Shown here: positions 1-64,000 of the stretch, piece by piece
How the letters are laid out: each line of letters starts with the position of its first letter
Position numbering within the stretch: position 1 is the stretch's first letter
DNA from: Thermotogota bacterium
GTDB lineage: Bacteria > Thermotogota > Thermotogae > Thermotogales > Fervidobacteriaceae
Length of the DNA stretch: 64,000 nucleotides
Direction of reading: 5' to 3'
Assembly: GCA_030550315.1 (NCBI GenBank)
Contig: JAUQPP010000001.1
Span: 11,348-75,347, forward strand
Translations under genes and position numbers: made by a program
The notes under the pieces: generated by a model
What the model saw: only the letters and a program-made list of their open reading frames with translations
What the model was told of the DNA's origin: nothing
The model's database searches: none

Positions 1-175
1 TAGAACTACCAGCACCTTCCAACGTCACTTTAACTTGTGGGTACATCTTCTTGAATTCTTCAACCCACAACTGCGCAAAATCTAGCATGGTGTTTGAACC
101 TTTGATAACTAAGGTGTTTGCGAAAACCGTGAAAACTCCAAACAACAATGAGACCACTAAGAAAAGTTTTCTCAT
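1..175 (-). CDS. pstS: Phosphate ABC transporter substrate-binding protein (PstS-like), N-terminal fragment running off the window
   Basis: Not in ORF track because there is no stop in the window. Minus-strand ATG at 175 translates to MRKLFLVVSLLFGVFTVFANTLVIKGSNTMLDFAQLWVEEFKKMYPQVKVTLEGAGSS. This is a signal peptide followed by the IKGS.T ... GAGSS pattern typical of PstS-type binding proteins. Confidence 0.55.
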   Translation of the reverse strand, partial: MRKLFLVVSLLFGVFTVFANTLVIKGSNTMLDFAQLWVEEFKKMYPQVKVTLEGAGSS

Positions 176-315
176 ACTTACAGCACCTCCCGGAAGTTTG
201 TGACTCTTCTAAAGCACTAAATATTCACCCCGCACTTAAAGTTTCTCACCACGAGGTAATGATTTCATGTCCTTTTGTTAAATTTTATTAAGCTGGAAAC
301 TTTTCCATGCGTTTG

Positions 316-344
316 TTCACAACGACGAATAGGTGTTATATAAT
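316..344 (+). promoter_or_regulatory. Candidate sigma70-type promoter of the pullulanase gene
   Basis: TTCACA (316-321), 17-nt spacer, TATAAT (339-344), about 40 nt upstream of the ATG at 382. Confidence 0.4.
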
Positions 345-381
345 CAAAGTCGGTGTTATCGAAAAGAGAGGAGGTGTTACT

Positions 382-2916
382 ATGCGGAAATCTGTGGGTT
401 TAACTGTTTTTTCCTTCATGGTAATCTTTATTGCGGTTTTGACTTTTGCCGAGACCGAACTTATCATCCACTATCACAGGTGGGACGGGAACTATGATGG
501 TTGGAACCTGTGGATCTGGTGGGTTGAACCTATTTCCAAAGAAGGCTCAGCCTATCAATTCACTGAGCGTGATGAGTACGGTGTGGTTGCGCGTGTTAAG
601 TTCCCAGTTACGCTTACTAAAGTCGGTATCATTGTCAGGCTTGGCGAATGGCGTGAGAAGGATGTTGCCATGGACAGGTTCATAACTATCAAAGATGGGA
701 AAGCGGAGGTGTGGCTGTTGCAAGGAATTGAACAAATATTCACCTCAAAACCCGACACCAGTCCAAGGGTGCTCTTTGCTCAGGCAAGGTCGCAGGATAC
801 GATAGAAGCTTTCCTGACAGGACAAGTTGACACTACGAAAGCGAAAGCACGAGTTACTGTTGACGGTGTGGAAAGAAAAGTTGCTAGATTGGAGAAGGCT
901 AATCCTACAGACACGTCCAGGACCAACCATGTGAGGGTTATCTTGGCCGAGCCGCTGAAACTCGAAGAGGTTAACAAGGACGTCTTTGTAGAAGTAGAGG
1001 GATACAAGCCGGCTAGGGTCGTTATGATGGAAATCCTCGATAAAATTTACTACGATGGACCTCTTGGATTTGACTATACCCCTCAGCGTACGGTAATAAG
1101 GGTATGGTCACCCGTATCTAAGACTGTTGATTTGCTTCTTTACAAAAAGTGGGATGACAAAGAACCTACTCACATTGTGCCGATGAGGTACATTGGTAAC
1201 GGAGCATGGGAAGCCGTTTTGGAAGGCGATTGGGAAGGTTGGTTCTACAGGTTGAGGTACTTCAGCTACGGTGAGTACCGAGAAGGTGTCGATTACTTCT
1301 CGAAGGCCGTGACCAAGAATTCCGCAAAAAGCGCCATAATCGATTTCAGTAAAACTAACCCCGTTGGTTGGGAAAAGGTCAGAGTTAGACCTCTTGAGTC
1401 TTACGTGGATGCAATCATTTACGAAATCCACATAGCGGATATCACGGGACTTCCGAATTCTGGTACGAAGAACAGAGGACTGTACCTCGGATTGACGGAA
1501 AAAGGCACGCGTGGACCAAGCGGTGTAACTACAGGTTTGGATCATCTCGTTGAACTCGGCGTAACGCACGTTCATATACTTCCAACAACGGATTTCTGGA
1601 CCGGCGACGAAGGTGATAAAGATTTCGAAAAGAGCTACAATTGGGGTTATGACCCGTACTTGTTCACAGTGCCGGAAGGAAGGTATGCCACAGATCCAGT
1701 GGATCCTTACGTTAGAATTAGGGAATACAAAGAGATGGTAAAAGCCCTTTATGAAAACGGTATTGGTGTAATCATGGATATGGTTTTCCCACACACTTGG
1801 GGCGTTGGTGTAATGTCACCGTTCGATACTGCGGTACCTTATTACTTTTACAGAATTGACAAAACCGGTGCCTATTTGAACGAGAGTGGTTGTGGTAACG
1901 TGATGGCTACCGAACGCCCTATGCTCCGAAAATACATTATCGATACGCTCAAATGGTGGGTAACTGAATACAAGATTAGCGGATTCAGGTTTGACCAGAT
2001 GGGATTGATGGATTACAACACGATGATCCAAATTGAAAAAGAACTGCACTCAATCGATCGTTCCATTATCCTGTACGGTGAACCGTGGGGTGGATGGGGA
2101 GCACCCATTAGGTTTGGAAAACCACAAGTCGGTGGTACGAGAATTGCGGCGTTCAACGACGAGTTCAGGGATGCAATCAGAGGCTCTGTCTTCAATGCCA
2201 CAGTAAGAGGCTTTGTGATGGGCGCGCTTGCGATGGAAACGAGAATTAAGAGGGGTGTTGCGGGAAGCGTTGAGTATGATGAGATAATCACAAGCTTTGC
2301 CAAGAGCCCGGAAGAGACGATAAATTACGCCGAATGCCATGACAATCACACACTCTGGGACAAAAATTACCTCGCAGCTCAAGCTGATCCAACGACCAAG
2401 TGGACCGAGGAGATGCTCAAAGACGCGCAAAAATTAGCAGGAGTTATCCTGTTGACTGCCCAGGGTGTTCCTTTCTTGCACGGCGGACAAGATTTTTGCA
2501 GAACGAAGAATTTCGATGAAAATTCTTACAGTTCCCCGATCTCGATAAACGGATACGATTATGGAAGAAAGGCACAGTTCATTGATGTGTTTGAGTACTA
2601 CAAAGGTCTAGTACAGATGAGGAAAAACCATCCGGCGTTCAGGTTAAGGACGGCTGATGAAATCCGAAGGAAATTATCATTCCTACCGTCACCAAGAAAG
2701 ACGGTGGTCTTTGTGATTAAGGATGAAAATGATCCGTGGAAGGAAATTCTTGTGTTCTTGAACGGTGATACAAAGGCGGTTGACTATAACTTGCCGGAAG
2801 GTATTTGGAACGTTGTTGTTGACAAAGACAAGGTCAGCCCCACGCCTATGTATCAGTTGAGTGGAAAGATTACAATAAAACCAACATCCGCGCTTGTCAT
2901 GTACCGTGCAAAGTAA
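382..2916 (+). CDS. pulA: Type I pullulanase (GH13 debranching enzyme), secreted
   Basis: ORF 307..2916. The likely start is the ATG at 382, preceded by GGAGGTG, giving [22 protein letters not shown] (signal peptide). GH13 catalytic regions are present: [34 protein letters not shown]. Confidence 0.9.
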
Positions 2917-2943
2917 ATCTGAAAGTAGCGAAAATTGGTGTGA

Positions 2944-2974
2944 AAAAACCGGCGGGAAAACCCGCCGGTTTTTC
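2944..2974. terminator. Bidirectional rho-independent terminator between convergent pulA and nrdD
   Basis: AAAAAACCGGCGGG-AAAA-CCCGCCGGTTTTTC: a GC stem flanked by an A-tract and a T-tract. Confidence 0.7.
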
Positions 2975-3010
2975 TTTGTTTTTTAACGACTTTTCATATC
3001 TTCAATTTCC

Positions 3011-4945
3011 CTAAAGCGCAGAAGGGTTGTAGAAGACACGTTTGGGATACTCGAATTTCTGCCTCACGTTGTTGAACGAACGTACCGGTACAAGGTAGCC
3101 GACAATTCTCATAAATTCGTCGACCTTTGGCTTACCACACACAGTACACCTCTCGCCATAAAACGCGTGACCATCGTCGCAGACACTTATGCGGTGATTG
3201 AATGCAAAGTATATAACGCCCATTTGAGCTACTAAATTAACCATCTTCCAGGATTCTTCTTCGTTTCTGAACGGTGCTTCAAGGTTTATGTGAAGTATCG
3301 CTCCACCGGAGACTTTCTTGTCGAACATTCCTGAATAACGTATTCTGTTGAGAACATCGGTGTTCGTTGTGAGCGGTAACCACTGGTTCGAGTAAAGGTT
3401 GTAGTCAGTTCCATACAGGATCCTATCTTTCTCTGCAAGAGTAACAGCTGCTTTTTCTGCCGGTACTTGCTCGATGTTAAAGGTAAATCCAAAGGTTTCA
3501 AAGGCCTTATCGTTAAGCTCTCTAATCTTGTCAAGTATTTGGTGGGCAAAAGTTTCTCCTTCTTCTGTATATTTTAAACCGTCGATGTCTTCCGTGGTCA
3601 GTCCAAGTATCTCAAGGGCTTCGAAAAGTCCGTTAATTCCCACCGTCCCGTACTGGCGATTGAGATCCATCAAACCAAGGGTATAGAGGGGAAGTACACC
3701 TTGTTGGATTCGTTCCTGTATTATATTTCGAATAGCTGCAAGAACTTTCTGAATAAGAGTTACCTTTTCTTCAAGCCTTTTCAGAAATGCCTCTTTGTTC
3801 CTTGTCTCGAGTGCTATTCGGGGCAGGTTGACCGTAACAACTTTGAATGAACCGATATTCAGATCCGAACCGCCTATTGAGTTTGACATTCCGGACAGTT
3901 TTTCTGGTCCAAGCTTGAATTTTAGTTCTCTGGTCGAACTTGTCAACCTACAACAGGAGGCAACGGCGTCAATACTTTCTGAGATGTACCAATTTGTGTC
4001 TTGCCATTTCATGTTAACTTTGTTAATAAACCGCGCACTATCTTCATCAACGAATTTTCCGTTTTTGTAAAGCAGTGATGCAGTCAAAACAGGGAAGGTG
4101 AACATTTGCTTTTCTCGTTCCTTTGATATCCACTCCCAGTACTCCTTCTGAAGAGCGATAATATCCTCTACGTAATCTGTTATATTCGTACCGTCAGGGT
4201 ATTTCTCCCCGTCGAATATGGTCTTAATGTAGTTCCTGTCAAGGTACGTGAAGTTCGTGTACGGTGATTGTGTCCCCCTTATCGGTTGGTTAATTGAGTA
4301 AGTGAAGATCTGGAAGTGTTGGTACAAGTAGGCTTTTTCCATTCCTTTGGGAATTAACCCTTCCCTTAGGTCCTTTTTGTAAAAGTATGTAAGCCACACG
4401 AAGAAATCCGGTAATCCCACAGCACCGGATTGCTGGTTGGAGGCGAACATAACGAATTGAATAACATGCTGGATAAACGAGGATAAATGCTTGGCAGGAG
4501 TTGATTTTATTGTGTCTATGAAAAAGAGTCCCTTCTCGACGATAGGTCTCAAAGAATACGCATAGCAATACGGTGCAAACGCGGCATGATGCGCATCGTG
4601 GAGGTAGATGTCTCCATAAATCTGATAGTTCAAAAATTTTCGAGCATCATCCTGACCAAAGAGCTCTTTCATCTTTTCGTAAATGTGGTACAGTGAGTAT
4701 AACTTTGTCCACGGTTTTGAAACCTCGTTGAAATACGTGTACACGTTCGTGCTCCTGACATTGGCATTCGCATCTATTGTTGAGTTCAGAATACCACTAC
4801 TGAAAAATTTTTCCGTGAACATCACAGGATCCATTTGCCAGGAAAGCCCTTCAATTTCGAGAAAAACGTCGGGAATTTTCACCAATTCTTCCACAAAATC
4901 AGAGGAAAAGGAAAATGAATTCAGTATGTTACATAGCTTGTGCAC
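3011..4945 (-). CDS. nrdD: Anaerobic ribonucleoside-triphosphate reductase (class III RNR)
   Basis: 644 aa. The C-terminus has Cys pairs (C..DGH...C.VCG) followed by the glycyl-radical motif RIVGYLVPV. GTG start at 4945 lies 7 nt after GGAGGG. Confidence 0.92.
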   Translation of the reverse strand: MHKLCNILNSFSFSSDFVEELVKIPDVFLEIEGLSWQMDPVMFTEKFFSSGILNSTIDANANVRSTNVYTYFNEVSKPWTKLYSLYHIYEKMKELFGQDDARKFLNYQIYGDIYLHDAHHAAFAPYCYAYSLRPIVEKGLFFIDTIKSTPAKHLSSFIQHVIQFVMFASNQQSGAVGLPDFFVWLTYFYKKDLREGLIPKGMEKAYLYQHFQIFTYSINQPIRGTQSPYTNFTYLDRNYIKTIFDGEKYPDGTNITDYVEDIIALQKEYWEWISKEREKQMFTFPVLTASLLYKNGKFVDEDSARFINKVNMKWQDTNWYISESIDAVASCCRLTSSTRELKFKLGPEKLSGMSNSIGGSDLNIGSFKVVTVNLPRIALETRNKEAFLKRLEEKVTLIQKVLAAIRNIIQERIQQGVLPLYTLGLMDLNRQYGTVGINGLFEALEILGLTTEDIDGLKYTEEGETFAHQILDKIRELNDKAFETFGFTFNIEQVPAEKAAVTLAEKDRILYGTDYNLYSNQWLPLTTNTDVLNRIRYSGMFDKKVSGGAILHINLEAPFRNEEESWKMVNLVAQMGVIYFAFNHRISVCDDGHAFYGERCTVCGKPKVDEFMRIVGYLVPVRSFNNVRQKFEYPKRVFYNPSAL

Positions 4946-4988
4946 GTGCTATCCCTCCTTTTTCAATTACATCGGTTGTACTTATCAC

Positions 4989-5525
4989 TCAAAAAGTAGG
5001 TGTTTTGCTCAACTCGTTCGTTTTTAAGTAGACCTGATTGGACGAAGCAGGAAATCCTCCGGTGTGTAAGTTTTTCTCGTACCTTCCAAGTACCATTTCG
5101 TCAAAGTAGCTAATATCAATACCTTCATTTGCCAAGTCATCCAGGCTTCGCCACGAGTACACCAAAACCGTCACAGCATCACCAAAGGTTTGCTTAACAT
5201 CTTTTGCGAGAGAAATCGCCCAAAAACGATTGTGTTCGCTCAGAGGTTCACCACCGAGGAGAACCAACGCTACTTTTTCGTTCACCTTCAATAATAGCGA
5301 GAGTTTTTCCATGACCCTGGTTTGCAGTAAAATATAATCTACTGCGAAAGTTTCGTCAAAGTCCCACGTCTCCGGATTATGACACCCGAAGCACTTTGGA
5401 TAAGCATCACAGCCTTGGAAATAAACACTTAGAGCCGGTAGGAAAGGATGGTCTCCGTGGGAGAACCTAACAACTCTAACAAGAGGTTTTTTTAGGTCTC
5501 GATAAGACGAGTTTAAGTTGTTCAT
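4989..5525 (-). CDS. nrdG: Anaerobic RNR activating protein (radical SAM)
   Basis: 178 aa with a Cys cluster FQGCDAYPKCFGCHNPETW. It sits directly upstream of nrdD. RBS GGGGGGAAG precedes the ATG. Confidence 0.85.
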   Translation of the reverse strand: MNNLNSSYRDLKKPLVRVVRFSHGDHPFLPALSVYFQGCDAYPKCFGCHNPETWDFDETFAVDYILLQTRVMEKLSLLLKVNEKVALVLLGGEPLSEHNRFWAISLAKDVKQTFGDAVTVLVYSWRSLDDLANEGIDISYFDEMVLGRYEKNLHTGGFPASSNQVYLKTNELSKTPTF

Positions 5526-5608
5526 AGTGTCTTCCCCCCAACAAAAGCCAATGTAAAATGTTCGCCCCTAGAACTAATTACTCAATTTGTTGGATTGCCT
5601 TAATAATA

Positions 5609-5650
5609 TATACTACATATAGTATACCAAACGAGCTATGGGTGAGTCAA
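5609..5650 (-). promoter_or_regulatory. Candidate nrdGD promoter overlapped by an NrdR-box-like palindrome
   Basis: On the minus strand: TTGACT (5650-5645), 18-nt spacer, TATACT (5626-5621). The palindrome TATACTA-N4-TAGTATA (5609-5626) overlaps the -10 element. Its core ATACTAcATATAGTAT resembles the NrdR box consensus acaCwAtATaTwGtgt. Confidence 0.45.
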
Positions 5651-5760
5651 GTACGTTTAGCTTTCTTAAAAAAACTAAAACTCAAGCTAAAAGTTGAAGT
5701 TTACAATTAGTGTGCAATACGATTTTAAAACCACACTTTTCATGGGGGAGGTTTCGGTGT

Positions 5761-7056
5761 ATGAAACGCGTTGTAGTTCTTGCCATGCTTGTACTGAGTT
5801 TATTGGCATTTTCGGTCAACCTGATATTTCTCGTTGGTGATGGTATGTCTGCTAACACCATACTCTTAGCCAGTATGCTTGAAGGACGCATACTTGAGAT
5901 CATGAAACTGCCATACACAGGTTTAACGATTACGTACTCGGCGGATTCGTGGGTTACTGACTCAGCACCCGCAGGAACAGCACTCTTTGCTGGATTAAAA
6001 ACGCTCAATCGTGCGATAAACGTTTTACCTAACGGTGAAAAAGTCGAAAGTTTATTTAAGATGGCTCAGAAGGCAGGTTACGCTACCGGTATTGTGGTTA
6101 CGTGTCGTGTTACGCATGCAACTCCAGCCGCAGTCTACGGTGCCGTTTCCGACAGGAACGACGAGGTAACGCTTGCAAAACAGCTCGCTGAAGCGGGAAT
6201 CAACGTTATCTTCGGTGGCGGTAGGGACATGTTCCTGCCAACTTCCAAGGGCGGAAGGAGAAACGACGGACTTGACTTGATTGAGAAAATGAGGAGCGAT
6301 GGATACACGGTAATTACGAAAAAAGATGAATTACCAAATGTTAAGGGGGATAAAGTTCTCGGTTTGTTTGCAATGGGGCATCTAAAACCCGTTAGCGAGA
6401 GAACGGAAGAGCCAACACTTGGTGAGATGACCAGAAAGGCGATAGAATTACTTGCTGCTTCCGGAAAACCGTTTGCGTTGATGGTGGAAGGTTCTCAGAT
6501 CGACTGGGAAAGCCATGCGAACGATTACTATGGAATTTGGAAGGAAACGGTTGAATTCGACGAAGCCGTGAGAGTAGCAATCGATTTTGCAAAACGTGAT
6601 GGCAACACTTTGGTCGTGGTTATTGGAGACCACGAAACCGGAGGGCTGTCGCTTTCCAACGGTGGGTACACGATAAACATTGAACAGGCGAGGAAAGGAA
6701 AAGGTACGGCAAGGATGTTCTTAAGGCAGTTCTCTATCAACGACAAAGCAAAATTTGCCGAAGGTTTAAAAGAATGGTACGGAATCAGTATCACCGACGC
6801 CGAGTACAACTACTTGAGGAACGTTCCTTCAAATCAGCTTGAAAGGGAACTTGCAAGGTACATCAGCGGTAAAATGGGATTTGGATTCACAACTTACGAT
6901 CATACCGCTGGTGTTATTCCTGTTTATGCATTCGGACCTGGTGCAGAGCTATTTGTTGGGTGGATGGATAACACGGAAGTCGCTTTTAAAATAATGAACA
7001 TTATGAAGCTCAAAACAATCTCTTTCCCGAAGGTTTCCGCAGCTGCAGGATATTAA
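5761..7056 (+). CDS. phoA: Alkaline phosphatase (PhoA family), secreted
   Basis: ORF 5710..7056. The likely ATG is at 5761 after GGGGGAGG, giving MKRVVVLAMLVLSLLAF (signal peptide). Active-site region VTDSAPAGTAL (DSA Ser motif) and metal ligands GDHETGG are present. Confidence 0.85.
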   Translation: MKRVVVLAMLVLSLLAFSVNLIFLVGDGMSANTILLASMLEGRILEIMKLPYTGLTITYSADSWVTDSAPAGTALFAGLKTLNRAINVLPNGEKVESLFKMAQKAGYATGIVVTCRVTHATPAAVYGAVSDRNDEVTLAKQLAEAGINVIFGGGRDMFLPTSKGGRRNDGLDLIEKMRSDGYTVITKKDELPNVKGDKVLGLFAMGHLKPVSERTEEPTLGEMTRKAIELLAASGKPFALMVEGSQIDWESHANDYYGIWKETVEFDEAVRVAIDFAKRDGNTLVVVIGDHETGGLSLSNGGYTINIEQARKGKGTARMFLRQFSINDKAKFAEGLKEWYGISITDAEYNYLRNVPSNQLERELARYISGKMGFGFTTYDHTAGVIPVYAFGPGAELFVGWMDNTEVAFKIMNIMKLKTISFPKVSAAAGY

Positions 7057-7118
7057 TCTCAAACGAGTTTACAGCGTTTACAAGTGCGTTGGGTGTTTTT
7101 ATATATTTTCAAAAATTT

Positions 7119-7146
7119 CTCCCGGGTTTCTTCCCGGGACTTTTTC
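7119..7146. terminator. Bidirectional terminator between convergent phoA and fmt
   Basis: TCCCGGG-TTTCTT-CCCGGGA followed by CTTTTTC, with an A/T-rich stretch on the other side. Confidence 0.6.
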
Positions 7147-7169
7147 TTTCTCTTTCATTTTTTGGATTT

Positions 7170-8087
7170 TTACTCGAAGACACTCCCCAACTTTACCAAA
7201 CCACCATTTTTCGCGTCGTAAAAATGGATTGGGCGTTTACCTGGAAACTGTATTAATCTGACCCTCACCGCTCCACTACCTGTAGTTATCAAAGCACCGT
7301 CACGGTTTACATCAAGAACTTCTCCGATTCCGTTAGCGGTGAGTTCCACGTTCGTAATCTCGCATGCACCGAAAAGTTTCACTTCTAAACCCTCGAATCT
7401 TGCTTTAGCACCTGGAAAGGGGTCATATGCTCGTATCTTGTTTCTCACGTGTTCGGCAGGTTTTGAGAAATCAATCCACAGATCTTCCTTCTCTATTTTT
7501 GGTGCGTAACTTGCTTGGGAATGATCTTGGGGTGTGAGTTTAACTGGATATCTGAGAAGGAAATCTTTCAATAGACATTTGCCGATATCAAGCATTTTTT
7601 GGTAAACGTCGCCGAATGTTTCACATTCACTTACTTCGAAAGCTCTTTGGAGAGCGATGTCTCCATCGTCCATGCCTTCCGAAATCTTGAAAATCGTTAT
7701 GCCTGTTATTCTCTCTCCGTTTTCAATAGCGCGCTGAATAGGTGCAGGTCCGCGGTATTTGGGCAACAATGAAGCGTGTACGTTGTAAAATTCTATGGCA
7801 TCCAAGAACGGTTTCTTGAGCAACCTTCCAAATGCCACCACAATACCAATGTCCGGTTTAGAGTCCTCTATTATCTTCAGCCCTTCCTGTATGAGGTTCG
7901 TAGGTTGGAACACCGGTATCCCGTATTTCAGTGCCACTTCTTTAACCGGGGTTGGCTGAAGCTTCAGCCCGCGACCTTTTGGCTTATCCTTTTGACTAAT
8001 AACCGCAACGATGTTAAAATTTTCTTGCACAAGGAATTCCAAAAACTCGGCGGCAAATTCCGGTGTACCCATGAATAGTATTCGCAC
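7170..8087 (-). CDS. fmt: Methionyl-tRNA formyltransferase
   Basis: ORF 7170..8219. The likely GTG start is at 8087, 6 nt after GGAGGTG, giving (M)RILFMGTPEFA, the typical Fmt N-terminus. The HASLLPKYRGPAPIQ motif is present. Confidence 0.9.
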   Translation of the reverse strand: MRILFMGTPEFAAEFLEFLVQENFNIVAVISQKDKPKGRGLKLQPTPVKEVALKYGIPVFQPTNLIQEGLKIIEDSKPDIGIVVAFGRLLKKPFLDAIEFYNVHASLLPKYRGPAPIQRAIENGERITGITIFKISEGMDDGDIALQRAFEVSECETFGDVYQKMLDIGKCLLKDFLLRYPVKLTPQDHSQASYAPKIEKEDLWIDFSKPAEHVRNKIRAYDPFPGAKARFEGLEVKLFGACEITNVELTANGIGEVLDVNRDGALITTGSGAVRVRLIQFPGKRPIHFYDAKNGGLVKLGSVFE

Positions 8088-8190
8088 GGTTTTCACCTCC
8101 CCAGCAATTATATCATCCAAAGATAATTTTGTGGTAGAATAATCAAGCACTGGGCAATTTTTACTTTCTTGATTTTGGAGGCAATTTGAT

Positions 8191-8844
8191 ATGAAGGTGT
8201 TTGCGATTGATACGTCCACCCCGAGAGTTGTTGCATGCTATATCGACGAAGAAGTAAAACTTCTTGCGGAAGTTGAAAGCGGGGAAAAGCACGGAACACA
8301 CATTCAAAGAATAGCAAAAATGTTTGAAGGTGTGGATTATGGAACACTTGATGTTGTTGGTATTGGTATCGGTCCTGGAGGGCTCACAGGTTTGCGAGTA
8401 GGAATCTCGTTTGCCACCGCACTTGGAATCGGAAAAAAATTCGTAGAAATAAATTCGCTTGAGCTGATAGGCTATAACGCTGCATTTTACGATGGATATG
8501 TTGTGGTTCTGAGAAAAGCGCGTCAGGGATACCTTTACGGCGCAGTTTACCTTGCAAGGGGCACAGGCGAACTTGAAGAAGTGAGGGGACCTTTTATCCA
8601 GAGTATTGAAGCCGTCGGTGAAATGGTAGCCGAGTTCAACCCAAAAGTTTTCTTGGGAGATGGGGGGGAGTTTTTCCGAAAGGAGCCCGTTCTTCCAGAC
8701 TGGAATCTCCCAAGAGCCGATAATTTGGCGATACTCGTAAAGAAAAAAATAGAGGCTGGGCAGTTTGTTAAACTTGTTGAGCCTCTCTATTTGCAGAAAA
8801 GTATTGCGGAACTGAATTTTGAGAGGAGAAAGGGGCGGAGTTAA
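8191..8844 (+). CDS. tsaB: tRNA t6A37 biosynthesis protein TsaB (YeaZ family)
   Basis: 217 aa. MKVFAIDTSTP... and GIGPGGLTGLRVG are typical of TsaB/YeaZ. Confidence 0.8.
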   Translation: MKVFAIDTSTPRVVACYIDEEVKLLAEVESGEKHGTHIQRIAKMFEGVDYGTLDVVGIGIGPGGLTGLRVGISFATALGIGKKFVEINSLELIGYNAAFYDGYVVVLRKARQGYLYGAVYLARGTGELEEVRGPFIQSIEAVGEMVAEFNPKVFLGDGGEFFRKEPVLPDWNLPRADNLAILVKKKIEAGQFVKLVEPLYLQKSIAELNFERRKGRS

Positions 8845-8851
8845 CAGACTC

Positions 8852-11317
8852 ATGACGCAGCCGAATAAAGGAGACCTTTTTGGTAATGTTAAACTCACAC
8901 CCATGATGAAACAATACATGGAAATAAAGGAAAAGTACAAGGATGCAATCCTACTTTTCAGACTTGGAGACTTTTATGAAGCGTTCTTTGATGATGCACA
9001 CACGGTCTCCAAAGTTTTGAACATCGTGTTGACAAAAAGACAGGATGCTCCCATGGCGGGTATACCGTACCACGCGCTCGATAATTATCTTAAAAAACTT
9101 GTTGACGCGGGATACAAAGTGGCAATCTGTGAGCAGATGGAGGACCCTTCCACGGCCAAAGGTATTGTAAGACGCGAGGTTACACGTGTGATAACTCCTG
9201 GAACGATAATCGAAGACGAACTTTTGACTAACGATAGTAACTTCCTAATGTCTCTATTTGAAAACACTGATGGAGTTATTCACGCGGTGCTTTCGGACCC
9301 TTCAACGGGAGATGTGGTAATAACGAAATTTGAGGACTCGGAAGAATTGATCGATTTTGTTGCAACGCACAAGATTTCTCAAATTATCTGTCCAGAAAGA
9401 TTCGGCGAGAAGCTATCTGGCGTAGTTAATGTTTTCATCGACAAGCTGGATGAATGGTATTACACTGACTCAGAGGAGACGATAAAACAAGCCTACGGAC
9501 TTGCAAGTATAGATCACTTTGAACTGGGCGTGTCTTTAAAGCCTTTTGGAGCACTCGTGAAGTACATAAAGTACACTTTAAACAAGGATGCTAAACTGAA
9601 AGTTCCCAAATTTTTGGAAGAGTCTATGTACATGACCTTAGATTTGACAACAGTTGAAAACCTTTCGTTGCTTCCAGGTGAACGTGGAAAAAATTTGTAT
9701 GATGTCCTTAACAAAACAAGAACCCCAATGGGGGCAAGACTACTTAAATGGGTTATTCTTCATCCCCTTAAGGACAGAATGTCTATTGAGAGAAGGCTCA
9801 ATATAGTCGAAGTGTTTTCTGAGGACTTTCTTTTAACAAACGAAGTTAGGGAGTATCTTGACGGAGTATACGACGTTGAGCGTATTGTTAGTCGACTCGA
9901 GTACGACAATGCCAAACCGAAAGACCTTGTAAGTCTTCGTGTGACACTCGAAGTTGTAGAGCCTTTGAGAGATGCTTTGATGACGAACGAGCGATTGAAG
10001 GAGATTATCTCAGGGATTCCGGATCTTACGGAGGTGAAGGAAGAAATCACCAAAACCATTGAAGATACGATTGAGGGTGAATTGGGAGAAGGTAAAATCA
10101 TCAAGCAGGGAGTGTCAAAGGAACTGGACGAGTACCGAGAGCTTTTGTACCACTCCGAAGAAAAACTCAGAGAATTTGAGGAAAAAGAACGAATAAGAAC
10201 TGGTATACAGAAACTGAAGGTAAGTTTCAACAACGTTTTTGGATACTACATAGAGGTCCCTAAGGGTCAGGTGAAGAACGTTCCCGATTATTACACCAGA
10301 GTCCAAACCTTGGTTAACGCGGAAAGATTCACCACGCCGGAACTCAAAGAATTCGAACAGAAAATATTGGCTGCCAAAGAGAAAGTGGAGACTCTAGAAA
10401 GACTCATTTTCAAAGAACTCTGTGATAAGATAAAAACCAAAGTGAATGAACTTAGAACCTTGGCTGAAATGCTCAGCTGGATTGATCTTTACACAACATT
10501 TGCGTATGTAGCAAAACAGTACGGATACACACGGCCAAGGCTTTCCGAAAACGAATTCCACATAGTTGCGGGGCGTCATCCAGTTGTTGAAAGGTTTGTT
10601 TCGGAGTTTGTACCAAACGACACCCACATGGACAAGAACGTCCGCATGTTCATACTAACAGGACCAAACATGAGTGGTAAGAGCACGTACATTCGGCAAG
10701 TCGGACTCATAGCACTCATGGCTCAAATTGGTTCTTTCGTTCCAGCAAAGGAGGCTGTAATACCAGTCTTCGACAGGATTTTTACGCGGATGGGTGCAAG
10801 GGATGATATTTCGACCGGGAAAAGCACGTTCTTGACTGAAATGAACGAAGTAGCACTCATTTTGAATAAGGCAACTGAACGAAGCCTTGTACTCCTTGAC
10901 GAGGTTGGTAGGGGTACAAGTACATTCGACGGTATCAGTATTGCTTGGGCGATGAGCGAATACATATACAACGAGATTAAATGCAAGACCATTTTCGCAA
11001 CGCACTTTACAGAGCTTACGGAATTGGGCTCCGTTTACAGTGGAATAAAGAATTACACTGTTGACGTTAAAGAAACTAAAGATGGTGTTATCTTCCTTCA
11101 CAAGGTTGTTGAAGGTGTAGCCGACAGAAGCTACGGTATAGAAGTTGCAGCTATTGCTGGACTTCCCGAGAGTATCATCCTTAGAGCAAAAGAGATTCTT
11201 GATGTCATAGTTGAGAAAAGTGATATTGAAAAGAAAGTTGGTATCCTGAAAGAAGGACAGATGAAGAAGCTGAAGGCAAAAAAAGCTGTCCCAGAGGGAC
11301 AGCTCAGGCTATTTTAG
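8852..11317 (+). CDS. mutS: DNA mismatch repair protein MutS
   Basis: ORF 8819..11317. The likely ATG is at 8852, after the tsaB stop. N-terminus TPMMKQYMEIKEKY, Walker A GPNMSGKST, and DEVGRGTSTFDG are present. Confidence 0.95.
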   Translation: MTQPNKGDLFGNVKLTPMMKQYMEIKEKYKDAILLFRLGDFYEAFFDDAHTVSKVLNIVLTKRQDAPMAGIPYHALDNYLKKLVDAGYKVAICEQMEDPSTAKGIVRREVTRVITPGTIIEDELLTNDSNFLMSLFENTDGVIHAVLSDPSTGDVVITKFEDSEELIDFVATHKISQIICPERFGEKLSGVVNVFIDKLDEWYYTDSEETIKQAYGLASIDHFELGVSLKPFGALVKYIKYTLNKDAKLKVPKFLEESMYMTLDLTTVENLSLLPGERGKNLYDVLNKTRTPMGARLLKWVILHPLKDRMSIERRLNIVEVFSEDFLLTNEVREYLDGVYDVERIVSRLEYDNAKPKDLVSLRVTLEVVEPLRDALMTNERLKEIISGIPDLTEVKEEITKTIEDTIEGELGEGKIIKQGVSKELDEYRELLYHSEEKLREFEEKERIRTGIQKLKVSFNNVFGYYIEVPKGQVKNVPDYYTRVQTLVNAERFTTPELKEFEQKILAAKEKVETLERLIFKELCDKIKTKVNELRTLAEMLSWIDLYTTFAYVAKQYGYTRPRLSENEFHIVAGRHPVVERFVSEFVPNDTHMDKNVRMFILTGPNMSGKSTYIRQVGLIALMAQIGSFVPAKEAVIPVFDRIFTRMGARDDISTGKSTFLTEMNEVALILNKATERSLVLLDEVGRGTSTFDGISIAWAMSEYIYNEIKCKTIFATHFTELTELGSVYSGIKNYTVDVKETKDGVIFLHKVVEGVADRSYGIEVAAIAGLPESIILRAKEILDVIVEKSDIEKKVGILKEGQMKKLKAKKAVPEGQLRLF

Positions 11318-11331
11318 ACCTTTATCTACGT

Positions 11332-12219
11332 TCATGCATTACCATAAATCTCATTCCACACCAGTTTTACCTTTGCGATATCCTCAGCGTGCTCAGGGTT
11401 ATCTCCTGGAGTTTCGAGTATAAGAGGGAGAGAGGATATAATTTCGTTTGATAATAAAACTTTGAGCCCATTGAGGCCTATTGTTCCATTACCGATGTTC
11501 TCATGCCTATCTTTTTGTGAACCGAGCTCGTTCTTTGAGTCGTTCAAATGAATGAATTTCAACCTTTTGATACCGACGTTCTTATCTATCTCTTCGAGAA
11601 GTTTTTTTATGCCCTCGGAATTTGTGATATCGTAACCTGCATCAAATCCGTGGCACGTGTCGAAAGTTAAACCTATTCGCTCCGGATATTCGCACAGTTC
11701 TATGATTTTTCGCATCTGTTCGTAGTTGTAACCTATGTTTCCACCTTTCATTGTAACGTTTTCAAGGAGTATATACACAGTTTTTTCGGCTTTCATTATT
11801 CTGTTCAACGCCTTAGCAATTCGCTCGATACCGGCTTCTTCTCCTTCGCCAAGATGACTTCCTGGATGGATATTGAGGTACTTTATGCCAAGTTTTGCGC
11901 ATATCTTCATCTCGATTTCTAACAACGCGACAGATTTTTCCCAAACATCTTCTTTCGGACTGGCAATGTTAACCAAGTACCCCGAGTGGCACAACATGAA
12001 CTCCGGGTTCAGGTTAAATTTCTTCACTCCACGTATGAAACGGACAACGTCTTCGTTGTCGGGCAATCTTGCGTTCCACTGACGGGGGTTGTGTGGAAAG
12101 ATCTGAAACGCGTTTCCTCCAATTTCAACCGTTTCCCTCGGTACTCGTTCGAATCCTCCACCTATCGGCATGTGCGCACCTATGATAGGCTCCTTAGAGA
12201 CCTTTTCCACAATGTTCAC
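11332..12219 (-). CDS. nfo: Endonuclease IV (AP endonuclease, TIM barrel)
   Basis: 295 aa with GAHMPIGGG, HPGSHLG and HLNDSKNELGSQKDRHENIG motifs. An alternative GTG start at 12210 lies 6 nt after GAGGTG. Confidence 0.88.
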   Translation of the reverse strand: MNIVEKVSKEPIIGAHMPIGGGFERVPRETVEIGGNAFQIFPHNPRQWNARLPDNEDVVRFIRGVKKFNLNPEFMLCHSGYLVNIASPKEDVWEKSVALLEIEMKICAKLGIKYLNIHPGSHLGEGEEAGIERIAKALNRIMKAEKTVYILLENVTMKGGNIGYNYEQMRKIIELCEYPERIGLTFDTCHGFDAGYDITNSEGIKKLLEEIDKNVGIKRLKFIHLNDSKNELGSQKDRHENIGNGTIGLNGLKVLLSNEIISSLPLILETPGDNPEHAEDIAKVKLVWNEIYGNA

Positions 12220-12337
12220 CTCACCAGTTTTATGAATAACTCATTTAAATTATACCATCTGTTTTTTCCACAAATTTGGTAAAATAATACCGGTCTAAGG
12301 AAAGAATTTGAGAACATAAAAAAAGCGGGGGATTGTT

Positions 12338-13651
12338 GTGGAAAAAACGTTGAAATTTCGGATTTTGATTGTGGTATTTTTGATTTTCACATCGTTTTTT
12401 TGTACTCTTGTATTTGGCGGGCTCGATCTTGTGGAGTATGTGAGCTCTTCAGGTGCTCCAAGTTATAAGGTTATTTCAAGCTTATCAAGTATTGTTGGCG
12501 GACGCTCTTTTCTATTGGAAGTTATCAGTCAAAAGTGGCGAAATATGAATTGGCTTCACAAGGTTCTAGTTTGCATTCCTCGGAATTTGTCGTTCAAGTC
12601 ACACGCGATTCTTGTAATCAACGGTTCGGTGCCACGCGATTTGACGCAAAGTGTCAATCAGTTTGCTACCATTGCAGAATCATTCGGTGCTCCGGTTATT
12701 TCACTTTGGGACGTACCTAATCAACCAATTTATGGCCTTCGCGAAGACGCGTTGATAGCTTACACGTTTTACCAATACTACCAGTCTGGTGAACCTGATT
12801 GGCCACTCCTGTTTCCTATGGTGAAAAGTGTTATTTCGGCGATGGATTGCGTTCAGGAGTTCTTCCTAACGCACGGTCTAAAGCTCGAAAAATTCCTGGT
12901 AACCGGGGCATCGAAAAGAGGTTGGACGGCCTATCTTGTTGGAGCAGTTGATCCCAGGGTGATGGCTATTGTGCCAATCGTCTACGATAACTTGAATATG
13001 CCCAAGCAGATGAGAAAGCAACTGGAAATGTACGGAAATTTCAGCGAGCAGATAAGATATTACTCAAAATACTCGTTTACCGAGATGGTGGCAACTTCCA
13101 AAGAAGTTCCAGAACTCGTGAAGGCCGTAGATCCATACTTTTATGATATTCCCGTGCCAAAACTTTTAATTTTGGGCTCTAACGACCCGTACTGGGTTGT
13201 AAACTCATCTGAGATTTACTTTTCTGACCTTTCCGATCCGAAGTATGTTAGGGTGTTTCCCAATGAGGGGCACGATATCCGTAACGCTGTGGAGGTTGCG
13301 AACGCAATAAGGACGTTCTTCTGGTTATGCATCCGGGGAAGCTTTCCTAAAGTTGATTGGCATTTTGACGGTCAAGATTTCATTGTTAGTACCGATTCAC
13401 AAGTTTGTTTTGCACGCTTTTGGTACGCATATTCAGAAAGTTTGGACTTTAGAAAATCAACGTGGAAAAGCCTTGAAATAGAAATGGAATACGTTGTTCA
13501 AGCAGAAACTGGCGATTTTTTGATTTACGCAAAACCTAGCAATTTTCTCAATAAGGACAAGAATTTGGCATTTTTTGTTGAAATTGGATTGGTGAGGGAT
13601 AGTATGACTTTTGTTGTGACTACGACTCCGAAGGTGCTGAAAATAAAATAA
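12338..13651 (+). CDS. Secreted alpha/beta hydrolase-like protein of the PhoPQ-activated pathogenicity-related (PqaA-type) family
   Basis: 437 aa, GTG start after GCGGGGGA, N-terminal hydrophobic segment. The VTGASKRGWTAY nucleophile-elbow-like motif is one I associate with the PqaA-type family. The assignment is from memory of that motif only. Confidence 0.5.
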   Translation: MEKTLKFRILIVVFLIFTSFFCTLVFGGLDLVEYVSSSGAPSYKVISSLSSIVGGRSFLLEVISQKWRNMNWLHKVLVCIPRNLSFKSHAILVINGSVPRDLTQSVNQFATIAESFGAPVISLWDVPNQPIYGLREDALIAYTFYQYYQSGEPDWPLLFPMVKSVISAMDCVQEFFLTHGLKLEKFLVTGASKRGWTAYLVGAVDPRVMAIVPIVYDNLNMPKQMRKQLEMYGNFSEQIRYYSKYSFTEMVATSKEVPELVKAVDPYFYDIPVPKLLILGSNDPYWVVNSSEIYFSDLSDPKYVRVFPNEGHDIRNAVEVANAIRTFFWLCIRGSFPKVDWHFDGQDFIVSTDSQVCFARFWYAYSESLDFRKSTWKSLEIEMEYVVQAETGDFLIYAKPSNFLNKDKNLAFFVEIGLVRDSMTFVVTTTPKVLKIK

Positions 13652-13656
13652 AAAAA

Positions 13657-13675
13657 CACCCCCAATACGGGGGTG
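13657..13675. terminator. Hairpin terminator, strongest for the minus-strand gene 13739..14104
   Basis: CACCCCC-AATAC-GGGGGTG. Read on the minus strand it is followed by TTTTTTTATTTT. Confidence 0.55.
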
Positions 13676-13738
13676 AAATGAGAAGGGGGATGGGGAGGGG
13701 GAGCTCTGGCTTAGCAGGTCAATTTTTTGCTTGAGATA

Positions 13739-14104
13739 TCATTTTGTTTCTGGTGTCATTCTGAAGTAGTTTGTGTTTTCATCATGTTCGATTTTCTTAT
13801 ATCTATGCGTTGCAGTCTCGTACATCCGGTTGATTATAGCCATGAGATCACTATTTTTTCCAATTTCTTCAACAATTTTGCTCAAGTCACCGTTGAATTG
13901 GTAGCTGAATTCCTTTTCATCAAACCGAATGTCTTCTACGAATTTCATCGGTACATCTGGATTTATCTTTTGAATTAATCTTAGAACATACTCGGCAAAA
14001 ATTTTCCTAACATCGCTCTTCCTCTTTGCTTCGGCAAGTTTTTCTCTGTATTCAGTTTCAAGTTCGTGTTCGTACTTCACATAACTGTACATTTTCTCCG
14101 ACAT
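13739..14104 (-). CDS. Hypothetical protein (122 aa, charged, helical-looking)
   Basis: ORF 13739..14173. The likely ATG is at 14104 after GAGGGGGGA. I recognise no motif. Confidence 0.55.
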   Translation of the reverse strand: MSEKMYSYVKYEHELETEYREKLAEAKRKSDVRKIFAEYVLRLIQKINPDVPMKFVEDIRFDEKEFSYQFNGDLSKIVEEIGKNSDLMAIINRMYETATHRYKKIEHDENTNYFRMTPETK

Positions 14105-14305
14105 ACTATCCCCCCTCGAGAGTTTGGAACTTTTGACTAAATCAGGGGGAAGTGGCCCCCTGATTTCGCTCACTTTACCTCATTTTTACTCTTTCCAGTT
14201 ATTTAGACCGACCAGGCCCTGGAAGTGTTCTAATGAAATTCTTCACAAACATTCGGAACTCTCAGGTTTTTTAAGTTTGATGGCAGAATATATTTTCGGG
14301 CGCCA

Positions 14306-15943
14306 TTACTTTAGAAAATGGAGTATTACAACGAGTTTTGTACCAACAGGACTGATGCTTAGCGAGATATCAGGAGTGGTATTTAAAAGATTGCTTAATT
14401 TTTCTGTCGATGAGAATACTATATCTTGATCGTCTACATCTAAATAAAGAAGAAACATCGCGTGGACGTTACCGGTTTTATCTATCAATTGTACAAAATC
14501 GAAATCCTCTCTGCTGACACCTGCGAATTCTATGGCGTCCGTAACATTCCACTCGCCCTCTTGGAGCATACTTTGTATGAAAGAATTTAGCAGGTTTGCA
14601 AATTTATGGATTAGCTCATCAGTTTCACTGAGGACTTCTTCTGAACTTTCTTCTTCATCTTCTTCTGGAAACTCGAAAGGATAGTACGGTTTTTCATTGA
14701 AAATATCCTCACTTTCTTGAATTTGTATTTCTTCTTCAAAAAACCTAAGAAAATCAGAGATTTTGGGAATTTTTACACTAATTTTGGTTACGTCGTCGGT
14801 GGCTCTGGTAATGTGGATCTTCATGTTAAATAATTCCGCATAAAGAACGGTGTCGTCTGTAACGACGTTGTCCGCCTTGGTTAAGACTGCATTTTCTGTT
14901 CTTACTAACACAAAACCTTCTTTTATATCAAGAGGAAATGACAAATGTGCCACGGATGAAAAGACTTTGTCTTCGTAAGTAGCCTTGGGTTTTATTGAGA
15001 GCACCATCTGTGTATTTTCTTTATCTTCACAGGTGAGAAGAGATAGTGCAACACTTTCCACCCAGTTTGGTTCGATTGGAAAAAGTGTCAAAGGAGTTAT
15101 GGATTTTAAAGCCAGCGCGTTGAATGGTTCAACTGACAACAAACGAATTGTAGCGTTTTCGAGTGTAAAATGTTTCTTAATGTTTGTTAGTTTAGAAATC
15201 AGTTCTCTTTCTAGTTGTGATACTTCTTTTTTTATGAACACCTCTGCTTCTACACTTTGGTCTTCACAGATTCTCAAATATCCCTTTTCGCTTTGGGGGG
15301 TCCCGTAGATATCACCAAGCAGGTAAAAAACCATACCAAGTATCGGTAGATTGAGAGCTTCGTGATAAACAAGCGCATCATCCGGAATTTCGAGCACGTG
15401 GGAGTAATTTATGTTTTCTGCAAGGAGTTCTAAAAACCGTGCCATGGTGTCGGAAAAAGTTAAGTAGACACCGCTTTCGAGTTTATAGATGTGTCCGATG
15501 CCTTCTTCGGTTATCACGGCAACGTATTTTTCGGATTTTTCATCGAACTGTACGGACACAATTTCTAAGAGCATCAAAAAGTTCTCGATGCTTTCAAACC
15601 GAGTATCCGCTGGGAACACGAAAATTATTGGCAATTTTCTAAAACTAGACAAGATCGTTTCAAGGTTGAAAGAGTCGTTCAGCAACAATTCCCAGTTGCT
15701 TAATAAAAGCTGATTGCTGAACTTTCCCGTAACTGTAATCATTTCGGGAAGATTCACAATTTCTGGTATTTGACGAATCTTTTCGTCAGACTGGTCTTCA
15801 TTGAGAATTGTAATCAAATCGTAGATACTACGAATGTGGAATATGAAGTTCATACCTTGAGGGATGGATATTTGGAAAGCTCCAACGGAAACTGAAATGA
15901 GTAACAAAAGAGCCGCCAACGTACCACGAATATTCTTCAGCAC
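14306..15943 (-). CDS. Hypothetical secreted or membrane-anchored protein (545 aa) with an acidic linker
   Basis: N-terminal signal or anchor MLKNIRGTLAALLLLISVSVGAF. Internal acidic stretch EFPEEDEEESSEEVLSETDE. No recognisable family. Confidence 0.65.
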   Translation of the reverse strand: MLKNIRGTLAALLLLISVSVGAFQISIPQGMNFIFHIRSIYDLITILNEDQSDEKIRQIPEIVNLPEMITVTGKFSNQLLLSNWELLLNDSFNLETILSSFRKLPIIFVFPADTRFESIENFLMLLEIVSVQFDEKSEKYVAVITEEGIGHIYKLESGVYLTFSDTMARFLELLAENINYSHVLEIPDDALVYHEALNLPILGMVFYLLGDIYGTPQSEKGYLRICEDQSVEAEVFIKKEVSQLERELISKLTNIKKHFTLENATIRLLSVEPFNALALKSITPLTLFPIEPNWVESVALSLLTCEDKENTQMVLSIKPKATYEDKVFSSVAHLSFPLDIKEGFVLVRTENAVLTKADNVVTDDTVLYAELFNMKIHITRATDDVTKISVKIPKISDFLRFFEEEIQIQESEDIFNEKPYYPFEFPEEDEEESSEEVLSETDELIHKFANLLNSFIQSMLQEGEWNVTDAIEFAGVSREDFDFVQLIDKTGNVHAMFLLYLDVDDQDIVFSSTEKLSNLLNTTPDISLSISPVGTKLVVILHFLK

Positions 15944-16025
15944 AACTATCCCCTCCTTGGTGTTCTAGAATAAAGCCGGAGTCAACACTCTTTGCGAAAA
16001 CTATTAGATGGAAAAATTGTTAACT

Positions 16026-16940
16026 CTACACCTTTGTCTTCCCTCTCAGGTACGCGTACCAACTCGTACCGATGATTATCAAGATGATACTAACTACTTG
16101 CGCAGCTCTAAGACCTCCAGCCATGAGGCTGTCAAGTCTCAGCGATTCTATCCAAAATCGACCAATGGAGTAAAGTACGAGGTACAGCGCCGTAGTTTCA
16201 CCATAGCTTCTTTTCTTCTTTTCCATGTAAAAATAGAGAAAAATGAAGACCCCAATGTTCCAAAGGCTCTCGTAGAGGAAGGTGGGATGGAAGTATTCGA
16301 AGTTGTCAAAACCAGGCATCCTCCTATCAGGTGGAACGTACATCTTCCATGGCAAATTTGTCGGCCTACCATAAGCTTCGTAATTGAAGAAATTTCCCCA
16401 TCTGCCTATCGCTTGCCCCACAGGAAGAACACTGGTGAATAGGTCCGTAGCGTGAAGAAAGTTAAAGTAACCTTTCACTTTCGAGTAGATGAATATCATA
16501 AGGAGTACGGCGAATATAGCTCCGTGTATCGCCAGACCACCGTGCCAAATTTTCCAAATCTCCGAAGGATTTCGAGAGTAATATCCCCAATTGAAAATAA
16601 CGTAATAAGTTCGAGCTCCAAGGATACCGCTCAAAATTCCCCAGAATACTCCCTCATCTAAGTCCTCGGGTTTGATATGGTAGTTCTTGAGACGCCGGCG
16701 CGCAAGAAAGTAAGCTGTAAATATCCCCGTTGCTATGCAAACACTATACCATCTCAGTTGGAAACGTCCAACTTGGAAGATGTAGTCTTTGACAATTAAC
16801 TCACCGCTAAATACGGTCTTCAAGAAGAAAAACAATGTAAGACCGACCAGGAAAAAGATGGAAATTGGAATTCCCCATACTAAGAGTGCTTTTTTTGAGA
16901 CCTTTTTGCCGTTTTTTTCATCGTTTGAGAGATTCTTCAT
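16026..16940 (-). CDS. lgt: Prolipoprotein diacylglyceryl transferase
   Basis: ORF 16026..16946. The likely ATG is at 16940, 9 nt after GGGAGGGGGA. It is a multi-TM protein with the GRWGNFFNYEAYG signature. Confidence 0.9.
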   Translation of the reverse strand: MKNLSNDEKNGKKVSKKALLVWGIPISIFFLVGLTLFFFLKTVFSGELIVKDYIFQVGRFQLRWYSVCIATGIFTAYFLARRRLKNYHIKPEDLDEGVFWGILSGILGARTYYVIFNWGYYSRNPSEIWKIWHGGLAIHGAIFAVLLMIFIYSKVKGYFNFLHATDLFTSVLPVGQAIGRWGNFFNYEAYGRPTNLPWKMYVPPDRRMPGFDNFEYFHPTFLYESLWNIGVFIFLYFYMEKKKRSYGETTALYLVLYSIGRFWIESLRLDSLMAGGLRAAQVVSIILIIIGTSWYAYLRGKTKV

Positions 16941-16942
16941 CG

Positions 16943-17539
16943 TCAAAATTCCCCCTCCCGTTGTCTTTTTCTAAGATCCCTTTCCCAAAGCTCTTTGTAA
17001 ACATAGCTTAGTTGTGAAAGCTTTTCTTTTATCTTGTCGTTAAACGGAACACGATGCCAAAAAATTTCTCTGACCTGTTTTTCGAGTTTTTGAATTCCCT
17101 TTGACTCTTTCGATATCCACAGCACGTAATCTTTTGAAAAAAGTTCCGCGGGATTTCCTTTGATTTTGTTTTCCTCCAAATACCTATAGTATTCACCTGT
17201 CAAACCTTCCTCCATCCACCGACCGAATGCGAGTTCTTTTTCCAATTTCCACCGGTAATCTCCAAATGCTTGGTAAAATGGTTCAATACCTTTTCGCGAA
17301 AAGATGGGAATTGCAACGCGACCGCGTCCGTAAATGTTCGTTCCCTCCACGGGTTCCCAACAGAAACCTACTTCACCGTAACTTGGGACGATTACCACGT
17401 AAGGTGGCATGAAAATCGTCGAATTTTTGATCTTTCGCTGAAAAGTAGATGGTTCGACAAAAATTAGTTCTTCTAAGAGCTTGCAAGTTGATTGTTTTGC
17501 GAACAAAAAATTAACATCCCTAAGAAAATTTGAATTCAA
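16943..17539 (-). CDS. Hypothetical protein (198 aa)
   Basis: TTG start overlaps the stop of the upstream ORF (cTTTGA). No recognisable motif. Coding is supported by tight coupling to both neighbours. Confidence 0.55.
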   Translation of the reverse strand: MNSNFLRDVNFLFAKQSTCKLLEELIFVEPSTFQRKIKNSTIFMPPYVVIVPSYGEVGFCWEPVEGTNIYGRGRVAIPIFSRKGIEPFYQAFGDYRWKLEKELAFGRWMEEGLTGEYYRYLEENKIKGNPAELFSKDYVLWISKESKGIQKLEKQVREIFWHRVPFNDKIKEKLSQLSYVYKELWERDLRKRQREGEF

Positions 17540-18261
17540 AGCCGGGTAATTAACCCCGAATTTTCCAACAGATTTTTTACCATCTGCTTTACTACGAAAA
17601 TTTCGGAAAAAACTCTTTGTTCGCTCGTTACCTCTTTCGCTTCTTTTGAAACTGATTTGTTTTGCTCCAAATTCTTTATTGTTTCGTAAAGTCCCTTAAT
17701 TTCCGAGTCCATTCTTCTCAAGTTTCCAGCAGTGCGTACTATCTCATCAAGGATAACGTACACGCCTTTAGTGTAAGGTCCCTTTGATTGCACACCTTTT
17801 ACCAAGTCTCTGAGTTTTTCCTCTTCGATCATTCGATCGTTAAGCTTACGTTCGTACTCCTTTACAAGCCAAGTTAAATCTACTGTTCGCTGTTGTTCAA
17901 CATTTTGAATGACATCTTCGAATGTTGAAGGCCGTACTTTTCCGTTTTTTACAGCAATGAGCCATTCGTCCGTATAAAACACCGTTTCATGTTCAAAACT
18001 TGAGAACATTTCCTTGATTTTGTCTAAGTCATCCTTGCCAACGTAGCGTGGGTCAACCAAGCCGAGCCTTATAAACAACTTTTGCTCAATGGGAGAGTCT
18101 TCGTTTAAGATATTTGCAACAGCTTCGAATAGCTGCCAAAAAACGTTTACGAACTGCTCCTTGTAACTTTGGAAGTCCTTTTCGTGAAGTTCTTTGATTC
18201 GTAAAAACTCAGTTTTTAGGGATTTTTCGATGCCGAAAAATATGTTTTCAAAAAACGCCAT
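17536..18261 (-). CDS. Hypothetical protein (241 aa, helical or coiled-coil-looking)
   Basis: ATG start 7 nt downstream of the preceding gene's end. No recognisable motif. Confidence 0.6.
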   Translation of the reverse strand: MAFFENIFFGIEKSLKTEFLRIKELHEKDFQSYKEQFVNVFWQLFEAVANILNEDSPIEQKLFIRLGLVDPRYVGKDDLDKIKEMFSSFEHETVFYTDEWLIAVKNGKVRPSTFEDVIQNVEQQRTVDLTWLVKEYERKLNDRMIEEEKLRDLVKGVQSKGPYTKGVYVILDEIVRTAGNLRRMDSEIKGLYETIKNLEQNKSVSKEAKEVTSEQRVFSEIFVVKQMVKNLLENSGLITRL

Positions 18262-18268
18262 AATCGGA

Positions 18269-18880
18269 CTAACCTCGCCAAGTTAGTTTTAATCTATCGC
18301 CCATGAACTCAAGCTGATAAACACTTCTAACACCACGTTCCAGCAACTTTCGAACCATTTTTTCGCTGTTTTTAAAGGATGCAACGATGATTGCATCGGC
18401 TTGGAACTTGTCTTCGAGTGAAATAACAGGAATACCGTCGATTTTAGTTCCAATCTTCTTTTCATCCTCGTCTAAGAAAGCGACTATGTGAAAGTTAGAA
18501 CGCGTCGTAATTAACCTTTCAAGCATCCGTCCAACCATACCCGCTCCGAAGATACAAAGTTCCCGCTTACCGATAAGCTTCAAAAAAATATCTTGGAACT
18601 TGTTTTCTATGCTACCATATAAATCGACAATTTCCGATAAATACGAGAGATATAGATAACTCAAGCTGATTTTGCCTTTTTCTGTGATTTGATACCTTCC
18701 GTTTGGATTATCGACAAGTCCCTCGGACTTTAATTTCTTGAGGTATTTGTTCACCAGCGAAGGTACGATACCAGCCAATGAAGCTATTTCTCCATGTGTG
18801 GTGGTTCCATTTTCGAGTGCTTTGAGTATCATCATCACTCTAAAGTTTGGGGAGTATTCGAAGAATTTAAATTCACTCAT
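18269..18880 (-). CDS. Winged-helix transcriptional regulator with a C-terminal Rossmann-like domain (Rex-like architecture)
   Basis: ORF 18269..18898. The likely ATG is at 18880 after GGGAGG. N-terminal wHTH is THGEIASLAGIVPSLVNKYLKKLKSEGLV. The C-terminal region LCIFGAGMVGRMLERL...IVAFLDEDEKKIG...AIIVA resembles the Rex NAD(H)-binding domain layout. Confidence 0.6.
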   Translation of the reverse strand: MSEFKFFEYSPNFRVMMILKALENGTTTHGEIASLAGIVPSLVNKYLKKLKSEGLVDNPNGRYQITEKGKISLSYLYLSYLSEIVDLYGSIENKFQDIFLKLIGKRELCIFGAGMVGRMLERLITTRSNFHIVAFLDEDEKKIGTKIDGIPVISLEDKFQADAIIVASFKNSEKMVRKLLERGVRSVYQLEFMGDRLKLTWRG

Positions 18881-18901
18881 TAATCTACCTCCCGCCATCG
18901 T

Positions 18902-20155
18902 TTAGAGCTTTATATTTTTTATCGAATTTCCAAACTTTTCTATTTCGTCCTTGATGTCGTTTATAGCATTTTCCAATTGCTCTATACCAGTGTAGAGTTG
19001 TTCCACAGCCTCATGTGAGCTGCGAGAGATTTGTGCAAGCCGATCGACGTTTCTTGATGACGCTTCCGTGACTTGTTCAATGGCGTTGAGCGACTCGCGA
19101 ACAGAATGCAAGTCTTTTGAAACTTTCTCTGTTACCAAAACGGTTGATGTAACAACTTTTTCAATTTCCGTAAGGGAGTTTTTCGATTCTTTCGCTAGGT
19201 TTCGTGTCGAGTTAGAGAGGTCCATAATCATTTCTGCAATTCTTGCCAGCCCTTCGCGATCGATGTTTTGCTTACTCGTCTCGATAGATGCGTTGATTGC
19301 AAGCACGGTTATGTTATCGGAAATGTCGGTAATCTTTTCAGCCAGAGAAGAAAGTGTTTCGGTCAACTCAGCAAGTTTCGACGACGATTTGGTTATATCT
19401 TCAATGGTGTCTGTAAAATGCTTTATTCGCAATAAGGTTGATTCAACTTCTGCCCTACTTTCCTCAAGGTATGCAGCAAATTCCTCAACAGATTTGTCTA
19501 ACTCTTGTGATGCCTTTTCGGTATTCTCAGCCATGGCCTTAATCTCCGCTGTGGAAGTAGAAGCCGCGATAACTGCTTCAGAGATAGAACCGAATAAATT
19601 ATTGGAATTTTCCAGCTGGGACTTTGGGGTTTTTACAAGATACTCACCAAGAATGTAACCAAGGGCTAGAGAAATCACTATAAGTAGCGGGTAACCGAAG
19701 GTAAAAAGTTTTTTGCGAAACCTTTGAAGGTCTCTGAAAAGTTCGTCCTTGGTAGCGGCGTGCACAATGAAACTTTCTCCGTCGAAAGCAAAGGCGATGT
19801 GTCTCTCAACACCTTCGAAAACGTACGAATAAATACCAGAGCTACGTTTCTTCATGTATTCAAAAAGTCCGGGCACAGCTTGTTTTGCATCGATGCCTAC
19901 CTTTGATGGATCTGTGTGAAATATTGCAACTCCGTCGCTGTTTAGCACGTAGTAATATCCAAAAGATGGTTTTGTCGCAAAGAGAGGTTCGTAATGTTTG
20001 TATTTTGCCAAAGCCTCTACCTCGAGCTTAAAAACGTTAAGAACGTTAGCTCTCGTGATTTTCGCAAATTGAGTAAAAGTCACAAAAAGTAATATTGTTA
20101 CGAAACAAATCAGTATTAACGATACGGCTAATGCGTACTTTAAGCTTAATTTCAT
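18902..20155 (-). CDS. Divergent methyl-accepting chemotaxis protein (Cache-like periplasmic sensor, short signalling domain)
   Basis: 417 aa with two TM segments flanking a sensor domain of about 130 aa. The cytoplasmic coiled coil has ITVLAINASIETSKQ, matching the MCP hairpin-tip consensus (LALNAaIEAAR) only loosely. Confidence 0.7.
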   Translation of the reverse strand: MKLSLKYALAVSLILICFVTILLFVTFTQFAKITRANVLNVFKLEVEALAKYKHYEPLFATKPSFGYYYVLNSDGVAIFHTDPSKVGIDAKQAVPGLFEYMKKRSSGIYSYVFEGVERHIAFAFDGESFIVHAATKDELFRDLQRFRKKLFTFGYPLLIVISLALGYILGEYLVKTPKSQLENSNNLFGSISEAVIAASTSTAEIKAMAENTEKASQELDKSVEEFAAYLEESRAEVESTLLRIKHFTDTIEDITKSSSKLAELTETLSSLAEKITDISDNITVLAINASIETSKQNIDREGLARIAEMIMDLSNSTRNLAKESKNSLTEIEKVVTSTVLVTEKVSKDLHSVRESLNAIEQVTEASSRNVDRLAQISRSSHEAVEQLYTGIEQLENAINDIKDEIEKFGNSIKNIKL

Positions 20156-21492
20156 AGTTCCATATCCCCCTTCGAGTAAATTTTTTCAATCATCTCGCCC
20201 AAAGATTCACCGTTCCACTCGATTAGAGAGAATTCAATCCTTACATCGGCGAACCTTTCATCTTTCTCAGCGAGTGAACTAATCCTGTTCTTTATATCGT
20301 CTACGGTTTTTTGAGAGCGTTTAGATTTTGCACCTATTAGTATGTTACAGAACTCATCTACTTTAATCCTACCAACCAGCTCCTGGGAAAATTCCTGAAG
20401 TATTTCACTCAATTTCTTCAAAAATTCGTTTGCGAGAGTTCCACCGTATCTTTTGACAAATTCCCTAAGGTTCACGATTCTTGTTTTTACCAGAGTAACT
20501 GGCAGATCGTTCCTAACTGCAAAATCTATGGATGAGGCCAACTTCGTCCTAAAGAAGGTCATAGTGTAGGTGCCGGTGATACCGTCGCATTCAAGCCCTT
20601 TATTTAAATTGTAGTAATCGTTCACAAGCATGAAAAGATTTCCCAGCGCATCGTTGATATAGAGTAATGTCTTTTGAGTTACCTCAACAAACTTTGGATT
20701 TTCAAAGAGCACAAAGCCAAGTAACTCATCATACCACGAGAATATTTCCTCAAGAACAAAGTTTTCTGACATTTTTCTTGACCCTTGAAAATGCTCCTCA
20801 ACAGGTGAGTAGATACTCAGATCGCTGCTCATTTCCAAAACTCTTTTAACTTCCTCAGGAGCTGCGAGCTCACCTTTCCCGAATCCGTAAATTCTCATTC
20901 GCGAAAGCGATGCAACGACAAAATAAACTGCCTCGAACTCCAAAAGCTCTAAAAATAGTTCATATATCTTTCTGAAAACTGTGAACTCGTCGAATATATA
21001 ACTTGCGTAGCTTAATATTTCGTCCATCAACGTCGCCTTTTTTAAACTTTCGTCAAGTATATCAACCAACTCTCCGTATGGCTCTATGTGAATCTTGTAA
21101 ATCTCCCTCGTCCATTCAATTGCGTAGGGTTGAGCAACAAAAGCCAAGATAGCTCTCTCTATATCTTCTTGCGGGGCAGTTTTCTTAACAAAAGCGTTTA
21201 CACCGCTCTTCTTTGCCCAAAAGGGACTAACCGTTTCATCAGCACCGGTGAGCATAAGGATTCCAATACGCTTGAAGACACTAAAACTTCTAATGAATCT
21301 CGTAAAGTGAATGCCATTGAGCTTGGGCATTACGTGATCAACAATCACCACATCAGGAAGAAAGCTAAAGAATTTATTCAGGCCATCGAGTCCGTCCCTG
21401 GCAACTTCTACGGAATAACCATTCAGCTCTAAGAGATTCTTAAGGTAGCTGCGCCAAACGTCTGAGTCATCAACAACAAGTACTTTTTTCAT
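20152..21492 (-). CDS. Response regulator: REC + linker domain + degenerate GGDEF domain
   Basis: ORF 20152..21513. The likely ATG is at 21492. REC: KVLVVDDS...VIVDHVMPKLNG. C-terminus: DGITGTYTMTFF...VKRYGGTLANEFL...VGRIKVDEFCNILIG, where KVDEF replaces GGDEF. Confidence 0.75.
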   Translation of the reverse strand: MKKVLVVDDSDVWRSYLKNLLELNGYSVEVARDGLDGLNKFFSFLPDVVIVDHVMPKLNGIHFTRFIRSFSVFKRIGILMLTGADETVSPFWAKKSGVNAFVKKTAPQEDIERAILAFVAQPYAIEWTREIYKIHIEPYGELVDILDESLKKATLMDEILSYASYIFDEFTVFRKIYELFLELLEFEAVYFVVASLSRMRIYGFGKGELAAPEEVKRVLEMSSDLSIYSPVEEHFQGSRKMSENFVLEEIFSWYDELLGFVLFENPKFVEVTQKTLLYINDALGNLFMLVNDYYNLNKGLECDGITGTYTMTFFRTKLASSIDFAVRNDLPVTLVKTRIVNLREFVKRYGGTLANEFLKKLSEILQEFSQELVGRIKVDEFCNILIGAKSKRSQKTVDDIKNRISSLAEKDERFADVRIEFSLIEWNGESLGEMIEKIYSKGDMEL

Positions 21493-21502
21493 CTCTCTCC
21501 CC

Positions 21503-22054
21503 TCAGCAAGCATCTCTATTCAACGATTTCAAAATGGATTTGATTTCGTGGAACGGTCTCAATTCACTTCTATTTCCTAGTTCTTGTTGGATGTTTCTTG
21601 GAAGATAGGGGAATTCAGCATCCTCTTGGATTAAGAACCTCACCTTCTTTTTTGATAAAGTCTTTGCTTCGCTCTTTCCGTCGTCTCCAAGACCTCCAAG
21701 AACGATGATAATAAAATTTTCATCGGCTACTTTCTTTAGTGAAAGAAACAGCGTTGAGATCGACGGATGGATTTTTCCCGACCCTTCTTTTACTGTTACC
21801 AAATCGCGTGTTAGGAAAACAATATCCTTACCTCCTGCCGGTAGGTGAATAACGTTTATCAATCTGGTTGGGCTTTTCACAACCACATTTGAAATTTGTG
21901 TCTCCCTTGTTATGTGTTCAGCAAAAGTCTCGATTACCGTACTCGTGAGGTGAATGCATAAAACTACTGGGAAGCGTAGAGGTTCTCCAAGCTTTAAAAG
22001 TTCTATAACTCGTGTGGGGCTACCTGCAGAGCCAACGATGATAACCCTCTTCAT
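21503..22054 (-). CDS. cheB: CheB-type methylesterase catalytic domain only (no receiver domain)
   Basis: 183 aa. Equivalents of the catalytic Ser/His/Asp contexts are present: IIVGSAGSP, VLCIHL, VLGGLGDDG. Confidence 0.7.
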   Translation of the reverse strand: MKRVIIVGSAGSPTRVIELLKLGEPLRFPVVLCIHLTSTVIETFAEHITRETQISNVVVKSPTRLINVIHLPAGGKDIVFLTRDLVTVKEGSGKIHPSISTLFLSLKKVADENFIIIVLGGLGDDGKSEAKTLSKKKVRFLIQEDAEFPYLPRNIQQELGNRSELRPFHEIKSILKSLNRDAC

Positions 22055-23817
22055 TCGACTTCAACCAACCTTTCAATGAGTTTAAGCAACCTTTCGAGTG
22101 GTTCACTCTTTGAAAGGTATCCATCTGCGCCGGCTTCCATACCTTTGATTAACTGTTCTTCTGACAAAGTGCTGAAAATCACAACCGGCAACTTCGGTTT
22201 TACCTCTTTTATACTTTTGGTTGTTTCGAAACCGTCCAATCCAGGCATCTCGACATCGCAAACTACCAGGTCCACATCGAATTTCTTTGAGATTTCTACG
22301 CCTTCTTCGCCGGATTTTGCTTCCAGAACCTCGTAACCAAAAGTTCTAAGAAACTTTGAGAGTATTGACCTGGTTACGAACGAATCGTCGACTATCAGTA
22401 TCGTTCTTTTTTTGCTGGACTTTTCGGCGCGTTTGGAAATCTTACTTACGTCGATTACCGGCAACGGATGGATAAATATATTCTTCACAAAGCCCTTCAC
22501 AAAGCCGTAGGATTCGTTGCTGATTTGTCCGTCAAAAACACCCACGATGTTGTCCACAAGGAGTGCTTTCTTAGCGGACGTGATGAAGCAGAACCTAGGA
22601 TTAGCTGAGGAAAACGAAATATCGTACAGCTTATCCTTGTATTTGACTTTACCATCTACGGTTTGTGCACTCACTATCACTGCTACTAAGTCACTCGTTT
22701 CAACTGCGAAAATCAGTCCATCTGCCTCAATAACAACGACTTTCACAACAAAACTTTTCACAGGAAAATGAACGATGAACTTTGTGCCTCTTCCGGGAGC
22801 CGTGACTACTTCAACATTTCCTCCCCGTGCCATGGCAAAGTTTCTTACTGCATCAAGCCCTACTCCCCTGCCGGCCGTACCGTCAGCGGTATCCTTAGTT
22901 GAGAAACCGGGCACAAATATCACTTCTTCCGGTGGGAGGTGCCCAAGTCCTTTTTCGGTGGCTTTTTTCCTCACCCTTTCAAAGTCGATTCCGGAACCAT
23001 CATCTTCAACTTCGAGATACAACTCTCCACCTTCCAGGTAACTTCTGAGTGTAATTGTACCGTACTCCGACTTTCCTTTTCTTTTCCTTTCCTCCGGAGA
23101 TTCAATACCGTGTGCTATTGCATTTCGCACAAGGTGTACTAAAGAATCTAGCAATACTTGCGAATCCTTTCTTTCCACTTTTTCCTGTCCAATTTGTAGT
23201 TCCAGCTTGACCTTTTTTCGATTTAGCGTAGCTTCTTGAATCACAAGTGTGTCGAAGTTTCGCAAAAGGTCAGAGATTCTAACATAGAAGTTTTCTTCCA
23301 TGATGTTTAACAACCTTGACTTGAGGGTTCGAATTTCCCTGAGAGCATTTTTTGTGTCGTTTCTCATCAGGCTATTCTCGACACTCAATGTTTTGGAAAC
23401 TAGTTCAAATAATACGTGCGAAAAGCTTTCTGAAATTTGTTCCTTTACTACGGAAACTTGGGCACGCTGTTTTCCTTCTAAGATATCCAAAAAGGATCTT
23501 AAATCGTCCTCGGAAATATCCGTCGTTCGGCTTAACAATTCTGGGATGATGGATAACATCCTTGCAAGAAGATCATCTGTAAGCTCGAGTTCACCACTTT
23601 CGTACCTTTTAAAGTAATTCTCAAGGTTATGCATCAAATTTCTGAATCCAACAAGTCCAACCAAACTGGCCGAGCCTTTTATTGTGTGAAACACACGATA
23701 AATTTCGTAAACCAATTCTCGCTCCCTTGTTTCAAGAAACTTTTTAATCATCTCTATTGCACTTTGACCCTTTTCGCGCAATTCCTGAAAAAAGATCTCA
23801 AGGAAGTCGGTACTCAT
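22051..23817 (-). CDS. cheA: Hybrid CheA-type histidine kinase (HPt, HATPase, CheW-like, C-terminal REC)
   Basis: 588 aa. HPt FHTIKGSASLVG; N box HLVRNAIAHGIE; G1 DDGSGID; G2 GRGVGLD; a P5-like region; then REC ILIVDDS...VVCDVEMPGLDG. Confidence 0.9.
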   Translation of the reverse strand: MSTDFLEIFFQELREKGQSAIEMIKKFLETRERELVYEIYRVFHTIKGSASLVGLVGFRNLMHNLENYFKRYESGELELTDDLLARMLSIIPELLSRTTDISEDDLRSFLDILEGKQRAQVSVVKEQISESFSHVLFELVSKTLSVENSLMRNDTKNALREIRTLKSRLLNIMEENFYVRISDLLRNFDTLVIQEATLNRKKVKLELQIGQEKVERKDSQVLLDSLVHLVRNAIAHGIESPEERKRKGKSEYGTITLRSYLEGGELYLEVEDDGSGIDFERVRKKATEKGLGHLPPEEVIFVPGFSTKDTADGTAGRGVGLDAVRNFAMARGGNVEVVTAPGRGTKFIVHFPVKSFVVKVVVIEADGLIFAVETSDLVAVIVSAQTVDGKVKYKDKLYDISFSSANPRFCFITSAKKALLVDNIVGVFDGQISNESYGFVKGFVKNIFIHPLPVIDVSKISKRAEKSSKKRTILIVDDSFVTRSILSKFLRTFGYEVLEAKSGEEGVEISKKFDVDLVVCDVEMPGLDGFETTKSIKEVKPKLPVVIFSTLSEEQLIKGMEAGADGYLSKSEPLERLLKLIERLVEVE

Positions 23818-23870
23818 AGTAACCGCCCCTATCGATTAGTTTTTATTCGAGAAGCGCACGAGATTTCAAC

Positions 23871-24641
23871 TTAAACTTCAATAATCTTGAATGTGCCCAT
23901 ATCCGTTTCAAGCACCTTTTCTCCCTTTTCCGGATGCTCAAGAACAAACCCATTAGCTAACTGGATTTTTCCGGTCCTGTATGCTATGTTCTCGAGTACA
24001 ACGACATGCTCACCATTGTCCAGGTTTATCACTGGAATGATGCGACCGTAATCTATAAAACCGTCGAATTGGTCCACTTTGAATGATGTCATTAGGTTTG
24101 CAGAAAGTATGGTCTTTACTTGGTTTTTTTGTATGGCGTACTTCTCGCCTAACAAAATAAAGCTTCCAATTGATTCCTGTCGCTCTTCGACTTTTTGAGA
24201 AAAACGAGCTTTTACTACGTTCGCATTAACTGGTGCTCTTAGATTGATGAAGTTGTAAACATAATAAATTTTTCCTTCGTGGACAACTATTCCAGAATAG
24301 TGGGATACATCCTTTAGCACATCTTCAGAGCGTGAGTCTTGGGGTGTCTCTGAGAAGAGCTTTTCAGTTAGGGGGGTTGGTGTGCTTTCGACCTCGGCAA
24401 GTATTCGAGTCACACCGAAGGCAAATTTCTGGTAGATTGCAAAGTACTTAAAGGCAGGCATTTCAAGTTCTGCGTGAGTTACTATAGGATAAAGTCGTCC
24501 CTTGTATTCTGCAAATCCGAAAACTCGTTCCCCTTGTGGAGCAGGAACGAAAATCGTACTTACGCCAATTAGTTCGTTTGAAGGAAGAGCCAGACAGTGT
24601 ACACCAACTTTGTGTTCAATTTCACAAAGAAAAAAACGCAT
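23871..24641 (-). CDS. Tandem CheW-like domain protein
   Basis: ORF 23871..24707. The likely ATG is at 24641 after GAAGGTGAG. There are two CheW-like repeats: FFLCEIEHKVGVHCLALPSNELIGV...VFGFAEYKGRLYPIV and SFILLGEKYAIQKNQVKTI...GFIDYGRIIPVINL. Confidence 0.65.
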   Translation of the reverse strand: MRFFLCEIEHKVGVHCLALPSNELIGVSTIFVPAPQGERVFGFAEYKGRLYPIVTHAELEMPAFKYFAIYQKFAFGVTRILAEVESTPTPLTEKLFSETPQDSRSEDVLKDVSHYSGIVVHEGKIYYVYNFINLRAPVNANVVKARFSQKVEERQESIGSFILLGEKYAIQKNQVKTILSANLMTSFKVDQFDGFIDYGRIIPVINLDNGEHVVVLENIAYRTGKIQLANGFVLEHPEKGEKVLETDMGTFKIIEV

Positions 24642-24660
24642 ACTCTCACCTTCACTTAAA

Positions 24661-25749
24661 CTACTTCCTTCCCTTGATAAAGTGAAGCAGCTGCCAAATT
24701 TCGTCATCTGAATGATTCAAAAACGCTGCTTTCTTCAAGTGTTTCTCCGCCGCTTCGTAATTACCTTTTTCCAGTTCCAAAACACCAAGGTATTTCCATA
24801 CAAGGTAATGCGTTGGATATTTTCTCACCAATATTGCTAGGTAATTTTCTGCTTCGCTTAGTATTTTATTTTCCAAGCAGTGTTCAACAATCCTTATCGT
24901 TGGCTCAAGAGCTAATTCGTTTTCCAAATTTTTCGCAATTGCTTCTTTTAGATATTTAACCTCTTGAGTTGATATAAAAGAAGTTTTCGGTCTTTTGTCC
25001 TTAACATGCTTTTCATCGGAAAACTTTGAACTTTTTCTGGATACCTTTTTATAAACGCAAGGACATTCGTTGATAGGTTCAAAGTCTTTCAAAACCGTCG
25101 GAAAATACTCGCCCGATCCTAAAACCAACACCCCGTCGTTCTTAAGCAAGCTGTAAATCTTCCTCACCACGAGTTCCTCGTTTTCGGCATACAACAGTAC
25201 TCGCCTTGCAAAAATGATATCAAAACTCTCGCTAAATGGCACCGTTAAGAAATTACCACTTACGAAAGTAACGTTTGCTTTGTAATCAGATTTGATGCAA
25301 AACTTATCATCGTTTTTTATGAAAAATCTTTCCAGCTCATCTTCGCTCAAAAAACGCACACTCCAGAATTTGTAGCAACCCCTTCTTGCTTCTTCAATCC
25401 TTTGTGGGGATATATCGATACCAGTGATTTTACAGTTCCTACCGGACTCTCTTGCAATGATTGAAAGACTGTAAACCTCTTCACCACGTGAACACCCAAC
25501 AGATAAAATGTTCCACTCGACTTTGTATTGCATGACTTTCTTTAGAAAATCAAACACCTTACGATCCCGAAAGAAGTACGATTCTCCTATTGTAAGATTG
25601 TCCAGAACGAAAATCTCTATAAGTTCTGGTGTCAGTTCATCAATTATACTTTCCAAAAAGTTCAGAAATCTCTTTAACGTTCGCTCACTAACTTTCAATT
25701 TGTGCTTTAAAAGTATACTTCCTACTTGTCTTTCCAGTTTCGAGTTCAC
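24661..25749 (-). CDS. cheR: CheR-type MCP methyltransferase with C-terminal TPR repeats
   Basis: ESYFFRD, ILSVGCSRGEEVYSLSI, ITGIDIS, IIFARRVLLY, and a C-terminal TPR-like region (YLVWKYLGVLELEKGNYEAAEKHLKKA). Confidence 0.85.
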   Translation of the reverse strand: MNSKLERQVGSILLKHKLKVSERTLKRFLNFLESIIDELTPELIEIFVLDNLTIGESYFFRDRKVFDFLKKVMQYKVEWNILSVGCSRGEEVYSLSIIARESGRNCKITGIDISPQRIEEARRGCYKFWSVRFLSEDELERFFIKNDDKFCIKSDYKANVTFVSGNFLTVPFSESFDIIFARRVLLYAENEELVVRKIYSLLKNDGVLVLGSGEYFPTVLKDFEPINECPCVYKKVSRKSSKFSDEKHVKDKRPKTSFISTQEVKYLKEAIAKNLENELALEPTIRIVEHCLENKILSEAENYLAILVRKYPTHYLVWKYLGVLELEKGNYEAAEKHLKKAAFLNHSDDEIWQLLHFIKGRK

Positions 25750-25776
25750 CTGAGAAATATACCTCCAGACGCGAGT

Positions 25777-26292
25777 TTATTCTGAAAATTCACCCTTAAG
25801 CAGTGTGAACTCAACCACAAAAAGTATCAACGAATAGACGAAATAAACGGCGGTGAGGTACATCATCTCCATGGTGTTTCCACTGCTACCCAAAAGATCA
25901 AGTCCAATCCAAGTTGGACCGGAGATAGCGAGTTTAAAGACTTGCGTTCCCAAGGCCACTCCAGAACATCCAAACGCCATGATTACGTGGAAAGACGAGT
26001 TACCATCGATGGCCTTTGAAACGGGGTAAGAGGCGGTGAAAAATCCTGCAAACGTCAACATTATCAACGTTAAAAGGAAATATCTTGAAGTCAAAAAAAC
26101 GATGCCGGTCAGATTGGAAATCACCGGGGAAAGGTAGAGTATTCCCAAGTAAACGACTATGGAGATGAACCCGAACACGAACGTAACAAATCCAAGGAAT
26201 ATCGTAAGGTAGTACGTAAGTTTGTTCAACTCGCGCTTTTTAACAACGCTTTCCGTACCTGATATCCTTTCCATCATCTTCAACGCACTCAC
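25777..26292 (-). CDS. Hypothetical integral membrane protein (about 5 TM segments)
   Basis: 171 aa, strongly hydrophobic. The start is ambiguous (GTG 26292 or ATG 26277). Confidence 0.55.
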   Translation of the reverse strand: MSALKMMERISGTESVVKKRELNKLTYYLTIFLGFVTFVFGFISIVVYLGILYLSPVISNLTGIVFLTSRYFLLTLIMLTFAGFFTASYPVSKAIDGNSSFHVIMAFGCSGVALGTQVFKLAISGPTWIGLDLLGSSGNTMEMMYLTAVYFVYSLILFVVEFTLLKGEFSE

Positions 26293-26402
26293 CTCTCGAT
26301 AGTACTTTCTGAGAACATTATACCACAGCCCTGGAGGAAAAATAAAACGGCGATTCGGTCATAGAACCGCCGTCGTGGGTCACTATACTTTAAAAATAAA
26401 AA

Positions 26403-26479
26403 TGGCGTGCCCGGCGGGAGTTGAACCCACAACCTTCAGATCCGCAGTCTGACGCTCTATCCACTTGAGCTACGGGCAC
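26403..26479 (-). tRNA. tRNA-Arg (anticodon GCG)
   Basis: The reverse complement GTGCCCGTAGCTCAAGTGGATAGAGCGTCAGACTGCGGATCTGAAGGTTGTGGGTTCAACTCCCGCCGGGCACGCCA folds as a cloverleaf. Anticodon stem is TCAGA/TCTGA, loop CTGCGGA. CCA is encoded. Confidence 0.85.
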
Positions 26480-26509
26480 GCACTTTCTTAGAGCCTATTA
26501 CAAAAAAAT

Positions 26510-26601
26510 TGGCGGAGAGAGAGGGATTCGAACCCTCGGTGGAGAAACCTCCACACTTGCTTAGCAGGCAAGCGCCTTCGACCACTCGGCCATCTCTCCG
26601 C
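26510..26601 (-). tRNA. tRNA-Ser (anticodon GCU), long variable arm
   Basis: The reverse complement is GCGGAGAGATGGCCGAGTGGTCGAAGGCGCTTGCCTGCTAAGCAAGTGTGGAGGTTTCTCCACCGAGGGTTCGAATCCCTCTCTCTCCGCCA. Anticodon loop is CTGCTAA. CCA is encoded. Confidence 0.9.
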
Positions 26602-26891
26602 ACCGCATGAAGAATTTTACCATAGGTACAGAATTTTTCAAGGGATGAAATTCTGAAAGTCTTGAATGAGGTTCAAGCTAAAGAGTTTTTTTGCATTTTC
26701 GCAGTAAGTGGTTTGCTAGATAACGAATACACACTAACTATAATCGGATTCTTCGTGCGAGCTTGTGATTTTTATCATCTTTTTATCAACAAGTTTCCAA
26801 ATTTATTTGGATGTTTTTTGTAAAATAACAGCGAAAAATCTCCCGTTAGTGGGTTACTTCTTCTCATAAATTGAAGAGGGAGGTTTGGAGG

Positions 26892-27332
26892 ATGAAAAAG
26901 TTACTGGTTCTCTCGTTGTTGGCGGTTGCGTTCTTAGTGTTTGCGGCAGGTGACGTACGTATACCGTTCACAAATAACAGAGCAACCTGGAGTCAAACGC
27001 TGAACTTTGCCGTCAGACAGTACATCAGAGTTATCTGGGAGTATGACGAAACAGCACCTGTTATGGTTGACGAAACAACAAAGGTGGCGTCCGTTGGTAC
27101 ACTCACTTTCCAATCCAACAAGAGGTTTAGCGTGTTTTACAGCACGGGAAGTTTACCAGAGGGTGTAGGAATCGGTAGTGTGAAGATTGGAACGGTGACG
27201 ATCGGTAACAGTGAAGGTTCGGCCACACCGGTAACAAATAAGACACTTTCTGGAAACTTTACGGTTGAATTTTGGAGCCTTCCTGACCAAGACTTCACAA
27301 TAAGGATCGATTTCAACTTCATCGCAATGTAG
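26892..27332 (+). CDS. Small secreted beta-rich protein, paralog 1 (candidate fibre or surface subunit)
   Basis: ORF 26871..27332. ATG at 26892 follows GGAGG. Signal peptide MKKLLVLSLLAVAFLVFA. It shares YIRVIW.YDE, FSVFY, TIGN, TPV.NK.LSG and DF.I.I.FNF.A with the next gene. Confidence 0.7.
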   Translation: MKKLLVLSLLAVAFLVFAAGDVRIPFTNNRATWSQTLNFAVRQYIRVIWEYDETAPVMVDETTKVASVGTLTFQSNKRFSVFYSTGSLPEGVGIGSVKIGTVTIGNSEGSATPVTNKTLSGNFTVEFWSLPDQDFTIRIDFNFIAM

Positions 27333-27430
27333 TTTTCTTTAGATATGGTCGGGATTTGTATTAAAAAGCGGAAGCCGTCAGGCTTCCGCTTGTAATTTTT
27401 GTGAGTTTTCGAAAAGGAGGATTTTTTAGA

Positions 27431-27844
27431 ATGGCCAAACTCCTGCGATTAGTTCTTCTAAATCTTTTACTTGCTGCTCAATCAGTAATGCCAAATTACG
27501 TACGCATCGTGTGGACTTACGATGAAAACGCCTGGATTAATGTTGATCCGTTCACATCGACAGGCATCAACGTTAGAGTAGGATACCTCTATATAGAATC
27601 GCCGGTCAAATTTTCGGTTTATGTAACCTACAGTGTAACAGATATATCTGGTATGAATCCTGTTCCGGTGAGGTTGACGAGCGTTACTTTAGGAAACAAA
27701 AGTATCTCTATGAACCCAAGTTATCCAACTCCTGTGAATAATAAATTTTTGTCTGGAATGCTCTATCTGGGACTTTTGTTTATCGAACCCATCAAAATAG
27801 ATGATTTCAGGTTAACTTTAACTTTCAATTTTTCCGCGCTGTAA
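27431..27844 (+). CDS. Small secreted beta-rich protein, paralog 2
   Basis: ORF 27401..27844. ATG at 27431 follows AAGGAGG. Hydrophobic N-terminus MAKLLRLVLLNLLLAAQS. Clear paralogy to 26892..27332. Confidence 0.7.
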   Translation: MAKLLRLVLLNLLLAAQSVMPNYVRIVWTYDENAWINVDPFTSTGINVRVGYLYIESPVKFSVYVTYSVTDISGMNPVPVRLTSVTLGNKSISMNPSYPTPVNNKFLSGMLYLGLLFIEPIKIDDFRLTLTFNFSAL

Positions 27845-27845
27845 C

Positions 27846-29297
27846 CTACCAGCGAAGTGCTAAACCGAATCCGAAGTTCTGATGACTGTCCATGAGAGTC
27901 ACAAAACCTATAGTCCCCCAGCTATATTTGAGCCCCAACTCAACTCCCAGATACGTCGAACCTTCCTTTTCATAGCTATAGTAGAGTGTTGTGTAAAGTG
28001 TTTTTAAAAACTCAAGACCAAGTTGAGCCAGAAGTACGAACGAAAATTGTTTTTTCTGTACCTCGAACATGAGCTTTGGTATCAGACTGAATGTTCCGAA
28101 ACTCAGTTTTTCAGCTAAGATGATATAAACCTCTTCCTGTGGTGGCGAAGAGTAACCAAGCCCAACCCACATCATACTGGTTATTCTTGATATATATTCG
28201 ACTCTTTTGAGAGCTAGCATGTGAATTGTGGTCCCTGTATTCAATTTTAAGTTTACGAGTGTTGAATCACTAGAAAAACTGAAGGACAATTCACCGGGAA
28301 TTTTGAAAACTACGTAAAAAGCTGTCTGATTGTCTTGTTGACACTCTCGGGAACTTTTTTCTGAAGCTGGAACCGAAAATTTTTCTGGTCGCACTGTGGA
28401 AAGTTCTTCAGGAATATCCAGATAACTTATTATCAGATGATAGTCATCCTTAGACTCAGCAACAAATTCAAACTGGTGGGTTTTTGAGCTGTCGATTTGA
28501 TACGATGTTACTTCCATATCCGTTTCTATCTCAAACTTGGAGGCACTGAACCTTATAAGAAGGTTTTCGTTAACTTGAAAACTGGCCATATTTTGTTTTT
28601 CTTCAATCTGCATTCCGACTTCTGAGAAAGTAACCAGCCCATAAGTGGTTCTCACCATTCGCGCTTTAGTAAGGACCTTTAACAATTCCTTCAAGGTATT
28701 TCGTTCCAACTGGCCTGTTGTGGAGATAAGAGCTTTGGATACACTTACCACGTAAATAACCATTCTGTAGCTATCCTTCTGTGAATCAATACGCTCTAAG
28801 GTTTGGAGCAAATGCTTGCCAGTTTCATCGGATGTGCCAAGAATGATGACCCTATCATCGTAAGCAAAACACTCGACTCCGAAAGTTTTTATCATTTCTG
28901 CAAGTTCTTGGGATTCTCTGTGTCTTGTTACATACTCTCTGAAAGTTAGTTTCGAGCTTTTCCAAGATTGGTCAAAGAGAACATAGACTTTATTTCCAAT
29001 CCGTAAATAATCGAGATTTGCAGCTTGCGAGAGAAATCTTAGGACAGTTTCTAATTCAGCGTTTTTCAGTTGTAGGTTAACTCTCCTCTTTGCGATGTCA
29101 TTACTGTAGACAAATGTTACGTCAAACTCTTTTGCGATGTGCTCCAATGCGTTGGTAAGCTCTGTATCAGTAAAGGAAATGTCAACTTGGGCCAGTATCG
29201 TAGCACTAATCGTTAAAATCATTAAAAATGCCACTACTGCGAATCGAGGATTACTGATTGTGAGTATTTTGAAAAGTAACTTCAACAAGCTAATCAA
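27846..29297 (-). CDS. Secretin-N-like (N0/STN + N1) protein with a divergent C-terminal beta-barrel-like region
   Basis: 483 aa. N0/STN-like: VDISFTDTELTNALEHIAKEFDVTFVYSNDIAKRRVNLQLKN...VLRFL. N1-like: REYVTRHRESQELAEMIKTFGV..DDRVIILGTSD. The C-terminus ends ...NFGFGLALRW (terminal aromatic, OMP-like). It lacks the conserved secretin C-terminal LG..P.LG.LF box. The start may be TTG 29288 rather than 29297. Confidence 0.65.
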   Translation of the reverse strand: MISLLKLLFKILTISNPRFAVVAFLMILTISATILAQVDISFTDTELTNALEHIAKEFDVTFVYSNDIAKRRVNLQLKNAELETVLRFLSQAANLDYLRIGNKVYVLFDQSWKSSKLTFREYVTRHRESQELAEMIKTFGVECFAYDDRVIILGTSDETGKHLLQTLERIDSQKDSYRMVIYVVSVSKALISTTGQLERNTLKELLKVLTKARMVRTTYGLVTFSEVGMQIEEKQNMASFQVNENLLIRFSASKFEIETDMEVTSYQIDSSKTHQFEFVAESKDDYHLIISYLDIPEELSTVRPEKFSVPASEKSSRECQQDNQTAFYVVFKIPGELSFSFSSDSTLVNLKLNTGTTIHMLALKRVEYISRITSMMWVGLGYSSPPQEEVYIILAEKLSFGTFSLIPKLMFEVQKKQFSFVLLAQLGLEFLKTLYTTLYYSYEKEGSTYLGVELGLKYSWGTIGFVTLMDSHQNFGFGLALRW

Positions 29298-30390
29298 CCT
29301 CCACCATTATGAGAAAAATGATGTAACGTGTTTCTTTTTCGTAATATTTCCACCTGAAGAGACTGCCAATGAATGGAAGGTTTCCCAAGATGGAGATTCC
29401 GCCTTCCTTCTCAATCTTCTTTTCATAAGAGATTGCGCCGAGAACGTAAGGTACTCCGTAGTCTAAGCTGACGTTGGAAGACAACGTTGCCCCTCTTTTT
29501 GCGTTCTCTGAGTTTGTGCCAAACAAAATACCGCTGTAGCTGAAGTTCAGAGTTATGTGGCACTTTTTCGCGGCAAACCTAGGAGTGACTGTTACCTCAA
29601 AGACCTCGGGGTTCTGAACGTTTGAAACCTTACCTTCAGTTATTTGTTGAGTTTGAAGCTGATTTTGAAGCGTGATCTTGTATGTTCGTCCATTTTGTGC
29701 CGTCAACTGACCTGTGCTCAAGATGCGCATTCGCTGGGAATCTTCTTTTCCCTGGAACAAAAGGTTCACGTAACTTCCACTAATAGGTAGTTGCAGAATA
29801 TTGATATGTAAACCTGTCAAATTACCAGTACCAGGAGTCAGAGCGAAGGAATCTAAGAAACCCTCAGAGACATCAAGTACTTTGAATATTATCTTTGCTT
29901 CTCGGGAGGGTGTGTCCAGTCTTGTTATTAGGTTTGCAATCATAGATCCGATGTTAATGGGGGCGTAGATTAAGAGTCGATTTGAATCATTCGTTGATAA
30001 GATGTAGTCCTGTAAAGACTTCGGCAACGAAGAGCGCAAAATTTCGGCATCTGCATGAAAAACCGGTACTTCGAGTAACGTTGCTACCTTAAAAAAATTT
30101 GGGTTAGTTGGATTCATAGTACCCACATAATAAATCCCATCAATTTTTGTCCAGTAATAGTTAAACGGCTTAAGGACAATCTCGATGATATTTTCAACAT
30201 TCTCAGATTCGAATTCAACTGTCACTGTGCCGGTCAAATTCGGTTCGTAGACTATAGGAACACCAGCCTCGGCAGCGATAATGTTCAACGCATCTTTTAT
30301 GTTAAGATTGTAGAAGCTGACGCTCAAACCAAAGATGGTGCTACTTAAAAAAGTAAACAAGAAAAAAGTAAACAAGAACACTACCAGCAA
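29290..30390 (-). CDS. Minimal secretin-family outer-membrane channel (N0 + N1 + secretin domain)
   Basis: 366 aa. N0-like: LSVSFYNLNIKDALNIIAAEAGVPIVYEP.LTGTVTVEF. N1-like: VPVFHADAEILRSSLPKSL...NRLLIYAP. Secretin C-terminal signature: GGISILGNLPFIGSLFRW....RYIIFLI. A possible upstream in-frame CTG at 30417 lies 6 nt after GGAGGG. Confidence 0.8.
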   Translation of the reverse strand: MLVVFLFTFFLFTFLSSTIFGLSVSFYNLNIKDALNIIAAEAGVPIVYEPNLTGTVTVEFESENVENIIEIVLKPFNYYWTKIDGIYYVGTMNPTNPNFFKVATLLEVPVFHADAEILRSSLPKSLQDYILSTNDSNRLLIYAPINIGSMIANLITRLDTPSREAKIIFKVLDVSEGFLDSFALTPGTGNLTGLHINILQLPISGSYVNLLFQGKEDSQRMRILSTGQLTAQNGRTYKITLQNQLQTQQITEGKVSNVQNPEVFEVTVTPRFAAKKCHITLNFSYSGILFGTNSENAKRGATLSSNVSLDYGVPYVLGAISYEKKIEKEGGISILGNLPFIGSLFRWKYYEKETRYIIFLIMVEVD

Positions 30391-30450
30391 CCAAGTCTCG
30401 AGGTTTTTACTTTTCAGAAAAAACCCTCCTTCGACATTAGGATAATCCTA

Positions 30451-30936
30451 CTACAAACCACGTTCGATGAATTTATCGGCTCCGTACGGTTTGAATCTAA
30501 TAATAATATCTGAGGAGGGAATAATACTATCCATTGTTACCTCGAATACTTGTTGAGGTATGAGCACGATTTCTTCATCGTTGACTTTTTGTCCCCTGAT
30601 TAGTATTTCAATGGTGAGCACACAATCTCCGTTATTTTCAAACCTCAAAGTAGACATGTTTGCCTTATCGAGCTTCCTGACATCGAGTGAAGGATTGACA
30701 ACTTTTCCACGCAAAATAACCATGAGCTCCCTTATAACCCTTTCCTCGGTACCTCCTTCCGAAAATATCTTTCCAAACACTAGTCTATCTCCGATAAAAT
30801 CGAAATCCTTTTCCAAAGTCCTAATGTTAAAGCCGTACTCTTTGAAGGGAAGAATTGTTGTTGATTTGGGCGAAACGGAAACTAAATTGTTGTTGAATTC
30901 CACGGAGATTTTCGCGCGCTTGGGGGAGAGATTCAC
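30451..30936 (-). CDS. Hypothetical beta-rich protein (161 aa) in the secretin locus
   Basis: GTG start with a weak RBS and no obvious signal peptide. It is in the same frame as the upstream gene, separated from it by one TAA. Confidence 0.5.
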   Translation of the reverse strand: MNLSPKRAKISVEFNNNLVSVSPKSTTILPFKEYGFNIRTLEKDFDFIGDRLVFGKIFSEGGTEERVIRELMVILRGKVVNPSLDVRKLDKANMSTLRFENNGDCVLTIEILIRGQKVNDEEIVLIPQQVFEVTMDSIIPSSDIIIRFKPYGADKFIERGL

Positions 30937-30999
30937 AACCTTTGCAGGGAAAGTATTGTTCTTCGTTTTTTCAGTTATGAGTACAATGTCTGGTAAGAA

Positions 31000-31848
31000 T
31001 TAGTAAACGGCGTAATTTGCCACGTTGTTGTTCGAGAATGTGAACTGAGCGAATGTTTCTACGTCAAAAGATCTTGCCTGTAGAGTGAAACCCAAAGTTC
31101 CTTCGGGTAGGATGTAAGGTGTGTAGAATTCCAAGGTAGAGGTTTTCCCGGGGAAAACCACTAAGTCTAAGCTTTCTATTTTATGTGAGTATACACTTGT
31201 TTTTAGTTCTTTCGAGTGAATGTCGAGCGTACCAGTCGGTATGAAAACTCCGTTTCCGTTGTTTTTAAACTTGATCCTGACCAACGTACCAAAATCGGGA
31301 TAACCTTCGACTTTTTCTTCGTTCAAATCTTGCAACTTGACTTCCGTAACTGTAATAGAATAGTTCAGCGGAAGTTGCTTGAGCCTTATGAAGAACGGAA
31401 TTATATAGTTCAGCCTGACCTCAACTGTGCCTTGAGAAACTCCCTCCTGACGAAGTTTTACAGCGAAACTTCCAACACCACCTGGGAAACTCGATGGTAC
31501 GTTAAAGTTTAACGTAACCTCGCGCTGTTCGTTGGGTTCCAAGATAAATTCCGATTCGCTTGGCGTGACGTATTCCTTCAAAGTAAAGGGATAATCAGGA
31601 GCGTTGAAAATGAATTTTCCCTCATCAGTTATCAAATCAATTATTTCGACTGTTACCCTTGAATTTCTCGGTAGATCATTCTTCACAAAAAAAGAATAAC
31701 TGAACTTGTACTTTTCGGTTGTGATTCGATAGATAAGGCTCGGATAGATCTCCAAAGCGTGTGCAGTTGAGCTTAGCCAGAAGAGTGTAAGCATAGCAAA
31801 GATTATAACTGGCAGTTTAGCTCTCATCTTCTGTATGGACATTTTCAA
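31000..31848 (-). CDS. Secreted two-domain beta-sandwich protein, PapD-like/Ig-like (putative periplasmic chaperone or DUF916-like surface protein)
   Basis: 282 aa. Signal peptide ...LFWLSSTAHA. Alternating beta-strand patterns include LEIYPSLIYRI, FSYSFFVKN, RVTVEIIDL, FILEPNEQREVTLNFNVP and VEVRLNYIIPFFIRL. The call is pattern-level resemblance only. Confidence 0.55.
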   Translation of the reverse strand: MKMSIQKMRAKLPVIIFAMLTLFWLSSTAHALEIYPSLIYRITTEKYKFSYSFFVKNDLPRNSRVTVEIIDLITDEGKFIFNAPDYPFTLKEYVTPSESEFILEPNEQREVTLNFNVPSSFPGGVGSFAVKLRQEGVSQGTVEVRLNYIIPFFIRLKQLPLNYSITVTEVKLQDLNEEKVEGYPDFGTLVRIKFKNNGNGVFIPTGTLDIHSKELKTSVYSHKIESLDLVVFPGKTSTLEFYTPYILPEGTLGFTLQARSFDVETFAQFTFSNNNVANYAVY

Positions 31849-32645
31849 GCCTCCTCCGCTAAAATTTGTGTGACAAGCTGCCTTCTGAACAAAATTTGTT
31901 CGAGAATCTCCAAAGCTTCCTCTTCTTTGACCAACATGAGCTTGGCAAACGACTGCATCCTTCTTTTCACACCTTCAAAAGTTTTGAGTGAATCTTCGCT
32001 ACTTTCTAGAAGAAGAAGCCAATAGTCGTTCAATCTCACCACCAAATCGCCCTTCCTAAAGCTAAAGCTTTCGATTGTCAGGTTCCCATCAAATTTTGCT
32101 AAAGCAAGCACAAAAGGCTTTCTTCTCATCTTCAGTTGCTGCTGCACCAACACATAGGCTTTTTGTAGATTGGAAACAACGTATGTTTCCGACTCGTGCC
32201 TGAGGTACTGGAGAATCATCTCGTTGATACGTCTTCTGAACGTTTCAATCCATTTTTCAGAAAATCCCAGTAAAAATTCATCGGGTTTGAACATTTTTAC
32301 CTTTTCCGCATTTCCAGGTAACGAAAGAAGTTCCAACAATTCATCGTAATCTGTTCGGAAGATCTTCCGGTTTACCCTTATAAACTCTCTCTCACTCGAA
32401 AGTTCTAACGTCGATATTCCAAGGTTTCTTCTAAGATAGTAAAGTTGAACATTCAAGTTTTTGTGGACATAACTATCAGGGAAACCTTCGTAAAACAATT
32501 GGCCAATTTCCGATATTGAAACAAAGTCTGTTCGTTTGACAAGAATGTACACAAGTATTAGAAGGGCCTTTTTCGACAAGAAATTTGATATCTCGTCACC
32601 AGCTTTAAAAATCTGAAGCTGCCCAAAGGTTTTAACGTAAAACAT
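31845..32645 (-). CDS. SARP-type transcriptional regulator (OmpR/SARP winged helix + BTAD-like region + extra C-terminal domain)
   Basis: ORF 31845..32666. The likely ATG is at 32645. wHTH: MFYVKTFGQLQIFKAGDEI...LSKKALLILVYIL...NLNVQLYYLRRNLG. BTAD-like: FRTDYDELLELL...FLLGFSEKWIETFRRRI. Confidence 0.6.
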   Translation of the reverse strand: MFYVKTFGQLQIFKAGDEISNFLSKKALLILVYILVKRTDFVSISEIGQLFYEGFPDSYVHKNLNVQLYYLRRNLGISTLELSSEREFIRVNRKIFRTDYDELLELLSLPGNAEKVKMFKPDEFLLGFSEKWIETFRRRINEMILQYLRHESETYVVSNLQKAYVLVQQQLKMRRKPFVLALAKFDGNLTIESFSFRKGDLVVRLNDYWLLLLESSEDSLKTFEGVKRRMQSFAKLMLVKEEEALEILEQILFRRQLVTQILAEEA

Positions 32646-33434
32646 CTCTCGGTTTGTTCCCTCCACTGACGAATTTTTCGAGTTCCGAGCTATTTATGTA
32701 AATTAAGTATTCATCACTGGACAAAGGAAAGATAGAACTGGCAACTTTGAAAAGATCAAGCCGTTGTGCGTTGTTCACTGAGACAATTCTGACAGGCACT
32801 ATATTTCTATCAGTGTTGCTTTCCATAAACAAGTTCCTTAAGGTTGGCACCTTTACTTTGTGAAATTCTAAAATTTTCGGAAGGTCTGAGAAAGTTAACC
32901 AAGTTGAAAGAGTAGTCGCAAGTAGGTTGATTAGTTTAATTCTGGTATGAAGATTTAATCTTCTGAAAATCAGAAGCTTTATTAGTGTGTTTGCCAGCAA
33001 GTCTTCCAACAACTCACGATACGTAATAACCCAAAAATTATCGATGAAGTGCAGGAAAGGTGTTCTATAGAGTTGAAAGAGTTCATTTAGGTACTGGTTG
33101 ATTTCTAAATCGCTATGCTCAAAGCGTTGCAACAATGACAAGACTTCATGTAATCGGAGTACGTCAACGTCGACGTTAAGTTCCAGGAAGATTTCCTTGT
33201 TGGATGAACGTACAACGCAAAGGGGAGAAACTTTTCTTCCTAGACTTCGCAAAATCTTCCTTACGTTTTTCTCATCTAAAGGCTCAAGATAATCCGCAGC
33301 AAGTATCCGGGAAAGAGTGTGAAAAGTTCCTCTCCCGTTATTTACAATTAGGTACGCAAAAACTATCGTCTCACTTTTTGTGAGCTTGGTCTTGGCTTCT
33401 CTTCGATTATAAAACCATCAAGGAATCTTACCAT
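32632..33434 (-). pseudogene. Second SARP/BTAD-type regulator, reading frame disrupted near the 5' end
   Basis: ATG 33434 opens MVRFLDGFIIEEKPRPSSQKVRR*, with the stop at 33365-33363. A different frame, open from 33417, continues ...KTKLTKSETIVFAYLIVNNGRGTFHTLSRILAADYLEPLDEKNVRKILRSLGRKV (wHTH) into the track ORF 32632..33252, which carries the BTAD-like NVDVDVLRLHEVL...LFQLYRTPFLHFIDNFWV. That frame has no canonical start upstream of TTG 33252. Confidence 0.5.
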
Positions 33435-33549
33435 ACCTCTCTACCTTCAGGTTGGAATCCAGAATTTAGTGTCGGCTAACTATTTTTTATTATATCACGT
33501 CACGCTGATATCTGCAAAACAAGCATTTTGATGAAAGAAAGCGATGTTA

Positions 33550-33558
33550 TGATATAAT
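33550..33558 (+). promoter_or_regulatory. Candidate extended -10 promoter element upstream of pyk
   Basis: TGATATAAT (TGnTATAAT form), about 85 nt upstream of the pyk ATG. A weak TTGATG lies 19 nt upstream. Confidence 0.35.
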
Positions 33559-33641
33559 ATGAAAAGCAAATAGTTAGGCACGTTGATCTGAAGATTTAAG
33601 CTTAATATATGACCATGCTGAAAAGTTGGGAGGTGCCGGAA

Positions 33642-35066
33642 ATGCCTCAGTTGCGAAAGACGAAAATAGTTGCGACCTTAGGACCAGCCACAGAATCTGA
33701 GGAGGGTATTCTGAGACTGTTAAAATGCGGGGTCGATGTTTTCAGGTTGAATTCCTCGCACGAGACAATAGAAGTGCACAGGGAACGAATTCGGCGACTA
33801 AAATCTATTCGGCAACGTGGGTATAATTTCGCAATATTGTTGGATCTTGCTGGGCCAAAGATTCGTACTGGAAAATTTGAGACGGAGTACGTAACCCTTG
33901 AAGATGGGGCGGAAGTCGAAATCGTTTGTGGTGAGGAATTTGTCGGTAATGCAAAGAGATTTTGGATAAACTACGATAGGTTGTACGAAGAAATCAAACC
34001 TTTCGAACACATACTAATTAACGATGGTGCTATTGATCTTGAAGTTAAAGACGTGATAAAGTCCCAAAAGACTGTTTTATGTACTGTGAAACGTGGTGGT
34101 ACCATTACGCACAAAAGGGGTGTGAACCTTCCCGGCGTCGACATTTCGATACCTTCTGTGACTGACAGAGACAGGGAATTCATCAAAATGGGAAATGAAG
34201 AAATGATAGATTATTTTGCTCTTTCGTTTGTTAGAAAGGCCAAGGACGTCAAAGATGCGAAAGCGCTTACCGGCATCCCGATCGTTGCTAAAATTGAAAC
34301 GGCCCAAGCGTTGGATAATCTTGAAGAAATAATTCTGGCTTCCGATGCCGTTATGGTTGCTCGCGGTGATTTAGGAGTGGAGATCCCCGTGGCACAAGTT
34401 CCTATTGCGCAAAAAAGGATTATCGAAATCGCAAACCTTTACAAGAAGCCAGTCATTACGGCTACACAAATGCTCGAAAGCATGGTTCAGAATCCAACAC
34501 CAACACGTGCCGAAATAACGGACATTTCCAACGCTATACTTGATGGTACCGATGCGATAATGTTATCAGCTGAGACTTCGGTTGGAAAGTACCCATGTGA
34601 AGCTGTAAAGGTCATGGACGAGGTTGCAAGAAATACGGAAGCGTATATGGAGGAGTACGAAAACTACAAAATCGAATGGCTGAGGGAATACAGTTCATCG
34701 CTAGATACACCGAGTGCGATATCCTACGCTGCGGTTACGCTCGCGAGGAATGTCGAGGCCAAGCTCATAATTACCGCAACGAGTACCGGAGCAACGGCAA
34801 TTCATGTGGCCAAATTCAAACCATCCGTTCCCGTTCTTGCGGCAACGCACGACGACACCACTTACCATAGACTCTCACTTGTTTGGGGCGTTATTCCTGT
34901 CAAGATTGAGGCAAGTCTGACTACGGATCAGATGATTGAACGCGTGATTCAGGTAGCCAAAGAAACAGCAATGGTAAAGAGTGGAGACACGATTGTTCTT
35001 GTGGCTGGGATACCGTGGGGCAAACCTGGAACAACAAACACAGTGCAGGTTCACGTGATATCTTAA
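33642..35066 (+). CDS. pyk: Pyruvate kinase
   Basis: ORF 33609..35066. ATG at 33642 follows GGGAGGTG. Motifs KIVATLGPAT, FRLNSSHE, AKIE, MVARGDLGVEIP and TQMLESM are present. Confidence 0.92.
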   Translation: MPQLRKTKIVATLGPATESEEGILRLLKCGVDVFRLNSSHETIEVHRERIRRLKSIRQRGYNFAILLDLAGPKIRTGKFETEYVTLEDGAEVEIVCGEEFVGNAKRFWINYDRLYEEIKPFEHILINDGAIDLEVKDVIKSQKTVLCTVKRGGTITHKRGVNLPGVDISIPSVTDRDREFIKMGNEEMIDYFALSFVRKAKDVKDAKALTGIPIVAKIETAQALDNLEEIILASDAVMVARGDLGVEIPVAQVPIAQKRIIEIANLYKKPVITATQMLESMVQNPTPTRAEITDISNAILDGTDAIMLSAETSVGKYPCEAVKVMDEVARNTEAYMEEYENYKIEWLREYSSSLDTPSAISYAAVTLARNVEAKLIITATSTGATAIHVAKFKPSVPVLAATHDDTTYHRLSLVWGVIPVKIEASLTTDQMIERVIQVAKETAMVKSGDTIVLVAGIPWGKPGTTNTVQVHVIS

Positions 35067-35100
35067 GGTTCCTAGAGCACTCAATCTGGGGGGACTGTCA

Positions 35101-35973
35101 TTGGGGTGCGAACTTTTGAGGAAACGGTTCATACTTGAAACCTTGCCACCACGAGGCTCGAATTACGAAAAATACGTTGATTTTTGCCTGGGAGCAGTGG
35201 ATAACGGTGCGCAAGTGATTGCAGTAACGGATCTTCCGATGGGTAGCTCGCGAGTATCTCCAATAGCCCCGGCACATATACTCGTGGAAAAGGGTGTTGA
35301 AGTACTCATGCATTTCTCAAGAACGACCCGCAACGCGCTACGTATTGAAGGAGACCTAATAGCCGCGCACATGCTTGGTATAAAAAACCTTCTCATCCTT
35401 TCAGGTGATGATCCTCGCGTGGGGACGTATCCATTTGCATCGTACATCGAAGATTTTTCTATTTATGACGTATTTAAACTTACGGAATTGATGAACAGGA
35501 ATAACGAAAATCTTGCCGGTGTGAGACTTTACGGAAAATTCGACTTTTGTTGTGGAGGAGTATTTAGTCCGTATGAGAAAGATATCGCAGGAACAGTCAA
35601 CAGAATGAGAGGGAAATTCGACAACGGATGTGCTTTTTTCATTTCACAACCTGTCTTTTTACCGGAAGTGATGGAAACGTTTTTCACTAAAGCCCAAGAG
35701 CTCGATGAGGAAATGTTCTCTAAAGCAAAGATATACGTCGCATTGATGATATTTGAGACGGTTTCGCAGATGGAATACTTTTCGAAAGTCCCAGGTGTCT
35801 ACGTTCCCAGAGAGTACTTTCGTCCCAGAAAAGACGAAGACTTAAAGAGGTATTCCCTGAATAAAGCGCTACATGTAGTGGAATCTTTGAGAGCCTATGT
35901 CCATGGTTTTTACCTTACCGCAACTGTTAGGGATTTTGAGATAATAAGGCTAATGGCCGAAGCAATTCTGTGA
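35101..35973 (+). CDS. metF: Methylenetetrahydrofolate reductase-like protein
   Basis: 290 aa. TTG start 6 nt after GGGGGGA. MTHFR-like pattern: LETLPP...IAVTD.PMGS.R.S......VEVLMHFSR..RN...IEGDL..A...GI.N.L.LSGD. Confidence 0.7.
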   Translation: MGCELLRKRFILETLPPRGSNYEKYVDFCLGAVDNGAQVIAVTDLPMGSSRVSPIAPAHILVEKGVEVLMHFSRTTRNALRIEGDLIAAHMLGIKNLLILSGDDPRVGTYPFASYIEDFSIYDVFKLTELMNRNNENLAGVRLYGKFDFCCGGVFSPYEKDIAGTVNRMRGKFDNGCAFFISQPVFLPEVMETFFTKAQELDEEMFSKAKIYVALMIFETVSQMEYFSKVPGVYVPREYFRPRKDEDLKRYSLNKALHVVESLRAYVHGFYLTATVRDFEIIRLMAEAIL

Positions 35974-35988
35974 GGAGCGAAACGCGAA

Positions 35989-38229
35989 ATGTTCTATCAA
36001 ATTGCAATCTCCGGCCTCAGCTACAACTCTTTACATTGGTACGAATCTCCAGAATGTATAAGTATTGGCGAACGTGTTCTTGTTTCTTATAAAGGTCGAA
36101 AGACCGTGGGCTATGTGGTAGGATACTCTGAACATAGTCCTGGGGAGTCTCTGGGTACCATCGTTGAGAGATTGGATTTTGCCTCTTTTCTCGAAGACTG
36201 GAGAGTCAGAGCACTGCTTCGCACAGCAGAAAAACACGGTGGAGGTTACGGAAAGTACTTTGACTTGTGCTTTCCTCCGAGGTTTGACGATTATTACGTG
36301 CTTTACGTTGAAAGTCTAAGCCCATTACTAAACTTCGAGCGTATAACTTTTCAGGAGTTCAAGAAGATACCGAACTACAAAGATTACATACAAAATGGTC
36401 TTGTCAGGATATACAAGGACTTCAGCGTTAAAACACCCAAGCCCAGGGAAGAATATTACGTGACTTTGAAGGTTTCACCCGCCAGTATTCGAAGTGTCAG
36501 ACTCTCTTCGGCACAATCAAGGGTTGTGAACTATCTTTTGTTGAATGACGGTGTTAGCCTTTCCGAAGTTCTCGAAATGACTGAGGTTTCACGCGATGTA
36601 ATTGTACAATTAAAAAACAAGGGAATCATATTGCTAAGTAAAGAAACTGTTCTGCGCAACGTTCAAGGAAACGGTGTTCAGTTAAGTCAGGAGCAAATAA
36701 ACTCTGTGGAAGCGATTAAAACCTCAAAAGGCCATACCTTATTAATGGGACCGACAGGGAGTGGAAAAACAGAAGTGTACCTTGAAGTAATGAAAAACTA
36801 CCTTTCAATTGGCCGAGTGCTCTATCTCGTACCTGAAGTATCCCTTACAGAGCAAACCTTAGCGCGCATTAAGCGTAAATTTCCCGAACTTTCTGTAAGT
36901 ACCTACCACAGCTACTTAACCGATGCCAAAAGGGTGGAAGTTTGGGCAAGGGCAGTTAGAGGTGAAATAGATGTTCTTGTTGGACCGAGGAGCGCAGCGT
37001 TTGTTCCATTAAAGAACCTAAAGCTGGTGATTGTAGATGAAGAGCACGACGAGAGTTATCATAACAACTCCGAGCCGTCTTACTGGCTTCATACGCTCCT
37101 TGAAAACTTTCCCGTTAAGGTAGTGTACGGTTCAGCAACGCCCTCGCTAAAACATTACTACCTTGCGCGACAAGTCGGTAGCATGGACTTTGCGATGTTA
37201 ACCAAAAGGTACAACGTCGAACTTCCACAAGTTCAAGTAGTTGACATGAAACGCGAAAAAAGGGTTAGTAATTCAATATCCAAAACTTTATACGAAGAGA
37301 TTAAGAGAACCATTGAAGAAGGTAAGTCGGTGCTTGTATTTACGCGTCGTAAGGGTTTCTCCAGGGTTCAATGCGCTGTCTGTGGATACGTGCTCAAGTG
37401 CCACCAGTGTGATGTTAGTCTTGTGTACCATTCTGATTCGGAGATCTTGAAATGTCATGTATGCGGTTATCAGACCAAATTGATGTCGAGTTGTCCACGG
37501 TGCGGTTCAACCATGTTCATCGATAAAGGTACTGGTACAGAAAAAATCGAACGTGAGCTTAAGTTGTTGTTTCCAGGCAGGGTGATAGGCCGGCTGGATG
37601 CAGAAGTTGCCGATGAGCCTGAAAAAATAAAGCAGGTATTTGAGCGACTACGTGAAGGAAAGGTGGATATCCTGGTAGGTACAAAGATGATAACCAAGGG
37701 TCTGGACGTTTACAGAATAGGGCTTGTTGGCGTTGTGGACGTTGACGCACTCGTCTCGTATCCTGATGTCAACGCACCACTGAGAACGTTTCAGCTACTC
37801 GTCCAGGTTGTTGGACGGTCAGGAAGAAACGAAAAAGGGACTGCTGTAATTCAAACTTACAACCCCGAACACCCATTGATAACCTACGCACAACTCCAAG
37901 ATGTGGATAGTTACTACGAAGCTGAGCTTAAGCTCAGAAGAGCGCTAAAGTATCCTCCTTTTTCTGAAATGGTAGAGCTAATATACGCTAATTCCAACAA
38001 AGAAACAGCATTTGAAACGGCGGAGGTTGCTGTTTCCAAGATTGAGAAAGTGCTCTCAATAGATGAAGAGGTTCTCGGTCCAACTGAACCTCCAATACCG
38101 AAAATGATGAACAAATATAGGTATCAAATCATCGTAAAAAGTTTGGATGCAAGGAAAATAATCAGACTTTCGGAAGAACTAAAGCGGGACTTCCCGGGTG
38201 ATTGGCAAGTTAGGGTGATTGAAATCTAA
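35989..38229 (+). CDS. priA: Primosomal replication restart helicase PriA
   Basis: 746 aa. Walker A GPTGSGKTEVY, DEEHD, and a Cys-rich insertion (CAVCGY..KCHQCD...LKCHVCGY...CPRCGS). Confidence 0.93.
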   Translation: MFYQIAISGLSYNSLHWYESPECISIGERVLVSYKGRKTVGYVVGYSEHSPGESLGTIVERLDFASFLEDWRVRALLRTAEKHGGGYGKYFDLCFPPRFDDYYVLYVESLSPLLNFERITFQEFKKIPNYKDYIQNGLVRIYKDFSVKTPKPREEYYVTLKVSPASIRSVRLSSAQSRVVNYLLLNDGVSLSEVLEMTEVSRDVIVQLKNKGIILLSKETVLRNVQGNGVQLSQEQINSVEAIKTSKGHTLLMGPTGSGKTEVYLEVMKNYLSIGRVLYLVPEVSLTEQTLARIKRKFPELSVSTYHSYLTDAKRVEVWARAVRGEIDVLVGPRSAAFVPLKNLKLVIVDEEHDESYHNNSEPSYWLHTLLENFPVKVVYGSATPSLKHYYLARQVGSMDFAMLTKRYNVELPQVQVVDMKREKRVSNSISKTLYEEIKRTIEEGKSVLVFTRRKGFSRVQCAVCGYVLKCHQCDVSLVYHSDSEILKCHVCGYQTKLMSSCPRCGSTMFIDKGTGTEKIERELKLLFPGRVIGRLDAEVADEPEKIKQVFERLREGKVDILVGTKMITKGLDVYRIGLVGVVDVDALVSYPDVNAPLRTFQLLVQVVGRSGRNEKGTAVIQTYNPEHPLITYAQLQDVDSYYEAELKLRRALKYPPFSEMVELIYANSNKETAFETAEVAVSKIEKVLSIDEEVLGPTEPPIPKMMNKYRYQIIVKSLDARKIIRLSEELKRDFPGDWQVRVIEI

Positions 38230-38625
38230 TGCTCCAGTGTGAAAGATACTTCCGAGGAACCAGCACGATTCTACAAATAGATTAACAAAAGTTTAGTAAA
38301 ATTCCTAATATTTCGACGAATTCGACAAAATTTCCTGGAGATGTTGCTCCGTTTTCGTGGGGAATTAGTTACGCGTTTCGCAGCTTTGAAGATTTTGTAA
38401 AATGCCGTTAACATGGTATTTTTGCTCTGCGATCCTGCTGTGCTGATTTTCAGACGCGATACTGTAATCTACTACACTCACATTTCTCCGTTGCTGCAGT
38501 TTGTTTTTGAGCATTCGTAGCAAGATTTTCAACATGGACGATGTTTTCACTCAACTTAAACGATAATGAAACAATAATGTTCTCCGATCGCTTAACTGCA
38601 GCGCTTGACTTTAAAATGCCTTCTC

Positions 38626-38648
38626 AACAGCCTCCGCTGTTTTATTTT
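38626..38648 (+). terminator. Orphan hairpin + T-tract in the non-coding region downstream of priA
   Basis: AACAGC-CTCC-GCTGTT followed by TTATTTTC. It lies about 400 nt after the priA stop, so its function is uncertain. Confidence 0.3.
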
Positions 38649-38856
38649 CGGAAATTAGTCTTGCACATTCAATATTTCCTGATCTTTTCGTAAAGTTATC
38701 CGCGAGATTTTGCAACGGTTTGCGCATTCCCTGAGTTTTTTCTACAGCATTTTTCCGCGAAGTTGACCTGCTCTCCGCATTAAAATTCGAGGATTCTTCG
38801 TGCGGTATGCTAGGAAACTAACCTTAACCACACCGGACTGGCCAAGAACCCTACTC

Positions 38857-39929
38857 CTATTCCATTATTGCAATTCGAAGATACCTTTTTGAGTATGTTC
38901 TCAACGCTCCATTTACCTCAGCATTTATCACGGCTCCGCATTTTCTGCAAACATACAATAGCCCCCACACCTTGAACATGTTTGTGATGTGTACGATTCG
39001 CTTACTTGTATCACCGTTGTTATCCCTTTGTTTAACTGACCTATTACTATCGTACCTATTCCGTTGCTTAAACAGTATCCAACGATTTTCTGTGATGCTT
39101 TGTGCACGAACTGATATAGTTTTGCCTGTGGCTGTATAGCTTACGCAAGCGTTTAGATGTTTTGAGTTTTTGTCTATCAAGCATGGCTTTTAGCTTTGCC
39201 GTGGCCTTGTTGATTAATCTGAGCTTGGGCAAGATTACCTTTCAATCGATGATAAAGCTTCTTGTTCCAGAGCACGTTGCAAAGTTACTAACTCCAAGTC
39301 AATGGCTAAAGACTTGTTAGTATCCACGCGAATTTGTTTTTCTTGGTCTCTGAGAACATCGATAGTTTCTTGTAGATTATTCTAAGTGAGTAGCTGATGT
39401 GCCGAATGCAGCGATAGAGTTCTTGGTAACTCTATCCAAAAGTACCCGGACTCGGTTCCTTGAGAGGATTTTAAACACTGCTTTGGTTGTTTGGAAAGTG
39501 CCAAGCGAAGTTTCCGACCGATGACTCTAAAGCTTTGGTCTTTCCAAACGACAGGAAAATGACCTTTCTTTGGTAGCTATCGTAGACGATAGGTGTGAAT
39601 ATTGAAGGTATTTTTCCAAGCGAAAGGTTACGGGCAAAGAAATTATCCTTGAGCTTATATTCAAGTTCATAGATAGACACACCGTCTTTGTCAACCTCAT
39701 AGTTTGCAACGTTCCAAAGTTCAGAGGCAGAGTAAGTAAGGTGACCAAAAATGATGACAAGTTTCTTATCGGTTTTACGTGAAATATTTAAGACAAAAGC
39801 ATTTAGTTACAAACTCTGGCATTCTTCAATGTACCTCTTAATAGTTTCAGCAGAGACGTTGCCGTGTATTGCGGCAAAACAAGAATCTGCCAACAAATGT
39901 TTTGAATTACGCAATGTCGGAAATTTCAT
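38857..39929 (-). pseudogene. tnpB: Decayed IS200/IS605-family tnpB (OrfB/IS1341-like) remnant, no tnpA
   Basis: TnpB-like pieces are scattered over different frames: ..AIDL then (frame shift) GVSNFATCSGTRSFIID*; FVHKASQKIVGYCLSNGIGTIVIGQLNKGI...SESYTSQTCSRCG; then (frame shift) CRKCGAVINAEVNGALRT. There is also an in-frame TAA after residue 40 of the first ORF. The positions expected to hold RuvC acidic residues also look mutated (IVIGQL, NAEVNGA). Confidence 0.65.
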
Positions 39930-40156
39930 TCTAAGTTTTCGTGCGGTTGTTCCTTAATATTTAATTAATTTATATTGTTTTAGCGAAATGTTCTTTCCGC
40001 ACTTTGGAATCCAAATGCAAGATCAAAAATCTGCATACTCGCATTAAAATTCGGGGCTTTAGAGCTTTAAAGCGTTGTAACGCCAAGGTTTGCCCTGAGA
40101 TTAAAGATTTTAGATAACGGTTTCAAGTTTTTTACCTCACCTTGCAACAATCTCTG

Positions 40157-40738
40157 TCAGAAGTTTTTGAAAGCCTTTACCCAAAAGACATACTGTAGAA
40201 CTCTGTTGTTAATTAATCTTACTTTGGGTCTTGCTTTTAGCTGTTCCAAGATGTAAGGAGTTAACAATTCTGTGTTTTCTAAGATTATGTTATACCCATC
40301 TCTTGTGCTCTCGACGAGTATCTTGTAATTGTATTTCAAATATTCATCACTGGTTTGCAAGTACCCAAGCTCTTTTAAGGTTGGGAAACTTAGCATCGAA
40401 ATTCTATGTCCACCGCTTAGATACCGCCGGATGATTTTCTCAAGCTTTAGAAAATCTTCATAGATGCGCTCGACATCATCTGTTCTAACGCTGGACTCAA
40501 CAATGGTTGTAAGTGTTCCATCATTGGTAACTATTATCAAAGAAGTTTCACCTTCAGTAATACGTTTTGGTTCGGTATCAGAACTCATGTTGTTGTTAGC
40601 GTTTGTCGAATCGATGGGAAAAACTTTCGATTTGACAGAGGTAGGTGCGATGGGTGTGTTGAACTCACGATTCGATGTTAGGGAAATTACAATAATAATT
40701 GCTAACAAAAGTGCCAAGAAGATGAGTTTCTTAATCAT
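40157..40738 (-). CDS. Hypothetical membrane-anchored or secreted protein (193 aa)
   Basis: N-terminal hydrophobic MIKKLIFLALLLAIIIVISL. No recognised motif. Starts 7 nt after the end of the permease gene. Confidence 0.55.
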   Translation of the reverse strand: MIKKLIFLALLLAIIIVISLTSNREFNTPIAPTSVKSKVFPIDSTNANNNMSSDTEPKRITEGETSLIIVTNDGTLTTIVESSVRTDDVERIYEDFLKLEKIIRRYLSGGHRISMLSFPTLKELGYLQTSDEYLKYNYKILVESTRDGYNIILENTELLTPYILEQLKARPKVRLINNRVLQYVFWVKAFKNF

Positions 40739-40745
40739 GAACTTA

Positions 40746-41876
40746 TCACCTCATCTTTTTTGATGGTAATTTTTCAATTCGTAGCTTTAGAATTATTACT
40801 AATGCCATGATGACGCTCAAAGTCCACGTAAATATGGAATTTGCCTGCGAAAGGTTACTCACGTCACGCTCTCCGAAGAACTGCATCACTCGAGTGAGGT
40901 ACACCGCAGTCGTTGACGGCATGAGCTTTATAACTTCCCAGAGTGATGCGGGTATGGAAGATATCGGCGTCAATGCACCACTGCTCAGTAGAAATAAAAA
41001 GCTCAATGTTGAGCTAAGAAGGTAGGCTGTTAACGAGGATTTTGAGATGGTGGATATCAGTAATCCGAGCATGGAATAAAAGATGGCATTGTTAAGAACA
41101 AGTAGCGCTACCATCGAAGTCTTAATTCTTAGACCTAGAGCGGCAAATAAGCCAAACGAAGCAAATCCTGCACTTGCAGAGAGGACGAAGGTGGGTAATA
41201 ACTTTAGGAGAAGAAGTATCAACGGTGAGAAATTCGCAAGTGCATAGTGTGTTGTAAGATTTTCCTCATGGTCACGTACGATTACTCCACTTCCAATAAC
41301 TATTCCGGCAAACATGATGCTTAAGAAAATAAGTGCTGGTGCGAAGACTTGAGAAAAGTCCAGCCCCTTCTCTGTGATGAGCTCTGGGGCGGGGACACTC
41401 TTTGAAACGTACATTTGCCTGAGGACTTGAGGGTTGAAGAATGGCCCTCCACCAAGGTCGTCAAAAAGTTTCTTGAAGACCAGAAATGCAGCAGCTGAAA
41501 GATGTGTATCCACAGGACTTGGCACGTAGTAAAGTTTAGTGCGCTTTGCGGAAAAGAGTGAGGACGTGAAATCCTCCGGAATGATGACTACAGCATGATA
41601 TTCACCGGACATGAGCTTTTGTTCGTAATCTTCTCCAACGTACGAAACCGTACCACCTCGGAACAGTGACATTACAACGCCAACCGTGAACTTTGAAAGT
41701 GGTGATCTGTCCCTACTATAAACACCTATCCTAAGATTCTGAGTTCCAAGTGATTTAAAAAATAGACCTCCGAGCGTAATTAGAACAAGAGGCATAATTG
41801 TAATTGCTAGATACGTCGACGGTCGTCGGAGGAATCTTCGAAATTCCAATTTTAGAAGTTTTAAAAAAATCTTCAT
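40746..41876 (-). CDS. ABC-2 type transporter permease
   Basis: ORF 40746..41936. The likely ATG is at 41876. Layout is an N-terminal TM, a large extracytoplasmic loop, then 5 C-terminal TM segments, which is typical of YhhJ/ABC-2 permeases. No ATPase gene is adjacent. Confidence 0.7.
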   Translation of the reverse strand: MKIFLKLLKLEFRRFLRRPSTYLAITIMPLVLITLGGLFFKSLGTQNLRIGVYSRDRSPLSKFTVGVVMSLFRGGTVSYVGEDYEQKLMSGEYHAVVIIPEDFTSSLFSAKRTKLYYVPSPVDTHLSAAAFLVFKKLFDDLGGGPFFNPQVLRQMYVSKSVPAPELITEKGLDFSQVFAPALIFLSIMFAGIVIGSGVIVRDHEENLTTHYALANFSPLILLLLKLLPTFVLSASAGFASFGLFAALGLRIKTSMVALLVLNNAIFYSMLGLLISTISKSSLTAYLLSSTLSFLFLLSSGALTPISSIPASLWEVIKLMPSTTAVYLTRVMQFFGERDVSNLSQANSIFTWTLSVIMALVIILKLRIEKLPSKKMR

Positions 41877-41910
41877 ACTTTCATCTTCCTCAGCGCTGTT
41901 TTGAGCAAGT

Positions 41911-42621
41911 TCAAAACCAGAGCTTAAGGGCAACACTATGTTGCCAGTGGTTTCTGAATCGTTCGAAACTTGGGGAATCGATTAATACCAATGGATCGGC
42001 GTACGGGCCAAAAGCTGCCCAGATTACGTTGTAACCGATGGAATATCTTAAAGACGATATATAAGCTGTATTCATTGAAATTTCGATGCTGAACACCAGT
42101 CTTCCAAGTAAATTTAGAAGGTGAATTCTATTCTCGTGCGGAAAGCCGAACTCATCAAAATCTTCAAGAGTTTTCGAGTTTCCAAGTGAGATCGAAACGC
42201 TTTCAATTGATAAACCAATTCCCAAGCCACAACTTATTTTTACATCTTTCCGATGAATTAGCCTGGACCAGAAATCGTAGTAACCACCACGATGCCAGTA
42301 CTTAACACCCGAAAGTTTGAAGAAGTTCGAAAAAGTTGAAAACAAAGTGAAACCATCTCTTAGGAAGTTAGGATTATTAACATCAGCGCTCTTTTCGAAT
42401 GAGTAGAATATGGAAAGTTCATCAAAAAATGAAACCGACTCTTTCACTTGAGGAGTAAACTGTAAAAACAGCGGCGACAGATTAACGTGTGAAAGACCGT
42501 ACCAATCCTCGAAGAGACTCGATGCTGGTGATTTAGTAGAAAACAAAGTACTAAAAATCAGGAAAAGCAGCGAAAAAACGAACCACCTGGGATATTCAGT
42601 CTGTTTGACGCGCTTTAACAT
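41911..42621 (-). CDS. Hypothetical secreted protein with an outer-membrane beta-barrel-like C-terminus
   Basis: 236 aa. Signal-like FVFSLLFLIFSTLFS. It is rich in aromatic and alternating residues and ends ...HSVALKLWF (terminal Phe). Confidence 0.5.
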   Translation of the reverse strand: MLKRVKQTEYPRWFVFSLLFLIFSTLFSTKSPASSLFEDWYGLSHVNLSPLFLQFTPQVKESVSFFDELSIFYSFEKSADVNNPNFLRDGFTLFSTFSNFFKLSGVKYWHRGGYYDFWSRLIHRKDVKISCGLGIGLSIESVSISLGNSKTLEDFDEFGFPHENRIHLLNLLGRLVFSIEISMNTAYISSLRYSIGYNVIWAAFGPYADPLVLIDSPSFERFRNHWQHSVALKLWF

Positions 42622-42798
42622 CTTCCAACCTCCAACTGCTCAACGAAATATTATCTATCTTTTTTTCAATTTGATATTTTACCATAGGAGTCCTAAATCA
42701 TAAACTTCTGGGTCTAAATTTTTAACCTCTTTGAGCAACTGGCAAGTGCGTTTGTTCCAGCGGTCCAGCTGAACAACTTTTTTAGAGAAAAGGGGTAC

Positions 42799-42827
42799 TT
42801 GACAGAATTCAGGGTTCATAGTAAAAT
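42799..42827 (+). promoter_or_regulatory. Promoter of the tRNA-Val/tRNA-Gln pair
   Basis: TTGACA (42799-42804), 17-nt spacer, TAAAAT (42822-42827), 20 nt upstream of tRNA-Val. Confidence 0.6.
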
Positions 42828-42846
42828 GTCTTACGCTGGCTGGAGT

Positions 42847-42921
42847 GGGTGCGTAGCTCAGTGGGAGAGCGCTTCCTTGACGCGGAAGAGGTCGTAGGTT
42901 CAATCCCTGCCGCACCCACCA
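42847..42921 (+). tRNA. tRNA-Val (anticodon GAC)
   Basis: GGGTGCGTAGCTCAGTGGGAGAGCGCTTCCTTGACGCGGAAGAGGTCGTAGGTTCAATCCCTGCCGCACCCACCA. Anticodon loop is TTGACGC. CCA is encoded. Confidence 0.9.
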
Positions 42922-42994
42922 GCTTTTTTTGAGCTAACGTGGCTGGAGGCGTACATCATCGCTCAGGAAATTGGCGATACGGCGCTTTTGGCGC

Positions 42995-43069
42995 TGGGGC
43001 GTCGTCTAATTGGCAGGACCCCGGACTTTGGCTCCGGTTGTGTAGGTTCGAGTCCTACCGCCCCAGCCA
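42995..43069 (+). tRNA. tRNA-Gln (anticodon UUG)
   Basis: TGGGGCGTCGTCTAATTGGCAGGACCCCGGACTTTGGCTCCGGTTGTGTAGGTTCGAGTCCTACCGCCCCAGCCA. Anticodon loop is CTTTGGC. CCA is encoded. Confidence 0.9.
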
Positions 43070-43079
43070 CGAAAGGAAA

Positions 43080-43110
43080 AAGGGCGCTATAAACAGCGCC
43101 CTTATTTTTG
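43080..43110 (+). terminator. Rho-independent terminator after the tRNA pair
   Basis: AAGGGCGCT-ATAAAC-AGCGCCCTT followed by ATTTTTGG. Confidence 0.7.
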
Positions 43111-43191
43111 GTAGTACCCTGCAGTTTTTCACTCTCAAGGTTCTCGAACGCCCGACTGGGTGTAAGCAACAAAAAATTCACACTGACTTTA

Positions 43192-43220
43192 TTGTTTTTT
43201 TGAAGAAGCATGGTTATAAT
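43192..43220 (+). promoter_or_regulatory. Candidate promoter of the str operon
   Basis: TTGTTT (43192-43197), 17-nt spacer, TATAAT (43215-43220), 35 nt upstream of rpsL. Confidence 0.4.
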
Positions 43221-43254
43221 ATCACACGATATGATTTTTGGAGGGAGGGTTAAG

Positions 43255-43659
43255 ATGCCAACTATTAATCAGCTTGTGAGGCACGGTAGAGAGAAAGTCA
43301 AGTACAAATCGAAGTCTCCAGCGCTTCAAGGACACCCGCAGAAACGCGGAGTTTGTGTCAGGGTTTCCACGATGACGCCGAAAAAGCCGAACTCAGCTCT
43401 TCGTAAAATCGCGAAGGTAAGGTTAAGCAATGGTATAGAAGTTACGGCTTACATCCCTGGTATTGGGCATAACTTACAGGAACACTCGATTGTTTTGGTC
43501 AGGGGCGGAAGGGTTAAGGACTTGCCGGGTGTTAGGTACAAAATCATTCGTGGAGCTCTCGATGCTGCTGGTGTGGAAAACAGGAGACAGAGTAGAAGTA
43601 AGTACGGTGCCAAAAGACCAAAAGCCGGTGCTGCGGCGGCTGGAAAGGGTAAGAAGTAA
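43255..43659 (+). CDS. rpsL: 30S ribosomal protein S12
   Basis: ATG at 43255 follows [23 protein letters not shown]...[10 protein letters not shown]. Confidence 0.97.
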
Positions 43660-43699
43660 TTTCGGGAACAGGTCAGGTAATGAATGAGGAGGGACTTGA

Positions 43700-44167
<468 letters not shown>

Positions 44168-44248
44168 TTTTTCTGGATTAACTAACGACTGCAGAAAATC
44201 GGTTCGCGTTCAAGTTAATTGAGCGCGACCTGGTTTGAGGAGGAAACT

Positions 44249-46327
44249 ATGGAAGAAATCAAGGCCTTATACGTTGACCTGGATAAGCTTAGAAATATAG
44301 GAATAATGGCCCACATTGACGCCGGTAAAACAACAACAACCGAGCGTATCTTGTTCTTTACCGGTCGTAAGCACCAAATAGGTAGTGTCGATGATGGAAC
44401 AGCTACGATGGACTGGATGATTCAGGAAAAGGAACGTGGTATTACCATCACATCAGCTGCAACAACGTGTTTTTGGAAGGGACACAGAATAAACATCATC
44501 GACACTCCTGGGCACGTTGACTTCACAATTGAAGTTGAGCGCTCTTTGAGAGTCCTCGATGGTGCAATTGCTATATTTGACGCAACTGCAGGTGTTGAAC
44601 CTCAGTCAGAGACTGTTTGGCGCCAGGCCGACAAGTACAAGGTCCCCAGAATTGCGTTTATAAACAAGATGGACAAGACCGGTGCAGATTTCGAGATGGC
44701 AGTCCAGTCCATGGTGGAAAGGCTCGCCGCTCACCCTATTCCGGTTCAGATACCAGTCGGTGCCGAGAGTGATTTCAAAGGCGTTATTGACCTCATCGAG
44801 ATGAAAGTGATTCGCTGGCTCAATCCTGAAGGTACAGAAATGGTTTACGAAGATATTCCGGCCGAATATTTAGATAAAGCCGAGGAAGCCCGTGAAGACA
44901 TGATTGAGAAAATAGCCGAAGTCGACGACGAGATTATGGAACTCTATCTTGAAGGAGAAGAGCCAACAGCAGAGCAAATTCATGCAGCCCTCAGGAGAAT
45001 AACGATTGCAGGGCTTGGAACACCGGTTTTTTGTGGCTCAGCAAAGATGAACATGGGGATTCAACCGTTGCTCGACGGTGTTGTTAGATATCTCCCTTCA
45101 CCACTTGACCTTCCACCGGTGAGGGGATTTGACAAAGATGGTAACGAGGTTCTCGTTTATCCGAAAGAGGACGGACCATTTGTAGCTTATGCATTCAAGA
45201 TTCAAAGTGACCCGTATGTCGGCAAACTGACGTTTCTGAGGGTCTACAGTGGACGCTTAGAAAAGGGTAATTATGTGATAAACACAACAAAGAATGTTAA
45301 AGAGCGCGTATCGCGTTTAATATTCCTTCACGCAGACAAACGGGAAGACGTGGACTACATCAGGGCTGGGGATATAGTTGGAGTTATCGGAATGAAAAGC
45401 ACAATTACAGGTGATACAATTTGCGACGAAAAAACGTTCGTCGTCCTTGAAAAGATGGAATTTCCTGAACCAGTTATCTCTATTGCTATTGAGCCTGTTA
45501 CCAAAGATGATGAAACAAAACTTTCGAAAGCCTTGCAAGCTTTGCTTGAAGAAGATCCTTCTCTTAGAGCTTATGTGGACCAAGAGACTGGCGAAACGAT
45601 ACTTGCAGGAATGGGTGAACTCCACCTTGAGATAATAGTAGACAGGCTTAAGAGGGAATTTGGGGTTAACGTTCGTGTTGGTAAACCTCAGGTGGCTTAC
45701 AGAGAAACGATTACTAAACCGGTTAGAACCGAAGGTAAATATATTAGGCAAAGCGGTGGTAGAGGTCAGTACGGACACGTCATCGTTGAATTTGAGCCGC
45801 TCTCACTCGATAAAACGTTTGAATTTGTTGATAAGACGGTTGGCGGTGTCATACCGAAACAGTACATTCCTGCAATTGAAGAAGGTATCAGAGAAGCAAT
45901 GCAAGTTGGAGAGTTGGCTGGTTACCCGGTGGTTGGCGTCAAAGCAACGCTTGTTGATGGTTCGTACCACGAGGTTGATTCTTCGGAAATGGCATTCAAG
46001 ATTGCCGCGAGTATGGCCTTCAAGGAAGCAATGCAAAAGGGTAGCCCTGCTTTGCTCGAACCAATTATGCGTGTTGAGGTTACAACGCCAGAAGAGTATA
46101 TGGGTAATATTATTGCTGATTTGAATTCAAGAAGGGCACACATCGACGCACTTGAAACAAGAGGTCATCTGAGAGTTGTAAAAGCGCTTGTTCCATTGAG
46201 CGAGATGTTTGGTTACGCAACGACATTAAGATCATTGTCGCAGGGTAGGGCTAATTACGTTATGACACTATCGCATTACGAAAGGGTTCCGGATAAAGTT
46301 GCTGAAAAGATTCTCAAGAAGGAATGA
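44249..46327 (+). CDS. fusA: Elongation factor G
   Basis: ORF 44219..46327. ATG at 44249 follows [35 protein letters not shown]. Confidence 0.97.
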
Positions 46328-46369
46328 TAAGTTCCCAATCCACTATGGGAAGAAGGAGGGCACAGAGGT

Positions 46370-47572
46370 ATGGCAAAGGAAAAATTTGTAAGGACCAAAC
46401 CACACGTGAACGTTGGAACGATCGGACACATCGACCACGGTAAGACAACGCTAACGGCAGCTATAACAAAGTACTGCTCGCTACTCGGATTTGCAGAGTA
46501 CACACCCTACGAAATGATCGACAAGGCTCCAGAAGAAAGGGCAAGAGGTATTACCATCAACATCACGCACGTTGAGTACCAAACTGAAAAGAGGCACTAC
46601 GCGCACATCGACTGTCCAGGTCACGCTGACTACATCAAGAACATGATCACCGGTGCAGCACAGATGGACGGTGCAATCCTTGTTGTCGCGGCAACAGATG
46701 GCCCCATGCCACAGACAAGAGAGCACGTTCTTCTTGCAAGGCAGGTTAACGTTCCTTACATAATTGTGTTCATCAACAAAGTTGACATGGTTGATGATCC
46801 AGAACTTGTTGACCTCGTTGAAATGGAAGTCAGGGACCTGCTTAACAAGTACGAATTTCCTGGCGATGAACTCCCAGTTATCAGAGGTTCTGCTCTCAAA
46901 GCAGTCGAAGCTGGTAACGATCCAAACGATCCCGCTTACAAACCAATAAAAGAACTTCTCGATGCTATGGACAACTACATACCAGAACCTGTTCGCGAAA
47001 TCGATAAGCCGTTCCTCATGCCAGTCGAAGACGTCTTCTCAATCACCGGTAGGGGTACGGTTGTTACTGGAAGAATTGAGCGTGGCGTCATCAAACCGGG
47101 TGTCGAAGCCGAAATTATTGGCTTGAGCTACGAGATCAAGAAGACGGTTATTACAAGCGTTGAAATGTTCAGAAAAGAACTCGACGAAGCAATCGCTGGT
47201 GACAATGTCGGTTGTCTCCTCAGGGGTATCGACAAGGACGAAGTTGAAAGAGGACAAGTTCTTGCAAAACCTGGTTCCATCACGCCACACAAGAAATTCA
47301 AAGCAAACATCTACGTTTTGAAGAAAGAAGAAGGCGGTAGGCACACACCATTCACAAAAGGTTACAAACCACAGTTCTACATCAGAACTGCTGATGTCAC
47401 CGGTGAAATCGTCGACCTCCCAGCCGGCGTTGAGATGGTCATGCCTGGTGACAACCTCGAAATGACGATCGAGTTAATCTATCCAGTTGCTATCGAAAAA
47501 GGAATGAGGTTTGCAGTCCGCGAAGGTGGAAAGACCGTAGGTGCAGGTGTTGTTACAGAAATAATCGAATAA
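46370..47572 (+). CDS. tuf: Elongation factor Tu
   Basis: 400 aa. [29 protein letters not shown]. Confidence 0.98.
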
Positions 47573-47614
47573 TAAACCAAGCTAAAACCGAATCGGAAAA
47601 GCCTTGGTAAAAGT

Positions 47615-47636
47615 AGGGGGGGCTTCCCCCCTTTTT
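47615..47636 (+). terminator. Hairpin + T-tract between tuf and rpsJ (terminator or attenuator)
   Basis: AGGGGGGG-CTT-CCCCCC followed by TTTTT, 20 nt upstream of the rpsJ ATG. Confidence 0.6.
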
Positions 47637-47656
47637 CAAGCGAAGGAGGGTAAGGC

Positions 47657-47965
47657 ATGCCTGGTCAAAAAATAAGAATAAGATTGAAAGCTTACGACCA
47701 CAGGTTGCTTGATGAATCTGCAAAGAAAATCGTCGAAGTTGCGAAGCAAACAAACGCAAAAGTCTCAGGTCCTATCCCACTTCCGACGGAGAGGACTTTG
47801 TATGTTGTTTTGAGGTCACCTTTGAAACACAAAGACTCGCGTGAACAATTCGAAAAGAAGGTTCACAAAAGGCTAATTGATATTATCGATCCTAATCCAA
47901 AAACGATCGACGCACTCATGAAAATAAACCTTCCAGCCGGTGTCGATGTTGAAATCAACTTGTGA
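47657..47965 (+). CDS. rpsJ: 30S ribosomal protein S10
   Basis: 102 aa. [15 protein letters not shown]. Confidence 0.97.
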
Positions 47966-47985
47966 GACCTTGGAGGTGTTTTGAG

Positions 47986-48612
47986 ATGAAATTTATAATC
48001 GCCCGAAAGATAGGAATGACAAGGTTATGGAAAGATGATAAAGTTATTCCTGTGACTGTACTGAAGGCCGGTCCGTGTTATGTTGTTCAAAAGAAAACCG
48101 TTGAAAAAGATGGTTACAACGCTGTTCAGCTTGGTTTTGAGGAAGTAAGCGAAAAGAAAGTGACCAAGCCGATGCTCGGAGTGTTCAAAAAAGCGAACCT
48201 CAAGCCCATGAGGGTACTCAAGGAATTCAGAGTTGACGATGTTGACAAATACACAGTTGGTCAGGAAATTACCGTTGCAATTTTTGAAGAAGGCGATAAA
48301 ATAGACATTACGGGTTGGTCAAAGGGTAGAGGTTTTGCCGGAGCAATGAAAAGATGGAACTTCCAGGGTGGACCCAGGGCTCACGGTGCAAAGTTCCACA
48401 GAGAACTTGGTTCCGTTGGTCAGCATACCGAGCCGGCAAGGATATTCAAGGGTAAGAAGATGCCTGGAAGATATGGCAACGAAAGGATAACGATTCTTAA
48501 CTCTGAAGTTGTCAAGATTGATCCTGAAAATCATCTATTAGCAGTCAAGGGTGGAGTGCCAGGAGCGAGGGGCAGCCTTGTTCTGATAAGGAGCGCGGTT
48601 AAACCGAAATAA
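47986..48612 (+). CDS. rplC: 50S ribosomal protein L3
   Basis: ORF 47962..48612. ATG at 47986 follows GGAGGTG. KGRGFAGAMKRWNFQGGPRAHG. Confidence 0.96.
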   Translation: MKFIIARKIGMTRLWKDDKVIPVTVLKAGPCYVVQKKTVEKDGYNAVQLGFEEVSEKKVTKPMLGVFKKANLKPMRVLKEFRVDDVDKYTVGQEITVAIFEEGDKIDITGWSKGRGFAGAMKRWNFQGGPRAHGAKFHRELGSVGQHTEPARIFKGKKMPGRYGNERITILNSEVVKIDPENHLLAVKGGVPGARGSLVLIRSAVKPK

Positions 48613-48657
48613 CAGAACAAGGACGTGCTCCGAAAATGATGTAAGGGAGGAAAAGGT

Positions 48658-49329
48658 ATGGCACAAGTAGCACTCTACAACATTGGTGGAGAAAAGATAG
48701 GCACGATCGAGATAAGCGATGAAGTTTTCAACATTGAGCCAAACTACGACGTGATGTGGCGTTATATCGATATGCAACTCACGAATGCAAGAGCGGGAAC
48801 TGCATCAACGAAGACCAGAGGCGAGGTTTCAGGTGGTGGAAGGAAACCGTGGCCGCAGAAGCACACCGGTAGAGCAAGGCAAGGCTCGATCAGGGCTATT
48901 CACTGGAGACACGGTGGTGTTGCCCACGGCCCGAAACCGAAGAACTACCTCAAGAGACTGAACAAAAAGATGAAAAGACTTGCACTTAGATCGGCGCTCT
49001 CTGTAAGGTTCAGAGAGGGTAATCTTATCGTTTTGAGTGACATCAGATTCGATAAGCCTCAAACAAAACAACTGAGGGACGTTCTGAAAAATCTTGGAAT
49101 CGCTGACGAAAAAGTTCTTTTCGTGTTACCGAAAAAAGAACCCGTTTATGAAAATGTCAAGCTGTCTGGTAGGAACATTCCAGGAGTGAAAATAATCATC
49201 GCTGATAATCCAAACAACGGGAACCCCTCGAACGTTGATGGATTGAACGTGTACGATATCATCAATGCTACAAAGGTTGTCCTTACCGAGGGCACCGTTC
49301 GCAAAATTGAGGAGGTGCTCGGAAAATGA
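48658..49329 (+). CDS. rplD: 50S ribosomal protein L4
   Basis: 223 aa. [21 protein letters not shown]. Confidence 0.96.
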
Positions 49330-49628
49330 GAAAAGAATACGCGGATATAATCATCAGACCCATAATCAGCGAAAAAGCAACAAATTTGAGGGCTAACAGA
49401 GAATACGTTTTCGAGGTTGACAAAAACGCGAACAAAACACAGATAAAGGAAGCTGTTGAGAAACTTTTCAACGTAAAAGTTGAAAGAGTAAACACGGTAA
49501 TCGTTAAACCGAAACCGAAAAGAGACCTTAGAAGGGGTTACTCGGCAAGAGAGGGTTACACTAAGGAATGGAAAAAGGCCATCGTTAAACTGGCAGAAGG
49601 CTACGTTATTAAAGAACTACAAGCGTAA
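49326..49628 (+). CDS. rplW: 50S ribosomal protein L23
   Basis: 100 aa. [14 protein letters not shown] overlap with rplD. Confidence 0.95.
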
Positions 49629-49641
49629 GGGGTGAACGACA

Positions 49642-50469
49642 ATGGGTCTTAAGAGATTTAAACCAGTCACGCCAGGTCGAAGGTTCATGGTCATTCCCGA
49701 CTTTTCGGAGATAACGAAAACTGAACCCGAAAAGTCGTTGGTCGAACCTCTCAAGAGTACCGGTGGTAGGAACCACCACGGTAGGATTACTGTCAGGTTC
49801 AGAGGTGGCGGTCACAAGAGACTTTACAGAATTGTCGATTTCAGAAGATGGGAAAAGGAAAATATTCCTGCTAAGGTTGTCGCTATTGAGTACGATCCCA
49901 ACAGAACAGCAAGGATCGCGCTTCTTGTTTATGCAGATGGTGAAAAGAGATACATTATTGCACCAGATGGCTTAAAGGTTGGAGACATTGTAATGAGCGG
50001 TCCTGATGCGGAAATTAAGCCCGGAAACGCGTTACCACTCGAAAACATTCCGGTGGGTACCATTGTACACAACGTTGAGTTTAAACCACGTGGTGGTGCG
50101 AAGATTGCCAGAAGTGCTGGTGTTTCCTGCCAGTTGATGGCAAAGGAAGGTAACTACGCACTTCTGAGAATGCCATCTGGAGAGCTCAGGAAAGTTCACG
50201 TAAAATGTTACGCAACTGTTGGAACGGTTGGAAACGAAGACCACAAGAACGAGGTCTCGGGTAAAGCAGGTAGGGAAAGATGGAAGGGTAGAAGGCCACA
50301 CGTTAGAGGTGTTGCAATGAACCCGGTTGATCACCCACACGGTGGTGGTGAAGGTAGGGGTAAAGGTCACCATCCACAAAGTCCATGGGGTGTGCCTGCC
50401 AAAGGTTACAAGACCAGAAGAGGGAAGAGACCTAGCGACAAGTTCATTGTGAGGAGAAGAAACGCGTAA
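49642..50469 (+). CDS. rplB: 50S ribosomal protein L2
   Basis: 275 aa. [16 protein letters not shown]. Confidence 0.97.
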
Positions 50470-50485
50470 TTTGGAGGTGTAATGG

Positions 50486-50773
50486 ATGAGCAGGTCGAGT
50501 AAAAAGGGGCCTTACGTGGATCCCAAATTGTTGAAGAAAATTAGAATGCTCAACGAGACTGGTGAAAAGAAGATAATCAAGACCTGGAGTAGGGCTAGTA
50601 CCATCGTTCCGGAGATGGTTGGACACACGATAGCAGTTTACAATGGCATGAAGCACATACCTGTTTACATCACAGAAAACATGGTTGGGCACAAACTTGG
50701 AGAATTTTCCTTCACCAGACGATTCGGTGGACACACGAATAAATCTGCCAAAAAAGGTGAGGTCAAGAAATAA
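50486..50773 (+). CDS. rpsS: 30S ribosomal protein S19
   Basis: 95 aa. [20 protein letters not shown]. Confidence 0.97.
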
Positions 50774-50787
50774 GGAGGGACAGTAGA

Positions 50788-51249
50788 ATGCAAACTGTCA
50801 TTAAAAGAGAGGGACTTAAAAGGTCCAAGTTTCACGCCAAAAGAAAAGAGCTTTTAAGTACACTTCCAAGGATCGAAGCAAGAGCTATCGCCAGGTTCGT
50901 GAGGATATCACCAAGAAAGGCTAGATGCGTTATCAACTCCATTCGGGGAAAGAATGTTTCAGAGGCGTTTAATCTTCTTGAATTTTCGCCGAAAAAGGCT
51001 GCAAAAATCATCCTAAATGTGCTAAAATCTGCTGTAGCGAATGCTGTCAATAATCATGGTCTGTCTGAAGAAAACCTTTATGTGGCTGCATGTTGGGTGA
51101 ACGATGGTCCAAGAATGAAGAGAGTATGGCCCAGGGGGCGTGGAAGGGCGGACATCTTCCAAAAGAGGATGTCTCACATCACCATAATTGTCCGCGATAG
51201 GGAAAAGGAAAATAGCTTGAAAGCGGAAAAATCTGAGGAAAATAAATAA
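50788..51249 (+). CDS. rplV: 50S ribosomal protein L22
   Basis: 153 aa. [17 protein letters not shown]. Confidence 0.95.
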
Positions 51250-51266
51250 CGCGTGAGGTGATACTG

Positions 51267-51896
51267 GTGGGTCAAAAAGTACATCCGAAGGGTTTCAGAC
51301 TCGGATTAACGGCAGAGTGGGACGCACAGTGGTTTAATGAAAAAAAGTACAGCGAGTATCTACTTGAGGACCTTGCAATCAGGGATTTCATTAAAAAGAA
51401 TTACAACCAAGCTGGTATTGCAAGAATATTCATCCAGCGTCCAGATGCTGAAAGGGCACTCATCACGATACACGCTGCGAGGCCTGGTGTGCTAATCGGA
51501 AAGAAGGGCGCTGGGATTACAGAATTAAGGCAGATTCTTGAATCGAAGTTCAACAGGAAATTCGGAATCGATATAGTGGAAGTTAAAACGCCCGAGACCG
51601 AGGCAATTCTCGTAGCGGAATCTATCGCACAAAAAATTGAAAAACGTGCATCTTACAAGATTGTGATGAAAAGGGCTATTGCAGCGGCGCTTAGAAGGGG
51701 AGCAAAGGGTGTAAAGATAATGGTTTCTGGAAGGTTGGCTGGTGCTGAAATTGCGAGGACCGAGTGGTATCTTAAAGGTAGGCTTCCGCTGCAAACTTTA
51801 AGATCCGTGATTGATTACGCTCAGGCGCGTGCGGAGACAAAGTACGGTACGATAGGAGTAAAGGTTTGGATTTACAAAGGTGACAAAGAAATCTAA
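51267..51896 (+). CDS. rpsC: 30S ribosomal protein S3
   Basis: ORF 51258..51896. The likely GTG is at 51267, 5 nt after GAGGTGA, giving (M)[12 protein letters not shown]. Confidence 0.95.
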
Positions 51897-51988
51897 GAGT
51901 TCCTATTGATGCAGTAAATAGACGTGCACAAATACTTTTGATTCCATGTATTCAATGGAATTGATGAAGTTGAAGGAGGTAGCTGACC

Positions 51989-52417
51989 ATGTTAATGCCG
52001 AAAAGAGTCAAATACAGAAAGCAGCAGCGCGGAAGAACTAAGGGCAACGCAAAGGGCGGAACACTTGTTAACTTTGGAGAGTATGGTCTAAAAGCTCTCG
52101 AACCAGCATGGATTACCGCGCAACAAATTGAGGCATGTAGGTTGGCAATTAGTAGGACGCTCAAGAAAGAAGGAAAGCTCTGGATTAGGATTTTCCCTGA
52201 TAAGTCTTACACGAAACACCCGCCTGAAACGAAACTTGGAAAAGGTAAAGGTAATGTTGAAGGTTGGGTTGCGGTTGTGAAGCCAGGAAAGGTTATGTTC
52301 GAAGTAGGTGGTGTCGACGAGGAAACCGCAATCAGGGCGCTTGAATATGCAGCAACCAAACTCCCTATAAAAACGAAAATTGTGACAAGACATCACATAG
52401 GTGGTGAAGGAGCATGA
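51989..52417 (+). CDS. rplP: 50S ribosomal protein L16
   Basis: 142 aa. [15 protein letters not shown]. Confidence 0.97.
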
Positions 52418-52614
52418 AGCCAGCCGAAATCAGAAATATGACGAATGAAGAATTGTTGAAACTCCTAGAAGAAAAGAAAAGAACGCTCATGAACTTAAGA
52501 TTCCAAAACGCTCTTGGTGAATTGAGGGACTTCAGCCTGATTCAGAAGACGAAAAAGGATATAGCAAGGATCAAGACTATTCTCCGTGAGCGTGAACTGG
52601 GCATAAGGAGGTAA
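52414..52614 (+). CDS. rpmC: 50S ribosomal protein L29
   Basis: 66 aa. ATGA overlap with rplP. Confidence 0.93.
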
Positions 52615-52619
52615 TAATC

Positions 52620-52934
52620 ATGCCGAGGAAAAGATTCATCGGAGTCGTTGTAAGTGATAAGATGGATAAAACCGTGACTGTTAAAGTGGAAAGACTTGTC
52701 AAGCATCCGAAATTTGGTAAGTATGTCAAGAGGTCAAAGAAGTTCTACGCGCACGATGAAAATAACGAATGCAGGGTTGGAGACATTGTCGAAATTGAAG
52801 AATCCAGACCACTAAGCAAACTCAAAAGATGGGTAGTAGTAAGAATTGTTGAAAGGTCCAAGTTTGGAGAGCAGTTGCAAACGCCTGAGCTCGAGGAAGA
52901 AGTCACGGAACTTGAAGGAGGTAGAGAGCAATGA
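52620..52934 (+). CDS. rpsQ: 30S ribosomal protein S17
   Basis: 104 aa. [18 protein letters not shown], with a C-terminal acidic extension. Confidence 0.95.
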
Positions 52935-53299
52935 TTCAGAATGAAACCTACCTCGTAGCTGCCGATAACTCAGGTGCAAAAGTGTTAAGGGTCATTAGGG
53001 TACTTGGAGGTTCCCATAAAAAATATGGAACCGTTGGTGACATCGTAGTTTGCAGTGTTAGGGAAGCAGTTCCTCATACGGACTTAAAAAAGGGAGACGT
53101 AGTTAAAGCAGTTATAGTGAGAACTAAGAAAGAAATCAGGAGGCCGGATGGAAGTTACATTAGGTTTGATGACAACGCAGCTGTGGTTCTCGATAAGTTC
53201 AACCAACCCAAGGGAACACGTGTGTTCGGACCAGTGGCAAGGGAATTGAGGGAAAAAGGATTCATGAAGATAGTTTCTCTTGCACCAGAAGTATGGTAA
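52931..53299 (+). CDS. rplN: 50S ribosomal protein L14
   Basis: 122 aa. [17 protein letters not shown]. Confidence 0.97.
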
Positions 53300-53312
53300 G
53301 GGGTGGTACGGA

Positions 53313-53636
53313 ATGGCGCAGAAGATCAAAAAAGGTGACACTGTGCAAGTAATTTCCGGTAGGGATAAAGGTAAAAGAGGCGAAGTCATCCAGGTCATGC
53401 CCAAGGAACAAAAACTCATCGTCAGAGGAGTAAACATTGTAAAGAGACACCAGAGACCTACTGGGCAACTGAGACAAGGTGGAATCATTGAGAAAGAAGC
53501 TCCGATGTACTGGTCAAAAGTTATGCTTGTGTGTCCAAGCTGCGATAAACCAACGAGAGTAGGATTTAAATTCCTTGAAGATGGCACAAAAGTCAGATTC
53601 TGCAAAAAGTGCGGGGAAATAATAGATAAAAAGTAA
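53313..53636 (+). CDS. rplX: 50S ribosomal protein L24 (Cys4 form)
   Basis: ORF 53280..53636. ATG at 53313 gives [16 protein letters not shown]. It carries CPSC...CKKC, as I recall for Thermus L24. Confidence 0.95.
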
Positions 53637-53649
53637 GGAGGAGTAAAAA

Positions 53650-54204
53650 ATGGCCTACGAATACGTTCCGCTTAAAGAAAAGTATCTTAAGGAAGTAGTG
53701 CCCGCAATGATGAAAGAATTTGGATACAAGAACGTTCTAGAGGTACCCAGGTTGGTCAAAGTTGTTATCAACATGGGTATTGGTGAGGGTGCAAGGAACA
53801 AGGAAATAATAGAAACACATGCCAAAGAACTTTCACAAATAACCGGCCAAAAGGCCGTTATCACGAAGGCAAAGAAGAGTATTTCTAACTTCAAAGTGAG
53901 GAAAGGCATGACGATCGGTGTTAAAGTGACGCTCAGAGGTCCAAGGATGTACAACTTTGTCTACAAACTTGTCAATCTTGTGCTTCCAAAAGTTAGAGAC
54001 TTTAGAGGTTTGAATCCGAACTCTTTCGACGGTAGGGGTAACTACAGCTTCGGTTTGACCGAACAACTTGTTTTTCCCGAAATTTCACCAGACCAAGTTA
54101 AAAGGATACAAGGTATGGACATAATCATCGTTACAACAGCCAAGAGAGACGAGGAAGCAAGAAGGCTCTTAGAACTCCTCGGTTTCCCATTCAGAAAGCA
54201 ATGA
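53650..54204 (+). CDS. rplE: 50S ribosomal protein L5
   Basis: 184 aa. Confidence 0.96.
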
Positions 54205-54222
54205 TAGGGAGGGACATTCCTA

Positions 54223-54408
54223 ATGGCAAAGAAATCGATGGTTGAAAGATGGAAAAAGCCAAAGAAGTTTAAGGTAAGAGAATACACAAGGTGCCACATT
54301 TGTGGTAGACCGAGATCCGTTTACAGAGAATTCGGAATCTGCAGGGTTTGTTTCAGAAGACTCGCTAACGAGGGAAAATTGCCCGGCGTTAAGAAGGCAA
54401 GCTGGTAA
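54223..54408 (+). CDS. rpsN: 30S ribosomal protein S14 type Z (zinc-binding)
   Basis: 61 aa. [20 protein letters not shown]. Confidence 0.96.
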
Positions 54409-54425
54409 TTATGGAGGTGTTAACC

Positions 54426-54830
54426 GTGTGGAGCGATCCAATAGCTGACATGCTTACAAGAATAAGGAACGCAAACCTCGTTTTTAAGGAACAAGTTGAT
54501 ATCCCAGCGTCGAACTTGAAGAAGGCAATAGCTGATATACTTGTTCGCGAAGGTTTTATTAAGGGTTACACGTATATCGAGGATGGGAAACAGGGAATAC
54601 TCAGGATTCAAATGAAGTACAAAGGCACAAGGAAGAACAGGGAAAGGGTTATCCACGGAATTGTTAGGGTTTCGAAACCCGGTAGAAGGATCTACGTTGG
54701 AAAGAATAATCTCCCGAGGGTTAAGAACGGTCTTGGTATAGCGATTATCTCCACCTCCAAAGGTGTACTTACCGACAAAGAAGCGAAAGAACTTGGAGTC
54801 GGTGGAGAAGTCATCGCTTACATTTGGTAA
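54426..54830 (+). CDS. rpsH: 30S ribosomal protein S8
   Basis: ORF 54411..54830. The likely GTG is at 54426 after GGAGGTG, giving (M)[15 protein letters not shown]. Confidence 0.95.
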
Positions 54831-54842
54831 GGAGGGAGAAGA

Positions 54843-55397
54843 ATGTCTCGTATAGCTAAAAAGCCCGTTGTTGTGCCAGGTAATGTTCAGGTTACTGTCA
54901 CCGACTCTGAAATAAAAGTTAAAGGTCCAAAGGGTGAACTTAAACTGCGAACGCATCCATTCGTGACAGTGAGTGTCGAAGGAAATGAAGTTTGGGTTAG
55001 ACCAAACCTATCTGTGATGAAAAGGAAGGCCGATGAGAAAAAATTCAAGGCTATGACTGGTACATACTGGAGACTCATTAACAACATGGTTATCGGCGTT
55101 ACTGAAGGATTCAAGAAAGAACTTGAAATAGTTGGTATAGGCTACAGGGCGCAACTCCAAGGGAACAAACTCATCATGAACCTTGGTTTTGCACACCCCG
55201 TCGAGATGGACATCCCGTCGGATATAAAAGTTGAGGTTCCAGCTCCAAACAGAATCGTTGTCAGTGGAATCGACAAGCAAAGGGTCGGTCAATTTGCCGC
55301 AGACATCAGACGCTGGAGAGAACCGAACGTCTACAGTGGTAAGGGTATCAAATACGTTGATGAGGTAATTAGACTCAAAGAAGGAAAGAAAGCATAA
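54843..55397 (+). CDS. rplF: 50S ribosomal protein L6
   Basis: 184 aa. MSRIAKKPV. Confidence 0.96.
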   Translation: MSRIAKKPVVVPGNVQVTVTDSEIKVKGPKGELKLRTHPFVTVSVEGNEVWVRPNLSVMKRKADEKKFKAMTGTYWRLINNMVIGVTEGFKKELEIVGIGYRAQLQGNKLIMNLGFAHPVEMDIPSDIKVEVPAPNRIVVSGIDKQRVGQFAADIRRWREPNVYSGKGIKYVDEVIRLKEGKKA

Positions 55398-55410
55398 GGG
55401 GGTATAAAAC

Positions 55411-55779
55411 GTGATTAAGAAAGAGGACCGCAGACAATTGAGACTAATGAGGCATAAAAGAATCAGAAAGAAAATATTCGGAACGCCAGAAAGGCCAAGA
55501 CTTTCGGTATTCAGAAGCGAAAAGCACATCTATGCGCAAATTATAGATGATACAAAAGGTATAACTCTTGCTGCAGCGTCGACAACCGAGAAAGCTCTAC
55601 GAGAAAAGCTACAAAAGACTTGGAATATTGAAGCGGCAAAAGAAGTTGGTAAACTCATCGCGGAAAGAGCATTAGCAAAAGGAATAAAGGAAGTTGTTTT
55701 CGATCGTGGTGGTTTCAAATACCACGGAAGAGTCAAAGCCCTTGCCGATGCTGCAAGGGAAGTTGGGCTCAAGTTCTAA
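55411..55779 (+). CDS. rplR: 50S ribosomal protein L18
   Basis: 122 aa. GTG start. Confidence 0.95.
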
Positions 55780-55819
55780 AGTTATAAATAGTTTTGATAG
55801 CTGATAGGAGGTGCTCAAA

Positions 55820-56350
55820 GTGGCCGAAATAGCCGAAAAGATTAGACAAGCCGGTGAAACATTTGAAGAAAGGATAATTGAAATCAGGAGAACGACAAAG
55901 GTTACCAAGGGTGGAAAGAATCTTTCGTTTAGGGTATTGGCAGTTGTAGGTAACAGAAATGGTAAGGTTGGAATCGGTGTGGGTAAGGCAAGAGAAGTTC
56001 CAGATGCAATTAGGAAAGCGCTAGTTAGTGCGAAGCGCAATCTTATTGAAGTGCCGGTTGTAAAAGGTACTATCCCACACGAAGTAGTTGGTAAACAAGA
56101 TGCCGCGAGAATCCTCATGAAACCTGCAGCACCTGGTACTGGTATCATTGCGAACGGTACTGTACGTGCAATCCTTGAACTTGCTGGCGTTCAGAATGTC
56201 TTGACAAAAGCAATGGGTTCAACAAACCCAGTTGTACTTGCACAAGCGACGATAAACGGTATTAAGAACCTCTTCTCGATCGAAAAAATAGCCGCGTTGA
56301 GAGATATAACACCAGCCGAGGTAGTTCGCGGTGTCAAAAGGGAGGGGTAA
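55820..56350 (+). CDS. rpsE: 30S ribosomal protein S5
   Basis: ORF 55811..56350. GTG at 55820 is better spaced from AGGAGG than GTG at 55811. [17 protein letters not shown]. Confidence 0.93.
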
Positions 56351-56353
56351 TAA

Positions 56354-56539
56354 ATGAAGAAGCTTAAAATAACACTTGTGAGAAGCCCAATCGGTTACAA
56401 GTACGATCAAAAAGACACTGTCAGACGCTTGGGACTAAGAAGAATGCATCAGACAGTCATCAAGGATGATACCCCACAGATCAGAGGAATGATTAACAAA
56501 GTCAAGCACCTTCTTAAAGTTGAAGAAATCGAGGCTTGA
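56354..56539 (+). CDS. rpmD: 50S ribosomal protein L30
   Basis: 61 aa. [12 protein letters not shown]. Confidence 0.95.
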
Positions 56540-56569
56540 GAATAGCATTTTGCGAGGGAGGGAAGTACA

Positions 56570-57025
56570 ATGTCCGAGATTCTTAGAATAGAAGATCTAC
56601 GACCAACGCCGGGTTCGAACAAGAAGTTCAAAAGAGTTGGTAGAGGCCAAGGTTCTGGTAAAGGTAAAACTGCAGGTAGAGGACACAAAGGTCAGAAAGC
56701 TAGGGGTACCGGAAAGGTTCATCCATGGCTTGAAGGTGGTCAAACACCACTCCACAGAAGGCTTCCAAAGTTCGGATTTAAGAACTTCAACAAGAAAATC
56801 TATGCTATCGTCAACCTTGATACACTCGATGCGAAGTTTGAGAGTAACGATGTTGTGACTCCGGAAGTATTAATTGAAAGGGGGATAATCGATAAACTCT
56901 ACGACGGTCTTAAAGTTCTTGGAAGAGGCGAGTTGACGAAACCACTCGTGGTAAAGGCCCATAAATTTAGCGAAACCGCGAAAGAGAAAATTGAAAAGGT
57001 TGGCGGCAAGGCTGAGGTGATTTAG
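56570..57025 (+). CDS. rplO: 50S ribosomal protein L15
   Basis: 151 aa. [22 protein letters not shown]. Confidence 0.96.
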
Positions 57026-57027
57026 CG

Positions 57028-58314
57028 ATGTGGAAAGCGCTAAGAAACGCGATGCGAATTCCGGAAGTGAGGGATAGGGTAATCTTTACGTTCCTTATGC
57101 TTCTTGTTTTCAGGCTGGGTATTTATGTCCCGGTACCTGGGATCAACATTAAGGCTTGGGGGGAAGCGCTTTCCAAACAGGGCACCGGCTTGGCCGGTGG
57201 CGTTCTTAGTTTTTACGACGTCTTCACCGGTGGTGCTTTCAGCAGGTTCTCAGTCTTCTCAATGAGCGTTACACCGTACATCAACGCGTCAATCATTATG
57301 CAACTTCTTGCTTCGATAATTCCATCGCTGAAAGAACTTTTGAAACAAGGTGAAGAAGGTAGAAAAAAATACCAAAGGTACACGAAGAACTTGACAGTTG
57401 GACTTGCAGCACTCCAATCTTTTGTTGTTTCGTTCGGACTTGCAAGAAGCTACGAGGGAATAGTTGTAGTCAATACATGGCTCTTCTCGTTCGTTTCAAC
57501 CCTTTCGCTGGTTGCTGGGACAATGTTCTTGCTTTGGATCGGTGATAGGATTACCGAACGCGGAATTGGTAATGGTGTGAGTATTTTGATCTTCGCCGGT
57601 ATCGTCTCAAGGTACCCGGCATACTTCAGAACGGCGGTTTTGGGTAATCTGAACATCTTCGGGTGGATCTTTTTGATAGCGATTGCATTGCTGATGGTTG
57701 TTGCGATTATCTATGTTCAGCAGGCTGAGAGAAGAATCAAAATTGAATATGCCACAAGAATGGTCGGACGCAGAATTTACGGTGGAACGAGCACCTATTT
57801 GCCGATAAAAGTCAACCACTCTGGAGTTATACCCATTATCTTTGCTTGGGCAATCATCAGCATTCCAGAGGCTATTGCACAGATAACACAAGCTCAATGG
57901 GCAATAAAACTTTTTAGCATGCAAAATCCGTTGATGATAACGCTGTACGCGATTTTGATATTCTTCTTTACATACTTCTACAGTGTTGTAGTTATAGACC
58001 CACGTGACATATCCGAGAATATCAAAAGGTACGGTGGTTTCATACCTGGCATCCGGGCTGGAAAACCAACGGAAGAATACATTACTTACGTAGTTAACAG
58101 AGTCACGTTCATAGGTGCAATCTTTTTGGTTGCAATTTCTCTTCTTCCCTACGTTGTCGAAGGTATCACAAAGGTCAATATCTGGCTTGGTGGTACCAGC
58201 GCCCTAATTGCTGTGGGTGTTGCACTCGATATCGCTCAGCAGCTTGAAGCACACTTGATTATGAGGAATTACGAAGGGTTTGTTAAAAAGGGCAAGATAG
58301 TGGGTAGGCGCTAA
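57028..58314 (+). CDS. secY: Preprotein translocase subunit SecY
   Basis: 428 aa, 10-TM pattern. FTFLMLLVFRLGIYVPVPGI. Confidence 0.97.
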   Translation: MWKALRNAMRIPEVRDRVIFTFLMLLVFRLGIYVPVPGINIKAWGEALSKQGTGLAGGVLSFYDVFTGGAFSRFSVFSMSVTPYINASIIMQLLASIIPSLKELLKQGEEGRKKYQRYTKNLTVGLAALQSFVVSFGLARSYEGIVVVNTWLFSFVSTLSLVAGTMFLLWIGDRITERGIGNGVSILIFAGIVSRYPAYFRTAVLGNLNIFGWIFLIAIALLMVVAIIYVQQAERRIKIEYATRMVGRRIYGGTSTYLPIKVNHSGVIPIIFAWAIISIPEAIAQITQAQWAIKLFSMQNPLMITLYAILIFFFTYFYSVVVIDPRDISENIKRYGGFIPGIRAGKPTEEYITYVVNRVTFIGAIFLVAISLLPYVVEGITKVNIWLGGTSALIAVGVALDIAQQLEAHLIMRNYEGFVKKGKIVGRR

Positions 58315-58354
58315 TCTCGATCTGGTCACCGAACTTGGAAGGGAGTGACCAACG

Positions 58355-59005
58355 ATGAACTTGATTTTCCTCGGACCTCCGGGTGCTGGAAAAGGAACAT
58401 ACGCAAAGCATGTGGCAAGTAAGTATGGGATACCGCACATATCAACCGGTGACATTTTCAGAGAAGCGATAACCAACGGAACGGAACTGGGAAAGAAAGT
58501 GCAAGATATTGTCAATTCCGGCCAACTCGTTCCGGATGAGATAACTAATGCCCTTGTTGAAGAGAGACTGGCGAAAGAAGATTGCGCTAACGGTTTTATA
58601 CTTGACGGATACCCAAGAACAGTCCCACAAGCTCTCGCGCTTGATGAGATGCTTAAGAAGTTCCGAAGAGAACTTCATGGTGCTATCTATTTTGAAGTAG
58701 ACGAGGAAACGGTTGTGAGGAGGATTTCCACAAGAAGGGTCTGTAGTTCATGCGGACGGGTATACAACGTTATTACCCTGCCACCAAAAGTCGAAGGTGT
58801 ATGTGATGAATGTGGAGGAGCACTCATCCAACGCGATGATGATAAAGAAGATGTGGTGAGAAACAGATACCGTGTTTACATCGAAAAAACTTCACCGTTA
58901 ATCGAGTATTATAGAAACAAAAACAAACTCTTTACCTTAGATGGAAGAAAAAGTGTAGAAGAAGTTGTCGAGTTGTTGTTTAATATACTGGGTGGTATCA
59001 AGTAG
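58355..59005 (+). CDS. adk: Adenylate kinase (zinc lid form)
   Basis: GPPGAGKGT P-loop. Lid region CSSCGRVYN...CDECGG. Confidence 0.96.
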   Translation: MNLIFLGPPGAGKGTYAKHVASKYGIPHISTGDIFREAITNGTELGKKVQDIVNSGQLVPDEITNALVEERLAKEDCANGFILDGYPRTVPQALALDEMLKKFRRELHGAIYFEVDEETVVRRISTRRVCSSCGRVYNVITLPPKVEGVCDECGGALIQRDDDKEDVVRNRYRVYIEKTSPLIEYYRNKNKLFTLDGRKSVEEVVELLFNILGGIK

Positions 59006-59008
59006 CGT

Positions 59009-59761
59009 ATGATCCGACTTAAGACCAAAGAAGAGATCGAAAAAATGAGAATAGCAAGCCAAGCCGTTGCAACAGTGTTGCTTGAAGTGTCAAATCTCAT
59101 AAAACCAGGTGCAACGGCGTTTGATGTGGAGTTGTTAGCTGAGAGAATACTTCGTGAGCTGAAATGCAAGCCAGCTTTCAAAGGATACGGTGGTTATCCA
59201 TACATCACCACGGTTTCCGTTAACAATGAAGTCATCCACGGATTCCCGCTGAAAAGAAAGGTTTTTAAAGAAGGCGATATCGTATCAGTAGACGTTGGGG
59301 CCGTATACGAAGGATATTATGGTGACGGTGCGTGGACATACATTGTAGAGAAAACAGATGATAAGGGCCAATTATTGGTGACAACTACACGACAAGCTCT
59401 CGAAAATGTTATTAGTATCATCAAACCGGGAATCAAACTTGGAGATGTCTCAAGCTACATTCAGAGTTACATAGAGTTACGAGGCTTCGGTGTGGTAAGG
59501 GATTTTGTTGGTCATGGGATAGGCAAAGCACTTCATGAAGACCCTCAAGTACCAAACTACGGAAAACCTGGTACAGGAATAACCCTGAAACCGGGAATGA
59601 CGCTTGCTATAGAACCTATGGTTACTGAAGGCAGCTGGCACGTCGAGATTTTGGAAGATGGTTGGACAGTTGTCACTGTTGATGGGTCAAGAGCGGCACA
59701 CTTTGAACACACGATAGTGGTAACAGAAGAAGGTTGCGAAGTACTTACTAAGTTTGTTTGA
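59009..59761 (+). CDS. map: Methionine aminopeptidase type I
   Basis: 250 aa with metal-ligand contexts VDVGA..GYYGD, GHGIG, LAIEP, FEHT. Confidence 0.95.
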
Positions 59762-59793
59762 TATTTCGTAATTTGCTCTATGTAAAGCGTGAG

Positions 59794-60060
59794 GTGATAT
59801 GTCTGAAAAACAAGGAAGACGTTATTCGAATGGAAGGTACGATCGTAGAAGCCCTACCAAACGCTATGTTTAGAGTCCTGCTTGACAATGGCCACAAGGT
59901 TTTGGCGCACGTCTCGGGAAAGATGCGCAAAAATTTTATCAGGCTTGTACCCGGAGACAGAGTTATTGTGGAACTCACCATTTATGACCTCACCAGAGGG
60001 CGCATAGTTTACAGAAAAAAAGTTGATTCACGTGGTGAAGAGGAGATTGAAGAAGATTGA
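59794..60060 (+). CDS. infA: Translation initiation factor IF-1 (start codon uncertain, acidic C-terminal tail)
   Basis: ORF 59758..60060. Core sequence [68 protein letters not shown]. There is no in-frame ATG near the N-terminus. Candidates are GTG 59794 and CTG 59803, after GAGGTGA. Confidence 0.85.
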
Positions 60061-60129
60061 GATTCAAAGGAGCTTAGCGGGAAAATTTTCAAAGAATACA
60101 AAACATAAATCCTGAAAGGAGAGGTTAGT

Positions 60130-60246
60130 ATGAAGGTGAAGGCATCGGTTGGTAAAAGATGCGAGTACTGTAAGGTTATCAGAAGGCGAGGAAGAGTATA
60201 CGTTATCTGCAAGGTTAATCCTAAGCACAACCAAAGGCAAGGCTGA
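60130..60246 (+). CDS. rpmJ: 50S ribosomal protein L36 (zinc form)
   Basis: Not in the ORF track (38 aa). [50 protein letters not shown]. Confidence 0.95.
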
Positions 60247-60269
60247 AATGTAACTGAGGAGGGAGATTA

Positions 60270-60638
60270 ATGGCGCGTATCGTTGGTGTTGAGATACCGA
60301 GCAACAAAAAGGTTCATATTGCACTCAGGTACATTTACGGAATAGGACCCACGAGAGCCATTGAAATCTGCAAGAACACTGGCGTAGACCCTGAAAAGAG
60401 AGTTAAGGACCTTACAGAGGACGAGATTAGCAAGATCTCCTCTTTTATCCAGCAAAACTACAAAGTTGAAGGTGAATTGAGAACAGAGATAATGAGAAAC
60501 ATAAAGAGACTCATAGATATTGGGTGTTACCGTGGTTTAAGACACAAACTTGGACTTCCTGTTAGAGGTCAGAGAACTAGATCGAACGCTCGAACTAGGA
60601 AAGGTCCAAGACCAAGCAGGATTAAGAAGAAAAAATGA
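60270..60638 (+). CDS. rpsM: 30S ribosomal protein S13
   Basis: 122 aa. [10 protein letters not shown]. Confidence 0.97.
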
Positions 60639-60690
60639 TTAATTTAAAGACGCGTTGAAAACTAACGATTTTTAAAAGGAGGGAAAATTA

Positions 60691-61083
60691 ATGGCGAAAG
60701 GTCGACCGACAAGGGCAAAACAGAAGAAAAAGGTTGCAACTGATAGGGGAGTAGTTCACATAAAGTCCACGTACAACAACACGATAGTGACACTTACAGA
60801 TCCAAATGGAAACGTTCTTACTTGGGGTAGCGGTGGAACGGCAGGTTTTGAGGGAACCAGGAAAGGTACACCTTACGCGGCACAGCTTGCAGCCGATAAA
60901 GTTGCGAAGGAAGCTATCAAGATGGGAATCAAACGCGTTGATGTTGTAGTTAAAGGACCTGGTCCCGGAAGGGAAACGGCCATCAGAACTTTACAAGCTG
61001 CAGGACTAGAAATCGACAACATTAGAGATGCAACACCTATTCCATTCAACGGGTGTAGACCACCGAAGAGAAGAAGAGTCTAA
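60691..61083 (+). CDS. rpsK: 30S ribosomal protein S11
   Basis: 130 aa. [15 protein letters not shown]. Confidence 0.97.
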
Positions 61084-61120
61084 TGCCAGAGTGTGAGTAG
61101 CTCAAAGGAGGGGCAGAATA

Positions 61121-61750
61121 ATGGCAAGATATACAGGACCATTGTGCAGATTGTGCAGAAGAGAAGGAATGAAGCTTTACTTAAAAGGTGAAAGATGCTT
61201 TAGCGAAAAGTGTCCGTACGATAGAAGACCATTTGCTCCTGGTCAGCATGGAAGGGAAAAGAAGAAACTCACGCAGTACGGTATTCAGCTGAGAGCCAAG
61301 CAGACCGTTAAGAGGATTTATGGAATCCTCGAAAAACAGTTCAGAATTTACTACCAAAGGGCGGCGAAACAAGCGGGCGACACTCGAGAAAATCTCGTTG
61401 TGCAAATTGAAAGAAGACTCGATAACGTTGTTTACAGACTTGGCTTCGCAATTAACAGGAGAACGGCTAGACAGCTTGTTAACCATGGCCACATACTTGT
61501 GAACGGTAGGAAAGTCGATATCCCATCCTATCAACTCAGACCGGGCGATGTTGTTTCCATCAAAGAGTCGAGTAGAGGAATCGAGCCAATAAAGAAAGCT
61601 ATCGAACTCAACAGAGGCAGAACGATTTCTCCTTGGCTGGAGGTAGACTACGACCAATTCAAAGGTACTTACGTTAGACATCCGAAACTCGAAGAAGTTA
61701 TCGACCTTCCAGTTGACGTCCAGGCAATTGTTGAGTTCTACTCGAGGTGA
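61121..61750 (+). CDS. rpsD: 30S ribosomal protein S4 (Cys4 N-terminal form)
   Basis: 209 aa. [31 protein letters not shown]. Confidence 0.97.
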
Positions 61751-61755
61751 TCTTA

Positions 61756-62742
61756 ATGATGCAGATCACTGGAAGAAAATTCAGGTTGGAAGAACAAACC
61801 GAACAAGAAGATTTCTACTATGCGCGCTATTCCCTTGCGCCGCTTGACAAGGGTTACGCGGTTACCATTGGTAACACGCTAAGAAGGGTGCTTCTTTCCT
61901 CGATTCCGAGTTTTGCCATAACCGATGTGAGGTTCGTTAGACCTGAGAAGTACCACGAATTCGACACCATCGATGGTGTGAAAGAAGACATTTTGGAGAT
62001 TCTGCTCAACTTGAAGAAAGTGCAACTTCGGGTTGAAGCTTACGTTGAATCGCCGGTGAAACTTGTTATCCGCAAAAAAGGGCCGTGCACACTGACGGCT
62101 GGAGACATCGAATGCCCAGCTGGTGTGGTCGTAGCCAATCCAAAACACTACATAGCAACGCTGAACGAGGATGCGGACATAGAAGTCGAGCTTTACGCGA
62201 CATTCGGCAAAGGATTCGTTCCTGCAAGCGAAAGGAACGAAAGGCCAGAAATAGGTTGGATAGTTCTCGATGGTGTTTACAGCCCGGTGATAAAAGTCAA
62301 CTGGCTTGTAGAAAACGTCCGCGTTGACAAGAGAACGGACTTTGAAAAACTCATACTCGAAATCTGGACTAAGAAAAGCATAAGACCAGCTGAGGCGTTG
62401 AAGCATTCGCTGAAAATCATTATTGACCACTTTTCGTTTATCGAGCAAAGCTTGACCGATGTTGAAGAACTCCCAATCCCGGCAATTCAAGAAGCGGTAC
62501 AATTTACCGAAGAATTTGGTTCTGTAGACGACTACATGTCGAGAAAGATCGAAGAGCTCGACCTTTCAGCTCGTTCACTTAACTGCTTAAAGCGCGACAA
62601 GATTGAAACGATCGGTGATCTTCTCTCCAGAACGGAAGAGGATTTAATGAAGATAAAGAACTTTGGTCAAAAATCCCTTGAAGAAGTGAAGGAAAAACTC
62701 AAAGAAAAGTTTGGTCTCACGCTCAGAAAGGGGGAAAAGTGA
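61756..62742 (+). CDS. rpoA: DNA-directed RNA polymerase subunit alpha
   Basis: ORF 61747..62742. ATG at 61756 is 5 nt after [20 protein letters not shown]. The C-terminal domain has [13 protein letters not shown]. Confidence 0.96.
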
Positions 62743-62743
62743 A

Positions 62744-63130
62744 ATGAGACACCGAATGAAAAGAAACAAGCTAAATAGATACGCAAGCCACAGGAACGCA
62801 CTCCTTAGAAATCTTGCGAAGGAGATTATTGAACACAACTCAATCATGACCACAACAGTTAAAGCAAAAGTTGGAAGACAGTACATCGAAAAGCTCATCG
62901 CTAAAGCCATAAAGGCTTACAAGATCAAGGAATCAGACAGGGCTGAAAGTGTAGCACTCAGAAGGCAGATATTTGCCGAACTCGGAGATAGGAGACTTGT
63001 TAACAAACTTGTCGATGAAATAGCTCCGAAGTTCGTTGAGAGAAACGGTGGTTACTTGCGCGTTGTAAAGGTAGGGCCAAGAAGAGGCGACGGTGCGGAA
63101 ATGGCAGTTCTCCAGCTTGTGAGTGAATAA
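62744..63130 (+). CDS. rplQ: 50S ribosomal protein L17
   Basis: ORF 62711..63130. ATG at 62744 gives [24 protein letters not shown]. Confidence 0.96.
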
Positions 63131-63164
63131 TGGAAGACTGTGAGAAAGTTGTTAATCACAAAAG

Positions 63165-63199
63165 AAATCGTGGAGCGTTAGTACCCGCTCCACGATTTA
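63165..63199 (+). terminator. Terminator of the alpha operon
   Basis: AAATCGTGGAGCG-loop-CGCTCCACGATTT, a 13-bp stem. Confidence 0.65.
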
Positions 63200-63296
63200 C
63201 GTGTAAATCTAGAAATTTCACATACGCGGGAGTTCTATAGGAAGATTAAGTACAGTCAGAACAAAAGTAGTTTGGTAAGAATTTGGAGGTGTCAGA

Positions 63297-64000
63297 ATGG
63301 AAGTAAAAAACGTCTCGAGGGAAAAAAACGTGGTGGTAAGGGAGTACATATTTGATGAGGAAGATATTAAACGTCTTGAAGACAAAGCGACGCAGAGCCT
63401 AAACAGACGGAAAGTCTTAATCGAAGGCTTTAGGCCGGGAAAGGTTCCGAAAGAAATTTACAAATTAAGACTCAAAGAATCTTTCTACGACATTTACGTT
63501 GCTTCCGAGGGAATCGAAGAAGTAGAACGGTTACTGGATAACGAGGAAGTTGAGTTGATAATTCCCGTAGTCATCTCAAATGCACAGTTTTCGCCAAAAG
63601 CTGGAAGTGTTGTGGTTGAGCTGCATTTGGAACCTGACGTAAGTGTGAATCTCTCCAAAATTGTTCTGAGGAAAGCCAAAGAAGATGAAACGATAGAAGG
63701 TTACGTTGAGTTTAAGAAGAAATTCATCCTTGAGCAGAACGTTACTCTTGAACCGAAAGAAGGCCCGGCAGAGATCGGAGACCAGGTGGTTGTGAAGGAA
63801 CGCGTATTAAGGGATGATAAAGAAGTTAGAAGCGATGAAGAGAAGAATTACATCATATTTGAGGACGACAAACGGGATGTCATTCAAAACCTCATCGGTA
63901 GAAAAGCCGGAGACGTTGTGGAATTCGAGAAAACATTTAAAACTGCGGATGGAAAGGATTTGGTCTATAAGTACATTCTTGAGGTTACTCAGATATACAA
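63297..64000 (+). CDS. tig: Trigger factor, N-terminal part running off the window
   Basis: Not in the ORF track because there is no stop in the window. ATG at 63297 follows GGAGGTG. MEVKNVSREKNVVVREY...IEGFRPGKVPKEIY (GFRPGKVP hallmark). Confidence 0.85.
   Translation, partial: MEVKNVSREKNVVVREYIFDEEDIKRLEDKATQSLNRRKVLIEGFRPGKVPKEIYKLRLKESFYDIYVASEGIEEVERLLDNEEVELIIPVVISNAQFSPKAGSVVVELHLEPDVSVNLSKIVLRKAKEDETIEGYVEFKKKFILEQNVTLEPKEGPAEIGDQVVVKERVLRDDKEVRSDEEKNYIIFEDDKRDVIQNLIGRKAGDVVEFEKTFKTADGKDLVYKYILEVTQIY

Follow-up and report, generated by a model that had tools for sequence, protein, structure and literature searches.

The described systems closest to the locus reported here are the chaperone-usher pathways (archaic Csu with CsuC and CsuA-B, CFA/I with CfaA, Caf1M/Caf1, Saf and type 1 Fim), the curli system (type VIII; csgBAC and csgDEFG), the GspD, PilQ and pIV secretins, the usher-free donor-strand fibres of thermophiles (the Pyrodictium cannulae formed by CanA, archaeal bundling pili and TasA) and the WxL/Csc clusters of Firmicutes, whose WxLIP protein consists of DUF916 and DUF3324. 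To our knowledge, every known secretin functions with an ATPase and a platform, and we know of no precedent for one that works in the absence of a platform and a cytoplasmic ATPase. In the Thermotogae, TXSScan detected none of the known secretion systems (PMC4793230).

We analysed by computation a window of 64,000 nucleotides, i.e., the whole stretch of DNA under study, from a Thermotogota bacterium. Between a tRNA-Ser gene and pyk, it contains a cassette that may be an undescribed route to surface fibres. All the open reading frames (ORFs) that an earlier note had listed between these flanks are present where it placed them, with two corrections that concern the Ig-like gene and regulator 1. 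The features are as follows.

26510-26599: tRNA-Ser, one flank of the cassette
26892..27332, plus strand: A-type small secreted protein (putative subunit), 146 aa (ORF; called as a 146-aa gene in L001 too)
27366..27391, plus strand: terminator-like hairpin between the A-type and B-type genes, 11-bp stem with 7 G-C pairs, T-run
27431..27844, plus strand: B-type small secreted protein (putative subunit), 137 aa (ORF and family alignment)
27846..29297, minus strand: envelope protein, 483 aa, signal peptide, STN/N0 and N1-like domains
29290..30390, minus strand: minimal secretin, 366 aa, N0/STN, one N-domain, secretin domain with GNLPFIGSLF box
30451..31848, minus strand: Ig-like secreted protein, one gene, 463 aa, split here into ORFs of 282 and 161 aa
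31845..32666, minus strand: regulator 2, 273 aa, SARP-like, with an N-terminal winged-helix region and a short BTAD-like helical region
32632..33434, minus strand: regulator 1, distant paralog of regulator 2, ATG at 33434, remaining 206-aa ORF at 32632-33252
33489..33518, minus strand: promoter-like site upstream of regulator 1, TTTGCA-18-TATAAT with TG (consensus match only)
33609-35066: pyk, the other flank

The genes are arranged in two transcription units that converge. The first holds the genes for two SARP-like regulators, a secreted protein with three Ig domains, the minimal secretin and an N0/N1 paralog with a different C-terminal domain, and the site at 33489..33518 is its candidate promoter; the other encodes two to four small Sec-exported beta-sandwich paralogs, and the stop codon of its B-type gene lies 1 nt from that of the convergent 483-aa gene. 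The absence of ATPase, platform and usher genes from the locus and its flanks, noted earlier, agrees with contig L001 (99.9% identical), where Pfam marks reveal none within ~10 kb on either side.

The seven-gene set whose conservation the earlier note wished to see checked is kept in at least nine loci belonging to three lineages, Fervidobacterium, Thermosipho and a Thermotoga-like lineage. The recurrent set comprises two regulators, the three-domain Ig-like protein, the secretin, the protein with a secretin-like N-terminus and two to four small secreted paralogs, and five to eight of these genes are seen in the window/L001, L002-L006, L010, L008 and L009/L011-L013. The housekeeping flanks vary from locus to locus, and in none of the nine contexts do they encode an ATPase, an inner-membrane platform or an usher. 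Homologues of the small proteins, whose lack of linkage to secretin genes would have spoken against a common function, are linked to them in every intact cassette with recovered flanks (9/11 loci; the other two, L011 and L012, are Thermosipho fragments truncated upstream), and this linkage spans three genus-level lineages. Such conservation, together with dN/dS values of 0.12-0.24 for six cassette genes, indicates that the ORFs are not due to chance and that the cassette is under purifying selection across genera. An exhaustive search of 1.84 billion proteins returned only 18 relatives of the Ig-like protein, and the cassette is found only in the Thermotogota.

The 366-aa protein, already taken for a secretin, is the only cassette product to hold a family membership at the sequence level: it scores 42.4 bits against Pfam PF00263 (cut-off 27.5), and its family profile matches the PilQ, GspD and pIV structures in the PDB. 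Of the "secretin pair" proposed earlier, one secretin and a shared N0/N1 region stand. The N-terminal ~170 residues of the 483-aa protein (N0 plus N1-like) are shared with the secretin (hhalign probability 97%, E 6e-11), and the protein scores 29.8 bits for Pfam STN (above cut-off) and 39 bits for FecR_C; its only PDB matches are PilQ N0 and FpvA-type STN. It was ruled out as a second secretin, since the search for a secretin domain in its C-terminal 300 aa, possibly an outer-membrane beta-barrel, gave nothing; the terminal Trp is invariant in the family alignment.

The 282-aa and 161-aa proteins had been regarded as products of separate genes, but they derive from one 463-aa gene cut by a TAA codon at 31000-31002, and the product measures 456-473 aa in all intact related cassettes. 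Its AlphaFold2 model (pLDDT 90.1, pTM 0.79) has three beta-sandwich domains, D1 (30-155), D2 (163-271) and D3 (279-461). The AlphaFold and Foldseek check suggested for the protein at 31000..31848 yielded an Ig-like fold with chaperone-like matches: the best two-domain bacterial matches are the chaperone-usher chaperones CsuC and CfaA (E ~4e-9, TM-score normalised to the target, TMt, 0.58-0.63) and WxLIP, and chaperones of this class make up 11 of the best 50 PDB matches (TMt 0.55-0.63, E from 4e-9 to 2e-7). The RMSD of the chaperone matches is 6-7 Å, tandem ASH/PapD-like domains are also matched, and Ig-like sandwiches are common folds. The description as a PapD-like chaperone is thus upheld by the predicted fold but not at the sequence level: no PapD Pfam match reached threshold in the window's own proteins, the sub-threshold matches of the Ig-like protein are to WxLIP_PGBD, DUF1102 and Cep192/ASH, and no cassette protein can be placed by sequence in a PapD, fimbrial or WxLIP family. 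Chaperone-usher chaperones carry a basic pair of the Arg8/Lys112 type, which has no evident conserved counterpart in the Ig-like family; invariance of R153 and K155 is confined to the Fervidobacterium type. The last strand of D1 is very hydrophobic (LNYIIPFFIR). The protein may serve as a chaperone or adaptor in the periplasm.

The two small proteins are, as had been stated, paralogous signal-peptide proteins of about 140 aa (146 and 137 aa, ~35% identity); their signal peptides are of the Sec type and contain no prepilin motif. The A-type, a candidate major subunit, has a conserved N-terminal extension of ~20 aa (WSQTLxF) after the Sec signal and a beta-sandwich core that resembles pilins and has FxFxxM/F at its end; the B-type, a candidate minor or tip subunit, has the same core without the extension. 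The AlphaFold2 model of the A-type has a pLDDT of 83 overall, >88 for residues 41-146 and ~65 for residues 21-40, and the extension is poorly placed in this monomer model. Chaperone-usher pilins (Caf1, SafA, Fim and CsuE) account for 35 of the best 50 PDB matches found by Foldseek, and archaeal cannulae, which are donor-strand fibres too, for two more, all of them weak (best E 8e-3, TM 0.46-0.48); the viral structure library gave just incoherent low-TM matches. This fold match, which is independent of that of the Ig-like protein, is in line with the fibre subunits of the earlier note; pilin membership fails at the sequence level. A hairpin after a major pilin gene is usual. Terminator-like hairpins follow the A-type gene in three divergent loci, those of L005 (15273-15247) and L010 (5966-5939) lying at the same position with unrelated sequence, and the one at 27366..27391 is a candidate attenuator setting the major:minor subunit ratio.

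Both regulators are, by profile comparison, homologous to a genuine BTAD (SARP-type) protein of L008 (BTAD 41.4 bits), which is matched by the family HMMs of regulator 2 (E 4e-12) and regulator 1 (E 4e-7); regulators 1 and 2 match each other with an hhalign E of 1e-4. Regulator 2 orthologs show weak Trans_reg_C matches (E 0.002-0.06). The earlier naming of two SARP regulators is sound as far as this homology goes, but no protein of the window itself reaches threshold for the Trans_reg_C or BTAD Pfam families, and regulator 1 (orthologs 262-289 aa) is frameshifted: its frame shifts ~15 codons after the ATG at 33434, near 33385-33400, probably through a 1-nt deletion. The TAA in the Ig-like gene (minus strand, codon 283, D2/D3 boundary) results from a C->T change at 31002; L001 has CAA here, and every intact related cassette has a sense codon. 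The secretin C-terminus is intact in the window, matching L002, while L001 carries a 1-bp insertion there. With the Ig-like protein truncated after D2 and regulator 1 frameshifted, the cassette of this genome is probably impaired.

Because a secretin occurs with chaperone-like and pilin-like folds and no ATPase is encoded nearby, we tentatively favour, at a little short of an even chance, a Thermotogota-specific, self-contained and ATP-independent "chaperone-secretin" pathway that exports pilin-like subunits and assembles them into surface fibres. From the folds and the gene context, we infer the following mechanism. Sec would carry the subunits over the inner membrane, and in the periplasm they would be captured by the Ig-like protein, with its last D1 strand probably serving for beta-strand complementation. 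The secretin and its paralog would then receive them at their N0/N1 domains, and the subunits would cross the toga through the secretin pore. Outside, the A-type would polymerise by inserting its N-terminal extension into the next subunit, and the B-type, because it has no such extension, would cap the distal end. As in chaperone-usher and curli systems, assembly would be powered by folding energy rather than ATP. The export and assembly module of the earlier note is in this way retained in its folds, linkage and non-PilQ secretin, but not in its gene count, secretin pair or sequence-level chaperone and pilin membership, and the copy at hand is damaged. Among the observations that count against the pathway are the repeated decay of the cassette, for example in the window, L001, L004, L006 and L007, which shows it to be dispensable, and the T4P genes elsewhere in Thermotoga genomes (PMC5637354), which could supply the machinery.

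GspC HR and PilP domains are beta-sandwiches, too. It is conceivable, though we consider it unlikely, that the cassette is an accessory secretin module using type IV filament or T2SS-like machinery (PilB/PilC/PilD, pseudopilins) encoded elsewhere, with the small proteins as cargo and the Ig-like protein as a GspC/PilP-like N0-binding adaptor. The dependence of known secretins on ATPase and platform argues for this, as do pilB, pilC, pilD and two or three pilQ-like genes in Thermotoga genomes (PMC5637354). The secretin profile is also nearest to PilQ/GspD structures and, among NCBIfam families, to PilQ, but the scores are far below the cut-offs (60.9 vs 284 bits for TIGR02515 PilQ, 27 vs 351 for GspD, and likewise for SctC), and the protein always accompanies this cassette in the loci examined, never pil or gsp genes, none of which adjoins it in nine contexts; it is not an ordinary PilQ. 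Moreover, the signal peptide of the Ig-like protein looks cleavable, with no membrane anchor or lipobox in its sequence, its fold matches are chaperones and WxLIP, and the putative cargo is pilin-like, not enzyme-like.

Of similarly low probability is a diderm counterpart of WxL/Csc clusters, in which a WxLIP-like protein and small beta proteins would build a surface complex or a toga-associated layer, neither of them polymeric, that serves in adhesion or substrate binding, with the secretin merely giving passage to the surface. WxLIP_PGBD/HBD is the only recurrent Pfam signal in the Ig-like family and its remote relatives, but it stays below threshold (15-21 bits vs 27.3); the solved WxLIP 9i1y_B is matched by Foldseek (E 4e-8), but the Ig-like protein has a third domain and no C-terminal transmembrane helix. 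WxL clusters typically combine one WxLIP with two small secreted partners, for which strand insertion has been predicted (PMC10599100), but no WxL domain was detected in our small proteins, whose model finds polymerising pilins rather than WxL-like proteins. A filamentous (inovirus-like) prophage remnant retaining a pIV-type secretin is largely refuted and very improbable: the secretin has the minimal size of pIV, its whole length aligns with phrog_1012 (M13 pIV, E 4.5e-19), and tRNA genes adjoin the locus in the window, but the cassette has no further PHROG match, no Zot/pI, replication or integrase genes or flanking direct repeats were found, 2.9 million viral contigs hold no relatives, and purifying selection keeps the cassette conserved from genus to genus.

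Compared with GspD, PilQ and pIV, the secretin shares an above-cut-off secretin domain, N0/STN and full-length collinearity with the pIV profile; it differs in its distance from the PilQ, GspD and SctC families, in the absence of cognate ATPase, platform, pseudopilin, prepilin and Zot genes in nine contexts, and in its constant pairing with an N0/N1 paralog in which no secretin domain is detected. WxL/Csc clusters likewise place a secreted protein with perpendicular Ig domains, weak in sequence signal but clear in fold, beside at least two small secreted partners, and strand insertion into a partner has been proposed (PMC10599100); however, their hosts are monoderm, they have no secretin, WxLIP has two domains and a transmembrane helix, and its partners carry WxL domains. 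With curli the analogy is functional only: both are Sec-dependent and ATP-independent, encode an outer-membrane channel and a periplasmic accessory factor with a transcription regulator, and have major/minor subunit paralogs in a separate unit, but there is no homology to CsgG, CsgE, CsgF or CsgA, and the cassette subunits are Ig-like sandwiches instead of beta-solenoid amyloid repeats. CanA (TM ~0.47 with the small-protein model), archaeal bundling pili and TasA share thermophile hosts and strand-complementation fibres without an ATPase; they have neither a secretin nor a dedicated Ig-like partner, and the similarity is confined to the fold. From chaperone-usher pathways, the cassette differs in its restriction to Thermotogota, in having a secretin and N0/N1 paralog in place of an usher (PF00577), in the third Ig domain of the chaperone-like protein, and in lacking sequence similarity to PapD_N/PapD_C or fimbrial families and an evident Arg/Lys cleft pair. 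Yet it shares with them Sec-dependent subunits of ~120 aa with a pilin-like fold, some with an N-terminal extension and one without, the absence of an ATPase, a hairpin after the major-subunit gene, and a periplasmic protein whose tandem Ig-like domains match CsuC and CfaA in fold.

The minus strand from 33434 to 27846 encodes, in this order, regulators 1 and 2, a 282-aa and a 161-aa ORF, a 366-aa secretin and a 483-aa paralog of the secretin N-terminus (the STN paralog). Both of the paralogous small genes that had been proposed to converge on this set from the plus strand were found.

Features of the cassette and its flanks (protein-coding features of the cassette from ORF calls)
26403-26599: tRNA-Arg and tRNA-Ser, flank of the cassette
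26892-27332, plus strand: A-type small protein, 146 aa, converging on the minus-strand genes
27431-27844, plus strand: B-type small protein, 137 aa, converging on the minus-strand genes
27846-29297, minus strand: 483-aa ORF, STN paralog
29290-30390, minus strand: 366-aa ORF, secretin
30451-30936, minus strand: 161-aa ORF, C-terminal piece of the Ig-like protein gene
31000-31848, minus strand: 282-aa ORF, N-terminal piece of the Ig-like protein gene
31845-32666, minus strand: regulator 2, 273 aa
32632-33252, minus strand: regulator 1, 206-aa ORF
33609: start of pyk, flank of the cassette

The earlier note placed the 282-aa and 161-aa ORFs correctly but took them for separate genes, while they are the two pieces of one. 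A single gene of 456-473 aa replaces them in L001, a metagenome contig that is 99.89% identical to window positions 19294-40387 (23 differences), and in more distant relatives; in the window, a C-to-T change at 31002 converts CAA to TAA and splits the gene at the boundary between the second and third domains (D2 and D3) of the encoded Ig-like protein, as delimited by AlphaFold2. Similarly, regulator 1 does start at the ATG at 33434 (MVRFLDGFIIEE...), in agreement with the N-termini of its 262-289-aa orthologs, but its frame is not intact, being shifted about 15 codons in, probably by a 1-nt deletion; the same 206-aa ORF is called in L001. The C-terminus of the window secretin is the same as that of the related locus L002 and hence represents the ancestral form; L001 has a 1-bp insertion there (around L001 position 11033). 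Judged from the sequence, the window lineage bears disabling-looking changes, which are either mutations or assembly errors, and the window's own copy of the cassette is probably impaired. The B-type and 483-aa genes converge with stop codons 1 nt apart (27844-27848) and no terminator between them, which makes overlap or collision of the two transcription units inevitable.

Directly to the left of the cassette, at about 16000-25750 on the minus strand, lies a chemotaxis-like signalling cluster. Judged by the Pfam domains marked in the near-identical L001, it encodes an MCP, a response regulator with GGDEF, CheB, an Hpt/HATPase/REC hybrid kinase, a 278-aa unassigned protein and CheR with TPR. 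Elsewhere in the window, 1.9 kb without a called gene (38230-40156) accounts for 5 of the 23 differences from L001, and its minus-strand ORF fragments at 38857-39180 and 38928-39107, which contain CxxC Zn-ribbon-like motifs ("SQTCSRCGG" and "VCRKCGAVINAEVNGA"), look like a decayed TnpB pseudogene of the IS200/IS605 type.

The 366-aa protein is a minimal secretin, as had been claimed: it scores 42.4 bits against PF00263 (cut-off 27.5) with a weak STN/N0 match, and its family profile matches the PilQ, GspD, pIV and InvG structures in the PDB. It does not look like an ordinary PilQ or GspD, given that it scores far under the cut-offs of the PilQ model TIGR02515 (60.9 versus 284.35 bits) and the GspD model TIGR02517 (27.1 versus 351.35 bits), and that no pil genes are present in the flanks of nine loci and no gsp genes near the secretin. 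Its score is also far under the SctC cut-off, and its domain array consists of N0 and one N-domain only, as opposed to the N0-N3 that define GspD. At the sequence level, the secretin superfamily is the only membership that holds for any known family tested. The view that the 483-aa protein forms a secretin pair with it is borne out in part. Its N-terminal ~170 residues (N0 and N1-like) are paralogous to those of the secretin (hhalign, probability 97%), but it is not a second secretin, the only Pfam matches being STN (29.8 bits) and FecR_C. The C-terminal 300 aa, which end in an invariant Trp, match no family or PDB profile, and analysis of their period-2 hydrophobic moment gave no clear signal for or against a beta-barrel. 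In the Thermosipho locus L013 (8120-8446), and also in L009, L011 and L012, the STN paralog is followed by a 108-aa predicted multi-pass membrane protein, which the cassettes of Fervidobacterium lack.

The AlphaFold2 model of the 463-aa Ig-like protein, built from 18 sequences (pLDDT 90.1, pTM 0.79), shows three domains built entirely of beta strands, D1 (residues 30-155), D2 (163-271) and D3 (279-461), in addition to a signal helix. Its top Foldseek matches in the PDB are multi-domain ones of low TM, to tandem ASH/PapD-like domains from ciliary proteins (E 1e-14). Compact two-domain matches to CsuC and CfaA come next, with E 4e-9 to 2e-7, a target-normalised TM-score of 0.55-0.63 and an RMSD of 6-7 Å over about 250 aligned columns, and chaperone-usher chaperones make up 11 of the top 50. 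The protein encoded at 31000..31848 is thus predicted to have an Ig-like, chaperone-like fold, and the model contains, at the level of fold only, the two-domain Ig-like boomerang of chaperone-usher chaperones. The PapD-like reading made for the 282-aa piece accordingly stands for the fold and falls for sequence membership, since neither PapD_N (PF00345) nor PapD_C (PF02753) matched the window protein or its orthologs at E <= 1, and a PDB sequence-profile search with the family gave nothing significant and no PapD-type chaperone. All its Pfam matches are sub-threshold, namely WxLIP_PGBD (DUF916), DUF1102 and Cep192/ASH-type domains, the last of which we take to be members of Pfam's PapD-like clan. 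In PapD, the basic cleft pair Arg8/Lys112 anchors the C-terminus of the subunit, and G1 is the donor strand. The last strand of D1 (LNYIIPFFIR) is conserved and of unusual hydrophobicity; only among the Fervidobacterium-type sequences do R153 and K155 not vary.

The small proteins have no match in Pfam, Fimbrial (PF00419) and SCPU (PF05229) included, nor in the PDB sequence-profile search; one F. thailandense protein falls in the same cluster as a small protein, so that the window probably derives from a near relation of that species. Three types exist, A and C having an N-terminal extension with WSQxLxF that B lacks, and the window encodes A and B only. All have hydrophobic or aromatic C-termini (FTFxPF, FNPTVTF or FSPTVYW) and, from their sequences, Sec-type signal peptides without a prepilin motif. 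In the A-type model, built from 21 sequences (pLDDT 83.4, core residues 41-146 above 88), residues 21-40 directly after the signal peptide (GDVRIPF...WSQTLNF) are highly conserved with a pLDDT of only ~65. Chaperone-usher subunits (among them Caf1, SafA, CsuE, FimA/F/G/H/I, CfaE, SefD and HdaB) account for 35 of its top 50 Foldseek matches in the PDB and archaeal cannulae for two more, although these matches are weak, with a best E-value of 8e-3 and TM 0.46-0.48; the viral structure library, in contrast, gave scattered low-TM matches only. Eight-stranded outer-membrane barrels were ruled out for the small proteins because the model is a sandwich matching pilins. In the window, the A-type gene is followed by a strong terminator-like hairpin (27366-27391), and sequence-unrelated hairpins occupy the corresponding position in the Fervidobacterium locus L005 and in L010, a placement to be expected where the gene of a highly expressed major subunit precedes those of minor ones.

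The description of the regulators as SARPs survives as kinship and not as Pfam domains in the window proteins themselves, which match neither Trans_reg_C nor BTAD (PF03704); their orthologs give weak N-terminal Trans_reg_C scores (14-21 bits, cut-off 26.2), and nothing significant emerged from the PDB sequence-profile search. The SARP-like label holds by transitive homology because the HMMs of both regulator families match (E 4e-12 and 4e-7) a 345-aa protein of locus L008 that has a genuine BTAD domain (41.4 bits, cut-off 22.1).

Relatives of the cassette are few. Word-indexed searches covering 5.8 billion proteins gave no more than 1-3 close relatives for each query. With the 463-aa protein as query, an exhaustive HMMER search across 1.84 billion cluster representatives returned 18 at E <= 1e-3, nine of them at E <= 1e-10. 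In the comparison of gene neighbourhoods that the earlier note had suggested, the cassette is kept across Fervidobacterium (four genomes, L004-L007, including F. islandicum H-21), Thermosipho (the MAGs L009 and L011-L013) and a Thermotoga-like lineage (L008, in which a gene next to the cassette falls into one cluster with a protein from Thermotoga sp.). The Ig-like gene, the secretin and the STN paralog follow each other directly in all these loci and in L002, L003 and L010, with L007 as the exception. On contigs that reach far enough, they always come with two paralogous regulators and with 2-4 small secreted paralogs; L008 shows one BTAD regulator only, and L008 and Thermosipho differ in gene order. 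The flanks vary and are of a housekeeping nature (methylmalonyl-CoA mutase parts, oxaloacetate decarboxylase, spermidine synthase, cobalamin genes, pyk/priA). As had been seen in the window, no ATPase or usher (PF00577) gene, and likewise no platform or prepilin peptidase gene, is present in the flanks of any locus, and the outer-membrane genes in all loci are the secretin and the STN-domain paralog. In the source annotations, everything is a "hypothetical protein" except the secretin ("secretin and TonB N-terminal domain-containing protein"). Six genes compared between the window and L003 have dN/dS values of 0.12-0.24. The cassette also decays repeatedly in relatives (L001, L004, L006 and L007): L007 (9983-11037) has kept the regulators and a broken Ig-like gene, whereas its secretin, STN paralog and subunit genes are gone, and the C-type subunit gene is frameshifted in L004 (10099-10527) and truncated in L006 (14016-14315).

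Several neighbouring genes should be mentioned. In the low-GC (27%) cassette of L010, a 563-aa subtilisin-type Peptidase_S8 gene (6663-8354) lies directly beside the subunit genes, and a Peptidase_S41 gene is found in L008, ~0.6 kb past the gene for the BTAD regulator. L014 (JGI 3300031521, 2956-9977) encodes a remote two-domain Ig-like relative, P0013 (E ~1e-5, sub-threshold WxLIP domains), among three small proteins of no named family and next to an 826-aa protein with T2SS-T3SS_pil_N (24.4 bits), SdrD_B-like and CarboxypepD_reg-like domains; this could represent a further uncharacterised cluster, in which an Ig-like partner occurs with small secreted paralogs but no secretin.

The best-supported mechanism is ATP-independent, chaperone-usher-like assembly with the secretin and its N0/N1 paralog as the conduit through the toga, the outer envelope of Thermotogota. 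It is favoured by the combination of a chaperone-like Ig protein and pilin-like subunits, recognised through independent fold matches, with the lack of an energy source encoded in the cassette and the strict linkage to the secretin, and it agrees with the export and assembly module suggested in the earlier note; because each mechanistic step is inferred, we give it a little under an even chance. The Ig-fold periplasmic chaperone would hand over donor-strand pilin-like subunits, the minimal secretin and its partner in the toga would receive them, and the assembly of surface fibres would require neither an ATPase nor an inner-membrane platform nor an usher. That this constitutes an undescribed Thermotogota "chaperone-secretin" pathway is our tentative proposal.

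Thermotoga genomes have pilB, pilC, pilD and pilQ-like genes (PMC5637354), and the cassette could depend on such type IV filament machinery encoded elsewhere, which we consider unlikely. Similarly doubtful is a non-polymeric surface complex like those of WxL clusters (PMC10599100): the fold of the Ig-like protein resembles that of the E. faecium WxLIP 9i1y_B (Foldseek E 4e-8), but PF06030 (WxLIP) scores only 14-21 bits in the protein and its relatives (cut-off 27.3), the AlphaFold2 model has no C-terminal transmembrane helix, and the small proteins contain no WxL domain. A filamentous-prophage remnant is very improbable and was rejected, as was a genomic island, since the alignment of phrog_1012 (M13 pIV) to the entire secretin (E 4.5e-19) is the sole PHROG match in the cassette, the viral contigs searched contain no relatives, and neither direct repeats in the flanks nor att-like sites beside the tRNAs were found.

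The literature searched on Fervidobacterium and Thermotogae gave no earlier description of such a cassette. Thermotogae were found to be the only diderm clade without any known secretion system, and toga-specific systems have been suggested for them (Abby et al. 2016, PMC4793230); the cassette is a concrete, testable candidate for these missing systems. If the assembly mechanism that we favour is correct, the phylum Thermotogota would have its first dedicated system for envelope export and assembly, and a secretin would for the first time have been shown to function apart from the type IV filament, T3SS and phage families. A functional context would become available for five new protein families, and donor-strand fibres of a thermophile would be attractive as very stable biomaterials.

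Consistent with the earlier view that the combination cannot be assigned to a described pathway, no described family fits beyond the secretin superfamily: membership of the chaperone-usher, WxLIP, PilQ, GspD and pIV-phage groups fails in each case on at least one defining feature. The chaperone-usher pathway has the usher (PF00577) as its defining outer-membrane part, whereas the cassette has a secretin and an STN paralog instead. WxLIP clusters combine PF06030 and PF11797 with a C-terminal transmembrane helix and WxL partners, and the cassette protein lacks both the helix and the partners. The pIV phages encode their secretin together with Zot/pI, coat and replication genes, while the cassette contains no other phage family. 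To our knowledge, every secretin works for an ATP-driven machine, be it that of T2SS, T4P/Tad/Com, T3SS or filamentous phage, and donor-strand pili in diderm bacteria need an usher; a cassette in which a secretin is joined solely by proteins resembling chaperones and pilins would mean that both principles can be combined.
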